Below, piece by piece: positions 1 to 64,000 of a stretch of 64,000 bases of DNA. The translations under genes and the position numbers were made by a program. The stretch's first letter is position 1. Every line of letters starts with the position of its first letter. Origin of the DNA: an uncultured euryarchaeote. Lineage in GTDB: Archaea > Thermoplasmatota > Poseidoniia > Poseidoniales > Thalassarchaeaceae. Below the pieces are notes generated by a model, which had not been told where the DNA came from, did no database searches, and saw nothing but the letters and a program-made list of their open reading frames with translations. The DNA lies in contig CALDRG010000023.1 in assembly GCA_937911265.1 (NCBI GenBank), positions 2,959 through 66,958 on the forward strand, written 5' to 3'.

Positions 1-36
1 GCACTCGGTCCGAGGAAGGCCTTCGAGGCCGGCGAT

Positions 37-903
37 ATGGAGGCCAAGATGGGTTCACCTCGTGAGGCCGAGTTATTGTACCGGCGCGCTAAGGAGAAGG
101 CTGCGGTGATTGAGGAGTACTGGCAGAGGGCAGCAGACGCGATCGCCGAGTCAGTGGCTGCGATAGGAGACCACATTGGCCATCAGGCCGATGCAGTGAG
201 AGAAATACTCAGATCGGCCGAGGAGGCGTTGCAGGCAGAGGAGCCCAAAGAGGCTCTGCACATCGCCTCATCGATTCCCGAACATCTCGAGAGCCTCGGC
301 TCTTCCGGGGAGGCCGCAGTCAAGTCGATGAGCGATGCCGAGCACGCGGTGGCGGCGGCCGAGGGCGACATCCAAATAGTCACGAAGGACCGATTGGAGC
401 AGGCTCGCAAGGCTATGGATTCGGGTGATCCTGCTCTTGCAAAGGGTCTTGCTGACAGTGTTCTGAGGGATGTGCGAGCAACCTCTGATGCGATGCAGGA
501 GGTGCAGCGGGCACTACGCCAGAGTAAGCAGATTGAGGCTAGGTTACCTGCCGCGAAAAAATCTGAGTGGGAGGCTAGGCTCAAACAGGTTGCAGCGATG
601 GCAGATGCTGGTGAGTGGCAGGATGCCTCACAGGTAATGAATCTCCTGACTTCGGACCTGCAGTCTCATGAGCACAAGGTGTCAGAGGCGACAGAACTCG
701 TTCGTTTCGTCGACGAGGAGTGGAAGGCCCTGCGCCGAAGACTCGACTCCGCTGGGATAGGTCCGACTGACCCGAGCAGGATGGCTGCTGAGAAGACAGT
801 ATCTGAAGCATCTATCGCCTTGGAGCAGGGTGACATCGACTCTTGTCACAAAGCCCTAGGGGCCGCCAGTGAGATGCTTGAGTCGCAGAACCGCCGAGTC
901 TAA
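37..903 (+). CDS. hypothetical alpha-helical/coiled-coil acidic protein
   Basis: 288-aa ORF, Ala/Glu-rich heptad-like composition. No recognisable catalytic motif. Ends 4 nt from the convergent downstream gene. Confidence 0.4.
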   Translation: MEAKMGSPREAELLYRRAKEKAAVIEEYWQRAADAIAESVAAIGDHIGHQADAVREILRSAEEALQAEEPKEALHIASSIPEHLESLGSSGEAAVKSMSDAEHAVAAAEGDIQIVTKDRLEQARKAMDSGDPALAKGLADSVLRDVRATSDAMQEVQRALRQSKQIEARLPAAKKSEWEARLKQVAAMADAGEWQDASQVMNLLTSDLQSHEHKVSEATELVRFVDEEWKALRRRLDSAGIGPTDPSRMAAEKTVSEASIALEQGDIDSCHKALGAASEMLESQNRRV

Positions 904-1718
904 CGTCCACTCTCAAAGCAGTATGGGCAGTACTGATTGATTACATACCGCTCTGAATTCTGCTCTTCATAGGAAAGAGGCTCCCGGCACCTGAAGCACA
1001 TCACTATCTCCGTCTCCATGAGTTGATGGTCCAGAGCAACCCTCTGGTCGAACACGAAGCAGTCACCACTCCAATGGGAGCCGCCGCATTCCTCTAAGTA
1101 CCCGAGAATCCCACCCTCGAGCTGCCTGACATCCTCGAACCCGGCTTTGAGCATGACAGCGGATGCCTTCTCACAACGAATACCTCCGGTGCAATACATC
1201 ACCAGCGTCTTCGACTTGTACTCATCAGGCAAGGACCCTATTGCATCAGGGAAATCTCTGAACGAGGGTATGTCGAGATCTATCGCGCCATCGAATGTGC
1301 CTACTCTGGTCTCGTAGTCGTTCCGAGTGTCGAGCACCACGACATCCTCGTCCTCATCTAGCATCTGCTTGAACTCCATGGGCGATATGTGCGGACCGGT
1401 GAACTCTGCTGGCCTGATGTCATCCCTTCCGAGAGCAATTATCTCTTGCTTGCGTTTGACAAGCATCCTGCGGAATGGTTGGTAGTCCGTGTGACTGACC
1501 TTAGTTGGGATGCCTACGAAGCGAGCATCGAACTCGAGGTGCTGTAGAAAAGAGTCGGTGGCTTCCTGGGTGCCCGCGAGGAAGAAGTTGATTCCGTTGG
1601 GGCTCAGAAGGACAGTTCCCTTGAGCCCCAGTTCAAGACAGCGCTCCAGCATCGGTTCGCGGAGTTCGTCTCTGTCAGGTAGATTGACGAAGCGGTAGCC
1701 GGCGATGTTCACGATCAT
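900..1718 (-). CDS. trhO: rhodanese-domain tRNA uridine(34) hydroxylase (TrhO/YceA, UPF0176 family)
   Basis: N-terminal MIVNIAGYRF plus rhodanese active-site region YCTGGIRCEKAS and a C-terminal Cys cluster typical of YceA/TrhO. Confidence 0.65.
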   Translation of the reverse strand: MIVNIAGYRFVNLPDRDELREPMLERCLELGLKGTVLLSPNGINFFLAGTQEATDSFLQHLEFDARFVGIPTKVSHTDYQPFRRMLVKRKQEIIALGRDDIRPAEFTGPHISPMEFKQMLDEDEDVVVLDTRNDYETRVGTFDGAIDLDIPSFRDFPDAIGSLPDEYKSKTLVMYCTGGIRCEKASAVMLKAGFEDVRQLEGGILGYLEECGGSHWSGDCFVFDQRVALDHQLMETEIVMCFRCREPLSYEEQNSERYVINQYCPYCFESGR

Positions 1719-1727
1719 GACGGCCCC

Positions 1728-3680
1728 TCACTTCGGAGGCACGATGCCGAGTTCAGTGCTGCGATTGGTTATCTCGGCGAAAATCTCCGCTACGAACTCG
1801 TCCAACACGACCCCGTTGCGCTGGTTGTTGTTACGCCCCCGGATGGAGACAGTTCCGTTGGCCGACTCTTCGTCGCCGATGATTACCATGTAGGCCGGAC
1901 GCAGCGTCCGGTGCACACGGATCTTTTTGCCAATGGTGCTGTCCGAGTCGTCGATGCGGACTCTGACCCCTGCCTCGTGCAGGGCATCATACACTCTAGC
2001 AGCGTGCTCCTTGTGCTTCTCGGAGATGGTAATGACCTGGACTTGAACTGGAGAGAGCCAGGTCGGAAAATTCCCTGCCCAGTGCTCGGTCAGGAAGGCG
2101 ACAAACCTCTCGTGCGTCGACAGCGGTGCGCGGTGGATGACGAAGACCTCGCCGTTCTCCGCACCGGTCTCGTCCTTGTAGGTCAGGGCGAACCTCTCCT
2201 TAGCAGCGAAATCGAGCTGAATGGTTGACATCGATTCCTCGCGACCTATCAAGGTAGTAAATTGGATATCGACCTTGGGACCATAGAATGCAGCCTCGTC
2301 GACTGCTTCGACGTATGGAACGCCGAGGCTGTCCAGTATGTTCCTGAGATAATTCTCGGTGGCAGCCCAGTTCTCGGGCTGGTCGATGTACTTCTCAGAG
2401 TTAGCAGGGTCCCAAAGAGAGAGCCGGAAGTGGTAACTCTCGAAGCCGAAGGCAGCATAGTAGTCTTGCACCATTCTGATATTGTCAGCGAATTCTTGCG
2501 CTACCTGGTCGAGGGTGCAGTAGATGTGGGCATCGTTCATCGACAGCATCCTGACGCGCAGTAGCCCGGTGAGAGTTCCAGAGAGTTCGTTTCGGTAGAC
2601 AGTACCGTACTCGGCGATGCGCAAGGGCAAATCGCGGTAGGAACGTTTCTTGTTGCTGTACACGAGATGGTGCATCGGGCAATTCATCGCCTTCAGGTAG
2701 TATGTCCCGTCGTCCATCTCCATTGGAGGGTACATCGAGTCGGCGTAGTGCGGCAGGTGCCCGCTGGCCTCAAACAGTTGTTGCTTGGCGAGAACCGGGG
2801 TAGTAACTCTGACGTAGCCATAGGCTTCCTCAGTCTCGACCGCGAACCGCTCAATCTCAGACTTGATGGTCTCACCGTTCGGTAACCACACCGGTAGCCC
2901 TTTGCCGATGAGTTCGTCAATCATATAGAGCTCCATTTCCTTGCCGATTTTCTTGTGGTCGCGCTTGGCCGCCTCTTCCAGTTGGCGCACCCTCTCCTGC
3001 AGCGCCTCTTTACTCGGATAACACATACCGTAGATCCGAACGAGGGACTCGCGCTTACTGTCAGCCCTCCAGTAGGCTTGGCTGGTGCTGGACAACCTGA
3101 ACCAGCGCAGATGCGAGGTGCTGGGTACGTGCGGGCCACGGCACAAATCGACGAAGTCACCCTGACGGTAAGCAGACGAACCTACGTCGTGACCAATCTT
3201 GTCATCCATTATCTCAAGTTTGAACGGGTTCGATGCGAACATCTCACGCAACACGTCGTTGCCGTGATCCTCGCGGATGATTGCATGGTTGGCTCGAACG
3301 TGTTGACTCATCTTCTTCTCAATCGCCCTGAGTTCCTCGTCACCAATCGGGTCCATGTGGAAGTCGTAGTAGAAGCCAGTCTCAATCGGCGGGCCGATGG
3401 TCGGCTTGGCATCGGGGAACAGTTCAGTCACGGCCTGGGCTAGCAAGTGCGCGCAAGAGTGGCGCAGGATGTACAGGCCCTCCTCGGAGTCCCCGGCGAT
3501 GACCCCGACGCCACAATTGGAATCGAGGATGTGCGAGAAATCCCGCTCGCTGCCGTCGACTAGGGCGGCGACGGCACCGGACTTCTTGCCGTGGACATTC
3601 ACGATGACCTCGCCGACTGTGATTCCCGAAGTGTACTCATGGATGCCAGCGGCGCCGACATCAACCGAAATCATCGCCAT
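1728..3680 (-). CDS. thrS: threonine--tRNA ligase (bacterial-type with TGS and N2 editing domain)
   Basis: 650 aa. Class II aaRS motifs (MNCPMHHLVYS, YRNELSGTLTGLLRVRMLSMNDAHIY), editing-domain HSCAHLLAQA, and a C-terminal anticodon-binding domain. Confidence 0.9.
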   Translation of the reverse strand: MAMISVDVGAAGIHEYTSGITVGEVIVNVHGKKSGAVAALVDGSERDFSHILDSNCGVGVIAGDSEEGLYILRHSCAHLLAQAVTELFPDAKPTIGPPIETGFYYDFHMDPIGDEELRAIEKKMSQHVRANHAIIREDHGNDVLREMFASNPFKLEIMDDKIGHDVGSSAYRQGDFVDLCRGPHVPSTSHLRWFRLSSTSQAYWRADSKRESLVRIYGMCYPSKEALQERVRQLEEAAKRDHKKIGKEMELYMIDELIGKGLPVWLPNGETIKSEIERFAVETEEAYGYVRVTTPVLAKQQLFEASGHLPHYADSMYPPMEMDDGTYYLKAMNCPMHHLVYSNKKRSYRDLPLRIAEYGTVYRNELSGTLTGLLRVRMLSMNDAHIYCTLDQVAQEFADNIRMVQDYYAAFGFESYHFRLSLWDPANSEKYIDQPENWAATENYLRNILDSLGVPYVEAVDEAAFYGPKVDIQFTTLIGREESMSTIQLDFAAKERFALTYKDETGAENGEVFVIHRAPLSTHERFVAFLTEHWAGNFPTWLSPVQVQVITISEKHKEHAARVYDALHEAGVRVRIDDSDSTIGKKIRVHRTLRPAYMVIIGDEESANGTVSIRGRNNNQRNGVVLDEFVAEIFAEITNRSTELGIVPPK

Positions 3681-3755
3681 CTAAGGTGCCCTCAGCGCGT
3701 TGGCGAGGCACATCGGATATGAAGCCAATCGCGAAAAACAGGCCGTAGGCCTGAA

Positions 3756-4664
3756 TCATTCGAGTACGAATTGGGTACCAGCGGTGCCAGCGACCATGCC
3801 CTGCATGTCCGTGAGGGCCCCTATCACCGCTCTGCCACCTGAGCGACGTACGAAGTCGCATGCCGCCTCCACCTTGGGCCCCATCGAGCCCTCTTCAAAC
3901 TCGTACTGCTCTATCTGCTCAGGCGTGACTCTCTCGAGTCTGCGAGCATCTTCGGTCCCCCAGTCGAGGTAGACGCCATCGGTGTCAGTAGCGAGGATGA
4001 GCAGACCCGCATCGAGCTCGAAGGCGAGCAGCGCGCTGGCTCTATCCTTGTCAACCACCACCTCGACACCCTCGAGTGTCCCGTCCGGTTTGTACACAGT
4101 CGGTATGCCTCCACCGCCAGCGCAGATTACGGTGGCGCCATTCTCGAGCAGCCAGTGAATCGGCCTCATCTCGAAGATTCTCTGAGGCTCAGGGGATGCC
4201 ACCACTCTCCTCCAATACTCGCCGTCAGGAGCAACGCTCCACCCCTTCTGTTCGGCCAGCGTCTTAGCCTCCTGCTCGCTGTAAACCGGACCTATCGGCT
4301 TGGTCGGGTTGTCGAAGGCAGGATCCTCGGGATCGACCTCAACCATGGTCAGGATTGTCGCCAACGGCTCTTCCATCGGAAGCAGGTTGCCGAGTTCTTG
4401 TTCGATCATGTAGCCAATCATCCCCTCGGTTTGGGCTCCTAGGATGTCGAGCGGGTACTCCTCGACTTCCTCGTAGGCCGCCGACTGCAATGACAACAGC
4501 CCGACTTGTGGGCCGTTGCCGTGGGAGATGACAAGCTGGTAGTCGTGTGCCAGTGGAGCCACCGCTTCGGCAGCTATCGCTACGTTGCGGCGCTGGTTCT
4601 CAGCCGTCAGCGGCTGGCCGCGCTTCAGAAGTGCATTGCCTCCAAGCGCCACTACGACCCTCAT
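3756..4664 (-). CDS. arcC: carbamate kinase
   Basis: [17 protein letters not shown]...[10 protein letters not shown] amino-acid-kinase-fold signature. ~300 aa, typical of ArcC. Confidence 0.8.
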
Positions 4665-4711
4665 GAGTCTGGCGCGGAAGCGTGAAGCGATAAGAACACG
4701 CGCCCTTTGGC

Positions 4712-5866
4712 ATGCCCATGGTGCGTCTTGGGCTGTTGGCTAATCCTGACGCCGGCCTCGGCGGCAGGTTGGGTCTGAAGGGCTCAGACGGTCAGGCAGA
4801 GTTGGCGCGATCCATGGGGGCAGAGGACCGCTCGGGACCCCGACTGACCCTGATGCTTGAGCACTTCTCAAAGCTCCACAGAGCCAACTTCGATGACATC
4901 GAGTGGCTAACTAGTGAGGGCAGTATGGGCACCGATTGGCTCCCCGAGGGAGCCAAAATCGGCTCTATCAGCATAGTTCACTCGGCTTCAGGTGGAACTT
5001 CCGCGTCCGACACCACTGCAGCGGTGATGACTCTACTCGAGGGCGGCATCGACCTGCTGGTCTACGCTGGTGGCGATGGCACCACACGCGACATCGTCGC
5101 CGCATTGGAGTCAACCGGTCATTCGAAGACTCCCGTAATCGGAGTCCCGACTGGAGTCAAGATGCACTCCGGCTGCTTTGCCGCCTCTCCGAGGGCCGCT
5201 GCAGAGGTACTTTCTGCATGGCTCAACGACGATTTGCTGCTGGCTAGTACTGAGGTGCTGGATCTCGACGAGGAGCGCTATCGGAAGGGTGAGTGGGTAG
5301 TGCAGTTGTACGCCGAGGCGATGACACCCGCCAGCCCGCGCTGGATGCAAGGTTCCAAGCAACGCATCGAGACTACCGGCGAGGAGGATACTACAGAGGG
5401 GCTGGCCGATCACATTGGAGAACTCATCATCAATGACGAGAGACTCGTCATCTGGGGCTCAGGAGGGACATTGCGGGCCATCGGAGAGATGAACGGCTTT
5501 GAGTTGACCAATCTCGGTATCGATGCTACCAGGGGCACAGAACAGATCGGGACCGACCTAGATGAAGCAGGTCTGCTGAAGATTCTATCATCACACACAG
5601 GACCGATTACACTACTGCTTTCCCCTATGGGAGGCCAAGGTTTCCTGATTGGCAGAGGTAACCTGCAACTTTCTCCGGAGGTCCTGCGTGCGGTCGGCAT
5701 AGACAGTATAATTGGGGTTGTGACTCCAGCCAAATTGTTGACTGTCAGGAGGCTACGTATTGAGACCGGTGATGCCGAACTCGATGCGGAGTTCGCGGCC
5801 AAGCGCTACATGAAGGTCCTACAGGGTTACAGGACTACCAGAGTCTTGCCGGTGTCGGTTGACTAA
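4712..5866 (+). CDS. ATP-NAD kinase family protein (COG3199-like, GGDGT motif)
   Basis: [18 protein letters not shown]...[15 protein letters not shown] matches the NAD kinase/diacylglycerol kinase-like fold. Function not certain. Confidence 0.5.
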
Positions 5867-7518
5867 ATCTCCAGCCCACATGCTGCCTTCATTAGGCCGA
5901 GGAAAGGCGGACTGGGTCTGCCCGGGCGCGATTTGAACTCGGGATGGTACTGAGTCCCGACGAAATAGGGATGGTCATCGAGCTCCATTATCTCGCAACG
6001 CTGCCCAGTCTCGTCCTTGCCCACATATCTTAGGCCGGCACTTTCAATCTGTTCGATTAGTTCGGGATTGACCTCGTAACGGTGGCGGTGGCGCTCATCT
6101 ACATGATCGGCGCCGCCATACAGCCGACGCATCTTGCAATCATCGACAAGGAACGGAGTGGGTTTTGTCCCCAGACGCATGGTGCCTCCCATATGGGTCT
6201 TGGAAATCTCCGGCATGAAGACTACAGCCGGGTGAGGGGTGTCTTCGTCAAACTCTGTCGAATTCGCCCCTTCCATCCCGAGGACGTTGCGGCAGAACTC
6301 GATGGTAGCTACCTGTAGACCTAGGCAAACTCCGAGGTACGGTACCAAGTTCTTCCTCGCGAACTCAGCTGCCTTGATCTTGCCTTCTATCCCTCTGCCT
6401 CCGAACCCTCCAGGGACAAGAATGCCGTCTGCACCCCTGAGGAGTTCCCATGCTTTCGCGTGGGCCTCGGAGTCGGAGGCAGCAGTCGCATCATCTAGGT
6501 CGGCTGATTCTATCCAGTCGATGACGAGCTTTCGATTGACTGCATAGGAAGAGTGCTGCAGGGCCTTGATGACGCTCAGGTACGAGTCCGACAGGCCGGT
6601 GTACTTCCCCACCATAGCGATGTGAATCTCCTCTTCGACGTTGTCAACGCGGTCTGCCATCGCCTTCCACTCAACGAGCAGAGGACGTTCTGCGACTAGC
6701 TCGAAGCCGAAACGCTCGGCTAATACTTCACTGACACCCTGTTCCTCAAACATGAGAGGAACTCGGTAAATGTTCGAGGAGTCATGAGCGGACACCACTG
6801 CCTCCTTTGAGACATGGCAGAATGCGGCAAGTTTCGAACGCGTATCATCGTGCAGTGGGTTTGCCGATCTGCAAACGAGTATGTCGGGGATGATTCCCAG
6901 CCCGCGCAATTCCTTCACGGTGTGCTGAGTCGGTTTGGTTTTCTGTTCGCCGACCGGCCCCATCACAGGGACCAGACTGACATGGACAAAGCAGATGTTA
7001 TCCCTGCCAACTCTGAACTGGAACTGCCTGAGAGCCTCGATGAAAGGAGCACTTTCGATGTCACCAACGGTCCCCCCCAACTCTATCACACAGGCGTCGG
7101 GAGTACCGTTGTTACCATCACTAGACTGGTGCGCGACCCTTTCAATCCACTCCTGAATCTCATCGGTGATGTGGGGGATGACCTGTACGGTCTTGCCGAG
7201 ATAGTCTCCCCTCCGTTCGCGCTCGACTACTGTGGCGTACACCTTACCTGTGGTGATGTTGTTGTCCTTTGTCAGAGCTATGTCTAGGAATCTCTCGTAG
7301 TTACCTAGGTCTAAGTCGACTTCTCCCCCGTCATCGAGCACGAAGACCTCTCCGTGCTCGAACGGACTCATGGTCCCAGCATCGACATTGAGATAGGGAT
7401 CTATCTTCACCGAAGTGACGCGCAGTCCAGCGGATTTGAGCAGGACGCCTATGCTGCTCGCAGTGACTCCCTTACCGAGTCCTGACAGCACACCCCCCGT
7501 GACTACGACATATTTCAT
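5863..7518 (-). CDS. pyrG: CTP synthase
   Basis: Start chosen at internal [17 protein letters not shown] (the ORF track extends 12 codons upstream). Synthetase domain plus a C-terminal class I glutamine amidotransferase domain ([15 protein letters not shown]). Confidence 0.9.
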
Positions 7519-7626
7519 GCAATCAACGGGGTTTGAAGCCGTTGAGCCTCTCATATCAAGGTTGGCTACGCGACTCGGTGACCCGAACTACTCCATGTTC
7601 AAGTATCGTCTGAATAACCGGAGTGC

Positions 7627-8586
7627 ATGGTCGAACCTCCCGGAGACAGAATTCTGGTAACCGGTGCTCTGGGGCAAATCGGAACTGACCTGGTCGGGGC
7701 CTTGAGGGATCGGCACGGTAGTGACTCGGTAATCGCCTCGGATGTTCGCGAGGTGCCCGGGCATCCATTGCTTGAGGGCGGTCCGTTCCGACTACTCAGC
7801 GTACTAGACGGGGATGGCATGGACTCGGTGGTAAGGGAGGAGGAAGTCGGTGAGATATACCACCTCGCTGCGATTCTTTCGGCCACCGGAGAGGAGAAAC
7901 CTGAACTGTGCCAGAGGGTCAACGTCGGCGGTACCATCACCGTGTTGGAGACCGCCAAGGAATACGGCCTGAGAGTATTCTCACCGTCTTCGATAGCGGT
8001 CTTCGGCCCCGATGCCCCAAGAACCGCTCCGCAAGTGACGCCACTCAACCCTACCACCACCTACGGCATGACCAAAGTCACTGGGGAGGTGATGGCACTG
8101 AACTACTGGAAGCAGTACGGCGTGGACGCCCGAGGGATTCGGTACCCAGGTTTGATTTCTTGGAAATCACCACCTGGAGGGGGAACTACCGATTATGCAG
8201 TAGAGATCTTCCATGCCGCACTCAATGAGAGGCATTACGACTGCTTCGTTGGCCCCGATACTAGACTTCCCATGATGTACATCGACGATGCCATCAGGGG
8301 TACGATGGAACTGATGGAGGCCCCCACTGACTCTATTGGACCGTCCAGGGGCGGATACAACCTCTCTGGGATGTCTTTCACCGCTGGAGATCTGGCTAAT
8401 GCGATATCGGATAGAGTGGATGGCTTCACCTGCGAGTTCAAGCCCGACGAGCGCCAACAGTACGCCGACTCCTGGCCCGATGATGTTGACGATTCGACCG
8501 CTCGTGAGGATTGGGGCTGGAAAGCTGAATACGACTTGGGCCGGATGGTCAACGAGATGTTGGACAGGCTGAATGATCAGTCCTGA
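7627..8586 (+). CDS. tdh: NAD-dependent epimerase/dehydratase family protein, L-threonine 3-dehydrogenase-like (GalE-like SDR type)
   Basis: ILVTGALGQIGTDLVGALRDRHGSDSVIASDVRE closely resembles the N-terminus of extended-SDR threonine dehydrogenases. YxxxK region present (TYGMTK). Confidence 0.55.
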   Translation: MVEPPGDRILVTGALGQIGTDLVGALRDRHGSDSVIASDVREVPGHPLLEGGPFRLLSVLDGDGMDSVVREEEVGEIYHLAAILSATGEEKPELCQRVNVGGTITVLETAKEYGLRVFSPSSIAVFGPDAPRTAPQVTPLNPTTTYGMTKVTGEVMALNYWKQYGVDARGIRYPGLISWKSPPGGGTTDYAVEIFHAALNERHYDCFVGPDTRLPMMYIDDAIRGTMELMEAPTDSIGPSRGGYNLSGMSFTAGDLANAISDRVDGFTCEFKPDERQQYADSWPDDVDDSTAREDWGWKAEYDLGRMVNEMLDRLNDQS

Positions 8587-10190
8587 TTCTCCATCTCACT
8601 CTGCCAGTCAGGAGTCTGAGCGTCTTGCTTGGCCCAGAGCACATCATCAATCCTCAGCACGCTGTTGGCAGCCTCGGTGGCTCCCGCAAGAGCATGGTGA
8701 GCGACAAACAGCAGGTCGAACACTCCGACCTTATCCATTCTCACCTTGTTCCCTGATGCCACATCCATCCCTATCCACGCACCTTCCTCGGCGGATTCAG
8801 TCTGGGCTGCAGACAACTCGAGAATCTCATCTATTGGGTCGAGCCCGGAGTTCTCGGCGAGAGTTCTAGGCACAATCTCGAGAGCGGCCGCGAAAGCCTC
8901 TATGGCTAACTGTTCACGACCGGCCTGACTTGGAGCGAAAGCTCGCAGATGCCGAGCTAAGTGTGTCTGAGTCGCCCCTCCTCCAGGTAGCATGCGCGAG
9001 TCGGTTGAGAGCCTGTGAGCAACCCCTAGGGCGTCGTCAAAGGTACGCTCGACCTCTTCTCTGACAGAAGGAGAGGAGCCCCGTATCAGAACCGTAACTG
9101 CTCCGCCTTCGGAACCTTCGATGTGAGTGTGCTTGACTCCAGAGTAGGAACGCTCCGAGCGGGAACTGTAAGTGCCGATGTCCTTGTCTTTGACCCTCTT
9201 GGAGTCGCGGACCATCACAGAGCCGGTGATTCTTGCCAATCTCTCAAGGTCATCGCGATCGTAACGCCGATACGCCGTGATACCGGCGTCGGTCAGCATG
9301 GTAGTAGCGTCTTCGGCAATACCGTCGCGGACAATTAGAAGGTCGACACCGAGTGAGACCAGAAGATCGACCTGCTCACGCATGCGCTCCCTAGCCCGCT
9401 CGTGAAATCCTCTCAATACCTCCGTACTGGTGACTTCGATTGAGGCCTCAAAATCGAGTTTGGGATTCTCCATACCTCCATCGATGATGGCTATCCGACC
9501 TCCGTCGGTTTTGGCCACTGATGCCACGTCCATCCTAGATTTAGGTAGAACGAGGCCGTGTACGATCTCAGAGTCCAACACACCACCGTCCTTGATTAGT
9601 AGACGTTTCACCCGTAGCCTCTCGAGATCTTGGCCACCGTTTTCACCGGCGAGTGCCTCAGCGGCCTCGATAGCCAGATCCGTCAGGTGTCGGCTGACAA
9701 CTGAGTCGACCTTCCCGGAAATCGAAGTGGCTACAGCCGCACGCATCTCGAAATCATTCTTGGGAATACGTGAGATCCGCTCCATCTCATCGAGCGCCTC
9801 TGCCAGAGCAATCTGATACCCGTTCATGATAATTGACGGGTGCACACCGGAGCGAACCAGCTCAAGCGCGTTCTGTAGTAACTCGGAGGTCAGGATTACC
9901 GTGGTCGTAGTGCCATCGCGAGCAGCACGGTCCTGAGCCGACGAGGTTGATATCAGCAGTCGAGCCGTAGGATGCTCCACCTTGGCAGTCTCCAGCACGG
10001 TGACGCCATCGTTGGTTATCGTTGTCGAACCACCGTCCTCCACCAGCATCTTGTCCAGACCGTGTGGACCGAGCGTCGAACGGACCGCTTCTGCAAGCGC
10101 AGATGCGGCCTTGACGTTGTCGACCAGAGCTGAGCGCCCGTGCAGGCGGTCGGTGTCCTCTAGGGCCACATCATGCTCTGACCCGACCAT
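8577..10190 (-). CDS. ths: thermosome subunit (group II chaperonin)
   Basis: Start set at internal Met (MVGSEHDVALE...). Motifs: AEAVRSTLGPHGLDKMLVEDGG, RDGTTTTVIL (GDGTT-like), ITNDGVTVL. The upstream 47 codons of the ORF are judged an artefactual extension. Confidence 0.85.
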   Translation of the reverse strand: MVGSEHDVALEDTDRLHGRSALVDNVKAASALAEAVRSTLGPHGLDKMLVEDGGSTTITNDGVTVLETAKVEHPTARLLISTSSAQDRAARDGTTTTVILTSELLQNALELVRSGVHPSIIMNGYQIALAEALDEMERISRIPKNDFEMRAAVATSISGKVDSVVSRHLTDLAIEAAEALAGENGGQDLERLRVKRLLIKDGGVLDSEIVHGLVLPKSRMDVASVAKTDGGRIAIIDGGMENPKLDFEASIEVTSTEVLRGFHERARERMREQVDLLVSLGVDLLIVRDGIAEDATTMLTDAGITAYRRYDRDDLERLARITGSVMVRDSKRVKDKDIGTYSSRSERSYSGVKHTHIEGSEGGAVTVLIRGSSPSVREEVERTFDDALGVAHRLSTDSRMLPGGGATQTHLARHLRAFAPSQAGREQLAIEAFAAALEIVPRTLAENSGLDPIDEILELSAAQTESAEEGAWIGMDVASGNKVRMDKVGVFDLLFVAHHALAGATEAANSVLRIDDVLWAKQDAQTPDWQSEMENQD

Positions 10191-10321
10191 GCTGAGTTGC
10201 CGAATGACAGTCTTGCTTTGAACCCGTCCGTTCGGCACGACATAGACTGATTCTCGTGCATGCGTAACCGTGCGGTTCATATACGGCAGCACTATCGTAC
10301 TATACAACCTCAGGTTGAGTA
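10191..10321. promoter_or_regulatory. divergent promoter region between thermosome and sHSP/dnaK genes (TATA-like elements, short inverted repeat)
   Basis: 131-bp gap with catatac and actatac TATA-like boxes and the dyad aaccgTGcggtt. Candidate heat-shock regulator site. Confidence 0.3.
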
Positions 10322-10930
10322 GTGGTATCAATGGCTGACAGCGAGCGTGATGAGTGGGCTGACGACATGTTTGCTGAGATGGCGAGGATGTTCGAGCAGA
10401 TGGGGATGCCCATCGACGTCAAGGCGCTTGAGGAGATGATGAAGAAGGTCATGGATCAGTTTGAGCAGATGGGCATTGACCCTACCAAGATCTCTCACTC
10501 ACAATTCAAGGTTGAATCCAACACTGATTCCGAAGAACTACGTCGGATGATGGATTCGATGATGAACAGCCCTGGGGGATTCTCAGACCTGTTCAAGAAG
10601 ATGGGCGTCAATATCGAGGTAGAGGGTTCAGTCGAGCAGGTGGAGGCAGAGGTAGAGGAGCACGAGGAGCACGAGGTCTCAGATCTGCCCGACGAGGATG
10701 TCTATGTGCATGGCAGCACGATGGCCGTCACCATAGATATCTCTAGGATCCTCGACGTCAGGTCCGAGGACATCGAACTTGTACTCAGTAGCGGCGGCGA
10801 GGTGCTGCAACTGATGAGGCGAACCCAAACACGGCCTCTCAAGCGCTTCATACTCCCAGATGCAGCGAATCAGATTCGCGAGTGGCAACTGAACAACGGC
10901 ATCCTAGACATTACATTCGATTTGGCATAG
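10322..10930 (+). CDS. small heat-shock protein (Hsp20/alpha-crystallin family) with Met-rich acidic N-terminal extension
   Basis: C-terminal ~90 aa match the alpha-crystallin domain pattern (EDIELVLSSGGEVLQLMRR...RFILPDAANQ...NGILDITF). The N-terminal 110 aa are low-complexity and Met/Glu-rich. Confidence 0.55.
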   Translation: MVSMADSERDEWADDMFAEMARMFEQMGMPIDVKALEEMMKKVMDQFEQMGIDPTKISHSQFKVESNTDSEELRRMMDSMMNSPGGFSDLFKKMGVNIEVEGSVEQVEAEVEEHEEHEVSDLPDEDVYVHGSTMAVTIDISRILDVRSEDIELVLSSGGEVLQLMRRTQTRPLKRFILPDAANQIREWQLNNGILDITFDLA

Positions 10931-10960
10931 AGCCGAACGGAATCATTGGAGGAATTGAGA

Positions 10961-12841
10961 ATGAGCGAACCAGTAATCGGAATTGACCTTGGAACAACTA
11001 ACAGCTGCGTTGCTACCCTTGAGGGCGGACAAGCGGTGGTGATTCCGAACTCGGAGGGCTCCCGCACCACTCCCAGCGTTGTGGCCTTCGCCAAGGATGG
11101 CGAGCGGCTGGTTGGCATCACCGCGAAGCGCCAAGCAGTTACCAACTCCGACAGGACCATACTCTCCGTCAAGAGAGAGATGGGGACTGATTGGAGCAAG
11201 AAAATCGATGATGACGAATACACACCTCAGGAGGTCTCCGCATTCGTGCTTCAGAAGTTGAAGTCCGATGCTGAGGAGTACCTAGGCAGGGAAGTGAAGC
11301 AGGCAGTTATCACCTGTCCGGCGTACTTCACTGACGCACAGAGGAAGGCCACTCAAGACGCTGGTAGAATCGCCGGTCTCGAGGTACTAAGAATCATCAA
11401 CGAGCCTACTGCGGCGGCACTCGCCTATGGCGTCGACAAGGAGGAGGACCAGACCATCCTTGTGTTTGACCTCGGAGGCGGTACCTTCGACGTATCCATC
11501 CTCGAGATCTACCAAGTCGATGGACAGCCCCAGATTGAGGTCAAGGCGACCAGCGGTGACAACAGACTGGGAGGGGACGACTTCGACGAAGTGGTGATAG
11601 ACTGGATCGTCTCAGAATACAAGAAGTCCTCAGGAATCGACCTCTCGAAGGATATGCAGGCAATGAGTCGGCTGCGAGAAGCGGCAGAGAAGGCCAAGAT
11701 AGAACTCTCAGGAACTAATTCGACGCAGGTCAACTTACCTTTCATCACCATGAGGGACGGTCAGCCGGAGCACCTGGATATGACCCTTTCACGGGCTAAG
11801 TTTGACGACCTCACCGCAGACCTGATCAAGATGACGATGAAGCCGACGCGCCGAGCCATGAAGGACGCCGGCGTCAAGGCCGGCGACATCGATAAAATCC
11901 TCCTAGTCGGTGGCTGTACTCGCATTCCTGCGGTGCAGGAAGCCATCGAGAAAGAGACTGGTAAACCTCCGTTCAAAGGCATCAATCCCGACGAGGCTGT
12001 CGCTGTGGGAGCCGCACTCCAAGCTGGCATCATAGTCGGCGACGAGGGAGTCACAGATGTCCTACTTCTGGATGTCACTCCATTGACTCTTGGAATCGAG
12101 ACACTTGGTGGTGTAATGACTACGATGATTGAGCGCAATACTACGATTCCGACACGTCGCTCAGAGACCTTCTCCACCGCTGCTGATAATCAGCCAGCAG
12201 TAGAGGTCCATGTGCTACAGGGTGAGCGCGAGTTCGCCAAGGACAACACTACTCTCGGGCGCTTCCATTTGATGGGCATCCCATCGGCACCACGTGGTAT
12301 CCCCCAGATCGAGGTTACCTTCGACATAGACGCCAATGGCATTGTCGATGTCTCCGCCAAAGACCTAGGAACGGGTACAGAGCAGTCAATAAAGATCGAG
12401 AGTCAGACCTCTTTGTCTGAAGACGATATCAAGCAGAAGGTCGCTGATGCGGAGAAGTTCGCCAAGCAGGATAAGCGGCGAAGGGTTGGCATTGAGCTCA
12501 TCAACTCGGCCGACAGTATTGCCTACCAGACCAAGCGGATGCTCGAGGACGCTGCTGAGAAAGTCAGCGATCTCGACGCCGAACCAGTCCACTCTAAGCT
12601 CGATGAATTGAGGGCGCTGATAACCAAGGAGGACGGTGAGACTGCCATAGATGTCGAGGATCTCGACGAGGCTGCTGTTCAAACCAAGATTAGTGAACTC
12701 GAGCAGGAGATGCATGGTATCTCAACCAAGCTGTACGAGGCCGCCGCCGCCGAGATGTCCGAACAGCAGGACGGGGAAAGCGACGAAGATATCGTTGAGG
12801 CCGACTTTGAGGTCGTTGATTCGGACGACGAAGACGAGTGA
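10961..12841 (+). CDS. dnaK: molecular chaperone DnaK (Hsp70)
   Basis: Start at [18 protein letters not shown], preceded by a GGAGG RBS. Hsp70 signatures ([20 protein letters not shown]) and an acidic C-terminal tail. Confidence 0.92.
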
Positions 12842-12842
12842 C

Positions 12843-14366
12843 TCAGTCATCTGTGATGAGCCGGTGCAGGGTCCTTACATGGACTCCTGAAACTCCGAAT
12901 TCGAATAGCGGATTTGCACCCTCGGAGCGAGCCTTAGAACCCGGGCCCCAAGCGGTCCCGGCGATGTCGAGGTGCACCCAAGGAATCTTATCTGCGTCCT
13001 CATCATAGTCACGGTGCGGCACGAAGTACTCGAGGAACGAGGCCGCGGTGTTCGCCGAGCCGGCGCTACCTCCAATCGAGCCGTTGCGTATATCGGCGAA
13101 CGCTGAGTCAGTCATGTATTTCCTAAACTGGGCATTCAGTGGCATTTTCCAGACTGACTCACCCGACCTATTGGCAGCCTTCCTGACACGCTTTCCGATG
13201 CCCTCGTCGTTTGCCCACATGCCTGTAATCTGGTTGCCCAGTGCGACTACGATAGCACCTGTCAGGGTCGCAAGGTCGACGATGTACTCTGGGTCGAATT
13301 CGCCAGCCTTCCATAGCCCATCAGCGAGTACGTTGCGCCCCTCGGCGTCAGTGCTGAACACCTCAATGGTCTTCCCTGAGTACGTCTTGAACACGTCACC
13401 GGGGCGGTATGCTCCCGACCCGGGCATGTTCTCAGCTAGGCAGGCCAGTCCGTTCACACGACGCTCGTAACCAGTCGCGTGCAAGGCCTCCATGAGGCCG
13501 AACACTGTGGCTGCCCCACACATGTCGTACTTCATGTCCCACATTCCGCTTGAGGGCTTGATTGAGATTCCACCAGTGTCGAAGGTGATTCCCTTTCCAA
13601 CTATGCAGGGTCTCTGGACATCATCGTCGGCATCAGGATTGAGTGTGAACAGCACCATGCAAGGCTTCCTGTCACTGCCCTTGCCTACGTTGATCAGGCC
13701 ACCCATACCGAGCTCACGTAACTTGTCCCAGTCGTAGACCTCGACTACGACGTTGTCTTTGTTCTCTGCCCACTCGACAGCCCTGCGGGCGTATTCCATC
13801 GGGTACAGCACGTTTGCTGGCTCGTTGCCGAGGTCGCGAGCGAGATGGACCCCGCCTACAACCGAGTGTATTCTGGAGAGTCCGTCTGCGAGCGCATCTT
13901 GGTGGCGTGCGCTGGCTTGAAAGTCAGTCGACCACGGCTCGGTGACATGCTCGTCATCGACCCCCTGGTGCTCGAGGAACTCGTAGTCGCGCAGCATCAT
14001 GCCCTCAGCGAAGTCGAGCATGCGCTCGCTTGACCAACCTGAGGTGAAGCGTACAGTCAGTGCTAGCCCATTCTTCTTAGAGAGAGCAGCCATAACGCGG
14101 GCACCGATGTTCCGGGCCCTCCTGTGCCCGAACTCAGTCTTCTTTCCCATGCCTGCCAGTAGCACCCTGCACCCGGGGGTCCAGACCGCCATTCGCTGAC
14201 CCTTCTTTCCTTTGAAGTCGTCAGAGGCTATCGCCTCCCTGACTAGGCTTCGCTGACTCCGACTCAGCCCCGAAAGGGCGTTGTTTGGAGCCTTACTGAC
14301 GCCCTCAAAGAGAGGTAGTAGCAGTTGTTTTCCGACTTCTTCGAATTCGCTGTCGTTCCATTCCAT
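12843..14366 (-). CDS. pepA: leucyl aminopeptidase (M17 family)
   Basis: M17 catalytic region NTDAEGRNVLAD, DTGGISIKPSSGMWDMKYDMCGAATV. Start set at MEWNDSEF (internal Met), directly downstream of a TATA-like box. Confidence 0.8.
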   Translation of the reverse strand: MEWNDSEFEEVGKQLLLPLFEGVSKAPNNALSGLSRSQRSLVREAIASDDFKGKKGQRMAVWTPGCRVLLAGMGKKTEFGHRRARNIGARVMAALSKKNGLALTVRFTSGWSSERMLDFAEGMMLRDYEFLEHQGVDDEHVTEPWSTDFQASARHQDALADGLSRIHSVVGGVHLARDLGNEPANVLYPMEYARRAVEWAENKDNVVVEVYDWDKLRELGMGGLINVGKGSDRKPCMVLFTLNPDADDDVQRPCIVGKGITFDTGGISIKPSSGMWDMKYDMCGAATVFGLMEALHATGYERRVNGLACLAENMPGSGAYRPGDVFKTYSGKTIEVFSTDAEGRNVLADGLWKAGEFDPEYIVDLATLTGAIVVALGNQITGMWANDEGIGKRVRKAANRSGESVWKMPLNAQFRKYMTDSAFADIRNGSIGGSAGSANTAASFLEYFVPHRDYDEDADKIPWVHLDIAGTAWGPGSKARSEGANPLFEFGVSGVHVRTLHRLITDD

Positions 14367-14379
14367 GAATATCGCCAAA

Positions 14380-14410
14380 GTCTCCGATTCGGTAGTGATA
14401 TACAAAGAAT
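14380..14410 (-). promoter_or_regulatory. archaeal TATA box/BRE-like promoter for leaderless pepA transcript
   Basis: On the coding strand, ctttgTATATcact lies ~30 nt upstream of the pepA ATG, within a locally AT-rich 95-bp gap. Confidence 0.35.
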
Positions 14411-14461
14411 TGCTTTTGAAAGATGAAGTTTCAAGACCATTTCTAAAAAGAAAATATGTAA

Positions 14462-15802
14462 TTATTGCTCGAACTTGCGATTTCGGCTGTTTATCGCTGC
14501 AAGTGCGATGGAGATGATTACTAGGAGTGTTGAGGGAGCAGGTAGCAGCCATCCTGAATCCTCCCCCTGTAGCTTCACCATGCTGTCGTTGATTGGCTCG
14601 TTGACCCATAGGGCAGCGTCAATCACACGCTTTTGGTAGTGTATCTCGAAGTAGCCTCCGTCCACCATGCTCAGCCCGCTCGCATCGAGATTAGCCTTGG
14701 TGTGGTTGCTAGCGTTGACGCTGAAGTTTCCTGAGTGCCACTGCACTTCGCCCGCCCCATCGATGTAGTGAAGGGTGGCATTTGCTGTACTAGCTCGTCC
14801 TAGATTGCTCACGCTCAGATCTACGAAATTGCCATCGAACTCCAGCGAATCGACACTGAGTCGAGCGCGCCAGTACCAGACATTTGAGATTAAGTAGCGC
14901 ATCACCTCGAGCTCAAGTGCTAACCGGTCGCTGACTTCCTGGAGGCTGCCGAGCAGGAACTGCTCGTCGTCAGTCTCGAAGGTGAAGCACGGATACCCCA
15001 TCACTCCGTAACCGTAGTCGCGGCTGGTGCCGTGAGTAGGATAGATGCCGGCGTTGGCGTTGCGGATTGGCAACTCTCCGTCGATATTCTCGTGGATGTC
15101 GTCGCGGATGAACTCAAAGAGTTCGTAGTCCGAGGGCATGTTGGGAGTGAAGCCCCACGGATAGGCGAGAATCCACGTCCCGGTATGCATGGTGACATAG
15201 AGGTCGGCCTCAGTAACCCACTCGTGCATGTAGGCAGCATTGTTACTGGTTTCGGGCTCGCTGAAAGGACCGTCACCACTTGCCGTCTCGTCGGTGGTCC
15301 AGTGATGGTCGTAGTTTCGATTCAGATCGACTTGGTTCATATTCCACCGCGAGTCGGCATCATTGCCATCCGCATTGAGTAGAATCATGATGTGTAACTC
15401 GGTGCTCTGCAGCACCTCGATGGCCTCAGGATCACTTTCACCCCAGCCTTCGATGTAGAACTTGGCGGTAAGGAAAGCGAGTTCTGTCCCGAGGTGCTCG
15501 TTACCGTGGTGGCCACCGTCGATGTACACTTTCTCCTTGGGCGAGCCGTCACTCTTGTTTTCGACGGACCAGTCGGAGATTTGCACAACCCACTGCTGCC
15601 TACCGTACAGGGTCGTGCCCGCACTGACCAGACGGACGACCTCAGGGTAGTCATCCTCCCAGGCCTGGACATCGATTGTGAGTGTCGCATAGGAGTGGTA
15701 CCAGTGCTCTTGGGTGAAGTCGGGTTGCTGGGCTGTTGCTACTGGAGCGGCTCCAGCAACGAGCAGAACGACGACAAGCGCCAGTGCAGACGTGCCCCTC
15801 AT
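14462..15802 (-). CDS. secreted/membrane-anchored zinc carboxypeptidase (M14 family)
   Basis: N-terminal signal peptide (MRGTSALALVVVLLVAGAAPVATAQQ), zinc-binding HGNEHLGTE (HxxE), and a C-terminal hydrophobic anchor LLVIISIALAAI. Confidence 0.7.
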   Translation of the reverse strand: MRGTSALALVVVLLVAGAAPVATAQQPDFTQEHWYHSYATLTIDVQAWEDDYPEVVRLVSAGTTLYGRQQWVVQISDWSVENKSDGSPKEKVYIDGGHHGNEHLGTELAFLTAKFYIEGWGESDPEAIEVLQSTELHIMILLNADGNDADSRWNMNQVDLNRNYDHHWTTDETASGDGPFSEPETSNNAAYMHEWVTEADLYVTMHTGTWILAYPWGFTPNMPSDYELFEFIRDDIHENIDGELPIRNANAGIYPTHGTSRDYGYGVMGYPCFTFETDDEQFLLGSLQEVSDRLALELEVMRYLISNVWYWRARLSVDSLEFDGNFVDLSVSNLGRASTANATLHYIDGAGEVQWHSGNFSVNASNHTKANLDASGLSMVDGGYFEIHYQKRVIDAALWVNEPINDSMVKLQGEDSGWLLPAPSTLLVIISIALAAINSRNRKFEQ

Positions 15803-15827
15803 GACAATCGGAGCGGGCGAAGCCCGT

Positions 15828-16763
15828 TCAATCCTTCTGATTCAGGCGTGTTGCAGTGTGGCTAGCTACTATCTTTGTAGCAATCAGGGCCGCGTTGAAC
15901 TGGGTGACCGAATCATTCTGACCTGGAACGATTTCGTTGACATCGGCTCCAATGACATTGGTTCCCGGTGCTAGGAACAGGCACTCGATGAGCTCGACTG
16001 CGGCCCAGTGGTACAACCCTCCTGGCACAGGCGTACCTGTTGATGGGACCTGCGAACTATCCAACCCGTCGACATCGAAGGTGAGCCATACTGGACCTTC
16101 AAGTTCACCGACTCTCTCAGTCAGCCTAGCCCATCCGGCCTGACCGTCGCAAACTCCCATGAAGTCGCGGGCGAACCAGGTCTCCACCCGCTCGTCGGCT
16201 TCGGCGAAGGCTGCCTCCTCGCGGGACAACGCCCGCGTGCCAATCTGTACTACTCTTCCAACACCCGCATCGAGAGCCCGGCGCACAGCGGTGCCGTGCG
16301 AGAAACGCTCTCCTCCTAACTCGTCTCTCAGGTCGGCGTGGGCATCGATCTGTACTAGTGTCAGACGACCTAGGTCGCCTTCTATCTCAGGATGCTCGGC
16401 GGCGGCTTGCATCAGTGGAGGCAGGATGCCGTGCTCACCTCCGAGGAAGACTGGGAACTGAGCTCCGTCGAGCCATTTTGCAGCGTAGTCGCGGATCGAA
16501 TCCAACTGCTCGAGCAGGGTGCCGGCTTCTGAGCCCCAGGCCACAGCGGTGTGGATATTGAGTCCGCACGGCAGGTCATAGGGAAGTATCGGATCGTAGA
16601 GCTCGACTTGGGAACTCGCTTTTATGCAAGCTTCGGGCCCCTTCTCGGTGCCCTCGCCCCAACTTGTCGTCATCTCGTACGGCACTGGCAGGACCACCAC
16701 GTCCCAAGGGCCTGAGTCGGACTCCTCTAACCCTAGAAATCTCGGTCTACTGGAGCCTTCCAT
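15828..16763 (-). CDS. speB: agmatinase/ureohydrolase family protein
   Basis: Arginase-fold Mn-binding motifs GGEHGI, DAHADL, TFDVDGLD. Confidence 0.65.
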   Translation of the reverse strand: MEGSSRPRFLGLEESDSGPWDVVVLPVPYEMTTSWGEGTEKGPEACIKASSQVELYDPILPYDLPCGLNIHTAVAWGSEAGTLLEQLDSIRDYAAKWLDGAQFPVFLGGEHGILPPLMQAAAEHPEIEGDLGRLTLVQIDAHADLRDELGGERFSHGTAVRRALDAGVGRVVQIGTRALSREEAAFAEADERVETWFARDFMGVCDGQAGWARLTERVGELEGPVWLTFDVDGLDSSQVPSTGTPVPGGLYHWAAVELIECLFLAPGTNVIGADVNEIVPGQNDSVTQFNAALIATKIVASHTATRLNQKD

Positions 16764-16885
16764 GACACTGCGAAAGTAGCGAGCAGATTAACCACTTCGG
16801 AGGGCAGAATGGCGAAAAACGAGGCTGCGCTAAGGACTGTTGAAATAGCGCGGCCTTCCATATTAGGCCACCGGAGGCGTATGCG

Positions 16886-17299
16886 ATGGGTCTAACGCTA
16901 GCACAACTCACACAGGCCATACGCCACAAGGTCGACATTGACATGGAGACCGTTGTGGCTGAGTCGATAGCAGAGCACGCGCTGGGGTTCTTCGGTTTCT
17001 CGAACCGCATCATTGACAATGCCCTAGAACCAACTGATCGTAACCTGTTCTACCAATTGCAGGACTACGACCTTCTGACCACTGAGTCAGAGGAGACAAC
17101 GCTGTGGGACGGCAGGGAGTGGAGAATCCACTACTGGAAGTTCAAGTCCAACGCTGAGGAACTGGCTCTCATGTGGGAGATGAACGATACCTCCACCGTG
17201 GAAGAGGACCCATATGCTGGAATCTACGAAGACGTCCCAGTGTCTCTGTGGCGCGAGCGTTCTGGAGAGGATGATGACTACGAAGAGCCTCTGTTCTGA
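16886..17299 (+). CDS. hypothetical acidic protein
   Basis: 137-aa ORF with coding-like composition and no recognisable domain. Confidence 0.35.
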   Translation: MGLTLAQLTQAIRHKVDIDMETVVAESIAEHALGFFGFSNRIIDNALEPTDRNLFYQLQDYDLLTTESEETTLWDGREWRIHYWKFKSNAEELALMWEMNDTSTVEEDPYAGIYEDVPVSLWRERSGEDDDYEEPLF

Positions 17300-17314
17300 G
17301 TAACAACACCCCCA

Positions 17315-20300
17315 TTGGTTCATATCTTGAAGGTCGAGGCACGTTCCGTGCCCCGCGTGAGAACGGCCCTTGCAGTGCTAACCGTCCTCTTGCTTAGCAT
17401 CCCTGCTGCGATGGTAGTTGGAGAGGGAGACGAGCCGACGACCTGCACAGTACTGGTCGACTGGGACGTCGAGGGCCACTGGGACGGTGGATGGAACATG
17501 ACCTACGACGTTCTGCATCGCTACCTCGTAGTCTTCGACCCACCGTTCATCAACGGCAGTTCGCCGAGCGTCCCCAGCGTCGAGGTTCAGCATCACAGGG
17601 AAGGTGAGCAGATAGCTGACACCTCCAACACCACGGTGCTGAGTGCAGGAGGAGAGGTCGACATCACTCTCTCTACCGAGCCCGAGTTCGGCGACTCGAT
17701 TTCAATCTCTGTCGTTACTGACGAGGCGTCCTGTTCTAGGGTCCTCGCCATCACTAACTGGAATCAACCCATGGCCGATCACGAGATAACCCGCGAAACG
17801 ACTTGGTCAATGGAGGGTGCTGAGCAAGGCAATGAAATCGACTTCAGAGGTCGAGGCTGGCAGAAGAGGACTGGCAGCATTCTTGAGTCTAACGAACTGG
17901 GTAACGGTACTCTGACTATGGATTCGATGAACGGCACCGAGGGCCTAGTCCTTGAGCTCAATCTCAATCGAATCTGGATGAACGAGACCTACGATGGTGT
18001 CGAGTTGCTCCGTCAAGACTTCGAGATGAGCGGCAATGGTTCGCTCTTCATTAACACCACCGAGGAGGGCGAGGATGGTGAGAGCAGTGGTTTCTCAGTC
18101 GATGTCCAGGTCAACGACGTTTACGTCCTACGCTCATGGGACGAAGGTAAACTCACCGAACGCTTCCTCATTGATGGCACAGGATGGCTCTCCTTCGGCG
18201 GTGGCGATAACAACAGCAGCAGCGGAGGTTTCGGTCAGTTGTCATCGTTCTACTACGAGACTTGGGATGAGGACGACCGCAGACGGCTACAGCACCTGCA
18301 GTTAGAGGCCAACGCCACCCTGCGTCTGAATGACGGAGGGCGCGACTCGTTCTCATTCGATCTCAACGAGTTCAGGTTACTGGAGCGCTGGGAGGACGGT
18401 ACGAGGGAACAGCAGCACTTCCTGATACTTGGAGAGGGTGAATTTGGCTTCGTTATCGAGGACGAGTTCTTTGAGGTTGAGGTCAATGGCACCATCCCGA
18501 TCATCCACATCGAAACTCAGGGCGGTGAGAACGTGGCGGAGACCATACGGATTGACGGCACCTATGACGGCGACGCTGAGGGCAGTTTCGGCTTCATCAG
18601 GAGAATAGTCGATTCAGGCTCGCAAGAGAACGCGACCGGGGCGATGTTCGAGGTCGATAAGATCGAGAACGAGTTCTGGCTCAACGTCTCTGCTACACCG
18701 ATTGGACCAATCACTGAGGAATGGGAGGCCGAGCACAACCTGACTTACGAGTTCATTGTCCCGCAGACCGATTGGGAAAACCGCACCATCCGCTATCAGT
18801 ACATCGAGGACAACGGCACGGTCACCAACGAGTATCCGGAGGTCTCGCCGATTATCGTGCAGGCCGATGCCCCAGAGCCCGAGGTCGTGTTCGAGAACCA
18901 CATCTCCAGAGAGACCGGCGCTGCTCCCGAGATCGTCGTCGCTGGCGACCGCTTCTCACTGGTCGGTAACGACGCGATGATACTGAGCATTGAGGTGACG
19001 GCCATTGTCGAGGGAGAGATGGACGGCCACCTAGTTGAAGTCGCCGAGTGGCTCGGTGACTATGGCGAGAACAGTTACGCCTCAGGTGGCATCGTCAATG
19101 AGGGACCCCTCGCAGGTCTGCTCAATGAGGTTCATCGGTGGGTGGAGATCGAAATTGGCCAGAATGACTCGGGCGAGAGCGTTGTCTTCGTCGAGCACCA
19201 ATTCATTGACAGGGTACTGTCACCCTCAGTAGTTTCCGAGGAAGAGAACACTCCTCCCTCTCTGGTCTCGGTAGGCTTCCGTGAGGGCAGGCTGCTGACC
19301 GAGGGTGACTCAGCCCACTTAGAGGTCCTAGTCTATGACTTCGATACAGATGTCACAGTTGTCACCATCGACTTGTCGGAGTTAGGACTTGGCACGGTCG
19401 AACTTTCTGACTCCGGTCTACAGGGCGACCGCACCATCCACGATGACATCTGGACTGCATTGATTACCTACGATGGCCTCAACCACGGAATGATGGACGC
19501 ATCAGTAGTCATTGAGGACTTCTGGGTCTCAGTCGAGGAGCAGACATCCATCGAGATCATCAATGCCGCGCCGAGGATGATTTCACTAGACTTCATGCCC
19601 GATACCGTCAGGCGCGGCGAGACAGTTGATGTCAGTGTCACCGCGCTGGACGGGCATGGCATCGACTCAGTCGGCATCGATTTGCTGAGTGCAGGCGGCA
19701 CGCTCAGCGCGCTCTCGGAGTCCGACGGAGTATGGAGTGGAAATTTCGTGGTACCAGATGGGATTTCTCCCGGTGAACGTTCCATCCCAGTCAGAATCAC
19801 GGACGGCGACGGCGAGACCGTGATGGCCATTCATACCCACTTCGGCGGCTTCCCAGTGGATGCACCGATGCTGACCATCGAGAACGAGGCACCATCGGTC
19901 ACCTCAATCAGCTTGCTCAGATCCGGAGAGACGACTGAGAAGATTTACGTCCCCTACAGTGGCGACCCCATCCCTCATTCTCTTGAGGCAAGTATCGATG
20001 ACCCGGACGGAATCTCGTCAGTGCAGGCTAAGATAGGCAGGCTGGCTCCGATTGGTAGCTCCGAAGTCTGGCTGTTGATGGTCGACGACGGCACTGGTGG
20101 AGACCGAGTACCGGGCGACGGAGTCTACACTTTGCAGTTCGATGCCAGGGCGAGCCTGCCCGAGGGTAACATCACCATCCAGATACGAGCTACAGACACC
20201 TACCTGTCCACTACGCCGACCATCGAACAGCCTCACATCCTCGAACTTGAGAAGCTGGGCGTAGGAGGGGGAGGTAACTGGTTCAGCGACAACTCGACGA

Positions 20301-20389
20301 CCCTCGTGTTTGTGGCCGTGGGCCTCTTGCTGATTGTCGGCATCATAGTCTTCGCGATTTCCTTGCGGAAATCAGATACCGAGTGGTGA
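17315..20389 (+). CDS. large cell-surface (glyco)protein with N-terminal signal/TM and C-terminal transmembrane anchor
   Basis: 1024 aa, very acidic, ~20 N-x-S/T sequons, N-terminal hydrophobic segment ALAVLTVLLLSIPAAMVV. C-terminal TM VFVAVGLLLIVGIIVFAI is followed by a basic tail. Confidence 0.6.
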   Translation: MVHILKVEARSVPRVRTALAVLTVLLLSIPAAMVVGEGDEPTTCTVLVDWDVEGHWDGGWNMTYDVLHRYLVVFDPPFINGSSPSVPSVEVQHHREGEQIADTSNTTVLSAGGEVDITLSTEPEFGDSISISVVTDEASCSRVLAITNWNQPMADHEITRETTWSMEGAEQGNEIDFRGRGWQKRTGSILESNELGNGTLTMDSMNGTEGLVLELNLNRIWMNETYDGVELLRQDFEMSGNGSLFINTTEEGEDGESSGFSVDVQVNDVYVLRSWDEGKLTERFLIDGTGWLSFGGGDNNSSSGGFGQLSSFYYETWDEDDRRRLQHLQLEANATLRLNDGGRDSFSFDLNEFRLLERWEDGTREQQHFLILGEGEFGFVIEDEFFEVEVNGTIPIIHIETQGGENVAETIRIDGTYDGDAEGSFGFIRRIVDSGSQENATGAMFEVDKIENEFWLNVSATPIGPITEEWEAEHNLTYEFIVPQTDWENRTIRYQYIEDNGTVTNEYPEVSPIIVQADAPEPEVVFENHISRETGAAPEIVVAGDRFSLVGNDAMILSIEVTAIVEGEMDGHLVEVAEWLGDYGENSYASGGIVNEGPLAGLLNEVHRWVEIEIGQNDSGESVVFVEHQFIDRVLSPSVVSEEENTPPSLVSVGFREGRLLTEGDSAHLEVLVYDFDTDVTVVTIDLSELGLGTVELSDSGLQGDRTIHDDIWTALITYDGLNHGMMDASVVIEDFWVSVEEQTSIEIINAAPRMISLDFMPDTVRRGETVDVSVTALDGHGIDSVGIDLLSAGGTLSALSESDGVWSGNFVVPDGISPGERSIPVRITDGDGETVMAIHTHFGGFPVDAPMLTIENEAPSVTSISLLRSGETTEKIYVPYSGDPIPHSLEASIDDPDGISSVQAKIGRLAPIGSSEVWLLMVDDGTGGDRVPGDGVYTLQFDARASLPEGNITIQIRATDTYLSTTPTIEQPHILELEKLGVGGGGNWFSDNSTTLVFVAVGLLLIVGIIVFAISLRKSDTEW

Positions 20390-20428
20390 AGGGATGGAAG
20401 TCGTCAGCATCCTGCTGGTTGAGTGCCT

Positions 20429-20890
20429 CTAGTCTAGTTCCCTAGGGCGTATTATGTCCTCAATCAACCAGTCTTCCCCTGACTTGACTAGTAACGCAGC
20501 CGTCGCCGGAGGCATCGTGTGCCACTCTCCAGTAAGGTGGTTAATCAGCACCTCCGAACCGGGATTGTGCCCGAGAATCATCGTTGTGCCTTCGCCCAGC
20601 ATTTCTTCTAACTGGGTCAGCAGTGTGCTTATTCCAGCATGGTAGATTTCAGGCCTTATCTCTGTCTTCACACCTTCCATATGATGAGCCATTCCCTCCA
20701 GAGTCTCCAAAGTGCGTGTGGAACTACTCACCAGCACCAGCTGCGGCAGCCACCCACGTCCGGCCAGAGCATCACCTACGAGACAAGCATCTCTCTGACC
20801 TTGAGCGTTCAGAGGCCTGTCGTGATCGGGGAGGCCGTAGTAGTCACTACTGCTCTTGGCGTGACGCATCACGATGAGTCGTCCAGTCAT
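20429..20890 (-). CDS. sixA: histidine phosphatase family protein (SixA-like phosphohistidine phosphatase)
   Basis: LIVMRHAKS...RPL...G (RHG-type catalytic motif) and ILGHNPG. Confidence 0.6.
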   Translation of the reverse strand: MTGRLIVMRHAKSSSDYYGLPDHDRPLNAQGQRDACLVGDALAGRGWLPQLVLVSSSTRTLETLEGMAHHMEGVKTEIRPEIYHAGISTLLTQLEEMLGEGTTMILGHNPGSEVLINHLTGEWHTMPPATAALLVKSGEDWLIEDIIRPRELD

Positions 20891-20958
20891 ATATTCCTGA
20901 GGCCATCTCAGTTATTGAATTACATGAATCTCATAAGACGCCACGCAGTCGAACGGGC

Positions 20959-22377
20959 ATGCACACGCGCGAGGAGTTGTACATCGGCGGCCAATGGGTC
21001 AAATCTCTTGGCGAAGGCACGATCGAAGTGGTCAATCCAGCCGATGATGAATTGATTGGCTCGGTGCCAGTTGGTTCGGCCGCAGACGTGGATGCCGCGG
21101 TGGCCGCAGCGCACTCCGCTTTCCCCTCTTGGTCGCAGACTCCGGTAGGAGAGCGTGCGGAGTACCTAAACAGACTGTCCGCGGCCATAAAGGAGCAGGC
21201 TGAGGAACTATCTCAATTGATTACGGCCGAGGTTGGCACTCCCATCAACTACTGCAGGATGGCTATGGTGGGAACCCCGAAGGTGGTCTCGCGCTCATAC
21301 GCGAAGATTCTCGATGGATTCGAGTGGGAGCAGGAGGTTCGCAATTCACTTGTGGTTAAGGAGCCTATTGGCGTGGTAGCAATGATTACTCCTTGGAACT
21401 TCCCTCTCCACCAGATCATCGGTAAGGTGGCACCCGCCATCGCCGCCGGCTGCACCATGGTGGTCAAGCCATCCAAGGAGGCACCACTGAACGCCTTCGC
21501 ACTCGCAGACATCATCCACGACATCGGGTTGCCTGCTGGAGTGTTCAACCTAGTCTCTGGACACGGTAGGGAGATTGGCGAGGTTCTGAGTTGCCACCCC
21601 GATGTCGACATGGTCAGCTTCACTGGTTCCACCAGCGCTGGGGTTAGGGTCAGCGAATTGGCCTCTCCCAGCGTCAAGAGGGTCACCCTCGAGCTCGGCG
21701 GTAAGAGCGCCAACATCATCCTCGACGACGCCGACATCGCCAAGGCATCCGGCTCTGCAATATACTCCTGCTTCAGTAATTCCGGACAGGAGTGCTCGGC
21801 GCTGACGAGACTACTCATTCCCGAGTCCAAACGCGATGAGGTGATTGAGATTATTTCCACCAAGGTGGCCAAGTACACCGTTGGTGACCCACTCGACGAA
21901 TCGATGCGTTGCGGCCCTATGGTGTCAAAGCGGCAGCAACAGAGCGTGGCCTCGTACATCGCCAGTGGAATCGAGGAGGGTGCAACTCTGATTGCTGGGG
22001 GTCAGGGCATGCCCGAGGGACTGGATTCAGGTTGCTTCGTCAGACCCACCGTGTTCGCCGACGTGACTCCTGAGATGACTATCTTCCGAGAGGAGATATT
22101 CGGCCCCGTCCTCTCTATCACCACCTACTCTACCGAGGACGAGGCAGTCGCGCTGGCCAACGACTCCGAGTACGGACTCTCCGGAGGTGTCTGGTCGGGA
22201 GATGATGAACGGGCCATGAGGGTCGCCCGTCGGTTGCGCACCGGGCAGGTAAGCATCAACGGAGGATTGTTCAACGTCTCAGCGCCATTCGGTGGTTACA
22301 AGCTCTCTGGGAATGGGCGCGAGCTCGGGGTTCACGGGCTTGAGGAATACCTCGAGATCAAGGCGATTCAACGCTGA
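20959..22377 (+). CDS. NAD(P)-dependent aldehyde dehydrogenase
   Basis: ALDH signatures ELGGKSANIIL and FSNSGQECSA (catalytic Cys). 472 aa. Confidence 0.85.
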   Translation: MHTREELYIGGQWVKSLGEGTIEVVNPADDELIGSVPVGSAADVDAAVAAAHSAFPSWSQTPVGERAEYLNRLSAAIKEQAEELSQLITAEVGTPINYCRMAMVGTPKVVSRSYAKILDGFEWEQEVRNSLVVKEPIGVVAMITPWNFPLHQIIGKVAPAIAAGCTMVVKPSKEAPLNAFALADIIHDIGLPAGVFNLVSGHGREIGEVLSCHPDVDMVSFTGSTSAGVRVSELASPSVKRVTLELGGKSANIILDDADIAKASGSAIYSCFSNSGQECSALTRLLIPESKRDEVIEIISTKVAKYTVGDPLDESMRCGPMVSKRQQQSVASYIASGIEEGATLIAGGQGMPEGLDSGCFVRPTVFADVTPEMTIFREEIFGPVLSITTYSTEDEAVALANDSEYGLSGGVWSGDDERAMRVARRLRTGQVSINGGLFNVSAPFGGYKLSGNGRELGVHGLEEYLEIKAIQR

Positions 22378-22385
22378 GGGTCAAT

Positions 22386-22967
22386 ATGGGTAGACCCCGA
22401 CTACTGGTCATCACCGGCAGCAGCGGTGTCGGCAAGTCAACTATCTCCGCCAGAGCAGCATCATCTCTGGGATTCTCCAAGAGCGCCTCCACCGACACTA
22501 TTCGGGAAACTCTGAGGACCCAGTTCGATTCCGAGCAGGCACCTGCTCTGCACCGCTCTTCCTTTGAGCCCGCGGGAAGCGGGGTCATCGAGGACTGGCA
22601 CGCGACTGTAGTAGTTCTCTCTGAGGCTATTCAGGCGGTTGTGAGCAGAGCGGTCTCGAAACGCTCTGACTTACTCCTAGAAGGTGTCCACCTCATCCCC
22701 GGCAGCGGTATTCTCGAAGGTTGGAGGGAATCTGGAGGGGTCGCCAGTGGAGTGCTACTACACGTAGGGGATGAAGGCACCCACCGCCAGTTCATCAGGA
22801 TGAGAGAGAAGCACAATGACCGCGGACTGGGTCACTATCTGGGTAATCTTGATCGCATCAGGGCGATTCAAGAAGAGATGTTGGAAAAGGCTGACGAATC
22901 CGGATGGCTCGTCCTCGATGCTAGCATCGGCGACCCGGTTGGACAGATAGGAGATTCGTTCGAGTAA
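22386..22967 (+). CDS. 2-phosphoglycerate kinase-like P-loop protein
   Basis: LLVITGSSGVGKSTISARAASSLGFSKSASTDTIRETLR matches the 2-PGK family N-terminal signature (Walker A + STD.IRE). Confidence 0.5.
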   Translation: MGRPRLLVITGSSGVGKSTISARAASSLGFSKSASTDTIRETLRTQFDSEQAPALHRSSFEPAGSGVIEDWHATVVVLSEAIQAVVSRAVSKRSDLLLEGVHLIPGSGILEGWRESGGVASGVLLHVGDEGTHRQFIRMREKHNDRGLGHYLGNLDRIRAIQEEMLEKADESGWLVLDASIGDPVGQIGDSFE

Positions 22968-23543
22968 TTAGAATCCCAGCGTTTCGAGAATCATGTCGGA
23001 CCTCTCCTCAAGTTCCTCGAGAGAACCCTCGTTGAGGATAATAGCGTGAGCTTGCTCCATCAGCATCTCAAGCCCCCATCCCCATTCGCGCTCCTCACGT
23101 TCGGCGAACTCCGTTCCGCCGCCGTCCTCTCCTCGCCCACGCCCCTCGAGCCATTCTGATCTCGATTGAGGCGTCGCTGACACTGCGACCACCGTGACAT
23201 CGTCGATATGCTCCCTCAGTCGATCCATCTCTTCGGGCTGGCGCATTCCATCGATGAGAACATCTGACTCCTCCAAGGTACTCATCAAACTCGAAATCAG
23301 CCTATCAACAACAATCTCCTCGCCATGCTCCTCGCGCATCGAGAGAGCAGTCTTACCTACGTTCGCGGGAGTCTCCGGCAAACCCTTCGAGGCCATCTCA
23401 GAGCGCACGATGTCACCCAGTGATAGGACACTCATCCCTCGCTCAGACGCTTTTCGTGCCACCACACTCTTACCCGAGCCGGGCGGACCGCACAGCACCA
23501 ACACGCGCCCCGTCATGGTCTGCGGTGAAGGCTCCTCGAACAT
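22968..23543 (-). CDS. UPF0200-type P-loop nucleotide kinase (adenylate/dephospho-CoA kinase-like fold)
   Basis: VLVLCGPPGSGKSVVARKASERGMSVLSLGDIVRSEMASKGL...NVGKTALSMREEHGEE. True start may be the internal Met (~23516). Confidence 0.5.
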   Translation of the reverse strand: MFEEPSPQTMTGRVLVLCGPPGSGKSVVARKASERGMSVLSLGDIVRSEMASKGLPETPANVGKTALSMREEHGEEIVVDRLISSLMSTLEESDVLIDGMRQPEEMDRLREHIDDVTVVAVSATPQSRSEWLEGRGRGEDGGGTEFAEREEREWGWGLEMLMEQAHAIILNEGSLEELEERSDMILETLGF

Positions 23544-23562
23544 GACGCTTGCTGGCCTTAGG

Positions 23563-24396
23563 CTATCTGCCGACCCATTCTGCGTCTTCGCGCTTGAGGA
23601 AGGCCGTCACTCCGATTTCCTTGTCCTCGGTGTCGAATAGAGCCACGAACTCCGAACGCTCGGTGAGAACTCCTTCTGTGAACGGCAGATCTAGAGCAGC
23701 ACGTACGGCACGCTTCGCGACCCTGACAGTGTAAGGTGACTTCCTAGCTATATTCTCCGCAAGTGCAAGCGCCTCTATCTCCAGTTTTTCGGGCTCGACC
23801 ACCTTGTTGACCAGACCAATGCTCAAGGCCTCTTCTGCCCCTACCATTTCCCCGGTCAGAGTCATTTCCATCGCTTTGCCGTAGCCCAGCAGCCTGCATA
23901 GGCGCTGGGTCCCACCGCCGCCCGGTATCAGTCCGAGGTTAATTTCGGGCTGTCCGAACTTGGCTCGAGTAGAGGCGACTCTCAGGTCGCAGGCCAGCGC
24001 GAGTTCGGTGCCACCACCTAGTGCGAAACCATCTACCATGGCGATAGTCGGCTTGGAAAGGCCCCAGACCGCCTCCCAAGCATTGTCCGCGAAGAATTCA
24101 CGTACATCGTCCGAGTTCTTGCCCGCGAATTCGGAGATATCTGCACCAGCAGCGAAGGCTGCCGGTTTGGGACGCTTTCCTTCTTCCGGCGTCGGCGGGG
24201 CCGCACCTCGGATGACCACGGCCCTGACTGCGTCGTCCGACTCAACCCGCACACACTGCTCCTTAATCGCCAAATGCGAGTCACGGTTCAGAGCGTTGAG
24301 CTTCTCGGGGCGGTTCAACGTCCAGACGGCCACTACTCCACCCGAGGGACTGCATCCCTCAATAGCGATGTCATCAGTAAGCAGCACCTCGCTCAT
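23563..24396 (-). CDS. enoyl-CoA hydratase/isomerase (crotonase superfamily)
   Basis: VAVWTLNRPEKLNAL, AFAAGADISEF oxyanion-hole region. Confidence 0.8.
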   Translation of the reverse strand: MSEVLLTDDIAIEGCSPSGGVVAVWTLNRPEKLNALNRDSHLAIKEQCVRVESDDAVRAVVIRGAAPPTPEEGKRPKPAAFAAGADISEFAGKNSDDVREFFADNAWEAVWGLSKPTIAMVDGFALGGGTELALACDLRVASTRAKFGQPEINLGLIPGGGGTQRLCRLLGYGKAMEMTLTGEMVGAEEALSIGLVNKVVEPEKLEIEALALAENIARKSPYTVRVAKRAVRAALDLPFTEGVLTERSEFVALFDTEDKEIGVTAFLKREDAEWVGR

Positions 24397-24440
24397 GCGA
24401 CGTCCACAGTCCCCTTGCGCTTCAATTTTCAGTTACTCGA

Positions 24441-25358
24441 CTAATTCTCTTCGCGTGTGACTGGCGGAGGCATTGGCGGCATTCCGGGAGGCGGAGGCAT
24501 TGGCGGCATTCCGGGAGGCGGAGGCATTGGCGGCATTCCTGGAGGAGGGGGCAAAGACGTCCCAGACACATCAGGAGGAGCCTGTGCTGGTGCCTTCTGT
24601 ACCAGCATTTCCAGAGGCAGTTTGACTTTCAGGATGCGCTTATCGTCGATTCGTATGTAGGAAACGCCCTGTGGCTTGCTGGTATCTGCCTCTTCGGGTT
24701 CCTCGAGCACAGTCAGTCCGTGATTTGGGTCCTTTAGCAGAGCAGCGAGATCCTCGCCGTCCTCAACAGCCGACCATGCCCTCGCCTTGGACGCCTTCCT
24801 CTCTGCTAGGTCCATCCGACGCTTCCTAACTAGTTGGGAACGTATCTCGGCTCGCTTGACCCTCCTGTCGCTGACGTACGCCTCGACTTCCGCCTCTTCC
24901 CCGGACTGCGGGTCTGATTCGGCCACGTATCTTGATGCCACAACGGTACCATCGCCTGGAACGGGAGGCATAGGTAGCGTCGGCCCCCCTTCATCCTCAG
25001 TTGCCGAGACTGACGGTAGCACAAGCATAGGTGGCGGTAGCGCCCCAGCGACGGGCTGCGCTACTTTCCCCCTGCTCCGCTTGATTTTGCCCTCGCGACG
25101 CTCGCTTGCTCCCTCGAGCTCAAGTACGGGCTCAGGCAGGTCGAATTCGGCCTGCGGCTCCTCCACAACCACAATCTCAGCCTTAGGTGGCTTGGGTACA
25201 GGAGAACGGCCTGAGAACATCAGAATCGATACCAGAGCGAGCAGTATTGTACCACCCGCGATCCTAGTAATCGGATTCGCCTCGCCCTGCAGGATTAGAA
25301 ACAGCGGAATACCTAGGAAAACCGCCGCCCAGAGGACCATACGAGTTAGCGAGACCAT
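24441..25358 (-). CDS. membrane protein with charged linker and C-terminal proline-rich PPPPGMPPM tandem repeats
   Basis: Two N-terminal TM helices, a Lys/Arg/Glu-rich middle region, and a C-terminus with 3.5 copies of a 9-aa repeat. Confidence 0.5.
   Translation of the reverse strand: MVSLTRMVLWAAVFLGIPLFLILQGEANPITRIAGGTILLALVSILMFSGRSPVPKPPKAEIVVVEEPQAEFDLPEPVLELEGASERREGKIKRSRGKVAQPVAGALPPPMLVLPSVSATEDEGGPTLPMPPVPGDGTVVASRYVAESDPQSGEEAEVEAYVSDRRVKRAEIRSQLVRKRRMDLAERKASKARAWSAVEDGEDLAALLKDPNHGLTVLEEPEEADTSKPQGVSYIRIDDKRILKVKLPLEMLVQKAPAQAPPDVSGTSLPPPPGMPPMPPPPGMPPMPPPPGMPPMPPPVTREEN
24457..24560. repeat. perfect 27-bp tandem repeat (x3.5) encoding PPPPGMPPM
   Basis: ggcggcattccgggaggcggaggcatt repeated head-to-tail on the + strand, inside the 3' end of CDS 24441..25358. 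Confidence 0.75.
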
Positions 25359-25391
25359 GCCTATCGGCCTGTCACGGAGAGCGCCCCGCCT

Positions 25392-25988
25392 TCACCTTGA
25401 CGGGGAGTTGAGGAGGTCCGCGAGACGGTTTATCGCCCTCGCTCTGTGTGTGATTTCACTTCTTTTGCCTTCTCCCCACTCTCCGAAGGTGCGCCCGTCG
25501 CCCTCGTCAGGGATGAAGATGGGGTCGTAGCCGAACCCCTGATCTCCCCTCGTCGCCTCGGAGATTCTACCTCTGCAAACACCTGTACTGCTCCACGTCT
25601 CGACTCCATCGGACACAATGGCGACGGCCCTGTACTCAGCACCCCTATGCCGATTGTCGGCCATCATCTCAAGCAACCCTTCCAGGCCGATTTCCCTCTC
25701 GACATCAGATGATGCAGCTCCTGGCCAGTTCTCGAAGGCATCGAGGAAGATCCCTGAATCCTCGACCATGATTGCGGATCCCTCGAATTCGGTGCCGTGT
25801 ATGAGTTCGAGCGCTTGTTCAATCTTGGCCGCGGCCACAGCTTCTAGGCCGAGTTCCTTCGGCTCCTCGAAGTCAGGCGGAAACCCATCGACCAGCAATT
25901 GCTCGACGTGGTGTCCGGATAGTTCCAGTACTACGGACGCTTCCTCCACTTTGTTGGGATTGCTGGTTGCGAACAGTATCTTCATCAC
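25392..25988 (-). CDS. non-canonical purine NTP pyrophosphatase (ITPase, HAM1/RdgB family)
   Basis: ILFATSNPNKVEEA...FGYDPIF signatures. Confidence 0.8.
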   Translation of the reverse strand: MMKILFATSNPNKVEEASVVLELSGHHVEQLLVDGFPPDFEEPKELGLEAVAAAKIEQALELIHGTEFEGSAIMVEDSGIFLDAFENWPGAASSDVEREIGLEGLLEMMADNRHRGAEYRAVAIVSDGVETWSSTGVCRGRISEATRGDQGFGYDPIFIPDEGDGRTFGEWGEGKRSEITHRARAINRLADLLNSPSR

Positions 25989-25993
25989 ATCGC

Positions 25994-26629
25994 CTATCCG
26001 TGATACCTGACCCTGCCCCTGATAGCGTCGAACCTAGAGATGACATCACTGGCTCCAAATTCGCTCTCTCCGTCCCTGAGGTAACCCTCGACCATTGCTT
26101 CCACAGCGCCCTCAAACTCGGAGTGACTAGCCGTCAGACATTCGTTGAGGACCTGTAGATCCAGTCCCATGTGCTCGAGTTCGGGTGAAATCCTAGCGAG
26201 GCCAAAGTCAATCAGACTCAGGGAGCCTGAGGCATCGATTAGTATGTTGTGCGTGGTCATGTCTCCGTGGGAGAAACCTTCCTCATGCAACCTCCTGATC
26301 AGCGCCCCGGTGGACTTGACTGCAGCGAGATCTGCTGAACCGTCCCTGAGAGCATCGCACAGGGGTCTGCCGTCCATGCGAGAGAGCAGCATCCAGCCCC
26401 CCTCGACATCTAAATCATACAGAGAGGGAGAGGGAAAGCCAATGAGGTGCAGTCTGCCGAGAACTCGGGCCTCCACTGATAGGCGCTGCCGTGTCAGCCT
26501 GCGGTCTAAATCAGGGTGCCTGTAGCCCCGAGGCCTGCGCATTTTCAGGACTGCTGGCTTGCCCATCCAGGTACCAGCGGTGACAGTAGCCTCTGCACCC
26601 TCATGAAGCACTTCGGAAGGTTCCCACAT
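25994..26629 (-). CDS. bud32: Kae1-associated serine/threonine kinase Bud32 (KEOPS subunit)
   Basis: LHEGAEATV...AVLKMRRPRGYRHPDLDRRLTRQRLSVEARVL...HGDMTTHNILI...LIDFGLA. Start set at internal MWEPSEV. The ORF track extends 20 codons further. Confidence 0.7.
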   Translation of the reverse strand: MWEPSEVLHEGAEATVTAGTWMGKPAVLKMRRPRGYRHPDLDRRLTRQRLSVEARVLGRLHLIGFPSPSLYDLDVEGGWMLLSRMDGRPLCDALRDGSADLAAVKSTGALIRRLHEEGFSHGDMTTHNILIDASGSLSLIDFGLARISPELEHMGLDLQVLNECLTASHSEFEGAVEAMVEGYLRDGESEFGASDVISRFDAIRGRVRYHG

Positions 26630-26671
26630 TGGTATAGTGGCGGCGCCCATGCAACTCCGAGATGAGATGCC

Positions 26672-27811
26672 TTGAAAGCGGTTGCACATAACGAAGGCCC
26701 GGGAGATATGACAATCGAGCTTCCGTCCGCTCCGATGCCCCGTGGCAGCCTGATTCCAGGTTCTTACTCAGAGTTTGATATTGAGATAGAGGCAAGACGT
26801 TTGCAAAGCGCCATTAAGCAGCCAGTGAGGTGGAGTCTGGACACCTGCAGGGCGATTGCACCGCTCACTCTCGAGATTAACAATCTGAAGCGGAAGAACG
26901 ACGTTTTCCTAATCGCCCACTCCTATCAGACCCCTGACATCACTTACGGCGTAGCCGATTCGGTGGCCGACAGTTACGCGCTTTCGAAGGAGGCCCGGGA
27001 CGCCCCACAGCAAACTATCCTGTTCTCCAGCGTTCGTTTCATGGCCGAGACCGCTAAGATAGTCAGTCCACACAAGCTCGTACTCCACCCGTCTCCCGCG
27101 GCAGGCTGCTCTTTGAGCGATGGCATCACTGCTAAGGACATCTGCGACCTCAAGGAGAAACACCCCGGAGTCCCCGTCGTGTGCTACATTAACACCAGTG
27201 CCGAGGTCAAGGCCGAATGCGATGTCTGCGTAACCAGCAGCAACTACATGAGAATCTGTGAGATGCTTCCGGGAGACAGTCTAATCTTCGTCCCGGACCG
27301 TTTCATGGGTAAGCACTTGCAGAACCACTTGGCAGGAAAGAAGGAAATTATCGTGTTCGATGGGGAGTGCGAGGTGCACGCTGCATTCACCGGCGATAAG
27401 ATTCGCAACTGGAGGAAGCGCACTGCTGCGGTCGGCATCGATCTGAAGGTGCTCAGTCACCCCGAGTGCGATGCCGAGGTAATAGAGGAGAGTGACTTCG
27501 TCGGTAGCAGCGAGGTGTTGATGAACGAGGCACTTCGTCTCGCTTCGGAGGGAAACAAGGATCTGATGCTAATCACCGAGTGCGGCACTGCTGACAGGGT
27601 GATGGCGGAGTCCGATGACGATTTGAACCTGATAGGAGCATGTGTGATGTGCCCTCACATGAAGACGACCCAGCTCGAGGATATTCTGCAGGCACTCAGA
27701 AATCCTCGTCCCGAGCAGGTCATCGAACTCGATGCAGACGTCATAGAGAGGGCGAGAAGCAGCCTTGACGAGATGTTTCGACTCACCGAGGAATCAGTCC
27801 CGGCGTTCTGA
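26672..27811 (+). CDS. nadA: quinolinate synthase
   Basis: LIAHSYQ, FMAET, three Cys ligand regions, HPEC, TECG. The ORF-track start is a TTG. The true start may be an internal Met ~12-20 codons downstream. Confidence 0.8.
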   Translation: MKAVAHNEGPGDMTIELPSAPMPRGSLIPGSYSEFDIEIEARRLQSAIKQPVRWSLDTCRAIAPLTLEINNLKRKNDVFLIAHSYQTPDITYGVADSVADSYALSKEARDAPQQTILFSSVRFMAETAKIVSPHKLVLHPSPAAGCSLSDGITAKDICDLKEKHPGVPVVCYINTSAEVKAECDVCVTSSNYMRICEMLPGDSLIFVPDRFMGKHLQNHLAGKKEIIVFDGECEVHAAFTGDKIRNWRKRTAAVGIDLKVLSHPECDAEVIEESDFVGSSEVLMNEALRLASEGNKDLMLITECGTADRVMAESDDDLNLIGACVMCPHMKTTQLEDILQALRNPRPEQVIELDADVIERARSSLDEMFRLTEESVPAF

Positions 27812-29863
27812 GGCGGCTTGGTACGCCCACAGGAATAACAGCGGTATCAGCATCAGGATTGCTGCTTGCAAAATCACCGATGAGTACGGCTGAAAAGTCT
27901 CCCCCGAATATACCTTGAGAGCAGATGTCCCGTCAGAATCAACCTCGACCCAAGCTACGTCCTCCAGCAACACCTGTGGGTCTAACTGATCGACGTCGTC
28001 GTCGTGGGTTATCGCCAGAGTGGTGTTCGCCCCGATGTCATGCAGGTAGACGTCACTGGCTGTTGCAGCTTCTTCAGGGCCCGGTATCTGGAGGAATGCC
28101 ACGCGCCCGTGAGCGACGCTTGGAGATGATGACTGCCACTTCGGGTCGGAGAGTAAGGTCTGCTCTCCGGTCAGTATGTCCACCAGAACAGTTCGGTTGA
28201 CCGGGCCGACATCGACTACCGCGACAACCCAAGACGGATCCATGTCAATGTCGATGACCTCCGCTTCACTGTAGTTTACTGCGATGCCGGAGATCTCCTC
28301 CAAGTACTCGTCCTCGTCCTTGGAAGCCGTCACATCCAGAGTCAGACTGATGGAGATGCTACCTGAAATCGAAGTCACGTTGACAGTAGGTGAGGACGAT
28401 CCCCCAACAGCCCACGCCACCAACTGCTCGGATGCGGCTACGATTGAGAATGTTCCCCCGGATGCTACTGTGCCGACAGGTACCTGCTCATCATCCACGA
28501 TCTCTAGGTAATCTTCGTGAACCATAATCAGCAGAGGTTGCCCTGTCTCCGACTCGGCTATGGCAACATCGAGCAACACCTCGCTCTCGTTGCGACTGAA
28601 CTTCGGAGAGAACTCGGTGCTGATTGATTCGAGTTCGTAGTAATCCAGCCTATGCGAGTCGTGAAGCACCAGCGAGGAGCCCGAGATGACGACGGCCGGT
28701 GAAGACTCCCATGGCTCACCCGAGATCATACTGCCTTGCTCGACACTCGCATTCCAGACACTTATCGAGACACTCATAGATTCAGGGTCCTCCTCGACCG
28801 AGACCAGCCACCCGTCAGAGCCGGCAGCGGATGTCGGCCACTCCACTCCCTCGACAGGGAAGTCCTGATGCGTGGCGTCCCATAGCAACACTAAGCCAGT
28901 GGAGAGGAGCAGTGCCGCGATTATCGCACTGGTCTGCTTCCTGTTCGGCTCCTTCAGTGGCCTGAACACAGAGATAATGCTGCTGACCGTGCCTCGGATT
29001 GACTTGCCTGGATCCGCGATAGCGCGCGCCAGTCTGCGGCTGAATAAGCGCTCGTCTACGACATTCCAAAATGGCTGATTGGTCCTAGAGGTCATCTGGA
29101 CTGCTACGATGCCTACCGCCATGCCACCGATGATGTCGACTATCCAGTGAATGCCGAGGTAGATGATGGTGAATGCAGTCAACATTGTGAATGCCATCAG
29201 GAAGCTGCGGTACTTCTCCCACCTGCCGTCATCGTCCCATCTTTGCATGGTCAACCAGATCGCGAATGGTAGTCCAATGTGCAGGCTGGGCATGCCGTTT
29301 GAGAACGGGTCGATGCGGGTGAACCAGTTGTTAATCTCGGGAGTCAGGTCGTAAGCGATGGTCTGCATAGCCGGAATGTGGTTCCCGGTCACTCCTACGT
29401 TGAAGAACAGGTAGAATGGGATGGCTATGACGTAGACCCAGAACATCGACAGTGACACCCTGTCCGCCATGTGCCTGTCATCGAAATATATTGGGTACAG
29501 GAAGGAGGCGAAGGTGGCGGTCATGAAGCCCATGACGTAGAAGTGAGTGAGAGCTTCGTCGAGGAATGCGTTGCGGAGCCCCTGCTGTACCCACAGCACG
29601 ATGTCACCCTCTACGGCGTACACATAGGGAGTCATATCGATCTGGGTGTTGGCCATCAGGGCCCTGTCTATACCATCCAGGAGATCCTTCCAGAGATAGA
29701 CCGAGAAGACCACAATCATATGCGCCCAGTAGCGCCTGAACATGTCGATGAAACCGTCAAGGCTGAGTTTCGCATACTTCGGCTTGAACAGCGGCATCAT
29801 CGCTATGCTGAGTATGATCGCACCTGTGACCCAGGTGATGTAGATGCCAGTGCCCGCTGCCAT
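27794..29863 (-). CDS. multi-pass membrane protein with PAP2-like phosphatase motifs fused to a large extracytoplasmic domain and C-terminal TM anchor
   Basis: N-terminal ~270 aa carry 6+ TM helices with PSLHIG and HWIVDIIGG (PAP2 C2/C3-like). A ~380-aa Ser/Val/Glu-rich domain follows. C-terminal TM ILQAAILMLIPLLFLWAY. Confidence 0.45.
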   Translation of the reverse strand: MAAGTGIYITWVTGAIILSIAMMPLFKPKYAKLSLDGFIDMFRRYWAHMIVVFSVYLWKDLLDGIDRALMANTQIDMTPYVYAVEGDIVLWVQQGLRNAFLDEALTHFYVMGFMTATFASFLYPIYFDDRHMADRVSLSMFWVYVIAIPFYLFFNVGVTGNHIPAMQTIAYDLTPEINNWFTRIDPFSNGMPSLHIGLPFAIWLTMQRWDDDGRWEKYRSFLMAFTMLTAFTIIYLGIHWIVDIIGGMAVGIVAVQMTSRTNQPFWNVVDERLFSRRLARAIADPGKSIRGTVSSIISVFRPLKEPNRKQTSAIIAALLLSTGLVLLWDATHQDFPVEGVEWPTSAAGSDGWLVSVEEDPESMSVSISVWNASVEQGSMISGEPWESSPAVVISGSSLVLHDSHRLDYYELESISTEFSPKFSRNESEVLLDVAIAESETGQPLLIMVHEDYLEIVDDEQVPVGTVASGGTFSIVAASEQLVAWAVGGSSSPTVNVTSISGSISISLTLDVTASKDEDEYLEEISGIAVNYSEAEVIDIDMDPSWVVAVVDVGPVNRTVLVDILTGEQTLLSDPKWQSSSPSVAHGRVAFLQIPGPEEAATASDVYLHDIGANTTLAITHDDDVDQLDPQVLLEDVAWVEVDSDGTSALKVYSGETFQPYSSVILQAAILMLIPLLFLWAYQAASERRD

Positions 29864-29923
29864 GTCTCATCCTTTTCGGGTCGTGAGCGCGTCATCAAAT
29901 CGACCCCTCTGCGAGAGGCTCCG

Positions 29924-30937
29924 TCAAGTAATGCGCACCTGAGGTCCGGAACCCTCTTCGAGGGTGGCCATAATGTTGTCCACTATCAAGTCAAACGAGA
30001 TCGCCGTCTCACCGTCGGGCTCAGCAATAATCCGATGCACCCCGTCATCACCCCCTCTGACTATCCCCGGATCGAAAGGCAGGGAGCCGAGGAACGGCAC
30101 ATCCAGTTCTGCGGCGGCGGAGGCACCACCTCCGGACTTGAAAACATCCAGAGTCAGCGACCAGTCACCTGCCTCATCAGCCAACGCCTGCAGAGGTACA
30201 CCTGCCGGCCCCATTACCGAGATCTCGGTGTTAGGCTCGGCTGTGCCCCGGATAGTGTAACCGCTCATGTTCTCGACCACGCCCAGTACCGGGACAGAGA
30301 GCGTCTTGGCGAAGTTGATTGACTTGCGACTATCGAGCAGCGCTACCTCCTGAGGAGTAGTGACGATTACCACGCCGTCAATTCCCGGCAGGTTTTGGCT
30401 AACTGTAAGAGGCTCGTCGCTAGTCCCAGGGGGAAAGTCGATGATGAGGGCGTCGAGTTCGCCCCAAGCCACGTCACCAATGAACTGCTGGATGGCCCCG
30501 AGCTTGATTGGACCCCTCCATATGACCGGCTTGTCAGGGTCCTCAAGCAAGAAAGCCATCGATATCACCTTCAGCCCGTGAGGACCAGATGCGGGATGTA
30601 TCTGGCCGTCCTCGACATTCAGCTCAGCGTCATCTATGCCGAGCATTTTTGGCACATTCGGACCGGTGATGTCGATGTCCATCAAACCAACTCTCATGCC
30701 CCTGCGCGCGAGGCACAATGCGAGCCCCGTTGCGATGGTGGACTTGCCCACCCCCCCCTTGCCGGAGAGCACCATGACCTTGTGCTTGATGCCCTCGTCC
30801 AGCTTGGTTATCCGCAACTTGCGTTGCATCTGTTGGTAGGCCTGCTCCATCTGTGATTTCTGCTCGAGAGAGGTATCATCTTCAGCAGTCTTCCCGTCCG
30901 AGTCTCCCGTATGGTGGCTAATCGGTGAATCTGCCAT
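29924..30937 (-). CDS. apbC: Mrp/NBP35-family iron-sulfur cluster carrier ATPase
   Basis: VMVLSGKGGVGKSTIATGLAL deviant Walker A, plus the CxxC region typical of ApbC/Nbp35. Confidence 0.85.
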   Translation of the reverse strand: MADSPISHHTGDSDGKTAEDDTSLEQKSQMEQAYQQMQRKLRITKLDEGIKHKVMVLSGKGGVGKSTIATGLALCLARRGMRVGLMDIDITGPNVPKMLGIDDAELNVEDGQIHPASGPHGLKVISMAFLLEDPDKPVIWRGPIKLGAIQQFIGDVAWGELDALIIDFPPGTSDEPLTVSQNLPGIDGVVIVTTPQEVALLDSRKSINFAKTLSVPVLGVVENMSGYTIRGTAEPNTEISVMGPAGVPLQALADEAGDWSLTLDVFKSGGGASAAAELDVPFLGSLPFDPGIVRGGDDGVHRIIAEPDGETAISFDLIVDNIMATLEEGSGPQVRIT

Positions 30938-31045
30938 GTCACGTTCGCGGCATGAGACATACTTGAATTCTGTTCAGACCGGTCCAGACTCAGTTTTGCG
31001 AATATTGCGGTTTAGTTCATTAAATCCGGACCGCATAGGGTTGTC

Positions 31046-31405
31046 ATGCGACTGCTGTTTGTCTGTGTCGGCAACACCTGTCGCAGTCAGATGGCCGAGG
31101 CTGTAGCCAAGCATATGGGTCACGAGGCTCAATCCGCTGGAACGAGCCCCGGTTCTGTAGTGGCACAGGACGCGATTAAGGCGACCGGAGAGGCCGGCAT
31201 AGAAATGAGCGACCAGTACCCAAAATCGATCGATGATATCGTTACCACAGGTTTCGACCGGATAGTCAGCATGGGCTGTGGTGTCGAATGTCCGACCCTA
31301 CCACTGGACGACGATTGGGGACTTGAGGACCCGGTGGGCCGGGGTGAGGCTTTCTACAGAAAAACTCTCGAAGAAATCAAGCATCGGCTCCTAACGCTGG
31401 ACTGA
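31046..31405 (+). CDS. low-molecular-weight phosphotyrosine phosphatase / ArsC-like arsenate reductase
   Basis: LLFVCVGNTCRSQMAEA CX5R P-loop at the N-terminus. 119 aa. Confidence 0.7.
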   Translation: MRLLFVCVGNTCRSQMAEAVAKHMGHEAQSAGTSPGSVVAQDAIKATGEAGIEMSDQYPKSIDDIVTTGFDRIVSMGCGVECPTLPLDDDWGLEDPVGRGEAFYRKTLEEIKHRLLTLD

Positions 31406-31451
31406 GATAAACCGACGCTTAGAAAAGCGATTCTAGTTTCCCAGATTCCGC

Positions 31452-31523
31452 ACGAGTGTAGTGTAGTGGTTATCACCGGGCGTTGCCAACGCCTGAACCC
31501 GGGTTCAAATCCCGGCACTCGTA
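31452..31523 (+). tRNA. tRNA-Gly (anticodon GCC)
   Basis: Manual cloverleaf: acceptor ACGAGTG/CACTCGT, U8A9, D-arm GTGT-AGTGGTTA-TCAC, anticodon arm GGGCG-TTGCCAA-CGCCT, T-arm CCGGG-TTCAAAT-CCCGG, discriminator A, genomically encoded CCA. Confidence 0.75.
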
Positions 31524-31607
31524 CCATTCGATTGTTCCAGATGCCTTCAAATCGGTCGCAGAGACGACTTCGACAGATTCAATATGTAATGCCCATGACT
31601 CCACTTC

Positions 31608-31952
31608 ATGAAAGAATTCAGAATCAACATGAGTGATGAACCCGGTTCTCTAGCTGAGCTTTGCGAGACTATCGCTTCGAAAGATGTCAACATATTGACT
31701 ATCGTTGCAATATCGGGCGAATTTGCATCTGCTGCAATCTTGACCGACAACGCAGATGCCACCTCTGTGGCGCTTGATGAAATGGGTGCTGAATACTCGG
31801 TAGCAGATCTCAAGTCAGCCAAGTTGAATCACAAGCCGGGCTCACTGGCCGCCTTCACCAGAGGGATGGGTAACTCCGGGGTCAACCTCACATCGCTGTA
31901 CGTCATGTCAATAGACGGCGACAGCGCCACCATCGGTTACACTACTGACTGA
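31608..31952 (+). CDS. ACT-domain protein
   Basis: 114 aa. DEPGSLAELCETIASKDVNIL and a second GSLAAFTRGMGNSGVNL half. ACT-like regulatory fold. Stop codon 6 nt upstream of a tRNA. Confidence 0.5.
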   Translation: MKEFRINMSDEPGSLAELCETIASKDVNILTIVAISGEFASAAILTDNADATSVALDEMGAEYSVADLKSAKLNHKPGSLAAFTRGMGNSGVNLTSLYVMSIDGDSATIGYTTD

Positions 31953-31957
31953 TGCAA

Positions 31958-32029
31958 GCGGACATGGTCTAGTGGTTATGACAGTAGGTTCCCAACCTGC
32001 TAACCCGGGTTCAACTCCCGGTGTCCGCA
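31958..32029 (+). tRNA. tRNA-Gly (anticodon CCC)
   Basis: Acceptor GCGGACA/TGTCCGC, anticodon arm GTAGG-TTCCCAA-CCTGC, T-arm CCGGG-TTCAACT-CCCGG, discriminator A + CCA. Confidence 0.75.
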
Positions 32030-32090
32030 CCAATCACACGCGTGGGGGTTTAGCAACGCTAATGCGCAAATCAGAATTCGCACGGCCACA

Positions 32091-32165
32091 GGGCCCGTGG
32101 GTTAGCTTGGCCTATACTTGGCGCTTCGGGGGCGTTAGACCTCAGTTCAAATCTGGGCGGGCCCA
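32091..32165 (+). tRNA. tRNA-Pro (anticodon CGG), 75 nt with enlarged D-loop
   Basis: Acceptor GGGCCCG/CGGGCCC, anticodon arm GGCGC-TTCGGGG-GCGTT (G37), T-arm CTCAG-TTCAAAT-CTGGG, A73 + CCA. D-arm pairing is imperfect, so the isotype is less certain than the tRNA call itself. Confidence 0.6.
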
Positions 32166-32170
32166 CCACT

Positions 32171-33070
32171 TCAGTAATGGCCGATAGTAGACAGGCAACG
32201 TTCGACCTTCTCTCCGCTGGTCCAGTCGTAGATGCCCTTCCCGGTTTTCTTGCCAAGATTACCTGCCTCGACCAGTTGGCCAAGCAAAGGATGCGGCCTG
32301 TAACTCTCGTCATCGAAGGCATCGGCGAGATTGTTGAGTATGTCACGTCGCACATCCAGGCCCACGAGGTCGCTGAGTTCCAGGGGCCCCATCGGGTGCC
32401 GATAGCCTAGGCGCATCGCGTTGTCGATATCATTTGCAGAGGCAACTCCTTCAGCCAGCATGCGTACGGCTTCATTACCAAGTACGACACCGAGTCGACT
32501 AGTCGCAAAACCAGGTACATCGCGCACTAGGATGGTCGTTTTACCCATCGCAGAACCGATTGATTGCGCAGCTGCGATGGTCTCCTCGGAGACAGCGTTG
32601 TGGCGAACCAGTTCGAGCAGGCTCATCAGTGGAACTGGATTGAAGAAGTGCATCCCTATGACCCTATCTGGACAACCCGTCGATTGTGCTATCTCTGAGA
32701 TTGGTAGTCCTGAGGTGTTGGTCGCGAGCATCGCGTGACTTGGTGCTAGGCGCTCCAGTTCGGCGAAGATCTCCTGCTTCAACTGCATACTCTCCGGAAC
32801 TGCCTCGATGATGAGGTCGGCGTCTTCGACCGCCTCAGTCAAGTCATTGACGCCTCTCAGGTTTCTCGACCACTCGGCCTTCTGATCGGATGTGGTCTTG
32901 CCCCGCTCGATGCCTTTGTCCCAAAAAGCCTCGATTGCATCCATCCCCTTGGTAAGGCCTTCTGGAAACGCATCGTACAAACGGGTCTTCCACCCGGTCT
33001 GGGCGCAAACTTGAGCTATCCCTGCGCCCATAGTCCCAGCGCCGATGACGGCGACGCTCCGGACATCCAT
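32171..33070 (-). CDS. 3-hydroxyacyl-CoA dehydrogenase (3-hydroxybutyryl-CoA dehydrogenase-like)
   Basis: VAVIGAGTMGAGIAQVCAQTGWKTRLYD Rossmann motif plus C-terminal 3HCDH domain. Start at MDVRSV after GGAGT. Confidence 0.8.
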   Translation of the reverse strand: MDVRSVAVIGAGTMGAGIAQVCAQTGWKTRLYDAFPEGLTKGMDAIEAFWDKGIERGKTTSDQKAEWSRNLRGVNDLTEAVEDADLIIEAVPESMQLKQEIFAELERLAPSHAMLATNTSGLPISEIAQSTGCPDRVIGMHFFNPVPLMSLLELVRHNAVSEETIAAAQSIGSAMGKTTILVRDVPGFATSRLGVVLGNEAVRMLAEGVASANDIDNAMRLGYRHPMGPLELSDLVGLDVRRDILNNLADAFDDESYRPHPLLGQLVEAGNLGKKTGKGIYDWTSGEKVERCLSTIGHY

Positions 33071-33074
33071 TCGA

Positions 33075-33635
33075 TTACTCCCTGCCGTAGGCCGCAAGCG
33101 CGGCTTGGAATAGCCGCTGGCGAGGCACGTCGTGCTCTAGGAAACAAGTGAATGGAGCGACGTCCTTCAGTAACTCGATGGCGCTGACATAGGCGCCGTA
33201 GACGAATGGATTAGCTGATTCTGTCGCAGGGATTTCGATTCCGAGCTTGACCAGTCCCTTGCGGGTGTCTTCGTCCCAGATTGTGTAAGTATGGTTGGTG
33301 AAGTGGAGGTAGGCGGACAGTCTGCGCAGATCCGATCTAGCCTTCTCGGTAAAGCTCTCTATCAGAAGTGTGTCAGGATACCTAATGGCGTACAACGCCA
33401 ATATGACCTCCCTCTGGGTCTCCTCGCTCCAGTCACGCTCTGTTAGGCCCATCCAAGAATCAATCATGTCGAGCATCTCGGGGGTGTACGGTCTGCGGAT
33501 CATGTACAGTAGTTCCTCGTAACCCTCTGCATCTCCCTCCTCGGAGTGATGGTGCTGGTGGAAGTATTCGGGCAATCTTTCAAAGAACGGCCCGCACCGC
33601 TCCTTGTCAAATGATATCAGCGCGACGTGCTGCAT
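33075..33635 (-). CDS. hypothetical protein (His-rich N-region), operon partner of the diiron oxygenase
   Basis: 186 aa with no recognised motif. 4-nt gap to the downstream gene and 20 nt to the upstream gene on the same strand. Confidence 0.4.
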   Translation of the reverse strand: MQHVALISFDKERCGPFFERLPEYFHQHHHSEEGDAEGYEELLYMIRRPYTPEMLDMIDSWMGLTERDWSEETQREVILALYAIRYPDTLLIESFTEKARSDLRRLSAYLHFTNHTYTIWDEDTRKGLVKLGIEIPATESANPFVYGAYVSAIELLKDVAPFTCFLEHDVPRQRLFQAALAAYGRE

Positions 33636-33654
33636 ATCAAGGCCTCCAGCCGAA

Positions 33655-34797
33655 TCAGTCTCCCTTCCATTCTCGGTATTGAATCCATTCTTGTTGCATG
33701 TACTCGTTTACCAACTGATTCTCGTCCTCATCTGATGGGAGGACTGACGAGAGGTACTCCACCCAAGACTCTTCATCTCCTTCGAAATCCTCGCCGTGTA
33801 CGGTGTAGCGCTTGCCGGCGAACCTACCTATGCCTCGCTCGAACTTGTCAGAGGGGATGTAGAGTTCCGGCTCTCCATTCTTGCGAACTTTGCTGATTCT
33901 TCGCATCTCATCTCGAAGCTCTTGGAAGTACAACTCCCTGCTGGCTTCGTTCAGGTGCTCCCTGTCCGCATCCTCCCGTGCCTCACGCTCGTCGTAGCGG
34001 CCCTTGACCCCGTAGACGTATGCCCACTGGGCGCTCGCCGAGTCATCGGTCCCGAATAAATCGAGTCCGGTGCTCACCCACTTGTTGACATATTTCTGAA
34101 TGAGGTCACATGGAATGACGCCTTGCTTCACTATCCGACGCAGGCCGTTAGCTCCAGTTCCGAGGTGAAAAGACTCCTCCTTCAGCATTGGCCCCATGCT
34201 CGCAGCCAGCGGTTTGAACGCTGAGGTACTGAGCATCTTGAGTTGGTACTTGCCGTCACGATCAATGAAGTGGGTGAACATGAAGAAGTCGAGCCAGTGA
34301 TCAATTGGCTCGTTGAACGAGCCCAGTATCCTCGTCCCTTCCTGAGCGTTTCTCTCGAGCAGCTTGGCGGCTTCGCGAAGTCCCTGCTCGCCGAAGAATG
34401 TGCACAATAGGTAGGCCATCTGCCAGCCGTGTCGCTGCTCCTCGCACATGATTCGTAGAGCGGACTTACGGTCGTATTCGGTCGGAGCTGAGGCGAGCAG
34501 ATGATTCTGTTGCTCAACTGAGGCGAATTCGGTGTCGCCCTGAACACTGACCATATTGATAATCGCATCGCGAATGGTCTGCTGAGGAATCTGCATCCTG
34601 CGATCCCACTTCGGTTTGCCTACGAAGTCGCCGAACTCGATTTGGTTGCCAGCTGTATCCCAATCGAACTTGATGTCGAAGCGGTAGTCGCCGAGCCATG
34701 ATGGGTCGAAGCCTATTCTGGTCTGCCACTCGCTGAAGTCGTTAATCCACGTCTCGAAGTTCTGAGTGTAGTCCTTGACAATCTCTGCGTCTGCCAT
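33655..34797 (-). CDS. ferritin-like diiron-carboxylate oxygenase (PaaA/BoxB-like acyl-CoA epoxidase family)
   Basis: Two ExxH ligand motifs (CEEQRHG, KEESFHLG) in a helical ~380-aa protein. Embedded between CoA-ester hydratase and dehydrogenase genes. Confidence 0.45.
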   Translation of the reverse strand: MADAEIVKDYTQNFETWINDFSEWQTRIGFDPSWLGDYRFDIKFDWDTAGNQIEFGDFVGKPKWDRRMQIPQQTIRDAIINMVSVQGDTEFASVEQQNHLLASAPTEYDRKSALRIMCEEQRHGWQMAYLLCTFFGEQGLREAAKLLERNAQEGTRILGSFNEPIDHWLDFFMFTHFIDRDGKYQLKMLSTSAFKPLAASMGPMLKEESFHLGTGANGLRRIVKQGVIPCDLIQKYVNKWVSTGLDLFGTDDSASAQWAYVYGVKGRYDEREAREDADREHLNEASRELYFQELRDEMRRISKVRKNGEPELYIPSDKFERGIGRFAGKRYTVHGEDFEGDEESWVEYLSSVLPSDEDENQLVNEYMQQEWIQYREWKGD

Positions 34798-34867
34798 GCA
34801 ATATCGGCAGCGAGAACTGGTATATCAAACGCTGTATCGAAATTCGCACTCCTTAGAGTGCGTTCAT

Positions 34868-35707
34868 TTAATTCCCATCGAATTCGGGAACTTCCCTATT
34901 GACGTAGGCCGCAATCCCCTTCTTGGCATCGCCGCTCTGGAACAAGTCTGATTGCAATTCCCTCTCTAGGGCGAGATGGTACTCAAGAGGTATCTCCATC
35001 CCACTTTGGACGCTGCGCTTGATGTTCCCGATGGCCTTGCTGGCCGCATAGGGCAAAGTGAATTGTCCGGCGTAGTCAAGAGCATCTTGACGGAACTCAT
35101 CGAGACTGCCGGCCCAGACGTCATGAACTAGGTCCATTTCCTTGGCTTCCTCGTACGAGAACTTGCGTCCTGTAACCATTATCTCCATCGCCTTTGCCTT
35201 GCCGACTAGACGAGACAGTCTGGCAGTCCCTCCGGTGCCAGCGAGAACACCCAGAGATACCTCGGGCAAACCCACCTGGCCCGAGTCCTTGCGACCGATT
35301 CGGATGTCAGCTGCCATGGCGATCTCAAGGCCGCCTCCGACGGCGTGGCCATTGAGAGCGGCGATTACGAGCTTGGGCGTCTGCTCTAGCCTGCTTAGAG
35401 TCTCATTGGCATGGAGGCAGAAGAAGTACTTGAAGCCGGGAGTGACTGAGTCTAGCATGCTGATGCTGGCTCCGGCAGAGAAGAATTTCTCACCGTGCCC
35501 AGTCAGCATAATCACGGTGACATCATCGTCGAAGCGAGCCTTAAGCACGGCTTCATCGATGTCGCGCATCATCGAGTGAGTGTAGGTGTTCACGGGAGTC
35601 TTTCCCTTTGTGAGAGGTTCTCCAGCTGAATCCGAGCACAGTTCAATGACGGCTATCCCGTTGTCCGTCACTCCGTAGTTCACAAGGTTGTTCGTCATCG
35701 GCTCCAT
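34868..35707 (-). CDS. enoyl-CoA hydratase/isomerase family protein
   Basis: Crotonase fold (VTVIMLTGHGEKFFSAGASISML, ALNGHAVGGGLEIAMAADIR). Start set at internal MEPMTNNL. The ORF track extends to 35836. Confidence 0.7.
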   Translation of the reverse strand: MEPMTNNLVNYGVTDNGIAVIELCSDSAGEPLTKGKTPVNTYTHSMMRDIDEAVLKARFDDDVTVIMLTGHGEKFFSAGASISMLDSVTPGFKYFFCLHANETLSRLEQTPKLVIAALNGHAVGGGLEIAMAADIRIGRKDSGQVGLPEVSLGVLAGTGGTARLSRLVGKAKAMEIMVTGRKFSYEEAKEMDLVHDVWAGSLDEFRQDALDYAGQFTLPYAASKAIGNIKRSVQSGMEIPLEYHLALERELQSDLFQSGDAKKGIAAYVNREVPEFDGN

Positions 35708-35778
35708 TTCGGGCCAAGAGGTCATGCTAGCGCCACAGAGGGACGCCATATCAATCAAACGGAGTCGGAGGGACGCCT

Positions 35779-37005
35779 TTAGGCGTCGTTCTCGCCGAAA
35801 GACGTCTTTCCCCCGCCCTTGCGAACGAGGTTCCAATGTTCTGCAATTTCATCGCCTCTGGCGCTTGGTTCCCAGACGTCCCTAGAAAGTGCCTTCCTGA
35901 ATGGCATGCGACTAACCATCCTGCCGTCCGCGAGCCGTTTGCGCCTCAACATGCCGAGTCTGACTACTGGCCACAGCATTCTCCGAATTAGTCCAGGCTT
36001 GTACACCCAGCGCATGAACACGAGACCGTCCCCCTTCTTGCGCTGGTCACGCATCCAGTGATTAGCCACCATCTTGAATCCTCGATTACCAACTCTGTTC
36101 ATCAGGAAACGGTTGACGGCGCTAGCCCTGACAAGGGGGACGAGACGCCCCCTCACCTCGCTCTCGTAGTCGCACTCGCCTAGAACGGCCTTGGCGGCCA
36201 TAACGCCGCTGGTGACTGCGTAACGCATCCCAAAGCCCCACATGAAATCCTGTAGGCCACCCGCCTCGCCGACGTAGTAGCGGCCCTCGTGTACGTACTT
36301 GTCAGGCAGCGAGAAGTCACCTTTGCCGCCGACCCTCTTAATCGGTCTGCGGTTCAGGTCGTAGTGCTGTTCGTACCATGCGATGGTCTCGTTGAGGTGG
36401 CGCGAAGTCTTCTTCTGCTGGCGCCACAGACAGGTGCAAATCAGACCTATGCCATCGATGATGATGAGATAGGAGTAGGCCCCCGGAGCCAGTTTGTCAT
36501 TCAACTGGAAGGTGACGTGATTGGGATGGTCTGTGTGAAAGATCTCCCCGAACGCCACCGCACTGGACTCCTTCGGACCGGCGGCGATGATATGGCAGTC
36601 CTTGGGATCCCTGCGGGTATCGTAGTGGATTTCTGCGCCCGCATCGAGTGCCATCCGCTTGAAGCCCTGATCGATGCAATGTCCAGCAGTTCCACGCTCT
36701 ACGACACGAAAAGCGAGTCCTGAGGTTCGAGGTTGAGTTATTTCGTCGTCAGGGTGTACGAGGTCAATCACATCAAACGCATCGGACTTGAACTCCTCCG
36801 GGTCGAAGCCCCATTCTCGTATCTCATCGAAGAAGTCGGAGTCACTGGTCCAGTTCTCTATGCCTTGGAAATCACCGTCGAAACGAGCTCCACTATCCGA
36901 GCGGATCTCGTGTACATGCACCTCACGTCCCGCATTCGCGAGATAGGTAGCTGCAGCGAGGCCCGAGAGCCCTGCCCCTAGTATGTGGACTGGCTCGCTG
37001 CTCAT
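35779..37005 (-). CDS. FAD-dependent oxidoreductase, geranylgeranyl reductase family
   Basis: VHILGAGLSGLAAATYLANAGREVHVHE dinucleotide-binding motif. Basic C-terminal tail. Confidence 0.6.
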   Translation of the reverse strand: MSSEPVHILGAGLSGLAAATYLANAGREVHVHEIRSDSGARFDGDFQGIENWTSDSDFFDEIREWGFDPEEFKSDAFDVIDLVHPDDEITQPRTSGLAFRVVERGTAGHCIDQGFKRMALDAGAEIHYDTRRDPKDCHIIAAGPKESSAVAFGEIFHTDHPNHVTFQLNDKLAPGAYSYLIIIDGIGLICTCLWRQQKKTSRHLNETIAWYEQHYDLNRRPIKRVGGKGDFSLPDKYVHEGRYYVGEAGGLQDFMWGFGMRYAVTSGVMAAKAVLGECDYESEVRGRLVPLVRASAVNRFLMNRVGNRGFKMVANHWMRDQRKKGDGLVFMRWVYKPGLIRRMLWPVVRLGMLRRKRLADGRMVSRMPFRKALSRDVWEPSARGDEIAEHWNLVRKGGGKTSFGENDA

Positions 37006-37085
37006 GTTACTTCGACTTCAGGCCCTCCGCTTGAACGGTTGGGTCGCGTCCGTCGCGTTCAAGCGCAGCACCTTGATGGCTCTGC

Positions 37086-37508
37086 ATGGCTCACGTACGA
37101 GTACTCATCGAGTCCGAGCGACTCGACCCAGAGGAACTGCGGAAAATGCTCGCTATGGATGGCTGCGGCAGCGTAGTCTCCTTCGTAGGACTCACTCGAG
37201 GAGAGGACCATGGAGTGGCTGTCGAGCGACTAGAGTTCGACGCTTGGGAGGAAAGACTCCCAGAGGTACTGAACGAGCTCTCCGAGCAGGCTCTGGGCCA
37301 GTTCGGAGTGAGTTCGGTGGTGTTGGCCCACCGCACTGGTTCTGTCAGGCCAGGCGAACCCATAGTATGCATCCACGTCGGCTCACCCCATAGGGCCGAG
37401 GGCTTCGAGGCCTGTAGTTGGCTGATAGATGAGCTGAAGCGGCAGGCCCCGTTGTGGAAGAAGGAGATCCGGGCCGATGGTGAGATCTGGAAGGCCGGTC
37501 TTGGATGA
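37086..37508 (+). CDS. moaE: molybdopterin synthase catalytic subunit
   Basis: GSVVSFVGLTR...LEFDAWEE...HRTGSVRPGEPIVCIHVGSPHRAEGFEA...PLWKKE. Confidence 0.75.
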   Translation: MAHVRVLIESERLDPEELRKMLAMDGCGSVVSFVGLTRGEDHGVAVERLEFDAWEERLPEVLNELSEQALGQFGVSSVVLAHRTGSVRPGEPIVCIHVGSPHRAEGFEACSWLIDELKRQAPLWKKEIRADGEIWKAGLG

Positions 37509-38855
37509 TTATATCGTGTCCATCACACCACTGACACTGGCCACTGCTTCGGGCACGTTCGATGCTATCCCTTCGACCATCATCCAGCCGTGCCCCTTGA
37601 TCCCGTCGCCAACGAGGCGAACCCCCTCTATGCCGACATCCGAGGGTAGTTCAGCGCCCTGTGGGGCGCGATTGCAAGGCCAGTTCCTGTGGTAGGTGTG
37701 GACGCACAACTCTTCTCCATGGTCAGCGAGCCACGGGATGGCGTCGTAGAGATCCTCGCGCCCCTTCGTTATCTCCGATTTCACGCTCGGGTCCGGCACA
37801 TACTGGTGTGTGATCATCATGTGCTTGCCCTCAGGTGCGAGGCTCGGATCGGAAAAGGTCGGAATTACGTATCCGCCAACTCTTTCCAAGCCCGGCAGCA
37901 TGGTTACCCCACTGCCGCGGTGAGGAATATCGTCGTCTAGCGCGAACACGAAGCCGATGCCTCCGACTGCTTGAGTGTCACGGACCTGCTCTCTGATTCC
38001 CGTAGCTACCTCAAAGTCGTCCGAGAGCGCCTTGAGCAGGTTAGGGTGTCCGCCGTTGTGGATGATTGCATCGGCACCAACCCAAACCCCCTCATCCCGA
38101 CCGCGCCGCCTGATGCCGATGCAGAAGCGGTTTCCCTTGGTCGACTCCTCTGCATCGCCTGGCAGTATCTCGGTGATCTCATGGGACAGCTTGACGCGAG
38201 CCCCGTTCTCCCGCAGGTCGCTTCGTAGCCCGTCGATGACTCCCTTGCACCCTCCCTTGGGAACATGAGGACGGTCGAGCCAGAATGAGTTCTGAAGCAT
38301 CCTAACGACGGTCGAAGCAGGCATCTGCTCGAACCTCAGGCTGATGGCGAAGTTGGAGAATGCATCGACAAAGTCGATGAAGTCACTGGAGAAGTACCTC
38401 GACATCCAGGTCCTGCCGTCCTCAGTCTCGTTGCCCCATGGCCGTTTGGCGGGCTTCATCAACAGCCGTGGCAGGTTCAGAGTGTCCTTGAGCGAGAACC
38501 ACGGTAAGACCCCGTAGACCGAGTTTGCCCGCTGCAGTTTACCGTCTTTAAGCCGGCAGGCGAACTTGGTGGTTGGCAGGAAGTCGACCCCATGACGTCC
38601 CAAATCGAGCCCACCGTTTTTCCTCTTCCCGAGAATCAGTTTGGCGAAGGGGCCTTTCTTGCCGTGCGGAATCATGTGGACTGCGCCGGTTGGAATTTGA
38701 AAACCATCGTGGTCGTGCTGGGTGAACCTGCCACCGGCGAAAGACATCCTCTCGTAGACTGCGACATCGTACTTCTGTGTCTGTGCGAGACTTGCAGCTG
38801 ATGCCAGCCCTCCTACTCCGGCGCCGATGACCACTGCCTTCGCTCGCTCGCTCAT
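37509..38855 (-). CDS. phytoene desaturase-like FAD/NAD(P)-dependent oxidoreductase (CrtI family)
   Basis: KAVVIGAGVGGLASAASLAQTQKYDVAVYERMSFAGGR. 448 aa. Confidence 0.65.
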   Translation of the reverse strand: MSERAKAVVIGAGVGGLASAASLAQTQKYDVAVYERMSFAGGRFTQHDHDGFQIPTGAVHMIPHGKKGPFAKLILGKRKNGGLDLGRHGVDFLPTTKFACRLKDGKLQRANSVYGVLPWFSLKDTLNLPRLLMKPAKRPWGNETEDGRTWMSRYFSSDFIDFVDAFSNFAISLRFEQMPASTVVRMLQNSFWLDRPHVPKGGCKGVIDGLRSDLRENGARVKLSHEITEILPGDAEESTKGNRFCIGIRRRGRDEGVWVGADAIIHNGGHPNLLKALSDDFEVATGIREQVRDTQAVGGIGFVFALDDDIPHRGSGVTMLPGLERVGGYVIPTFSDPSLAPEGKHMMITHQYVPDPSVKSEITKGREDLYDAIPWLADHGEELCVHTYHRNWPCNRAPQGAELPSDVGIEGVRLVGDGIKGHGWMMVEGIASNVPEAVASVSGVMDTI

Positions 38856-38864
38856 CCTGCCACC

Positions 38865-39125
38865 TTAGGAGTACACTAGGGCTCCTGTCGGACACCAAAG
38901 AAGGCACCTCAGGCAGTCGGTGCAGTTATCCTCGATGACCTCGCAAAGCCCCTCGACGATTAACGCATCATCCTTACAGGCCATCAGACAGTAAGAGCAG
39001 CCGACACAGAGTTCGTCGATGACCTGCAGTTTGACACCGTCAGTGATAGGCCTGTCATGGGTGATGCCCGATTCTAGTTCGGGGACAGCGCCCGGAGTCG
39101 CTTTGTTTCGAAACGCCTCGGCCAT
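38865..39125 (-). CDS. 2x[4Fe-4S] ferredoxin
   Basis: CVGCSYCLMAC and CTDCLRCLLWCP Cys clusters. Sits 10 nt upstream of the CrtI-like gene on the same strand. Confidence 0.7.
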   Translation of the reverse strand: MAEAFRNKATPGAVPELESGITHDRPITDGVKLQVIDELCVGCSYCLMACKDDALIVEGLCEVIEDNCTDCLRCLLWCPTGALVYS

Positions 39126-39254
39126 GCCACCCCATTGCCGCCGACTATTTCAGATGTTATCCGCGAACTCACCATAACTACGACTCCGCCGATAGGCCGG
39201 TTTACTGAATAGTGATGATGAACTCGCGAGTACACAGGCGAGAGAGGCGATCGA

Positions 39255-39716
39255 TTGGACGAGAATTCGTGGACCGGGATAATCGATGTGGGATCTAAGC
39301 CCGTTGTCGCTCGCGAGGCGGTAGCCACTGGCCTGCTTGTCCTCTCCGAGAGAGGTATCGATGTCGTGGCAAACGGCCGCTCCCCAAAGGGCGATGTCAG
39401 AGAAGCCTCGACGGTAGCCGCTATTCAGGCGGTAAAGGAGACGCCCCGAACCTTACCTCACTGCCATCCAATTCCCATCGAGGGCTGCACGGTTGATTGG
39501 AGGGTAGAGGAGAACGGTCTGCGCTGTACAGTCTCCGTGCGCACTCACTGGACCACCGGGGTGGAGATGGAGGCACTGTGCGGAGTCAACGCAGGGCTGC
39601 TGTGTGCCTGGGACATGCTCAAGTCAATTGAGAAGGACTCCGAGGGGCAGTATCCGACTTCTACGATAGAAGGAGTACGGGTCCTGCGCAAGAGCAAGGG
39701 CGACCCGCATGATTGA
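39255..39716 (+). CDS. moaC: cyclic pyranopterin monophosphate synthase
   Basis: MoaC signatures (GVEMEALCGVNAGLL). Confidence 0.85.
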   Translation: MDENSWTGIIDVGSKPVVAREAVATGLLVLSERGIDVVANGRSPKGDVREASTVAAIQAVKETPRTLPHCHPIPIEGCTVDWRVEENGLRCTVSVRTHWTTGVEMEALCGVNAGLLCAWDMLKSIEKDSEGQYPTSTIEGVRVLRKSKGDPHD

Positions 39717-40688
39717 ATGCTAAGGCTCATTCGGAACAGCATGGCGACCACCGACCTCATTGAGCACTTTCTACAGGCCACTGAGGCCGCTGCGGTAGCA
39801 GCTTCGGCTTGGAGAGGACTGGAGGACCGTAAGGCCGCAGACGGAGCAGCCGTAGAAGCCATGCGCACCGTCTTCGACAGCGTGCCCTTTGACGGGCGCG
39901 TGGCGATAGGCGAGGGCGAGCGCGATGATGCACCAATGCTTTGGATTGGCGAACCCCTAGGCTCGATGCAAGGTGTCACCGGGGCACCGACAATCGACAT
40001 AGCCGTCGATCCTCTGGAGTGTACTAACCACGTCGCCCTCGACCTGCCCAATGCGATGGCAGTTCTCGCCGCAGCTCCTCGCGGTAATTTGCTGCACGCC
40101 CCCGACTGCTACATGGACAAGATAGCCGGTCCGGCCGCCCTCGCAGGCGAGGTTAGCCTTGAGGCCGACACTTCTTACAACATTGAGGCTGCCTGTACTG
40201 CTCTTGGAAAAACTCCTTCACAGCTCTGCGTGGTGGTGATGGACAGACCGCGACACGAACAACTGATACGCGAGCTGAAGCAACACAAAGTCAACATCAT
40301 CCTCATTGGCGACGGTGACATTACCGCGGCTCTGAACGCCGCCGACCCCGATTCGGATATTGACATGCTGATGGGGATAGGGGCAGCACCCGAGGGAGTA
40401 ATCACGGCGACTGCCCTCAGGGGGCTGAAGGCTCCCTTTGAAGGCCGACTCGTGTTCAAAAACGAAGGCCATCGTGAGCGCGCTGAGAGTATGATCGAGG
40501 GCGATGTGGACAGGATCTGGAGTCGCGATGAGTTGTGCTCGTCGGACGATTCAGTATTCATCGGCTCTGGGGTCTGCCCAGGGCGGACCCGCGGAGTCGA
40601 GGAAACCGATGACGGAAGGTACTCAGTTCACTCAGAAGTGATTGATGTCAAATCTGGCGCGCATTACTTCGTGTCCTCGGTGCGATGA
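39717..40688 (+). CDS. glpX: fructose-1,6-bisphosphatase class II (GlpX type)
   Basis: DRKAADGAAVEAMR...TIDIAVDPLECTNH, GlpX metal-binding region. The true start may be MATTDL at ~39741. Confidence 0.8.
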   Translation: MLRLIRNSMATTDLIEHFLQATEAAAVAASAWRGLEDRKAADGAAVEAMRTVFDSVPFDGRVAIGEGERDDAPMLWIGEPLGSMQGVTGAPTIDIAVDPLECTNHVALDLPNAMAVLAAAPRGNLLHAPDCYMDKIAGPAALAGEVSLEADTSYNIEAACTALGKTPSQLCVVVMDRPRHEQLIRELKQHKVNIILIGDGDITAALNAADPDSDIDMLMGIGAAPEGVITATALRGLKAPFEGRLVFKNEGHRERAESMIEGDVDRIWSRDELCSSDDSVFIGSGVCPGRTRGVEETDDGRYSVHSEVIDVKSGAHYFVSSVR

Positions 40689-40729
40689 GTTCTTCTCCTA
40701 CTGCTCGCACGTGCTCACGAGGTTATTGG

Positions 40730-41749
40730 ATGGACATTGAACTCCTTGAGAAGACCGCAAGCGAACTGGTGGCTCCGGGCAAGGGAATACTCGCCGCCGA
40801 TGAGAGCAACGGGACGATGTCGAAGCGCTTGGCTGCTGCTGGAGTCGAACCCTCGTCTGAGTCTCGGCGCTTGTACCGAGCAAACCTGTTTGATACAGCA
40901 GGATACGAATCCGCTGTCGGAGGCGTCATATTGTTCGATGAGACAATCAGACAGAACATGGACGACGGCTCTCTCATAGCTGACGCGCTGAGTTCCAGAG
41001 GAATCCACCCAGGAATCAAGGTCGACACAGGGGCAAAGGACCTCGCCAATCACCCGGGTGAGAAAATTACAGAGGGTCTCGATGGACTCAGGGAGCGCTG
41101 CATCGAGTATTTCGAGATGGGCGCGCGTTTCGCCAAATGGCGAGCTGTCATTCGTATATCTGAGGGGATTCCTAGTCCTGCCTGCATATCGACCAACGCA
41201 CACGCGCTGGCCCGATACGCTGCAATCTGCCAGGAGCAGGGGCTGGTCCCCATCATCGAGCCAGAGGTACTGATGGATGGCTCCCATGACGCGCAGCGCT
41301 GCTATGACGTCACAGCCGAGATTCTCGATGCGACCTTCGCTGCCTGTGCTGAGCAGAGTATACACATCCCGGGAGCATTGCTCAAACCTAACATGATCAT
41401 CGCTGGCAACGATTGTCCCAACCAGATCCCGAGGGAAGAAGTGGCTAGGATGACAATTGACTGTCTGAGCAATCACGTCCCGCAAGACCTGCCGGGCATA
41501 GTCTTCCTCTCAGGAGGCCAGTCTGACGAGGATGCGACAGCCCACCTCAATCTGATGAACCAGATGAATGTCGAGCACCCTTGGCAACTTTCCTACTCCT
41601 ACGGCCGGGCACTGCAGGCACACGCCCTCACAACTTGGGCCAAAGGAGGTTCCGAGTCTGCAGCCGCCAGCCAGCGGATGTTCGCTCATCGGGCCGGCAT
41701 GAACAGCCTAGCTCGAAGCGGTGACTGGGGATCCGACTTAGAGGTCTAA
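40730..41749 (+). CDS. fba: fructose-bisphosphate aldolase class I (eukaryotic/FbaA type)
   Basis: GKGILAADESNGTMSKR, IIEPEVL, LSYSYGRALQ. Start at MDIELLEKT (internal Met of the ORF). Confidence 0.8.
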   Translation: MDIELLEKTASELVAPGKGILAADESNGTMSKRLAAAGVEPSSESRRLYRANLFDTAGYESAVGGVILFDETIRQNMDDGSLIADALSSRGIHPGIKVDTGAKDLANHPGEKITEGLDGLRERCIEYFEMGARFAKWRAVIRISEGIPSPACISTNAHALARYAAICQEQGLVPIIEPEVLMDGSHDAQRCYDVTAEILDATFAACAEQSIHIPGALLKPNMIIAGNDCPNQIPREEVARMTIDCLSNHVPQDLPGIVFLSGGQSDEDATAHLNLMNQMNVEHPWQLSYSYGRALQAHALTTWAKGGSESAAASQRMFAHRAGMNSLARSGDWGSDLEV

Positions 41750-42001
41750 TCAGATTTCGTCCAAGGCCCCAGGTCTCAGTTGCCAGACGCAGATTTCGTA
41801 GCGACCGGAGAGGGCACCGCCACGCTTTGTCGTTGCGACCTTCATGATGTCCTTGTCTTTGGACAGGACGTTCCCCAGTTGCTGGGGAGTAGTCCCATGA
41901 CGCATGGTGGAGTTCACGTGTTCAAGAATTTCTGTCGTGTTGGCTTCTCCTCTGTCATCCAAGAATTTTTTTATTTTCTGTCGTAGTCTGGTTGTCCTCA
42001 T
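41750..42001 (-). CDS. small winged-helix-like protein (paralog A)
   Basis: 83 aa. IKKFLDDRGEANTTEILEHV...TPQQLGNVL helix-turn-helix pattern. Paralogous to the adjacent 88-aa ORF. Confidence 0.4.
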   Translation of the reverse strand: MRTTRLRQKIKKFLDDRGEANTTEILEHVNSTMRHGTTPQQLGNVLSKDKDIMKVATTKRGGALSGRYEICVWQLRPGALDEI

Positions 42002-42011
42002 CTAAATCCTC

Positions 42012-42278
42012 CTATTTGTTGTCGGGCTTAGCACGCTCATGGTGCTGCACCCACTCCTCGGTCGCCCATTCCGAGAGTGGGGGGGTACTGCCGGCCATTC
42101 CGCTCTTGCGAACCGTTCCGATGCGGACGATACTCGTGTCTGTCTCCATCAGTGATGCTAGATCCAAGCTTCCAGAGTAGCCTTTCTGACCACTCAGCCA
42201 GGTTGCAATCTCAGCACTGTTCCTAGGCTGCTCAGAGATGTATTTGCGAATGATAAGTCGGATTTTTTCCGCTTCCAT
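42012..42278 (-). CDS. small winged-helix-like protein (paralog B)
   Basis: 88 aa. IRKYISEQPRNSAEIATWLS...SLDLASLMETD. Same architecture as 41750..42001. Confidence 0.4.
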   Translation of the reverse strand: MEAEKIRLIIRKYISEQPRNSAEIATWLSGQKGYSGSLDLASLMETDTSIVRIGTVRKSGMAGSTPPLSEWATEEWVQHHERAKPDNK

Positions 42279-42532
42279 TTGTCTCCCTCAAGCATACTCT
42301 CGGACCCGGCAGTCGGCCCGATGCGCATAGGATAGCGGGCGCTGATATAACCGTTCTGCACGAAATCACACCTTTTCGTTACAAATAGTTGCTAGAAATG
42401 AGGGCGTTTTCAGGTTTGAACCAAGTGTGGAAATGAAACTGATATATTCTCCATAGGAAATATGTAATCAAATGTAACGAAGCAACATAATTTAATACAT
42501 CAACGTTAGTAAGATGTATTGGGAGGTGGCGA
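42279..42532. promoter_or_regulatory. 254-bp AT-rich divergent intergenic region (GC roughly 38% versus ~58% locally)
   Basis: Longest AT-rich tract in the window outside the oriC candidate. Several TATA-like runs (gatatataa, tacaaatag, taatttaata). A GGAGGTGG RBS precedes the large gene. Confidence 0.4.
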
Positions 42533-45154
42533 GTGGTGTCAAATGAATTCTCTGAGCCACTGAAACCCGATTATTCGAACAGTGCTTGGAAAATCAGGAG
42601 TAAGCATCGCAGGAGACTCCTTGACCGGCTAACTGAGGGCGGTGCCACCGTCAGTGTGTTGGCTAGGGATGTTGAACTCAGGGTTCCGCATGCATCAGCA
42701 GAGATAAAACGATTGAGAAACGATGGACTGGTCTCCAGTGACCTATCTGCTGGTAGCCGTGGAGCTAGGATTCATCTGACCGAATTAGGTTGGGAGTCAG
42801 TGAGTGCTGACGAGTGGGCCAGAGCATCCGAAGCCTCTCCCTTGCCCGAAGACTCCAGCATGTGCTGCCTGCTGTTTCGCGATGGCCCGAACCTCTTGCT
42901 TGGAGTTATGGAGCCTTGCAACTCTCCCTTGCTATTGATTCCGGATCGCCCCCCCGTCGCGATTCCGGGCAATCCTGGTTCCACTGGAAGCGATGGGGTT
43001 CTCTGGAGCTGGGCGGCACTCAGGGAGAGAGATCCCCGGTGGTTCGACCTCTCGTCAATGGAGCCCAAGCCAAGCCCTCCGCCTCCTTCCGATCCGGAGA
43101 ACATAGCGGCTTACTCAGGACAGCGCACTGTCGTCGGGATAATCCGCGCTAGGCTGCTCGACGCCGAGAGACCAATCGCCATAGCGCCGGGTCAGTGGTT
43201 CGGGTCTCCGGACTTCCGGCCCGCGCCCCCGTTGCCTGAGGGCGACTATCATCGGGGGCCGTGGGTACTTGGTGCGTGCCACGAGATGTCGCCGGAGATT
43301 AGGCCGAAGGAGCCAGTGGTTGCTGTGATGGAAGACAGGCTCCCTCGCTCCATGTTGCTCAGGACAGTGAGGAATAACTCTCTGGTCATCGCGGATATCG
43401 GAGGACTGGACACCAATGGTGACCCGTATCCATTGGCAGCCCTTGATCCATGGATCGAGAAGGCCCACCCGCGTCTGAGCGACGCTGAGAGGAAACGGAG
43501 ACTAGGTGCCCTGAAGGACAGGGTCAGCAAGACGAGAAAGGTCAGGACCGAAGATTCCACATGGCGTCGATTCAGACAGGATTGGGGTGAATCGGTGTTC
43601 ACCGAGGAAGGCGATTCAATCAGGATCCTTGACCTAAGGGGGCTGGGTGGCACTGCGGCCGAGGCATTAGTGAGGTGGGCAATCAATGACGACGGCAAAC
43701 TCCCGCTGACTATCGAAGTCGGAGTTGATATGCCCGATGAACTAATCTCTTCAATCGCTTCTCATTCCAATCTCCGAATGGCTCTCCTCGAGGGCGAAGT
43801 AGCCGCGTTCTCCAGCTTCGACATACTGGATGCCGACCCCCTGAGGCCGCTGCCTTGGCTGCGCCTGACAACTAGGGGAGGGAGGATACTGCCAATGCGA
43901 CTGGCCGATCCAGCTCAGGTCCCTGAGTTTTCAGACTCCGATGAATCGGCCGTACTAGAGTGGGAATCCCTAGGCATCAACATCGACTTGGCTGAGGATC
44001 TCAAAGAGGGTCACCTCTCAGTCATCAATTCAGCTGTAGTTCAATATCCCACAGGCAATGAGGAGTGGGCCAACCAAATGGAAGCTAGATACCCAATTGC
44101 AGCTTGGATAGCATCTCCCGCCAGGACTAGATGGCCACGCTGGCAGAGACTCAGGAAACGACTCAGTCCGGAGTGGCTAGCACTCATGAATCTGGACGAC
44201 CTCCCGCTGGAGAGGCTGTCAGAGGTTGCCGACGAGGCACCCGACTCGGTCTTGGAAGAATTCTCCAAGAAGATTACCAACAGACTCAGACAGGATTCCG
44301 ATGCAGCACTCAGAACGAGACCAGCGACGGATCCGAAGCAAGCAACCCGTGGAGCCGCTTGGGTAGCAGCCCAACTGCTGTCAAACGCCCCCTGGCTACC
44401 GGAGCACATGCACTCGGACTTGCTCCATTGGGCACTGGAGGCATGGCTCTCCGAGCCTCCAAGTAATTCGATGCCTGCACTGCAGGGAGTCGCGTGGCTT
44501 TATTCTCAGGCCCACAGCAATGAATCCAATTTCAGACCAATACTTGAGGGGATTCGGAGCAAAGGAAAGGAATCTCCTTCTGGCCATGACCTGCACACGT
44601 GGGCCAGCCTGGCAGACATGATGCTGGACGACTCGAAGATTAATCTCGATGAATTGGAGAGGATATTGGAACTACCTCCCGGCTGGTGGGCACCGATTTC
44701 CGTCAAGATCCTCTCTGGGTTATTGGATGAGGAGGATTCTACAGATTGGGCCGTCGCCAACACCGTCCCCTGGTGTGCGGCAGTGCTGCGTCCGATGGGC
44801 GATCGCTGTCAGGCACCCGGACTCCGTTCCTACGAGCATCCCGGATGCGACTCAGAACTGTACTCTCGCCTCTCTCGGAGGTTGAGGGGCAGGCGTGAAC
44901 GTCAGGGCATGCCCGATACCGCTGAATCACTGCTGGATTTACTCGACGCCCTAGGCGCGGTGAATGGTGGCAAATCTCCTTCACCGGGAAAGACCCATCC
45001 TCTATCGGGGTGGCTCGCCCAGCCGTTGGATAAATGGCCGGAGTTCTCTTCGTCCGAGATCATGGACGGCGATGTTCACATCGCCGAGAGACTGCTCATG
45101 AGGAGCTCAGGGTATCATCCAAAAATCGTCCCTTCAACCTCGATTTCGGGTTGA
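42533..45154 (+). CDS. large orphan protein with N-terminal winged-helix DNA-binding domain and helical C-terminal region
   Basis: 873 aa. N-terminal RRRLLDRLTEGGATVSVLARDVELRVPHASAEIKRLRNDGLV (TrmB/MarR-like wHTH). No Walker, nuclease or other catalytic motif seen. Lower GC than neighbours. Confidence 0.5.
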   Translation: MVSNEFSEPLKPDYSNSAWKIRSKHRRRLLDRLTEGGATVSVLARDVELRVPHASAEIKRLRNDGLVSSDLSAGSRGARIHLTELGWESVSADEWARASEASPLPEDSSMCCLLFRDGPNLLLGVMEPCNSPLLLIPDRPPVAIPGNPGSTGSDGVLWSWAALRERDPRWFDLSSMEPKPSPPPPSDPENIAAYSGQRTVVGIIRARLLDAERPIAIAPGQWFGSPDFRPAPPLPEGDYHRGPWVLGACHEMSPEIRPKEPVVAVMEDRLPRSMLLRTVRNNSLVIADIGGLDTNGDPYPLAALDPWIEKAHPRLSDAERKRRLGALKDRVSKTRKVRTEDSTWRRFRQDWGESVFTEEGDSIRILDLRGLGGTAAEALVRWAINDDGKLPLTIEVGVDMPDELISSIASHSNLRMALLEGEVAAFSSFDILDADPLRPLPWLRLTTRGGRILPMRLADPAQVPEFSDSDESAVLEWESLGINIDLAEDLKEGHLSVINSAVVQYPTGNEEWANQMEARYPIAAWIASPARTRWPRWQRLRKRLSPEWLALMNLDDLPLERLSEVADEAPDSVLEEFSKKITNRLRQDSDAALRTRPATDPKQATRGAAWVAAQLLSNAPWLPEHMHSDLLHWALEAWLSEPPSNSMPALQGVAWLYSQAHSNESNFRPILEGIRSKGKESPSGHDLHTWASLADMMLDDSKINLDELERILELPPGWWAPISVKILSGLLDEEDSTDWAVANTVPWCAAVLRPMGDRCQAPGLRSYEHPGCDSELYSRLSRRLRGRRERQGMPDTAESLLDLLDALGAVNGGKSPSPGKTHPLSGWLAQPLDKWPEFSSSEIMDGDVHIAERLLMRSSGYHPKIVPSTSISG

Positions 45155-45512
45155 AAACTAGTTAATTTCTGACCGAGGGGTTCTTGACCACCCCCCATGG
45201 CCGATGTTTGCCCGAGCTGCAACACCGTGGCGACGAAGCCCCCCGCTGGAGGAATAGTATGAATCACGGTACCAAGTTCGGGTCACCACTTGCCGAAGAC
45301 CAGTGTGACCAGCTGCAACGGAATGATCACTGGAGCAAATCAAGTGGCCGGATTGTGTTAGGTCCCCCGATGACCGAAAGGAATGACTCAAGGGACTACC
45401 CCACAGTTCGACAGACGTCCCGGGGTGGGTCAGGCGCCCGAGCTTTGCTGTGAAGGATCGCCGTTACGCCCCGGGGCACACACTCCATTTGTCCAAAAAA
45501 GGCGGGAATCTG
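45155..45512. other. 358-bp non-coding gap of normal GC content; candidate structured RNA or degraded gene
   Basis: Only junk-like overlapping ORFs. Hairpins GAGGGG-ttcttgacca-CCCC and CCAGTG-n23-CACTGG. The 9-mer agctgcaac occurs twice. Confidence 0.3.
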
Positions 45513-46529
45513 ATGCATGACATCGGCCTAATCGGCGGCACCTTTGACCGCTTCCATGCCGGACACCTATCGCTGATGGAAGCTGGCCTGTCCGAGTGCT
45601 CCTTCATTGAGGTCTGGCTCACCGCAGATCGCCTTGCTCACTCGAAGGACTCGCGGGTGAATTCATGGGATACAAGGGCTCAGGAGATGGAGGAGGCGTT
45701 GGGGGACGATGCTGGCAGAGTTAGATTTCATACTCTCGAAGATAACCACGGACCCGCACCGGCGCATGCTGATGCCACAGCGATTATCTGCACCGGCGAG
45801 ACTCGCGCTGAGTGCGAGGAGATTAACCGACTAAGAGAAGGCAGCGACCTGTCACCGCTACACATCATCAGCGTAGGACACGTACTCGCATGGGACGACG
45901 AGCCGATATCCAGCTCTAGAATCAGAGCAGGGGAGATCGACCGTAATGGAAAGCCATGGATTCCAAACTCGATTAGGGCGGGCAGGATGGTCTTGACATC
46001 TCAGGTCGAAACAGAGCTCAAGGAACCCTTCGGTCAGTTGGTTTCTGGTCCGGAAGACAATCCCTCCGTTGCAATGACAGAAGTCCTCACCCATGTCGAA
46101 GGGGGGTCGGGGCCGGTCATCGCTGTTGGCGATGTGACAGTCCGCACTCTGCAGGACCTCAATCGGCCAGCTGACATCGCCCTCATCGATGGACTCACTA
46201 GGAGGGAGCCCTGGGAGGGCGCAGACGGAATCGATTCGTCGCTGTATGACAGGACCCTGCAGTGTTCCAGCCCTGCTGGTTCCTTGACGCCTTCGCTGCT
46301 GGAGGCCTGTGAGCAGGCAATGAAATCCTGGAAGGAAGGGCGGTTAACTCATTTAATTCAAGTCGAAGGTGAGGAAGATCTAGCCCCGCTTATCTTGCAT
46401 CCACTGGCCCCCTTGGGTGCTGTTGTGCTATATGGCCAACCAGAGAAAGGAGTCGTAATCAGATGGTGCGGAGAGGACGCCAAACAGCGTTGCCGCAGAC
46501 TGCTCAGAGAATTCATTCCCGCCGAATAA
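45513..46529 (+). CDS. coaD: bifunctional phosphopantetheine adenylyltransferase / GTP-dependent dephospho-CoA kinase (PPAT-DUF359 fusion)
   Basis: N-terminal IGLIGGTFDRFHAGH (nucleotidyltransferase HxGH). The C-terminal half has a DUF359-like PVIAVGDVTVRTLQDLNRPADIALIDGLTRRE. Confidence 0.6.
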   Translation: MHDIGLIGGTFDRFHAGHLSLMEAGLSECSFIEVWLTADRLAHSKDSRVNSWDTRAQEMEEALGDDAGRVRFHTLEDNHGPAPAHADATAIICTGETRAECEEINRLREGSDLSPLHIISVGHVLAWDDEPISSSRIRAGEIDRNGKPWIPNSIRAGRMVLTSQVETELKEPFGQLVSGPEDNPSVAMTEVLTHVEGGSGPVIAVGDVTVRTLQDLNRPADIALIDGLTRREPWEGADGIDSSLYDRTLQCSSPAGSLTPSLLEACEQAMKSWKEGRLTHLIQVEGEEDLAPLILHPLAPLGAVVLYGQPEKGVVIRWCGEDAKQRCRRLLREFIPAE

Positions 46530-47063
46530 TCAGGACTCGGAATCAGCCATCGTGTGGATAGCGAAGCCGAAACTCACCATCACGATCATTACAGCGTAAA
46601 CCCCTGGATCGACCCAGGTCGTGTTCATCAAGCTCCAATAGAGGTAGAATCCAACACCGAGGGCGATGAGCCAACTTGCGATGGTGCGGTTGAAGCCTCC
46701 GTCAGGGGAGAACAGACTGGATGCAATTGCCCCTTGGGGGATGCCATTGACCCAAGCCGAGAAGCCACCTTCTACAGCCTTGCCCATTCCCATGGCACCT
46801 AGGCCTAGGAGGACTACACCTATCAGTCCGAAGACGATGTCATCTGCGACCACTTCAAATCCGCCATGGGCAATGTTCGAAGTAGCGCTGTCACCAGTGA
46901 TGAATCCGATCCACAGAACCTTGAATCCTGATGAGTAGGCCCCGGAGAAGAGGTTCACTGCAGTCAGTAATAGCACCCAGGCACCAAGCAAGACGGCGGC
47001 GCTGGACGCAGTGCTACTGGGTTTGGTCAGGGCACTGCCCCACTCGGATTCTTGCAGGGACAT
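46530..47063 (-). CDS. integral membrane protein (4-5 TM helices), unknown function
   Basis: Hydrophobic segments AAVLLGAWVLLLTAV, IVFGLIGVVLLGLGAMG, WLIALGVGFYLYW. Start placed at an internal Met. Confidence 0.4.
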   Translation of the reverse strand: MSLQESEWGSALTKPSSTASSAAVLLGAWVLLLTAVNLFSGAYSSGFKVLWIGFITGDSATSNIAHGGFEVVADDIVFGLIGVVLLGLGAMGMGKAVEGGFSAWVNGIPQGAIASSLFSPDGGFNRTIASWLIALGVGFYLYWSLMNTTWVDPGVYAVMIVMVSFGFAIHTMADSES

Positions 47064-47118
47064 CGAGCCGGCGACCTTGACCTTCGATTTAACGATTGTC
47101 TGAGGGAAGAACAGCCTC

Positions 47119-48357
47119 TCAGAGTTGACCCTGCAGGTTGTATCTGCCGAGCGCGGCCTCGGCAATCAGAGGTTCACTCTCACTCATTGTGGCGATGGCG
47201 TCCACTGCCTTGGGTATGGCCGAGTTGACCTGTTTGCTCCTGCCGCCGCGGCCCTTGCTGACATTCCTAGCCATAATCAGCCCGAGCGTATCGAGTTCGT
47301 TGAGCAGCGAAGATATCCTCCTAGGGGTGAGCGGCTCGACACTGATCTTCATGCATGCTTCGGCATAGGTCCGGTAAGTTTCCCCAGTGGAGATATTCCT
47401 CAGGCCGTTATCTTCGTTCATCCTGATTGAGAATAGCAACAACTTTTGGTGCAGTGGCAGAGTCTTCAGCACAGGAGTCACTTGGTCGTACTCCAACTGA
47501 CTCTGCGCCAATCTGACGTGCCTAGGGTCTACAACCTTCTGAGCCCGCTGCTCTGCCTTCTGCACTGAGATGCGTAACAGGTCGAGCGCCCTGCGCGCGT
47601 CCCCGTGCTCCTGTGCGGCCAGTGCCGAGCAGAGTTCAAGCACACCAGAATCGAGGACTCCCTCGTGAAGACCGGCGCTAACACGCTCGGTTAGGATGTC
47701 CTGAATCTCTGGAGCCCCGTAGGGGTGGAAGACGACATCCTCCTGACTGAGCCTCGAGCTGACCCGAGGATCGAGCTGCTGAGTGAAATGCAGATCGTTG
47801 CTGATTCCGATGAGACAGCAGCGGGCGTTTTTCAGAGAGGTATTCAAGCTGGTCAGGTTGTACAACAAACCATCTCCAGCTCTGGCCACGAGATTGTCAA
47901 TCTCGTCCAGCACTAGAATGTGCACTCCTCCCGCTCGTTCCATCCTCTCAATCAGGACTTCGAGAACTCTGTCAGTGGGCCAGCCGGTGAATGGGATTGG
48001 AGTATCTCCTCGTCGAGCGAGTTGGGAGGCGATACTCTGAACGACGCGGTACTTGGTATCCACAACACGGCAGTTGATCTCGTAGGTCTCAACGCTCCGC
48101 CCCATCTCCTTGCCCTTGTCGAGAAGTTGCCCTAAGACGAATCTTGTGACCACGGTTTTGCCTGACCCGGGTACTCCATAGAGCAGCATGTTCGAAGGGA
48201 TGTGGCCATTCAAGGCATCAACCATATTGCGTACCAAAGCATCCACTTCGTGTTCTCTGTGGGGCAGGGTAGATGGCTCGAAGGCGTGATCGAACGCTCG
48301 TCTGTCGACGAAGAGACTGTCCTGGCCGAGAATCTTTTCGAAAATGTTTCCTTCCAT
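47119..48357 (-). CDS. cdc6: Orc1/Cdc6 replication initiator (AAA+ ATPase with C-terminal winged helix)
   Basis: Walker A LLYGVPGSGKTVV, Walker B ILVLDEIDNL, sensor regions, and a C-terminal wH (LRISVQKAEQRAQ...). Confidence 0.9.
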   Translation of the reverse strand: MEGNIFEKILGQDSLFVDRRAFDHAFEPSTLPHREHEVDALVRNMVDALNGHIPSNMLLYGVPGSGKTVVTRFVLGQLLDKGKEMGRSVETYEINCRVVDTKYRVVQSIASQLARRGDTPIPFTGWPTDRVLEVLIERMERAGGVHILVLDEIDNLVARAGDGLLYNLTSLNTSLKNARCCLIGISNDLHFTQQLDPRVSSRLSQEDVVFHPYGAPEIQDILTERVSAGLHEGVLDSGVLELCSALAAQEHGDARRALDLLRISVQKAEQRAQKVVDPRHVRLAQSQLEYDQVTPVLKTLPLHQKLLLFSIRMNEDNGLRNISTGETYRTYAEACMKISVEPLTPRRISSLLNELDTLGLIMARNVSKGRGGRSKQVNSAIPKAVDAIATMSESEPLIAEAALGRYNLQGQL

Positions 48358-48755
48358 TTTCTTTCACCAGGGGTCCAGTCGCGTATCCAGCCTCCCTCTT
48401 ACTCTGGTCGAGTAGGTGTCGGCGAACGCGGATTCTCAGCGAGGATGCAGGAGGTAATAAGACTGTCCGAGAAGAACGAAATTTTGCTTGATTATCATGT
48501 CCTCTAATGCCTCAGTACCATGCCCCTCTAACATCCGCCTAAGAACTCTCTTAGTTGTACTCAGTCAGGCTTTTTTATCAATATAATTTCAGTGTATTTA
48601 TTGCATCTAATTCATTCATTCATGTATTTCTCCCACTCCTGCTACTATGGCAGGTAATCGAACCTGCTGGGGCTTCCTCGACAGCGACATTCGACATTAT
48701 TTCTGGGAACTACTCAGGGCTCCGATGAAAGCTAATATAAAACAAGATAAATTAT
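48358..48755. other. putative chromosomal replication origin (oriC) with AT-rich DNA-unwinding element
   Basis: 398-bp gap immediately upstream of orc1/cdc6. AT-rich core ~48570-48640 (ttttttatcaatataatttcagtgtatttattgcatctaattcattcattcat). Dyads cctgc-N7-gcagg and ttccactccagtgg nearby. Confidence 0.5.
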
Positions 48756-49571
48756 TCACGAATTTCTTTGCAAAGATAGTTGGCCATCATCGCCTATATT
48801 CAGGTAGTCACCATCCTCGAGTTGGATAATCGAATTGGGCAGATCAGGCATTCTAAAACCCACTTCCACTCCAGTGGCGCTCGCAAAGTTATGAGTCACC
48901 AAGACCAGCGCGTGAGGATGCCTCTGGGCGAATGTAATCGCATCTGATGGAGTGTGGTGATGGGGGCTGTCCACGAAGTCGGGGATCCCCATCTCGAGCA
49001 GCACGACATCGGCATTTGGGGCCCGCTGCTCGATGCCTTCGCAAGGACCCGAGTCTCCGCAGTGGAGGAGCCTGAATCCACTCGAGTGAATGAACTCATA
49101 GCCATGCGGGTCGGTCTCCGGAGTGTGACTCACCGGAAACCTTTCGAAACTCCAGTCCGTTCCTGCCAGTTCACCCGACTCCGACTCCGACCAGTCGACC
49201 CCACTCTCTAGGGCGCCATCGAGACTCCCTGGGAATCCCGTTCCGCACAAGCCACTGAGCAGTTTCCTGCCACCTGGCCTGAGATGAACCCCCAAAGTAT
49301 TCTCAGATTCAGGGTCTGAGATATACTTCCTCTCGAGCAGTATGAATGGGAAGCCGAAGATGTGGTCGGCGTGCCAGTGGGTGATCAAGAGATGCTTGAG
49401 ATTAGCGGGCGAGATATCGACTCTCTGCAGTTGGACCAGCGCCGTCGGTGGCGCGTCTACTAGCACGCTGCCGTCCAGCAGTGCCAGCGCATGCATCCTA
49501 CCAGGGGGCGAGAAGGCATTCCCTGTGCCGAGGAAGTCAATACGCGCCACGAGCCGCGATGAGGGCATCAT
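48756..49571 (-). CDS. MBL-fold metallo-hydrolase
   Basis: THWHADH motif plus downstream His/Asp ligands. 271 aa. Confidence 0.75.
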   Translation of the reverse strand: MMPSSRLVARIDFLGTGNAFSPPGRMHALALLDGSVLVDAPPTALVQLQRVDISPANLKHLLITHWHADHIFGFPFILLERKYISDPESENTLGVHLRPGGRKLLSGLCGTGFPGSLDGALESGVDWSESESGELAGTDWSFERFPVSHTPETDPHGYEFIHSSGFRLLHCGDSGPCEGIEQRAPNADVVLLEMGIPDFVDSPHHHTPSDAITFAQRHPHALVLVTHNFASATGVEVGFRMPDLPNSIIQLEDGDYLNIGDDGQLSLQRNS

Positions 49572-49677
49572 GACTTGACCTCATCGCCTTACCTCTCTCG
49601 GCGCTCGCAGTACCCATTCAGCATTTCTTCATAAACAGGTCGTGTCTCGCGGAGAGCGAGCATTCAGGAGGCTTGAC

Positions 49678-50958
49678 ATGTCGGATTGGAGCGCAAAGAA
49701 TCCATACTCCTCTAATCTGAATGAGAACTTCGTTCTCAATGGCGAGGGATCGCTCAAGGAGACCAGGCACATTGTTTTCAATCTAGGCGACTCCGGTCTG
49801 CAGTACAAGGCCGGCGATGCACTGGGGGTGATTCCACGCTGTCCGCCTGAACTGACCGAGGAGATTCTGGCCACCTGTGGCTTCTCAGGTGAGGAAGAGG
49901 TCGAGACCCATCTAGGGGCTTGCAGTTTGCGCGAGGCGCTCACTGACCGATACGAGATTCACAGGATTTCGAAGAAGTGGATTAAGGAACTCGGATCAAG
50001 ACTGTCGTCCGGATCGGGCAGCATCGAGATCCGAATCGTCCATCGGCAGCGAACCTCGTCACAAGATGGTTCAGTAGTGATGGACTGGAGGGGGAGCGGA
50101 GTCGAGGATGACATTCCAGACGGCTATGTCGAAATCGGCTCAGCCAGCGATCCTGCCGAGGTACTCTGGGCTGAACTGACAGAGGACCCCAAGGCAATGG
50201 AGGACTACATCTGGTCGCGTGACTACATCGACGGTCTCGCAGACTTTGGTCACATCGGTTTCACTCCACAACAGCTCGTCGAGGGCATGGACAGGCTCAA
50301 ACCAAGACTCTACTCTATTGCCAGCAGCCCCGACTTCGAGCCGGGCACAGTCCACCTCACAGTCGCTATCGTCCGTTACAATCACCACGAGCGCGATCGG
50401 GCAGGGCTTTGCACCGGATTCATGGCGGATCACTGCGAGGTCGACGAAACCGAGATTGGCGTATTCATGTCTCCGACCCGGTCGTTCGTCCTGCCCGAGG
50501 ACGGCTCGACAGACGTCATAATGGTAGGTCCGGGAACGGGAATCGCTCCATTCAGGGCCTTCTTGCAGCAGCGTGAGATCGACGGCGCAACTGGGCGCAA
50601 CTGGCTGTTCTTTGGCGACTGGACCGAAGAGGGAGAGTACCTGTATCGTGAAGAGATGGAGGCATGGAGAGATAGCGGATTCATCGATCGCCATGACCTA
50701 GCCTGGTCCCGTGCAGGTTCGGAGAAGGTCTACGTCCAGCACCTGATGAAGCAGAACGGTGAGCAGATTTGGAATTGGATTGACGGCGGCGGGTACTTCT
50801 ACGTCTGCGGTGACAAGAACTACATGGCCAGAGACGTCCACACCACCCTCATCGAAATCTGTTCAGAGTTCGGTGGTTTGTCAGAAGATGAGGCTAAGGA
50901 GTTCGTCGAGACCGGTCTGATGAAGACCGAGAAGCGATATCTCAGAGATGTATACTGA
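49678..50958 (+). CDS. FAD/NADPH-binding ferredoxin-NADP reductase-like oxidoreductase (CysJ C-terminal-like, no flavodoxin domain)
   Basis: RLYSIASSP (FAD), GPGTGIAPFRAF (NADPH), YVCGD C-terminal motif. Start at internal Met. Confidence 0.7.
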   Translation: MSDWSAKNPYSSNLNENFVLNGEGSLKETRHIVFNLGDSGLQYKAGDALGVIPRCPPELTEEILATCGFSGEEEVETHLGACSLREALTDRYEIHRISKKWIKELGSRLSSGSGSIEIRIVHRQRTSSQDGSVVMDWRGSGVEDDIPDGYVEIGSASDPAEVLWAELTEDPKAMEDYIWSRDYIDGLADFGHIGFTPQQLVEGMDRLKPRLYSIASSPDFEPGTVHLTVAIVRYNHHERDRAGLCTGFMADHCEVDETEIGVFMSPTRSFVLPEDGSTDVIMVGPGTGIAPFRAFLQQREIDGATGRNWLFFGDWTEEGEYLYREEMEAWRDSGFIDRHDLAWSRAGSEKVYVQHLMKQNGEQIWNWIDGGGYFYVCGDKNYMARDVHTTLIEICSEFGGLSEDEAKEFVETGLMKTEKRYLRDVY

Positions 50959-51008
50959 CCTCTAATGCTCCGCATTGCTCATACGGCGTACGCTAGGAGC
51001 AGTTCACC

Positions 51009-52352
51009 ATGTTCCGCCGAGTGCTCATCGCCAATCGCGGCGAAATTGCGCTTCGCATACTCCGCTCTCTACGTTCACTGGGTGTCGAAGTCGTAGTCAC
51101 TCATGGGCGCGACGACAGGCTGACACTCCCGGTTCGACTGGCCGATGAGGGTGTGTTCATCGCGCGCGATGATCCACTGGCTTCCTATCTCGACATCGAA
51201 GCTGTCGTCTCCGCTGCCAAGGAGGTCGGTGCAGATGCAGTGCATCCCGGATACGGGTTCTTAGCCGAGAACTCTACTTTAGCTGAGAGGCTGGCCGAGG
51301 AGGGTATAGCCTTCATCGGACCAAGCCCCGAGGTTCTCAGACTTCTTGGAGACAAACTATCCGCCAGAGATGCGATGGTGAGGGCAGGCCTGCCCGTCGC
51401 CCAAGGCTCTGGCAAGCCGATTTCGAACGAGAGGGAAGCTTGGGCCATGGCTGAGGATATCGGCTATCCAGTGATGCTCAAGGCGGCGGCCGGCGGCGGA
51501 GGGATAGGCATGCAGATTGTAGAGTCTGCTGACGACTTCAAAACTGCACTGAGGCTGTGCCAAGGTCGCGCACTGTCGGCTTTCGGGGACGATAGGGTGT
51601 TCGTGGAAAAATACATCGAAGGGGCCCAACACATCGAATTCCAAGTGCTTGGAGATGGTTCCAAGGCTATTCACTTCGGCGAGAGGTTCTGCTCCATTCA
51701 ACGGAGGCATCAGAAAATTATCGAGGAGGGTCCTTGGCTATCTGAAGAAGTACGTGAGGAACTCGGCGCCAAGGTGGTAGCCGGTGCCGAGGCGGTAGGC
51801 TACAAGGGGTTAGCCACCTTCGAGTTCCTGCGAGATGCCGACGGTGAGTTCTACTTCCTCGAGGTGAATCCGAGAGTGCAGGTCGAGCACACGGTCACAG
51901 AGATGATTGCCGGTGTCGACCTAGTTTCTCTTGGCATCAGAGTAGCGGCAGGAGAATCACTCCCTCTCACACAATCCGAGGTCAGTATCTCCGGCCATGC
52001 CATCCAGACTAGGATAAACGCGGAGAACCCGTTCACTCTCGAACCTTCACCCGGACGCATTTGGGAGTGCCACTGGCCAGGCGGTCCGGGCGTGCGCGTA
52101 GATACGCATGCGCACACGGGGTATGACATGCCACCCTCTTTCGACTCCTTGTTGGCCAAGGTGATTGTATGGGCGCCCACCCGCAGCGAAGCCATAGCCA
52201 AGATGGATTCGGCCTTGAAAGAGACACTAATCATTGGAGTTGACACCCTGATACCACTTCACCGCGCAATCCTCAATGAGACAGATTTCCGAAATAGAGA
52301 AATCACAATCAGTTACCTCGACGAGCACCCAGGACTGCTGGATGGAGCGTGA
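51009..52352 (+). CDS. accC: biotin carboxylase (acetyl/propionyl-CoA or pyruvate carboxylase subunit)
   Basis: MFRRVLIANRGEIALRILRSLRSLG, ATP-grasp motifs, C-terminal biotin carboxylase domain. Confidence 0.85.
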   Translation: MFRRVLIANRGEIALRILRSLRSLGVEVVVTHGRDDRLTLPVRLADEGVFIARDDPLASYLDIEAVVSAAKEVGADAVHPGYGFLAENSTLAERLAEEGIAFIGPSPEVLRLLGDKLSARDAMVRAGLPVAQGSGKPISNEREAWAMAEDIGYPVMLKAAAGGGGIGMQIVESADDFKTALRLCQGRALSAFGDDRVFVEKYIEGAQHIEFQVLGDGSKAIHFGERFCSIQRRHQKIIEEGPWLSEEVREELGAKVVAGAEAVGYKGLATFEFLRDADGEFYFLEVNPRVQVEHTVTEMIAGVDLVSLGIRVAAGESLPLTQSEVSISGHAIQTRINAENPFTLEPSPGRIWECHWPGGPGVRVDTHAHTGYDMPPSFDSLLAKVIVWAPTRSEAIAKMDSALKETLIIGVDTLIPLHRAILNETDFRNREITISYLDEHPGLLDGA

Positions 52353-53319
52353 TTACGTGGAGATGGTGATTGTAGGAAGCATCGGTTTCGATGACATCGA
52401 CACCCCCGAGGCGAGCGGCTCTGATCTTCTCGGAGGTGCCGCCACCCACGCCGGTCTAGCTTCGGGATTCCACCTGCCTCCGACGCCGCGCAAGCCACCA
52501 AGAATCGGACTGGTCAGCGCGGTCGGCACTGACTTCCCAGAGGAAGCTCAAGAGATACTCGAGGACTCAGGACTAAACCTCGCAGGTGTGGTTCGAAGAG
52601 ATGGACGCACGTTCCGTTGGGCGGGACGTTACGAGGGTTCCATGGAAGAGGTGCAGACCATATCGACAGAGGTCAACGTGCTCGAGGATTTTAGGCCCGA
52701 GGTCCCGCCGTCGTGGCGCACCCCCGGGGTTCTGCTCTGTGCCAACACGCACCCGCGCACTCAGGTTTCGGTACTCGATCAGTGTCCGGGTGCGGTGGTA
52801 ACCGCCTTAGATACGTTCATGCTTTGGATAGACACAGAGTTTGAGTTGCTGTCGGAAGCCCTGCGCAAGGTGGACATGGCCATCCTCAACGAAGAGGAGG
52901 TGTGCTCTCTAGCCGATGAGGAGGTGCTTCACCGCGCAGTCGAGGCGATTCGCTCGGGCGCGGCGCTGTATGGAGGGCAGGAGGCCGGCCCCGGGCCCCG
53001 GAGCATGGTCATCAAGCGCGGTGGCAGTGGCTCAGTATCCTACCTGCCCTGCGGCACTATCACCCTGCCTGCCTTTCCAACTGACGACCTAGTCGACCCT
53101 ACAGGTGCCGGTGACTCGTTTGCCGGGGCCCTGCTAGCCAACATAGTCGGCAGGAAGGGCGCCTTGAACCAGACAGAGACCATGCGTAACGCGCTAGTAC
53201 ACGCGACAGTGACTGCGTCTTTCGCCATAGAGGGACTCGGAGCCTCCGCCCTGTACGGTCTCGAGAGAGGAAGGTACCACGCGAGGGTGGACAAATACCG
53301 GAGAATGGTCGGCCTGTAA
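52342..53319 (+). CDS. PfkB-family carbohydrate/nucleoside kinase
   Basis: VIVGSIGFDD N-terminal GG region and DPTGAGDSFAG anion-hole motif. The start overlaps the accC stop by ~11 nt. Confidence 0.6.
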   Translation: MERDYVEMVIVGSIGFDDIDTPEASGSDLLGGAATHAGLASGFHLPPTPRKPPRIGLVSAVGTDFPEEAQEILEDSGLNLAGVVRRDGRTFRWAGRYEGSMEEVQTISTEVNVLEDFRPEVPPSWRTPGVLLCANTHPRTQVSVLDQCPGAVVTALDTFMLWIDTEFELLSEALRKVDMAILNEEEVCSLADEEVLHRAVEAIRSGAALYGGQEAGPGPRSMVIKRGGSGSVSYLPCGTITLPAFPTDDLVDPTGAGDSFAGALLANIVGRKGALNQTETMRNALVHATVTASFAIEGLGASALYGLERGRYHARVDKYRRMVGL

Positions 53320-55008
53320 TCACTCGAGCCGCTTGATTCCAGGAAGCGGGTGCGGGTCACCCTTGGATGATGTTCTCCTGAGTTGCGAGAACCTGAGTCC
53401 ACCTTCCTGATCAGGAAGTTGAGTGGGCCTGCTCTCCCCTCCGCTCGATACTCTGGTCACGAGATGGTCCAATGCGTCCTGTGCTGAATGAGGGCGAGGT
53501 GCCTGCGACTCCCTCGCTCTACCAGCCACATCCGCCTGGTGATCTTGGTCACTGCGAAGACGGATGTGCTGTGAGGATCGGAACCTAGCTCCCGACTGTA
53601 CTTCCCCTCCATCTCCATCTCCGTACTCAGAAGCGTAAGAGTCGATGGTTCTGCCAGCCGCCCGAGCCGCCGGACCTAGTAGGGCACCAATCCAACTGGT
53701 CCTTCTAAGGGATGCCTTCCTCCTACTTGTCCTGACTCTGCCAGAACTCATCGAGTTGGCGATTCTGGATAGCCCCGGGAATTCCTCGAGTCTCGAGGCA
53801 TCGAGCGCAGGCTGGGACATCTCGCCGCTAGTCAGCAGCGCCTGCTTGGCCCGTGCCTGCTTGACGACACCGGGCCGGCATTCCTCCCGTATCGCTGCTT
53901 CAGTGGGGGCTGGCAGGCCCGGCTCGGCGTAGGGGCCTGAGGTCCCGAACCTATCTTGAGCCCGCCTAATCAACTGCGAACTGGTCGGATCACGTTTGAA
54001 AGCAGGAGGGTCTGCAGCGTTGATGTAGGTCTCAGAAGGAGCGTAGCTTGCCGCAGGTGTGGCGAACTCAGAGGGAGGAGGGGTCGTGGGCGGCGAGTAA
54101 CTGGTCGCAGGTTCAGCATCGAACATGCCACCCTCGCCGAACATGCCCATTCCGGTAGCAGCCTCATCCAGCGCCGAGTCTATCCTGCTGCCAGCCGGCT
54201 TCTCTTCGTACCACGATGGAGATTCATTCTTCCCCCAAGCCCTCTCATAAGCTGAGCGAGCATCCTCCTGAGGGGAGGGGGCCGGCTCGTAACTTGGGAA
54301 CGATTCTGTAGGCATCTTGTTTTCCCACGGGAAGATCGACCCAGCCTCAGCCACCGCAGGTGCTGGGGGAGTAGGTGACAGTGGGGCGGCGAAGCCGTCG
54401 AACAACGACTCTCTCACCGACTCTGACTCAGCACCGAGCAGCAACTCTTCCTCAGGTGCGGCCAGCAGGCCCTTTGGTTCTGACAGCCCGCCTCCGGCGT
54501 CTCTGAAAGCGGGGTAGTTCGACAGTTCCGCATCGATGTGCTCAAGCCCCCTGCGGGCTTCATCTATCGAATTGCCGTGGCGGACTCTATCGACCATCAG
54601 ACACAGTCTGAGCAGTATTCCTTCGCTGCCAGATATGATATGTCGGTCCCCTGCTTCTGTCTCGATGGCAAGGACCGAGGTCCTAGATAGCACGTATCCT
54701 AGTAGTGTCAGAGATCCTCCCACCGTCGCCACCATGGCGTAAGGCGGCATCAGGACGCTCATGCCGAGATAGATTGCCAACAGCCCAATGGGAATGGTGC
54801 CCGAGGGAAACATTGGGACTTTCATGTGTCGCATTCTTGAGATCGAACCTAGAGATAGTCGGATGCCATGTCCGTCAAATCTCTCCAGCGTCAGCTGACG
54901 CTTGGTGAGGACCGCTACGAACCTACCTCCAGACCCGACCAGACTCAGATTGCCGAACAGTTCCGACTTCTCCTCATCTCGGTCGGGCGTTAGCCCGACT
55001 GAATACAT
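53320..55008 (-). CDS. membrane protein with N-terminal bacterial-PH-like region, 2 TM helices and a long Pro/Ala/Ser-rich disordered tail
   Basis: TM segments IPIGLLAIYLGMSVLM, AMVATVGGSLTLLGYVL. C-terminal ~380 aa are low complexity (P/A/S/E). Confidence 0.4.
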   Translation of the reverse strand: MYSVGLTPDRDEEKSELFGNLSLVGSGGRFVAVLTKRQLTLERFDGHGIRLSLGSISRMRHMKVPMFPSGTIPIGLLAIYLGMSVLMPPYAMVATVGGSLTLLGYVLSRTSVLAIETEAGDRHIISGSEGILLRLCLMVDRVRHGNSIDEARRGLEHIDAELSNYPAFRDAGGGLSEPKGLLAAPEEELLLGAESESVRESLFDGFAAPLSPTPPAPAVAEAGSIFPWENKMPTESFPSYEPAPSPQEDARSAYERAWGKNESPSWYEEKPAGSRIDSALDEAATGMGMFGEGGMFDAEPATSYSPPTTPPPSEFATPAASYAPSETYINAADPPAFKRDPTSSQLIRRAQDRFGTSGPYAEPGLPAPTEAAIREECRPGVVKQARAKQALLTSGEMSQPALDASRLEEFPGLSRIANSMSSGRVRTSRRKASLRRTSWIGALLGPAARAAGRTIDSYASEYGDGDGGEVQSGARFRSSQHIRLRSDQDHQADVAGRARESQAPRPHSAQDALDHLVTRVSSGGESRPTQLPDQEGGLRFSQLRRTSSKGDPHPLPGIKRLE

Positions 55009-55090
55009 CCCAATGCGTCAGCAACTCCGATTGGCTATAACTGCTCGGGGTGCTAAGTACTCGCGCGCGCCCCTTACGCGCACGAGAGAC

Positions 55091-56077
55091 TCATGCCAAG
55101 GTCATTTCTGAGGCTATGCCCATGATGCGCATCGGCACAGCATCGAGATGAACTATCAAAATGGGCTCAGTACCACGTTTTCTCAGTAAAAGAGGAGACT
55201 CCCAGTCAATCAATACAGAGTCTTCCTTGATCTCTCTGACTCTTCCGACATTGAACTGTAGGTCGACGGCAGCGTGGACTACATCGTCCAGTGATAATCC
55301 TCGCTTCTGAAACGGGGCCTTGATTAATCTGAAACGGGACGATTCATGACTTTCGAGGGCATCCGAATTTTGGTGTACTATCATGCAGCCCTTGTGTAGT
55401 GACTCTTCCTTGAGATTCCGCAATGCTAGGCCGACCCTGTCACCGGTAACCGCAGTGTCCACATCATCGTCCATAACTTGTAGACTTCTGACTATGCCGA
55501 AATCTCCTGCGGGATGAGATTCGATAGCATCGTGCTTGTTGATTGAACCGGACTGTACGTATCCAATGCCCACCAGCCCTATTCCTCGAACGACGAAGTG
55601 CTGATCGATAGGAATCACCAGTGCCTCTGAAACCGAGTTTTTCTCAACGCTCAAGAATTTGAGTAGAATCTCTCTGAGATCGTGAGAATCAGGAGTCCCT
55701 TCCAAAACGGCCCAGGGCAAACCCGCTTGAGACAAAATCACCCTGACCTGATCTGGATCCACCCAACCACCATCTTTTGGGTTGATGACTACTATCCCAT
55801 CTGTGATGCCTGCGCATCCGAAGGATACCAAGACCTCTCCAAGAGCAGCATCCACTTTAGTAATCTCGACTAATCCCGCCTTAGCGACATTCAACACCGA
55901 TAACAACGGACGGATACTATCGGGGAACTTGAGGGGACGGAGCAATGAGATAATGCGAGTTTCACCACCAGACATCTCCTTGTACACATACGACTCGATA
56001 TCGCGAACATCTCCAAGCTTAGCGATGCTTCGAGCCAATTCTTCCGAACCTACGTATCCAACGTTGAGGACAGGCAT
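55091..56077 (-). CDS. EF-Tu/SelB-like protein with degenerate GTP-binding motifs (pseudo-GTPase)
   Basis: Start at MPVLNVGYVGSEEL (G1 Lys replaced by Glu). G4-like TKVD retained. EF-Tu domain-2 beta-barrel region VVRGIGLVGIGYVQSGSI...VTGDRVGLAL. Confidence 0.4.
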   Translation of the reverse strand: MPVLNVGYVGSEELARSIAKLGDVRDIESYVYKEMSGGETRIISLLRPLKFPDSIRPLLSVLNVAKAGLVEITKVDAALGEVLVSFGCAGITDGIVVINPKDGGWVDPDQVRVILSQAGLPWAVLEGTPDSHDLREILLKFLSVEKNSVSEALVIPIDQHFVVRGIGLVGIGYVQSGSINKHDAIESHPAGDFGIVRSLQVMDDDVDTAVTGDRVGLALRNLKEESLHKGCMIVHQNSDALESHESSRFRLIKAPFQKRGLSLDDVVHAAVDLQFNVGRVREIKEDSVLIDWESPLLLRKRGTEPILIVHLDAVPMRIMGIASEMTLA

Positions 56078-56123
56078 GCGCCCGCGAATGGTCTGAACTT
56101 GTTGAACCGAACGGTCGCGAACA

Positions 56124-56600
56124 TCATCCCATGGCGTCGCGGGCGGCTTGAGCCCTAGTCCAGAGCTCTTTCTCCTCATTGGTCACAGGTGAGAACTGGG
56201 GAACTCCGGTCGGCTGCATATCTGAGTCGACCGCCACCATGAAGAAGAAGCCCGAGCAGATCTCCTCTCCCTCCCACTCCGAGCGTGACAGCCTGCACGA
56301 TACCACGTGAACCCCAGTGGTGTGAGGAGAGGTCCAAACCACTCTGGAGGTTGTGCGGATGATGTCCCCTTGGTAAGCCGGTCTGTGGAACTTGAGGGAG
56401 TCGACGGAGACGGTTACGAACTCACTGTGTGCGAACTTGCTTGAGACCATCCCGGCTGCGGTGTCCATGATTGACATCAAACGCCCTCCATATAGCGTAT
56501 CCATCGAGTTGGTGTGCTCTGGGAAGACCTCATTCAGCAGCACGACGGGCTCAAGAGAGTGGGGTTCAGACATCTTTCTCATCCGCTCTTGAGAGCCCAC
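56124..56600 (-). CDS. acyl-CoA thioesterase (hotdog fold, YciA/BFIT-like)
   Basis: MDTLYGGRLMSIMDTAAGMV...VTVSVDSLKFHRPAYQGD. Confidence 0.7.
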   Translation of the reverse strand: MGSQERMRKMSEPHSLEPVVLLNEVFPEHTNSMDTLYGGRLMSIMDTAAGMVSSKFAHSEFVTVSVDSLKFHRPAYQGDIIRTTSRVVWTSPHTTGVHVVSCRLSRSEWEGEEICSGFFFMVAVDSDMQPTGVPQFSPVTNEEKELWTRAQAARDAMG

Positions 56601-56779
56601 CCCCCTTCAATCCTACATTTCAGCAATCTTCTCCGAATCGGTTCTTCGACCGTTGTCTTCAATCGAGGGAGGCTGCTCGCAGAGCCGTGGAAGTGCCCCA
56701 GCTACGTTGGAATCCAACCGTCCTAGACGATCCAGACGGCGGACGCATAGTTCTGTGGCCGCACCTGCCGTGCGTCCGC

Positions 56780-57487
56780 ATGCCGTCTTCACTGAGGTAC
56801 AGGGACAGGTGGGACGGGCTCGCGCTTTTGTTCAGTCTGAGCGATCTCAGTGGATGGCGGCAGGACGAGGAGCAGGACAGAGAGAGTCCTGGCGTACACA
56901 TCGAGGCGGCCATCACCTCAGGCACTGTGCTTGGCCGGTTGATGAAAGACCTGCAAGAATACGAGGTTGACGGACCGAAGATTCCCGACCCGGAACAGGC
57001 CCGACTGCTACTGCACGCCGACAATGCGAGAGGTGGGATGCCAATCTACGCAATCGAGCCGGAACTGGATGATGCCGATTGGGTAAATTGGTTCGAAAGG
57101 AGCGCTGACGAGCAGTCACGGGTGACCAACCTTCTCTCAACTCTGACCACTCCGCGACGCTGGCGCAAGACTCGTTCTGCGGCTGTAGCGATGGTCGAGA
57201 TGTCGAAGGGTGTAAACTCGGATATGGGCGCAGCAGCAGCATCTTGTGCGACTTGGTGGATTGAAGAGCAGGGAGCACTGACCGCTGAACTGATATCCGA
57301 GCGCAACAGCCGCTTTGCGGCTCGTTTGCGCGGCGCCCTCGCAGATTTGAGGGACAGCAGGGTTGATGATGCGAAGGCATCTGACTACACCTTACTGGTA
57401 CCGGTTCACCAAGCCTGGCTGCCCTCCTTGGAGGCAGCAGTCAGAGCATGGCCGGACGCAGAACCGGTTAGCAAGGAGGAGCGATGA
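56780..57487 (+). CDS. hypothetical protein (weak TraB/GumN-like C-terminal ER..FA motif); start uncertain
   Basis: The long ORF 56471..57487 overlaps the thioesterase gene on the opposite strand. Only the 3' two-thirds are likely coding. Stop overlaps the next gene's ATG (ATGA). Confidence 0.3.
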   Translation: MPSSLRYRDRWDGLALLFSLSDLSGWRQDEEQDRESPGVHIEAAITSGTVLGRLMKDLQEYEVDGPKIPDPEQARLLLHADNARGGMPIYAIEPELDDADWVNWFERSADEQSRVTNLLSTLTTPRRWRKTRSAAVAMVEMSKGVNSDMGAAAASCATWWIEEQGALTAELISERNSRFAARLRGALADLRDSRVDDAKASDYTLLVPVHQAWLPSLEAAVRAWPDAEPVSKEER

Positions 57488-58014
57488 TGGAGGAAGGGAG
57501 GATAGTAGTCGGCATTGAGACCCAGACTTTCAGGTTCACGCCTTCCTCTCCGATTAATCATCACGATGCAGTGTCCCTAGCTGGTGGAACGGTGAGCGGA
57601 TCCTATGTCGTGGTCAGTCACGAGCAGCCTCGTGCCACCTTCGTCATCGAGCCCGGCGGCTCTGTACTTGTGCATGGAATCGCAAGGGCCGAAGTCGCAA
57701 GGATCGCAATGCAGGAGCTATTGCTGACCCTTGGAATGTCGGAGGAGAATCTGACAATGGAGATGGGAGGGATGCTAATCAGATTCTCAATCGGTAGGGC
57801 GGTGATGTTGAATCTCGCCACAGATAGATTCGCTGATATCGAGTTCGACGACAGACTAGGTGCTCTGAGAATCAACGCCGCTTTGCACAACGCACAGATC
57901 CTGATGTTCAACAACGGCCATGGCGTAGTACTGGGTCAGTCCTCGAAGAAGATCGCCGAGATGGCCGTGCGCCACTGGGCCGGCCTTCTCGATGAAGAGG
58001 GAGCCCTAGCGTGA
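57484..58014 (+). CDS. divergent TATA-binding-protein-fold paralog (two TBP-like repeats)
   Basis: Both halves follow the TBP repeat pattern (ATFVIEPGGSVLVHGIARAEVARIA; AQILMFNNGHGVVLGQSSKKIAEMAV). 176 aa. Confidence 0.45.
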   Translation: MMEEGRIVVGIETQTFRFTPSSPINHHDAVSLAGGTVSGSYVVVSHEQPRATFVIEPGGSVLVHGIARAEVARIAMQELLLTLGMSEENLTMEMGGMLIRFSIGRAVMLNLATDRFADIEFDDRLGALRINAALHNAQILMFNNGHGVVLGQSSKKIAEMAVRHWAGLLDEEGALA

Positions 58015-58018
58015 GACC

Positions 58019-58909
58019 ATGTTGCTGGATGGGCGCTGGACAGGCCCCATTCTCGACCAGCACATGCACCTCGATCGCTCCAATAGGTTTCTCGACGCAG
58101 TCTCGGAATTCACCCTCGCCGGTGGCACCGGGATTATGCTAGTCCACAAGCCCAGCTTCTCCTCGGACTTGCCTACAGATTTAGACGGCTACCGGGGAGC
58201 CTACTCGGACACACTTAGGATGGCTGAGGAAGTGAGGGCTGCATACGGAATCGAAGTGGGAGTCGTACTCGGCCCACATCCCGTTGCCTGGGAGCACCAG
58301 ATCGAGCCGCTTGGCCTCAAGAGGGCGACAGAGCTCCACATCGAAGCAGTAAACCTCGCACTCGATCATATAGAAACAGGAGACGCTGTCTGCCTCGGAG
58401 AGGTAGGAAGGCCGCACTACCCAGTCTCGGATGAGATATGGAGCGCTGCCAACGAGATGCTCAGGGAAATCATGGCTATGGCTGCTGGAGCCGGTACCTC
58501 GATACAACTGCATGTTGAGGACAATGGCGAGACTACCTGCCGGGAACTCGCAGCTCTGTGTGATGAGGCGGGACTCCCTCGTGATAGGGCAATCCGGCAC
58601 TACGCGCCCGCTGACATCGGTGACGACTTCACGCACGGTCTAGCCGCTACCGTGAGTGTAGGCAGAGGCAGCGTGGAGACCATCACCACTTCTGCTGCCA
58701 GCGCCAGTGCCCCATGGGGCATGGAGACTGATTTCCTTGACGACCCGCGCAGACCGGGCGCAGTACTCGGTCTCAAGACCGTGCCCAAGCGAACGCAGCA
58801 ACTGTGCGCCGCGTTGCAGGCAGCCGGTTGGGATGAGGACGAGGTGAGCGGACTGATGAACAGCATCCACAGTGATTGGCCGTCACAACTCTACTCAGTT
58901 GGTAACTGA
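58019..58909 (+). CDS. TatD-family metal-dependent hydrolase
   Basis: DQHMHLD, LGEVGRPHYP, and a downstream His/Asp in a TIM-barrel-like arrangement. Confidence 0.6.
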   Translation: MLLDGRWTGPILDQHMHLDRSNRFLDAVSEFTLAGGTGIMLVHKPSFSSDLPTDLDGYRGAYSDTLRMAEEVRAAYGIEVGVVLGPHPVAWEHQIEPLGLKRATELHIEAVNLALDHIETGDAVCLGEVGRPHYPVSDEIWSAANEMLREIMAMAAGAGTSIQLHVEDNGETTCRELAALCDEAGLPRDRAIRHYAPADIGDDFTHGLAATVSVGRGSVETITTSAASASAPWGMETDFLDDPRRPGAVLGLKTVPKRTQQLCAALQAAGWDEDEVSGLMNSIHSDWPSQLYSVGN

Positions 58910-59142
58910 AGCCTAGGGGAAATCACCATCGATGCTCCTATCACGAACAGCAGGAGAGTCAGAACGAAACCTTGGAACTCGCCCAACGGGACCTCGTATC
59001 CCAGCTCCGACAGCCCCATTCTCCACAACGGCCCGTTGATTGGCATAAACAGGAGCATCAGCAAGATTCCGAGCTTCTGTCGCATCTGCACGTGCGTTCG
59101 ACCGAGGTCTGGTAGATGAACTGAGCGCAGGAGATATGGTGG

Positions 59143-59214
59143 TGCGCCCGCGGGGATTTGAACCCCGGACAAGAGGTTGGAAACCTCTGGTGATAACCCC
59201 TTCACTACAGGCGC
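59143..59214 (-). tRNA. tRNA-Gly (anticodon UCC)
   Basis: Reverse-complement cloverleaf: acceptor GCGCCTG/CGGGCGC, D-arm GTGA-AGGGGTTA-TCAC, anticodon arm AGAGG-TTTCCAA-CCTCT, T-arm CGGGG-TTCAAAT-CCCCG, A73 + CCA. Confidence 0.75.
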
Positions 59215-59307
59215 ACTGTGTCGTCGTACCGAGGCACCCACTAAACCGATTCGGTAGGGAAATTACCTGAGTGAAGCATTCAAACGAGTCCCTCCTACCG
59301 GAGGGAC

Positions 59308-61200
59308 GTGTCACAGGACAACGATGCCCCAGCCCCGGGTATGGCAATCAGTAAGGACGCCTCCGACCTCCTCGACGAGAAGCAGATCGTCGGCCGCAAG
59401 ATATGGCGGATAGTGCCCTATATCAAGCGCTACTGGAAGCGCGCGGTCGGGGGTTTTGCTGCTAACGCTGTGGCGCGAGCATTCGATTTGATTCCATTCG
59501 TGATGATTGGGGCAGCAGCGGATTGGTATCAGGGTGGGACCTACACAAATTCCACTCTCAAATCCCTAGTAAATTCAGAGCACCTACCTTCGTTAGGCCC
59601 TATTGGATCCGTAGAGTTCGGCTTCGGTCTACTAATCCTAGTATCATTCGCATTCCTTGCTGTCTTTCAGGGTTTCAGCGAGTACCTCTGGCAGTCTACT
59701 GCATACAAGGTCCAGCACGATATCAGGATGGAGGCGACGACCAGCCTCATGGCAATGGAAGCATCCTACTTCGAGACTAGGCAGACGGGAAATCTGATGG
59801 CTGTTCTCTCTGCAGACGTGGCTCAGTTAGAGGACATAGTATCAGACTCCTCGACCTCGATAATTCGAATTTTAATCACTTTCACCACAGCTTTCGCCAT
59901 CATGTACTGGATGTCCCCAACGTTGGCACTCATTCTCTTCATCCCACTGGTCCTAGTGATCCCCATGGTCGTATGGTTCAGCACCCGCGTACAACGACGC
60001 TATCGGAAGCAGCGTGAGAGCACCGGTGGAATCGTCTCCATACTCGAGAATGTTCTGGCAGGTATCGTCACCGTTCAGGCTTACAACGCCAGCGACTTTG
60101 AACGCTCTCGTGTTGAGGGAGAGAGTGCCGACTATCGCGACCAAGCCATCCATGCTGCCAATCTGCGCAACCGATTCATTCCAGGCATCTATTTGGTCGC
60201 AGGACTCTCATTCGGACTGCTGGTATCTGCAGGTGGCTGGCTCATGGAGTCCGGCGAGATTACTGTAGGCCAATTCGTTACATTCCTTTTGATTAGTACT
60301 AGAATGACAATGCCCATGTTCATTTTGGGGATGCTTCTGAACCAGCTCCAGAGGGGCGAAGCCGCCTCCAAGCGAGTGTTTGCACTAATCGACCTCGAAC
60401 CGTCTATTTTCGACAAGCCAGACGCCATCCCTCTCGACAGCCCTATTCGCTCGATTTCGTTCGACGACGTCACCTTTGCCTATCCCACATCGGAGGCCAA
60501 CGTGCTCAATGGTATCTCGTTCTCCGCATCCTCGGGAGAATTCCTCGGAGTAATGGGGCACACAGGCGCCGGCAAGAGTACCATCCTCAAGCTGGTCGAG
60601 AGGTTCTACGAGCCCCAGCATGGCACGGTGAAGATCAACGGCATAGACATCAACGACTACTCAATTGAGACAGTACGCGACAGGATTGGTTTTGTTTCCC
60701 AGGACCCATTCATGTTCTACGGTGATGTAAAATCCAATGTCTCCTATGCCCGAGAGGCCTCAGACGATGAAATCCAGAACGCCCTCGAGACCGCAGGTGC
60801 GTGGGATTTCGTCTCCCGACTCCCTAACGGTGTCGACACGATGGTTGGAGACCGCGGCGTTATGTTGTCCGGAGGCCAGAGGGCACGCATCGCCCTGGCC
60901 CGAGCTTTGCTCAAGAGTCCAGATTTGCTCATCCTCGATGAGGCCTCAGCGGCTCTCGACGCCGAGACTGAGAAGCGCATACAGATGTCACTCTTCGATG
61001 GTTCAAATGGGGATTCAAATAGAATCACTATTGCTGTCGCCCACCGACTTGCGACGATACGCAAGGCCGATGAGATAGTGGCTATGGTTGATGGTGTGAT
61101 TGTTGAACGCGGCATTCACCGAGAACTCCTAGACAACGACAACGTGTACGCATCGCAGTGGCTGATTCAGACCGGCGAACTAGGTGCGGCAGAGGCCTAG
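59308..61200 (+). CDS. ABC transporter permease/ATPase fusion (MsbA/multidrug-exporter type)
   Basis: N-terminal 6-TM domain. Walker A GHTGAGKST, signature LSGGQRARIALARALL, Walker B LILDEASAALD. GTG start. Confidence 0.85.
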   Translation: MSQDNDAPAPGMAISKDASDLLDEKQIVGRKIWRIVPYIKRYWKRAVGGFAANAVARAFDLIPFVMIGAAADWYQGGTYTNSTLKSLVNSEHLPSLGPIGSVEFGFGLLILVSFAFLAVFQGFSEYLWQSTAYKVQHDIRMEATTSLMAMEASYFETRQTGNLMAVLSADVAQLEDIVSDSSTSIIRILITFTTAFAIMYWMSPTLALILFIPLVLVIPMVVWFSTRVQRRYRKQRESTGGIVSILENVLAGIVTVQAYNASDFERSRVEGESADYRDQAIHAANLRNRFIPGIYLVAGLSFGLLVSAGGWLMESGEITVGQFVTFLLISTRMTMPMFILGMLLNQLQRGEAASKRVFALIDLEPSIFDKPDAIPLDSPIRSISFDDVTFAYPTSEANVLNGISFSASSGEFLGVMGHTGAGKSTILKLVERFYEPQHGTVKINGIDINDYSIETVRDRIGFVSQDPFMFYGDVKSNVSYAREASDDEIQNALETAGAWDFVSRLPNGVDTMVGDRGVMLSGGQRARIALARALLKSPDLLILDEASAALDAETEKRIQMSLFDGSNGDSNRITIAVAHRLATIRKADEIVAMVDGVIVERGIHRELLDNDNVYASQWLIQTGELGAAEA

Positions 61201-62282
61201 CTCCTAGTCCGGTCGTCTATCTGGAGGCCTGAGTTTCCAGTGAATATTCTCCACCAACCTTGCAGCACACCCATTCCATAGTTCCAGTGCAGAACGAAAG
61301 TGGTGATTGAGGATAGGAACACTGTCTTGGGAGTCCGGCAAGGCGAGCTGCCCTTAGCAGCACCATACCAAGCCAAGAGGTTGTACAGTAAAATCAGGGT
61401 GGGCAGGGCGTGGGCCCCAAATCTCGACCAGCCCATAGGAACGGCATCAAGGGAGATGTCCCACCAAGGCGAGCCTAGTCCGCCATTGGACAGTCCCCAA
61501 AAGAAGAATGCAAATGCTGCTATCACAATTGGAGGGAACAGAGCCACTGTTCCATGGCTCCACGCTCTTAGTTCGCGATGCTCGTGACTGGCCAGACTTC
61601 TGACCAGCCCGTAGTTTCGAATCTGTTTCTTGACACTCGACAGGTCGCGCCTGCGGTGCCACATCACTGCTTCCGGATCCGTCCAAAGTTGATGTCCAGC
61701 TTGTCTTATCCGGTGGTCGAGAATCACATCTTCGGCACCGATGCATCCGTCTGGGAATCCACCGATCTCTGTGAGGACGGAACGACGGTAGGCCGAATTG
61801 ACACCGGGTAGTTGCTCGACCTCTTCGAGCGCGCCCTTCCCTTTCCTGCCGTAGTTGGTTCCGGCAGTGAATATCCTGCTGCAGAAGCTGACGTCGATAA
61901 TCTGCTGCTGCAGCGTCGAACTCTCTGGGGGTGCGAAGTTCGGACCGCCCACGCCTGCGACTTCGGAACGCTCGAACCAGCGGGCCAGCCTCTCTACCCA
62001 TTCCTTGGGCACGATGACATCGTCATCAGTGAACATCACCAGATCTGATTCCGTTGAATCAAGTGCGATGTTGCAGGCATCAGCGCGAGTGCGTGAGCCT
62101 GCATCGTCGATGAATCGAAGATTTCTGGATTCAGCCTGCTGTCTACCGGAATCTCCACTCGGTCCAACCACTACAATCTCAAGCGGGCCGTAGTAGGTCT
62201 GGGCCATCAGACCGTCCAGTGCAATGCCAAGTTCGTTCGCATTGCCAACACTCGGTATTACAACGCAGACAGAACGCCCCAT
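61197..62282 (-). CDS. family 2 glycosyltransferase with C-terminal TM region
   Basis: CVVIPSVGNANELGIALDGLMAQTY, DxD-like FTDDDVIV. C-terminal hydrophobic helices. Confidence 0.75.
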   Translation of the reverse strand: MGRSVCVVIPSVGNANELGIALDGLMAQTYYGPLEIVVVGPSGDSGRQQAESRNLRFIDDAGSRTRADACNIALDSTESDLVMFTDDDVIVPKEWVERLARWFERSEVAGVGGPNFAPPESSTLQQQIIDVSFCSRIFTAGTNYGRKGKGALEEVEQLPGVNSAYRRSVLTEIGGFPDGCIGAEDVILDHRIRQAGHQLWTDPEAVMWHRRRDLSSVKKQIRNYGLVRSLASHEHRELRAWSHGTVALFPPIVIAAFAFFFWGLSNGGLGSPWWDISLDAVPMGWSRFGAHALPTLILLYNLLAWYGAAKGSSPCRTPKTVFLSSITTFVLHWNYGMGVLQGWWRIFTGNSGLQIDDRTRS

Positions 62283-62319
62283 GGCTCGTCGCCCTAGTCC
62301 GACCTCAAGAGTTCACGGG

Positions 62320-63066
62320 TCAGTCGTTAGTCACTCGGGGCGCTAGGAAGTACGTCCAACTCGCCCCGCCATCATTACTACTCCAGTCCAGCCTCAATGG
62401 GTACTTGTCCTGGAACTGCATACGAATGTCTTGGGTCAATCCAGAGGCAAGTTTCCTTGTCAGAGGGTCGAGGAATTGCAGGCTGTAGGTGCCTTGAGTA
62501 GGCGAGGGGCAGACCAACTCGCTGAGTTCACCGGACTCGAAGCGTACATTGACTCCTTCGCCAGCCTCAACGGTCACGCTTACCCTCATCTCCTTACTGT
62601 CAAGACTCAGATCTACTAACTCACCTACGAACTTGGCCGCCCTGAGTGCTCTGGAGAGCTTCTCTGCCCCGATGGCGACACTGCAGTCGAAATCAAGAAC
62701 TGGAAGTTTAGGATCCTGCATGGAACCGGTATCGAGGCCGCGCAGTATTCTGTGGACCTCACCGACTCTTACATTGATTGCTCCGACCGCGTCATCGTAG
62801 TCAATTTCGACCAAATCACCCGGGCCAGCGAGAGTCAGGAGGTCACGCAGTTTGCCTAGCTCCAGTCCAATTTCGACCGGCTCGACTTCGTAGGTCTCGA
62901 AGCAGGCGTCTGAGATGGTAGCGCTAAGGAGGGCAACGTGAGAACCGTCGACAACGTTCACCGTCAGTCCCTTCTCTCCCCAGCTCATCTTCGCTTCTTC
63001 AGTCAGGACCGAGAGCAAATCGACAATCTCCCTCATCAGTTGAGTTTTTGCCGTCACTCTCAGCAT
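62320..63066 (-). CDS. pcn: DNA polymerase sliding clamp PCNA
   Basis: 248 aa with the two-domain PCNA pattern (MLRVTAKTQLMREIVDLLSVL...). Leaderless, with a TTTATA box ~-28. Confidence 0.85.
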   Translation of the reverse strand: MLRVTAKTQLMREIVDLLSVLTEEAKMSWGEKGLTVNVVDGSHVALLSATISDACFETYEVEPVEIGLELGKLRDLLTLAGPGDLVEIDYDDAVGAINVRVGEVHRILRGLDTGSMQDPKLPVLDFDCSVAIGAEKLSRALRAAKFVGELVDLSLDSKEMRVSVTVEAGEGVNVRFESGELSELVCPSPTQGTYSLQFLDPLTRKLASGLTQDIRMQFQDKYPLRLDWSSNDGGASWTYFLAPRVTND

Positions 63067-63124
63067 GGAATCACCTCGTTACACATCTCCTATAAATCGA
63101 GGGTCTTTCATTCATTCGGGACAC

Positions 63125-63514
63125 TTATTGGTATTCTCGGAAACGCTTGTCGCAATTTTTGCATTGGCAGATTTTAGTTTCGGGCTCATCACTTGATCTG
63201 GTCTGCTTGAGTTCGACGTATATCTCGTTGCAATCGCACTTAGGGCAGCGAATGTCCCCCACTCTGAGAGTACCTCGAGCTACTTCCGGCTCCACTACTT
63301 CAGTGAGGTGCTTCAAACTTTTCTCAGAACCCGACGCAGTGGCGCTGGTCAAATCCACAGTATCTCCAGTCATTGGGTCGACGAAAGTACCTCCGGAACC
63401 GTCCTTGCCAGTCAGAGGCCCCTCGTATTTGCACTGGTAGTTGTCGCATCTGATATTCCCGGAAGAATCGGGGTATGACAGTGCACCACACTCAGGACAA
63501 AACATCGCTATCAA
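63125..63514 (-). CDS. tfs: transcription factor S (TFIIS-type zinc ribbon; RpoM-like)
   Basis: N-terminal zinc ribbon FCPECGA...CDNYQC, and C-terminal TFIIS-type CPKCDCNEIYVELKQTRSSDEPETKICQCKNC. Confidence 0.8.
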   Translation of the reverse strand: MIAMFCPECGALSYPDSSGNIRCDNYQCKYEGPLTGKDGSGGTFVDPMTGDTVDLTSATASGSEKSLKHLTEVVEPEVARGTLRVGDIRCPKCDCNEIYVELKQTRSSDEPETKICQCKNCDKRFREYQ

Positions 63515-63668
63515 ACACCTAGCCGGTTAAACGCCAACCGAACAGCGACATACAAACCGACTATTGAAGTATCGCTTATGTGCGCCTGTGGAAAAGCTCG
63601 GACTCAGCCTCTGTTGAGCAACTGGAATGGGACCGCACCGTTGAAGCGAAGCGGCGCTACGGAGTACC

Positions 63669-64000
63669 CATGCGTATTCACTACGATTGGAGACTTGCTA
63701 GGGTCGTTGATTCCGACGGCGAAGTCTTCGACGAGTTGGGGTGGTCGCCCAAAAGGTCTGTCCGCGCTTTGGCAGACCGACTGTCAGACCTGCAATCGGG
63801 TAGGATGAGTCCCGAGGCGAGAACCCTCAGTAAGAGATTCCCGGATGCTGAGGTGGATGGAATGGCGGCGATGTCGGACCCCGACTGGCCCGAGCTTGAG
63901 ACTGAGGAGCAGGAGATGCTCTCCGAGGCAGCGGCTATACTGGCTAAGCGAGGAGTGGCCGATGCCGCTGCTGATCTCGACCGACGACTCGACATGCTGT
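63669..64000 (+). CDS. hypothetical protein, 5' partial (runs off window end)
   Basis: ATG at ~63669 opens a frame with coding-like acidic composition to the window edge (MRIHYDWRLARVVDSDGEVFDELGW...). Not in the ORF track because no stop is reached. Confidence 0.35.

What the first reader, a model, noticed from the sequence alone, without database searches (positions are those of the whole stretch)
41750..45154. Low-GC three-gene winged-helix island: two paralogous mini-wHTH proteins, an AT-rich spacer, and an 873-aa orphan wHTH protein
Two adjacent minus-strand ORFs (83 and 88 aa) are clear paralogs, each a small winged-helix protein. They are transcribed divergently from an 873-aa protein across a 254-bp AT-rich spacer. 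The large protein has an N-terminal TrmB/MarR-like wHTH and a ~700-aa helical body with no catalytic motif I can recognise. The first part of the large gene and the spacer have visibly lower GC than the ~58% surroundings, and the unit sits 2-3 kb from orc1/cdc6 and the putative origin. Two readings fit: an origin-associated DNA-binding module (by analogy with WhiP/Cdt1-like initiators next to archaeal origins), or a horizontally acquired regulatory or defence cassette. It is the strongest candidate in the window for a previously undescribed system.
Basis: partly seen in the sequence, partly recalled or inferred. Interest (0 to 1): 0.7.

Follow-up and report, generated by a model that had tools for sequence, protein, structure and literature searches.

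The report
Origin-linked winged-helix genes of MGII archaea
The three genes are not a foreign island but a vertically inherited gene set of Marine Group II archaea that straddles conserved Orc1 recognition boxes, probably the chromosome's replication origin, and one of them is an almost invariant small DNA-binding-fold protein that the viruses of these archaea also carry next to replication genes.

Summary
The ORFs exist as described. Both small proteins belong to Pfam DUF3860, whose solved structure is PDB 2OD5, and have a winged-helix fold, but they are only distant paralogues (16-20% identity). The 873-aa protein is not an orphan: about 870-aa homologues occur in 79 Poseidoniales species genomes, always divergent from a DUF3860 gene. 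The block DUF3860 / spacer / large gene / PPAT-DUF359 / membrane protein / Orc1 persists even where the left flank is rearranged. Coding GC is normal. The horizontal-transfer and defence reading is rejected.

New findings:
- A 22-bp origin recognition box (ORB), GTTCCACTGGAAGCGATGGGGT at 42978-42999, lies inside the large gene. It is the only strong ORB hit in the 64 kb, is conserved in 72 of 82 loci, and is the gene's strongest synonymous-site constraint (z 7.8).
- A palindromic mini-ORB sits at -87 of the start codon.
- A GTTACA...TGTAAC inverted repeat with fixed 95-bp spacing brackets the mini-ORB.
- No ORB recurs upstream of orc1.
- The 83-aa protein averages 94% identity across the family (Orc1 83%) with scrambled synonymous sites.
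- Homologues of the 83-aa protein sit among DNA helicase and clamp-loader genes on magrovirus-like contigs.

Best reading: this is the Poseidoniales origin neighbourhood, with lineage-specific origin-associated winged-helix proteins. Protein function is inferred only.

The parts
41750..42001 (-). 83-aa DUF3860 winged-helix protein ('sA'), basic (pI 9.8) and near-invariant across Thalassarchaeaceae
42012..42278 (-). 88-aa DUF3860 paralogue ('sB'), faster evolving, upstream gene of the probable sB-sA operon (10-bp gap)
   Evidence: PF12976 at 72.5 bits. 2OD5 E 8.7e-11. Mean 60% identity. Absent from about 22 loci of one clade.
42279..42532 (.). Divergent intergenic spacer, AT-rich (GC 0.43), of near-constant length (253-259 bp in 51 of 56 distinct loci), with deeply conserved blocks
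42345..42350 (-). Conserved ATATAA block, with the flanking G.T.ATATAA...TTCTG.A. Inferred TATA/BRE of the sB-sA operon
   Evidence: Conserved in all clades, including distant ones. The promoter role is inferred.
42375..42383 (.). Left arm TTCGTTACA of a 9-bp perfect inverted repeat. Candidate operator for one of the wHTH proteins
   Evidence: repeat I6. GTTACA lies at -158 of the BIG start in 55 of 64 distinct spacers.
42425..42441 (+). ORB-like half-site GTGTGGAAATGAAACTG, conserved only in the nearer clades
   Evidence: The only exact GGAAATGAAAC in the window. Conserved block. Matches the Thermococcus oriC sequence CCAGTGGAAATGAAACTCC (PMC11005403).
42449..42461 (+). Mini-ORB CTCCATAGGAAAT. 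In other clades it reads TTCCA(C/G)TGGAAAT, with a palindromic core
   Evidence: Fixed at -87/-88 of the BIG start in 49(+)/30(-) loci. Present in distant clades L088 and L085. In this window it ranks 5th among all 13-mers.
42463..42481 (.). TGTAAT-N4-TGTAACGAA, the right arm of the inverted repeat plus a tandem half-site
   Evidence: TGTAAC lies at -63 of the BIG start. Spacing to GTTACA is 94-96 bp in all 55 spacers that carry both.
42487..42496 (+). ATAATTTAAT, inferred TATA box of the large gene. The Shine-Dalgarno-like GGAGGTG is at 42522-42528
   Evidence: Conserved block atAaTTTA. Sequence. The role is inferred.
42533..45154 (+). 873-aa Poseidoniales-specific protein ('BIG'): ArsR/MarR-like wHTH (about residues 23-90), a proline-rich segment (100-294), an alpha/beta domain (295-460) and a HEAT-like helical body (480-865)
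42710..42736 (+). Second peak of synonymous-site conservation inside BIG (codons 60-68), seen in the nearer clades only and unexplained
   Evidence: Observed/expected 2.09. Codon alignment. Tandem AAACGATTGA / AAACGATGGA.
42978..42999 (+). Full-length origin recognition box GTTCCACTGGAAGCGATGGGGT (dyad plus G-string), embedded in BIG codons 149-156
   Evidence: 26.2 bits with a PWM built from published Methanomassiliicoccales ORBs. The next best hit in the 64 kb is 11.8 and the highest shuffle score is 18.9. 19 of 22 positions match 'Ca. M. alvus' ORB4 (PMC4153887). A hit of at least 15 bits lies at +370..+480 in 72 of 82 loci. Strongest synonymous constraint in the gene, observed/expected 2.66, z 7.8. 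The codons TCC, GGA and GGG are fixed while the central amino acid varies among T, S, N and K.
45450..47165 (.). PPAT-like/DUF359 fusion gene (+) and a small membrane-protein gene (-) that always lie between BIG and orc1
47119..48357 (-). Orc1/Cdc6 initiator gene, the presumed reader of the ORBs, 4.1 kb from the full ORB
   Evidence: Cdc6_lid, Cdc6_C and AAA domains. Linkage conserved in all loci long enough to show it.

Best explanation
This is the conserved replication-origin neighbourhood of Marine Group II archaea (order Poseidoniales; the window is from a Thalassarchaeaceae genome). It is not an acquired island.

Shown:
- The 254-bp spacer and the first ~470 bp of the large gene carry Orc1-type recognition boxes. 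A palindromic mini-ORB sits 87 bp upstream of the start codon, next to the most AT-rich ~90 bp. A full 22-bp ORB lies 442 bp inside the coding sequence, and codon choice is frozen to preserve it.
- The three genes are vertically inherited and specific to the order.
- The 83-aa DUF3860 protein has a winged-helix fold and is under extreme protein-level purifying selection.
- A rigid GTTACA-N89-TGTAAC inverted repeat brackets the mini-ORB.

Inferred:
- Orc1, encoded 4 kb away in the same conserved block, binds these boxes, and replication starts here.
- The inverted repeat is the operator through which DUF3860 dimers, or the ArsR-like N-terminus of the large protein, control the divergent promoters.
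- The DUF3860 proteins, possibly together with the large wHTH-plus-helical-scaffold protein, are origin-associated DNA-binding factors. They would be functionally comparable to the haloarchaeal oapABC cluster or to Sulfolobus WhiP.
For: Vertical inheritance:
- At least 291 full-length homologue clusters.
- 79 GTDB species loci, all Poseidoniales.
- A collinear block in all loci.
- The core DUF3860 / spacer / BIG / PPAT-DUF359 / ... / Orc1 is kept where the left flank is rearranged.
- Normal coding GC.

ORBs:
- A PWM from published ORBs gives a single outlier in the 64 kb, 26.2 bits against 11.8 for the next hit, with shuffle maxima up to 18.9.
- The same site is present in 72 of 82 loci and almost nowhere else in 1.68 Mb.
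- Synonymous constraint there has z 7.8.
- The mini-ORB is fixed at -87/-88.
- ORB consensus sequences come from PMC4153887 and PMC1904270. The latter also documents an ORB cluster inside a coding gene, dp1.
- No ORB recurs in the orc1-upstream region.
- The cumulative GC-skew and purine-excess minimum is at 39.2 kb, with a switch from minus-strand to plus-strand genes there. This is weak support.

Proteins:
- Winged-helix fold.
- sA has 94% mean identity against 83% for Orc1, with synonymous codon identity of 0.43, like its neighbours.
- The inverted repeat has fixed positions and 94-96-bp spacing in 55 of 64 distinct spacers.
- sA-type DUF3860 genes lie in a conserved block with an SNF2 helicase and an RFC-like clamp loader on 4 of 5 IMG/VR contigs. 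This matches the group-A magrovirus replicative module (PMC5434244).
- Precedent for a conserved three-gene origin-associated cluster: oapABC (PMC7002104).
Against: - There is only one full ORB plus one or two mini-ORBs, all readable in the same orientation. Typical archaeal origins have at least two ORBs inverted around the unwinding element.
- The site is 4.1 kb from orc1 rather than adjacent to it.
- The skew minimum lies 3 kb to the left and follows gene orientation.
- One clade (L086/L087) keeps the genes and the inverted repeat but has lost both ORBs and the peptide segment that encodes the intragenic one. The proteins therefore do not need the ORBs in cis.
- The viral segments show no ORB or TGTAAC enrichment.
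- Nothing here measures DNA binding, expression or replication initiation.
Confidence: 0.55

Rival explanations
1. Neighbours by coincidence. The ORBs mark the origin, but the DUF3860 proteins and the large protein are an ordinary autoregulated transcription-factor pair, or an abundant chromatin protein. They simply sit next to oriC, where essential and highly expressed genes tend to accumulate. The GTTACA/TGTAAC repeat is their own operator and has nothing to do with replication.
For: - The closest structural relatives of sA are PadR, RosR and MarR transcription regulators.
- The N-terminus of the large protein is ArsR-like.
- A divergent promoter with a fixed inverted repeat is the classic layout of an autoregulated regulator.
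- The L086/L087 clade keeps the genes and the repeat without ORBs.
- Extreme conservation fits any essential, abundant protein.
Against: - Linkage to the Orc1 block survives rearrangement of the other flank.
- The viral homologues lie among DNA-replication and DNA-metabolism genes rather than in a regulatory or lysogeny module.
- An ORB has been built into the large gene's coding sequence and kept there across the order.
Confidence: 0.28
2. The ORB-like boxes are not an origin. They are sites through which an Orc1 paralogue, or another dimeric wHTH protein that recognises the TTCCA-N-TGGAA palindrome, regulates transcription of the large gene, for example coupling it to the cell cycle. The real origin lies elsewhere, perhaps upstream of orc1.
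For: - Only one full ORB is present, and all boxes can be read in one orientation.
- The mini-ORB lies about 35 bp upstream of the inferred TATA box of the large gene.
- Non-initiator Orc1-2 acts as a global transcription regulator in Sulfolobales (abstract of PMC9738581).
- The orc1-upstream region is AT-rich (GC 0.44) and of constant ~400-bp length.
Against: - A regulatory site 442 bp inside the coding region is unusual.
- The full ORB has the G-string and spacing of initiator ORBs.
- The orc1-upstream region has no ORB and is poorly conserved.
- No other full ORB occurs anywhere in the 64 kb.
Confidence: 0.14
3. A horizontally acquired regulatory or anti-phage defence cassette.
For: - The spacer is AT-rich and the two small genes have slightly lower GC.
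- There are weak sub-threshold hits of the HTH to CasR/Csa3-type wHTH models.
- DUF3860 homologues occur on viral contigs.
Against: - The genes are present and collinear in all 79 species-level Poseidoniales loci, and in more distant clades.
- Coding GC and GC3 are like the neighbours'.
- No defence-system model matches beyond the HTH.
- The large protein is absent from viral contigs.
- sA is the most conserved gene in the block, which is the opposite of a fast-evolving defence gene.
Confidence: 0.02

Closest known systems
Haloarchaeal oapABC (origin-associated protein) cluster next to the canonical oriC/Orc (PMC7002104)
   Same: Both are highly conserved, lineage-wide three-gene clusters of unknown function. 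Both are divergently transcribed at the ORB-bearing origin region and linked to the main Orc1/Cdc6 gene.
   Different: No sequence relationship was detected. The deep HMMER search with the large protein returned only its own family, and every named DUF3860 homologue is from Poseidoniales. Here Orc1 is 4 kb away rather than directly across the origin, and one ORB lies inside a gene of the cluster. Direct comparison with Oap sequences was not done.
Sulfolobus WhiP (winged-helix initiator protein, Cdt1-like) encoded beside oriC3 (PMC3607249 and PMC3914693; details from memory)
   Same: A winged-helix protein is encoded next to the origin it serves.
   Different: The Pfam scan found no Cdt1- or WhiP-related family. 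DUF3860 is a single 83-aa wHTH domain whose structural neighbours are PadR, RosR and MarR. WhiP's origin came from a captured extrachromosomal element, whereas this locus is ancestral to the order.
Archaeal ORB elements: archaeal consensus CTTCCAGTGGAAACGAAAGGGGT and Methanomassiliicoccales GTTCCAGTGGAAATGG-AGGGGTA (PMC4153887); the ORB cluster inside the Pyrococcus dp1 gene (PMC1904270)
   Same: The window element at 42978-42999 has the dyad, the G-string and the Methanomassiliicoccales spacing, matching 19 of 22 positions of 'Ca. M. alvus' ORB4. As in Pyrococcus dp1, an ORB lies within a coding sequence near orc1.
   Different: There is one full ORB rather than a pair or cluster, it is not adjacent to orc1, and binding is untested.
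Pfam PF12976 (DUF3860) / PDB 2OD5, a structural-genomics structure of a 'putative nucleic acid binding protein' from an uncultured marine organism
   Same: Both small proteins are members. 2OD5 is 70-75% identical to sA, and the model superposes on it at 1.2 A.
   Different: 2OD5 is 90% identical to the single-copy 107-aa protein of the distant L088 clade. That form combines features that sA and sB have divided between them. No function, context or conservation pattern has been published (no papers found).
PadR / RosR / MarR / ArsR small dimeric wHTH transcription regulators
   Different: No sequence-level membership. The two half-sites are 95 bp apart rather than adjacent. The conservation (94% across a family) is far beyond that of typical regulators.

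Membership tests
Pfam PF12976 (DUF3860) | Whole-protein score above the curated gathering cut-off (27 bits) | tested here: met
   83-aa protein 133 bits; 88-aa protein 72.5 bits. Both match PDB 2OD5.
Winged helix-turn-helix fold | H1-b1-H2-H3-b2-wing-b3 topology and structural superposition on known wHTH domains | tested here: met
ArsR/SmtB family (N-terminus of the 873-aa protein) | Score above the curated cut-offs of HTH_5, HTH_20 or NF033788 | tested here: not met
   HTH_20 20.3 bits (cut-off 27), HTH_5 16.8 (22), NF033788 27.1 (55). The resemblance is at fold level only: Foldseek local hits to SmtB/MarR with probability 0.97-0.99, on a low-confidence part of the model.
Archaeal origin recognition box (ORB) | Sequence: TTCCA-N-TGGAAA dyad followed by a G-string (GGGGT) at the consensus spacing | tested here: met
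   42978-42999 GTTCCACTGGAAGCGATGGGGT scores 26.2 bits with a PWM built only from published ORBs, a unique outlier in the 64 kb. Conserved in 72 of 82 loci.
Archaeal origin recognition box (ORB) | Bound specifically by Orc1/Cdc6 | not testable with these tools
   Needs EMSA, footprinting or ChIP. DNA-level selection on the site is shown (z 7.8), but the ligand is inferred.
Archaeal chromosomal replication origin (oriC) | Several ORBs, typically inverted, flanking an AT-rich unwinding element | tested here: inconclusive
   There is one full ORB, one order-wide mini-ORB with a palindromic core and one clade-specific half-site. They span 42425-42999 and flank an AT-rich stretch. All can be read on the + strand.
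Archaeal chromosomal replication origin (oriC) | Located beside the main orc1/cdc6 gene | tested here: not met
   The full ORB is 4.1 kb from the 3' end of orc1, with two genes in between. The linkage is nevertheless conserved across the order. The region directly upstream of orc1 has no ORB.
Archaeal chromosomal replication origin (oriC) | Nucleotide-skew inflection, marker-frequency peak or ARS activity | tested here: inconclusive
   Within the 64 kb the cumulative GC-skew and purine-excess minimum is at 39.2 kb, 3 kb to the left, and coincides with a switch in gene strand. Whole-genome skew and coverage analysis could not be run.
Anti-phage defence system (PADLOC models) | Match to a defence-system protein model beyond a generic HTH | tested here: not met
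   Only weak hits of residues 23-86 to CasR/Csa3 HTH regions (best E 9.7e-5). Nothing meaningful for the small proteins.
Horizontally acquired genomic island | Patchy distribution among relatives and atypical composition of the genes | tested here: not met
   Present and collinear in all loci. Gene GC 0.51-0.57 against 0.55-0.60 for the neighbours.
WhiP / Cdt1 winged-helix initiators | Sequence homology to Cdt1/WhiP domains | tested here: not met
Haloarchaeal OapA/B/C | Sequence homology to the Oap proteins | not tested
   No Oap sequences were at hand. Indirectly, the profile search with the large protein found only its own ~800-910-aa family among 1.84 billion representatives.

The most novel reading that the evidence does not exclude
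DUF3860, acting alone or with the ~870-aa wHTH-scaffold protein, is a previously unrecognised replication-origin factor of Poseidoniales: an origin-binding, licensing or origin-regulating protein working with Orc1. It is shared with magroviruses. These viruses encode a near-complete replisome, but neither Orc1 nor Cdc6 is mentioned in the main text of the paper describing them, so they may use their DUF3860 homologue as the origin-recognition component.
Probability: 0.22. Interest if true: 0.85.

Novelty: new variant of a known kind. Interest (0 to 1): 0.66.

Why it matters
[quoted passage not shown] I found no paper describing their replication origin. A sequence-defined origin would allow the following:
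- In-situ growth rates estimated from metagenome coverage (peak-to-trough ratios).
- Genome assemblies anchored and oriented at a common point.
- A concrete, cloneable DNA fragment and three proteins for biochemistry.

The 83-aa winged-helix protein is more conserved than Orc1 and has been copied by the viruses of these archaea. Yet it is known only as a 'domain of unknown function with a PDB structure'. Linking it to the origin makes a structural-genomics orphan testable.

An ORB held in place inside a coding sequence by frozen codon choice is also a clean example of dual coding at a replication origin.

Tried and rejected
- Pairwise BLASTP of the two small proteins: no hit. Homology rests on profiles only.
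- NCBIfam, PHROGs and PADLOC on the three proteins: nothing informative.
- PDB sequence search with the large protein: only marginal HTH hits.
- Profile-profile comparison of DUF3860 with the N-terminal wHTH of the large protein: no relationship.
- Rfam on the whole window and, permissively, on the spacer: only tRNAs elsewhere. A known structured RNA in the spacer is rejected.
- Sigma-70 promoter and intrinsic-terminator scan: nothing, as expected for an archaeon.
- Simple motif searches for ORB-like strings within the window alone were not significant. Significance came from positional conservation across loci and from the full-length PWM.
- The region upstream of orc1 was examined as the presumed origin. 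It has constant length, poor sequence conservation and no ORB.
- Literature: no paper mentions DUF3860. No description of an MGII origin was found. The metatranscriptome supplement held nothing on these genes.
- Viral segments: no ORB or TGTAAC/GTTACA enrichment. sA has no homologue in the GenBank phage collection.
- A correlation between the number of TGTAAY half-sites and the number of DUF3860 genes was looked for by eye and was not clean. I make no claim on it.

Full report

**Not an orphan, not an island.** The large protein has at least 291 clusters of full-length homologues of about 870 aa. A profile search of 1.84 billion representatives returned 189 hits. All the full-length ones (about 760-910 aa) align over essentially the whole profile, and the rest are short fragments of it. 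So the family has one architecture and no detectable wider relatives.

In one genome per GTDB species it was found at 79 loci, and every taxonomically informative record title is Poseidoniales. tblastn with the window's neighbours shows a collinear block in every locus long enough to tell: MoaC, GlpX, aldolase, DUF3860(-), [DUF3860(-)], BIG(+), PPAT/DUF359, membrane protein, Orc1(-), MBL, FNR-like. The 88-aa paralogue is missing from one clade.

In the most distant members the left flank is different (NadA, or DeoC with GlpX and MoaC inverted). The core DUF3860(-), spacer, BIG(+), PPAT/DUF359, GT2, membrane protein, Orc1(-) is retained. Coding GC is ordinary: 0.51, 0.54 and 0.57 against 0.55-0.60 for the neighbours. 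Across 21 divergent loci the GC dip is confined to the 200 bp upstream of the large gene. PADLOC gives nothing beyond the HTH. The horizontal-transfer and defence reading is therefore rejected.

**The spacer is a rigid, deeply conserved structure.** Its length is 253-259 bp in 51 of 56 distinct loci, whether one or two DUF3860 genes precede it. Blocks conserved throughout the order are:
- An ATATAA-containing block, inferred to be the TATA/BRE of the small-gene operon.
- A perfect 9-bp inverted repeat, TTCGTTACA (42375-42383) and TGTAACGAA (42473-42481). Its core hexamers sit at -158 and -63 of the start codon of the large gene, 94-96 bp apart, in 55 of 64 distinct spacers.
- A TTCCA(N)TGGAAA(T/C) box at -87/-88.
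- An ATAATTTAAT block, inferred to be the TATA box of the large gene.

Rfam finds no known RNA in the spacer.

**Origin recognition boxes.** The -87 box equals the archaeal mini-ORB. PMC1904270 gives 'TTCC' and 'GAA' as its invariant cores and quotes TTCCAGTGGAACT. In distant clades the box reads TTCCAGTGGAAAT. In this window it is the weaker CTCCATAGGAAAT at 42449-42461.

A second recurrent match lies inside the large gene. PMC4153887 lists ORBs of the related order Methanomassiliicoccales, for example GTTCCACTGGAAATGG-TGGGGT, and the archaeal consensus CTTCCAGTGGAAACGAAAGGGGT. The window has GTTCCACTGGAAGCGATGGGGT at 42978-42999. This matches 19 of 22 positions of 'Ca. M. alvus' ORB4 and has the same spacing.

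A PWM built only from the ten published ORBs scores this site at 26.2 bits. The next best site on either strand of the 64 kb scores 11.8, and the maxima of 30 shuffles average 13.3 with a top of 18.9. Over 82 loci (1.68 Mb), hits of at least 15 bits fall at +370..+480 of the large gene in 72 loci and almost nowhere else. These include the most distant members (L084 25.9 bits, L088 23.3, L045 30.7). None recurs in the orc1-MBL intergenic region.

The site is under DNA-level selection. With Met and Trp excluded, codons 146-154 have the highest synonymous-codon identity in the 873-codon gene: observed/expected 2.66 against a mean of 1.13 and sd of 0.20, z 7.8. Ser is almost always TCC, the first Gly is always GGA (AGA where the residue is Arg) and the second Gly is always GGG. 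The central residue varies among T, S, N and K, but always with an A-initial codon.

One clade (L086/L087) lacks both boxes and has the corresponding peptide segment deleted. It keeps the genes and the inverted repeat. The segment is therefore dispensable for the protein. That fits its being kept for its DNA, and it also shows the proteins do not depend on the ORBs in cis.

**Is it the origin?** The points in favour are:
- It holds the only full ORB in 64 kb.
- The full ORB and the mini-ORB are conserved across the order.
- Both flank the most AT-rich stretch.
- The site is conserved in linkage with orc1.
- There is no ORB upstream of orc1, a region of constant ~400-bp length but poor sequence conservation.
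- The cumulative GC-skew and purine-excess minimum lies at 39.2 kb, where a long run of minus-strand genes gives way to plus-strand genes.

The points against are:
- There is a single full ORB.
- All boxes can be read in one orientation, although the mini-ORB core is palindromic.
- It lies 4.1 kb from orc1.
- The skew signal is 3 kb away and confounded by gene orientation.

I put Orc1 binding at about 0.75 and origin function at about 0.6. Pyrococcus offers a precedent for ORBs inside a coding gene near orc1, namely dp1 (PMC1904270).

**The proteins.** Among 21 representatives sharing under 85% identity in the large protein, the 83-aa protein averages 94% identity (minimum 89%). The comparable figures are Orc1 83%, GlpX 78%, the 88-aa paralogue 60% and the large protein 54%. 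Its synonymous codon identity (0.43) is like that of its neighbours (0.33-0.41). The constraint is therefore on the protein, not the DNA. The 83-aa protein is basic (pI 9.8), the paralogue is near neutral and the large protein is acidic. DUF3860 and the large protein's own wHTH are unrelated at profile level. 2OD5 is 90% identical to the single-copy 107-aa protein of the distant L088 clade, a form that combines features of both paralogues.

**Viral homologues.** Five IMG/VR contigs encode sA-type DUF3860 proteins that are 49-74% identical over the aligned length and keep the NSTMRHGTTPQQLGNVLSKDKDI core almost intact. Three of them carry an extra ~75-aa C-terminal domain. In four of the five contigs the gene sits in the same co-directional block: [SNF2 helicase, DNA methyltransferase...] 237-aa protein, DUF3860, ~460-aa protein, ~125-aa protein, RFC-like clamp loader, ~460-aa protein. 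The SNF2 end of the block was identified in three of the four.

Magroviruses, the viruses of Marine Group II, are described as having a conserved replicative module with a clamp loader, and an SNF2 helicase in group A (PMC5434244). The main text of that paper mentions neither Orc1 nor Cdc6. The large protein has no viral homologue. This is an independent, contextual link between sA-type DUF3860 and DNA replication or DNA metabolism. The viral segments carry no ORB or TGTAAC enrichment.

The ORB passes the sequence definition of its family, while its binding and origin activity remain untested. DUF3860 membership is certain, and the ArsR label for the large protein is only fold-level.

**Verdict.** The origin-associated reading is supported in an unexpected and sharper form, and the acquired-cassette reading is refuted. 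I classify the finding as a new variant of a known kind: an archaeal ORB-type origin region with a lineage-specific set of origin-linked winged-helix genes, one of which carries an ORB in its coding sequence. The roles of the proteins remain inferred.

Noticed in passing
L098-L102 (IMG/VR contigs); DUF3860 genes at L098 4971-5258, L099 4998-5465, L100 4668-5153, L102 2021-2500: sA-type DUF3860 homologues (49-74% identical) lie on viral contigs. Four contigs share a block with an RFC-like clamp loader and several unknown ~237-, ~460- and ~125-aa proteins; three of the four also show an SNF2 helicase, and a methyltransferase was identified in one. Three viral copies have an extra ~75-aa C-terminal domain with no Pfam match.
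   Followed up: partly
window 42710-42736: A second peak of synonymous-site conservation lies inside the large gene (codons 60-68, observed/expected 2.09). It overlaps tandem AAACGATTGA / AAACGATGGA repeats, is conserved only in the nearer clades and is not ORB-like. Its cause is unknown.
   Followed up: partly
window 48358-48755 (orc1-MBL intergenic region): This AT-rich region (GC 0.44) has nearly constant ~400-bp length across loci. It is poorly conserved apart from a block about 70-115 nt upstream of orc1 (...GCGGATTC...CGAGG...GGTAATAAGACTGTCC). It has no ORB. The block may be the orc1 promoter plus a long leader, or a small RNA.
   Followed up: partly
L086/L087 (distant clade reached through P0257): This clade keeps two DUF3860 genes, the large gene, the GTTACA/TGTAAC repeat and the Orc1 linkage. 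It has lost both ORBs and the peptide segment that encodes the intragenic one. No ORB above 10 bits occurs anywhere in the 22.5-kb locus.
   Followed up: partly
window 45450-46529: A fusion of a cytidylyltransferase-like (PPAT-type) domain with DUF359 always lies directly downstream of the large gene. From memory, DUF359 is the archaeal dephospho-CoA kinase family, so this may be a bifunctional enzyme for the last two steps of CoA synthesis.
   Followed up: no
window 46530-47165: The longest ORF of the small membrane protein overlaps the 3' end of orc1 by 47 nt. Relatives are called at 147-187 aa, so the true start is probably further downstream.
   Followed up: no
window 48756-49571: An MBL-fold hydrolase is conserved next to orc1. 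Its relatives carry a precomputed Pfam hit to Anti-Pycsar_Apyc1 (PF23023). Given its universal synteny it is probably a housekeeping enzyme rather than an anti-defence gene.
   Followed up: no
window 31452-32165 and 59143-59214: Three tRNA genes are clustered at 31452-32165, and a fourth lies on the minus strand at 59143-59214. These are the only Rfam matches in the window.
   Followed up: no
window 22968-38855 versus 39255-46529: A long run of almost exclusively minus-strand genes gives way to plus-strand genes at about 39 kb. This coincides with the minimum of cumulative GC skew and purine excess at 39190.
   Followed up: partly
L091, L097 (long-read 'pilon' contigs): The large gene is split into several short ORFs in these assemblies, most likely by uncorrected frameshift errors rather than real pseudogenisation.
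   Followed up: no
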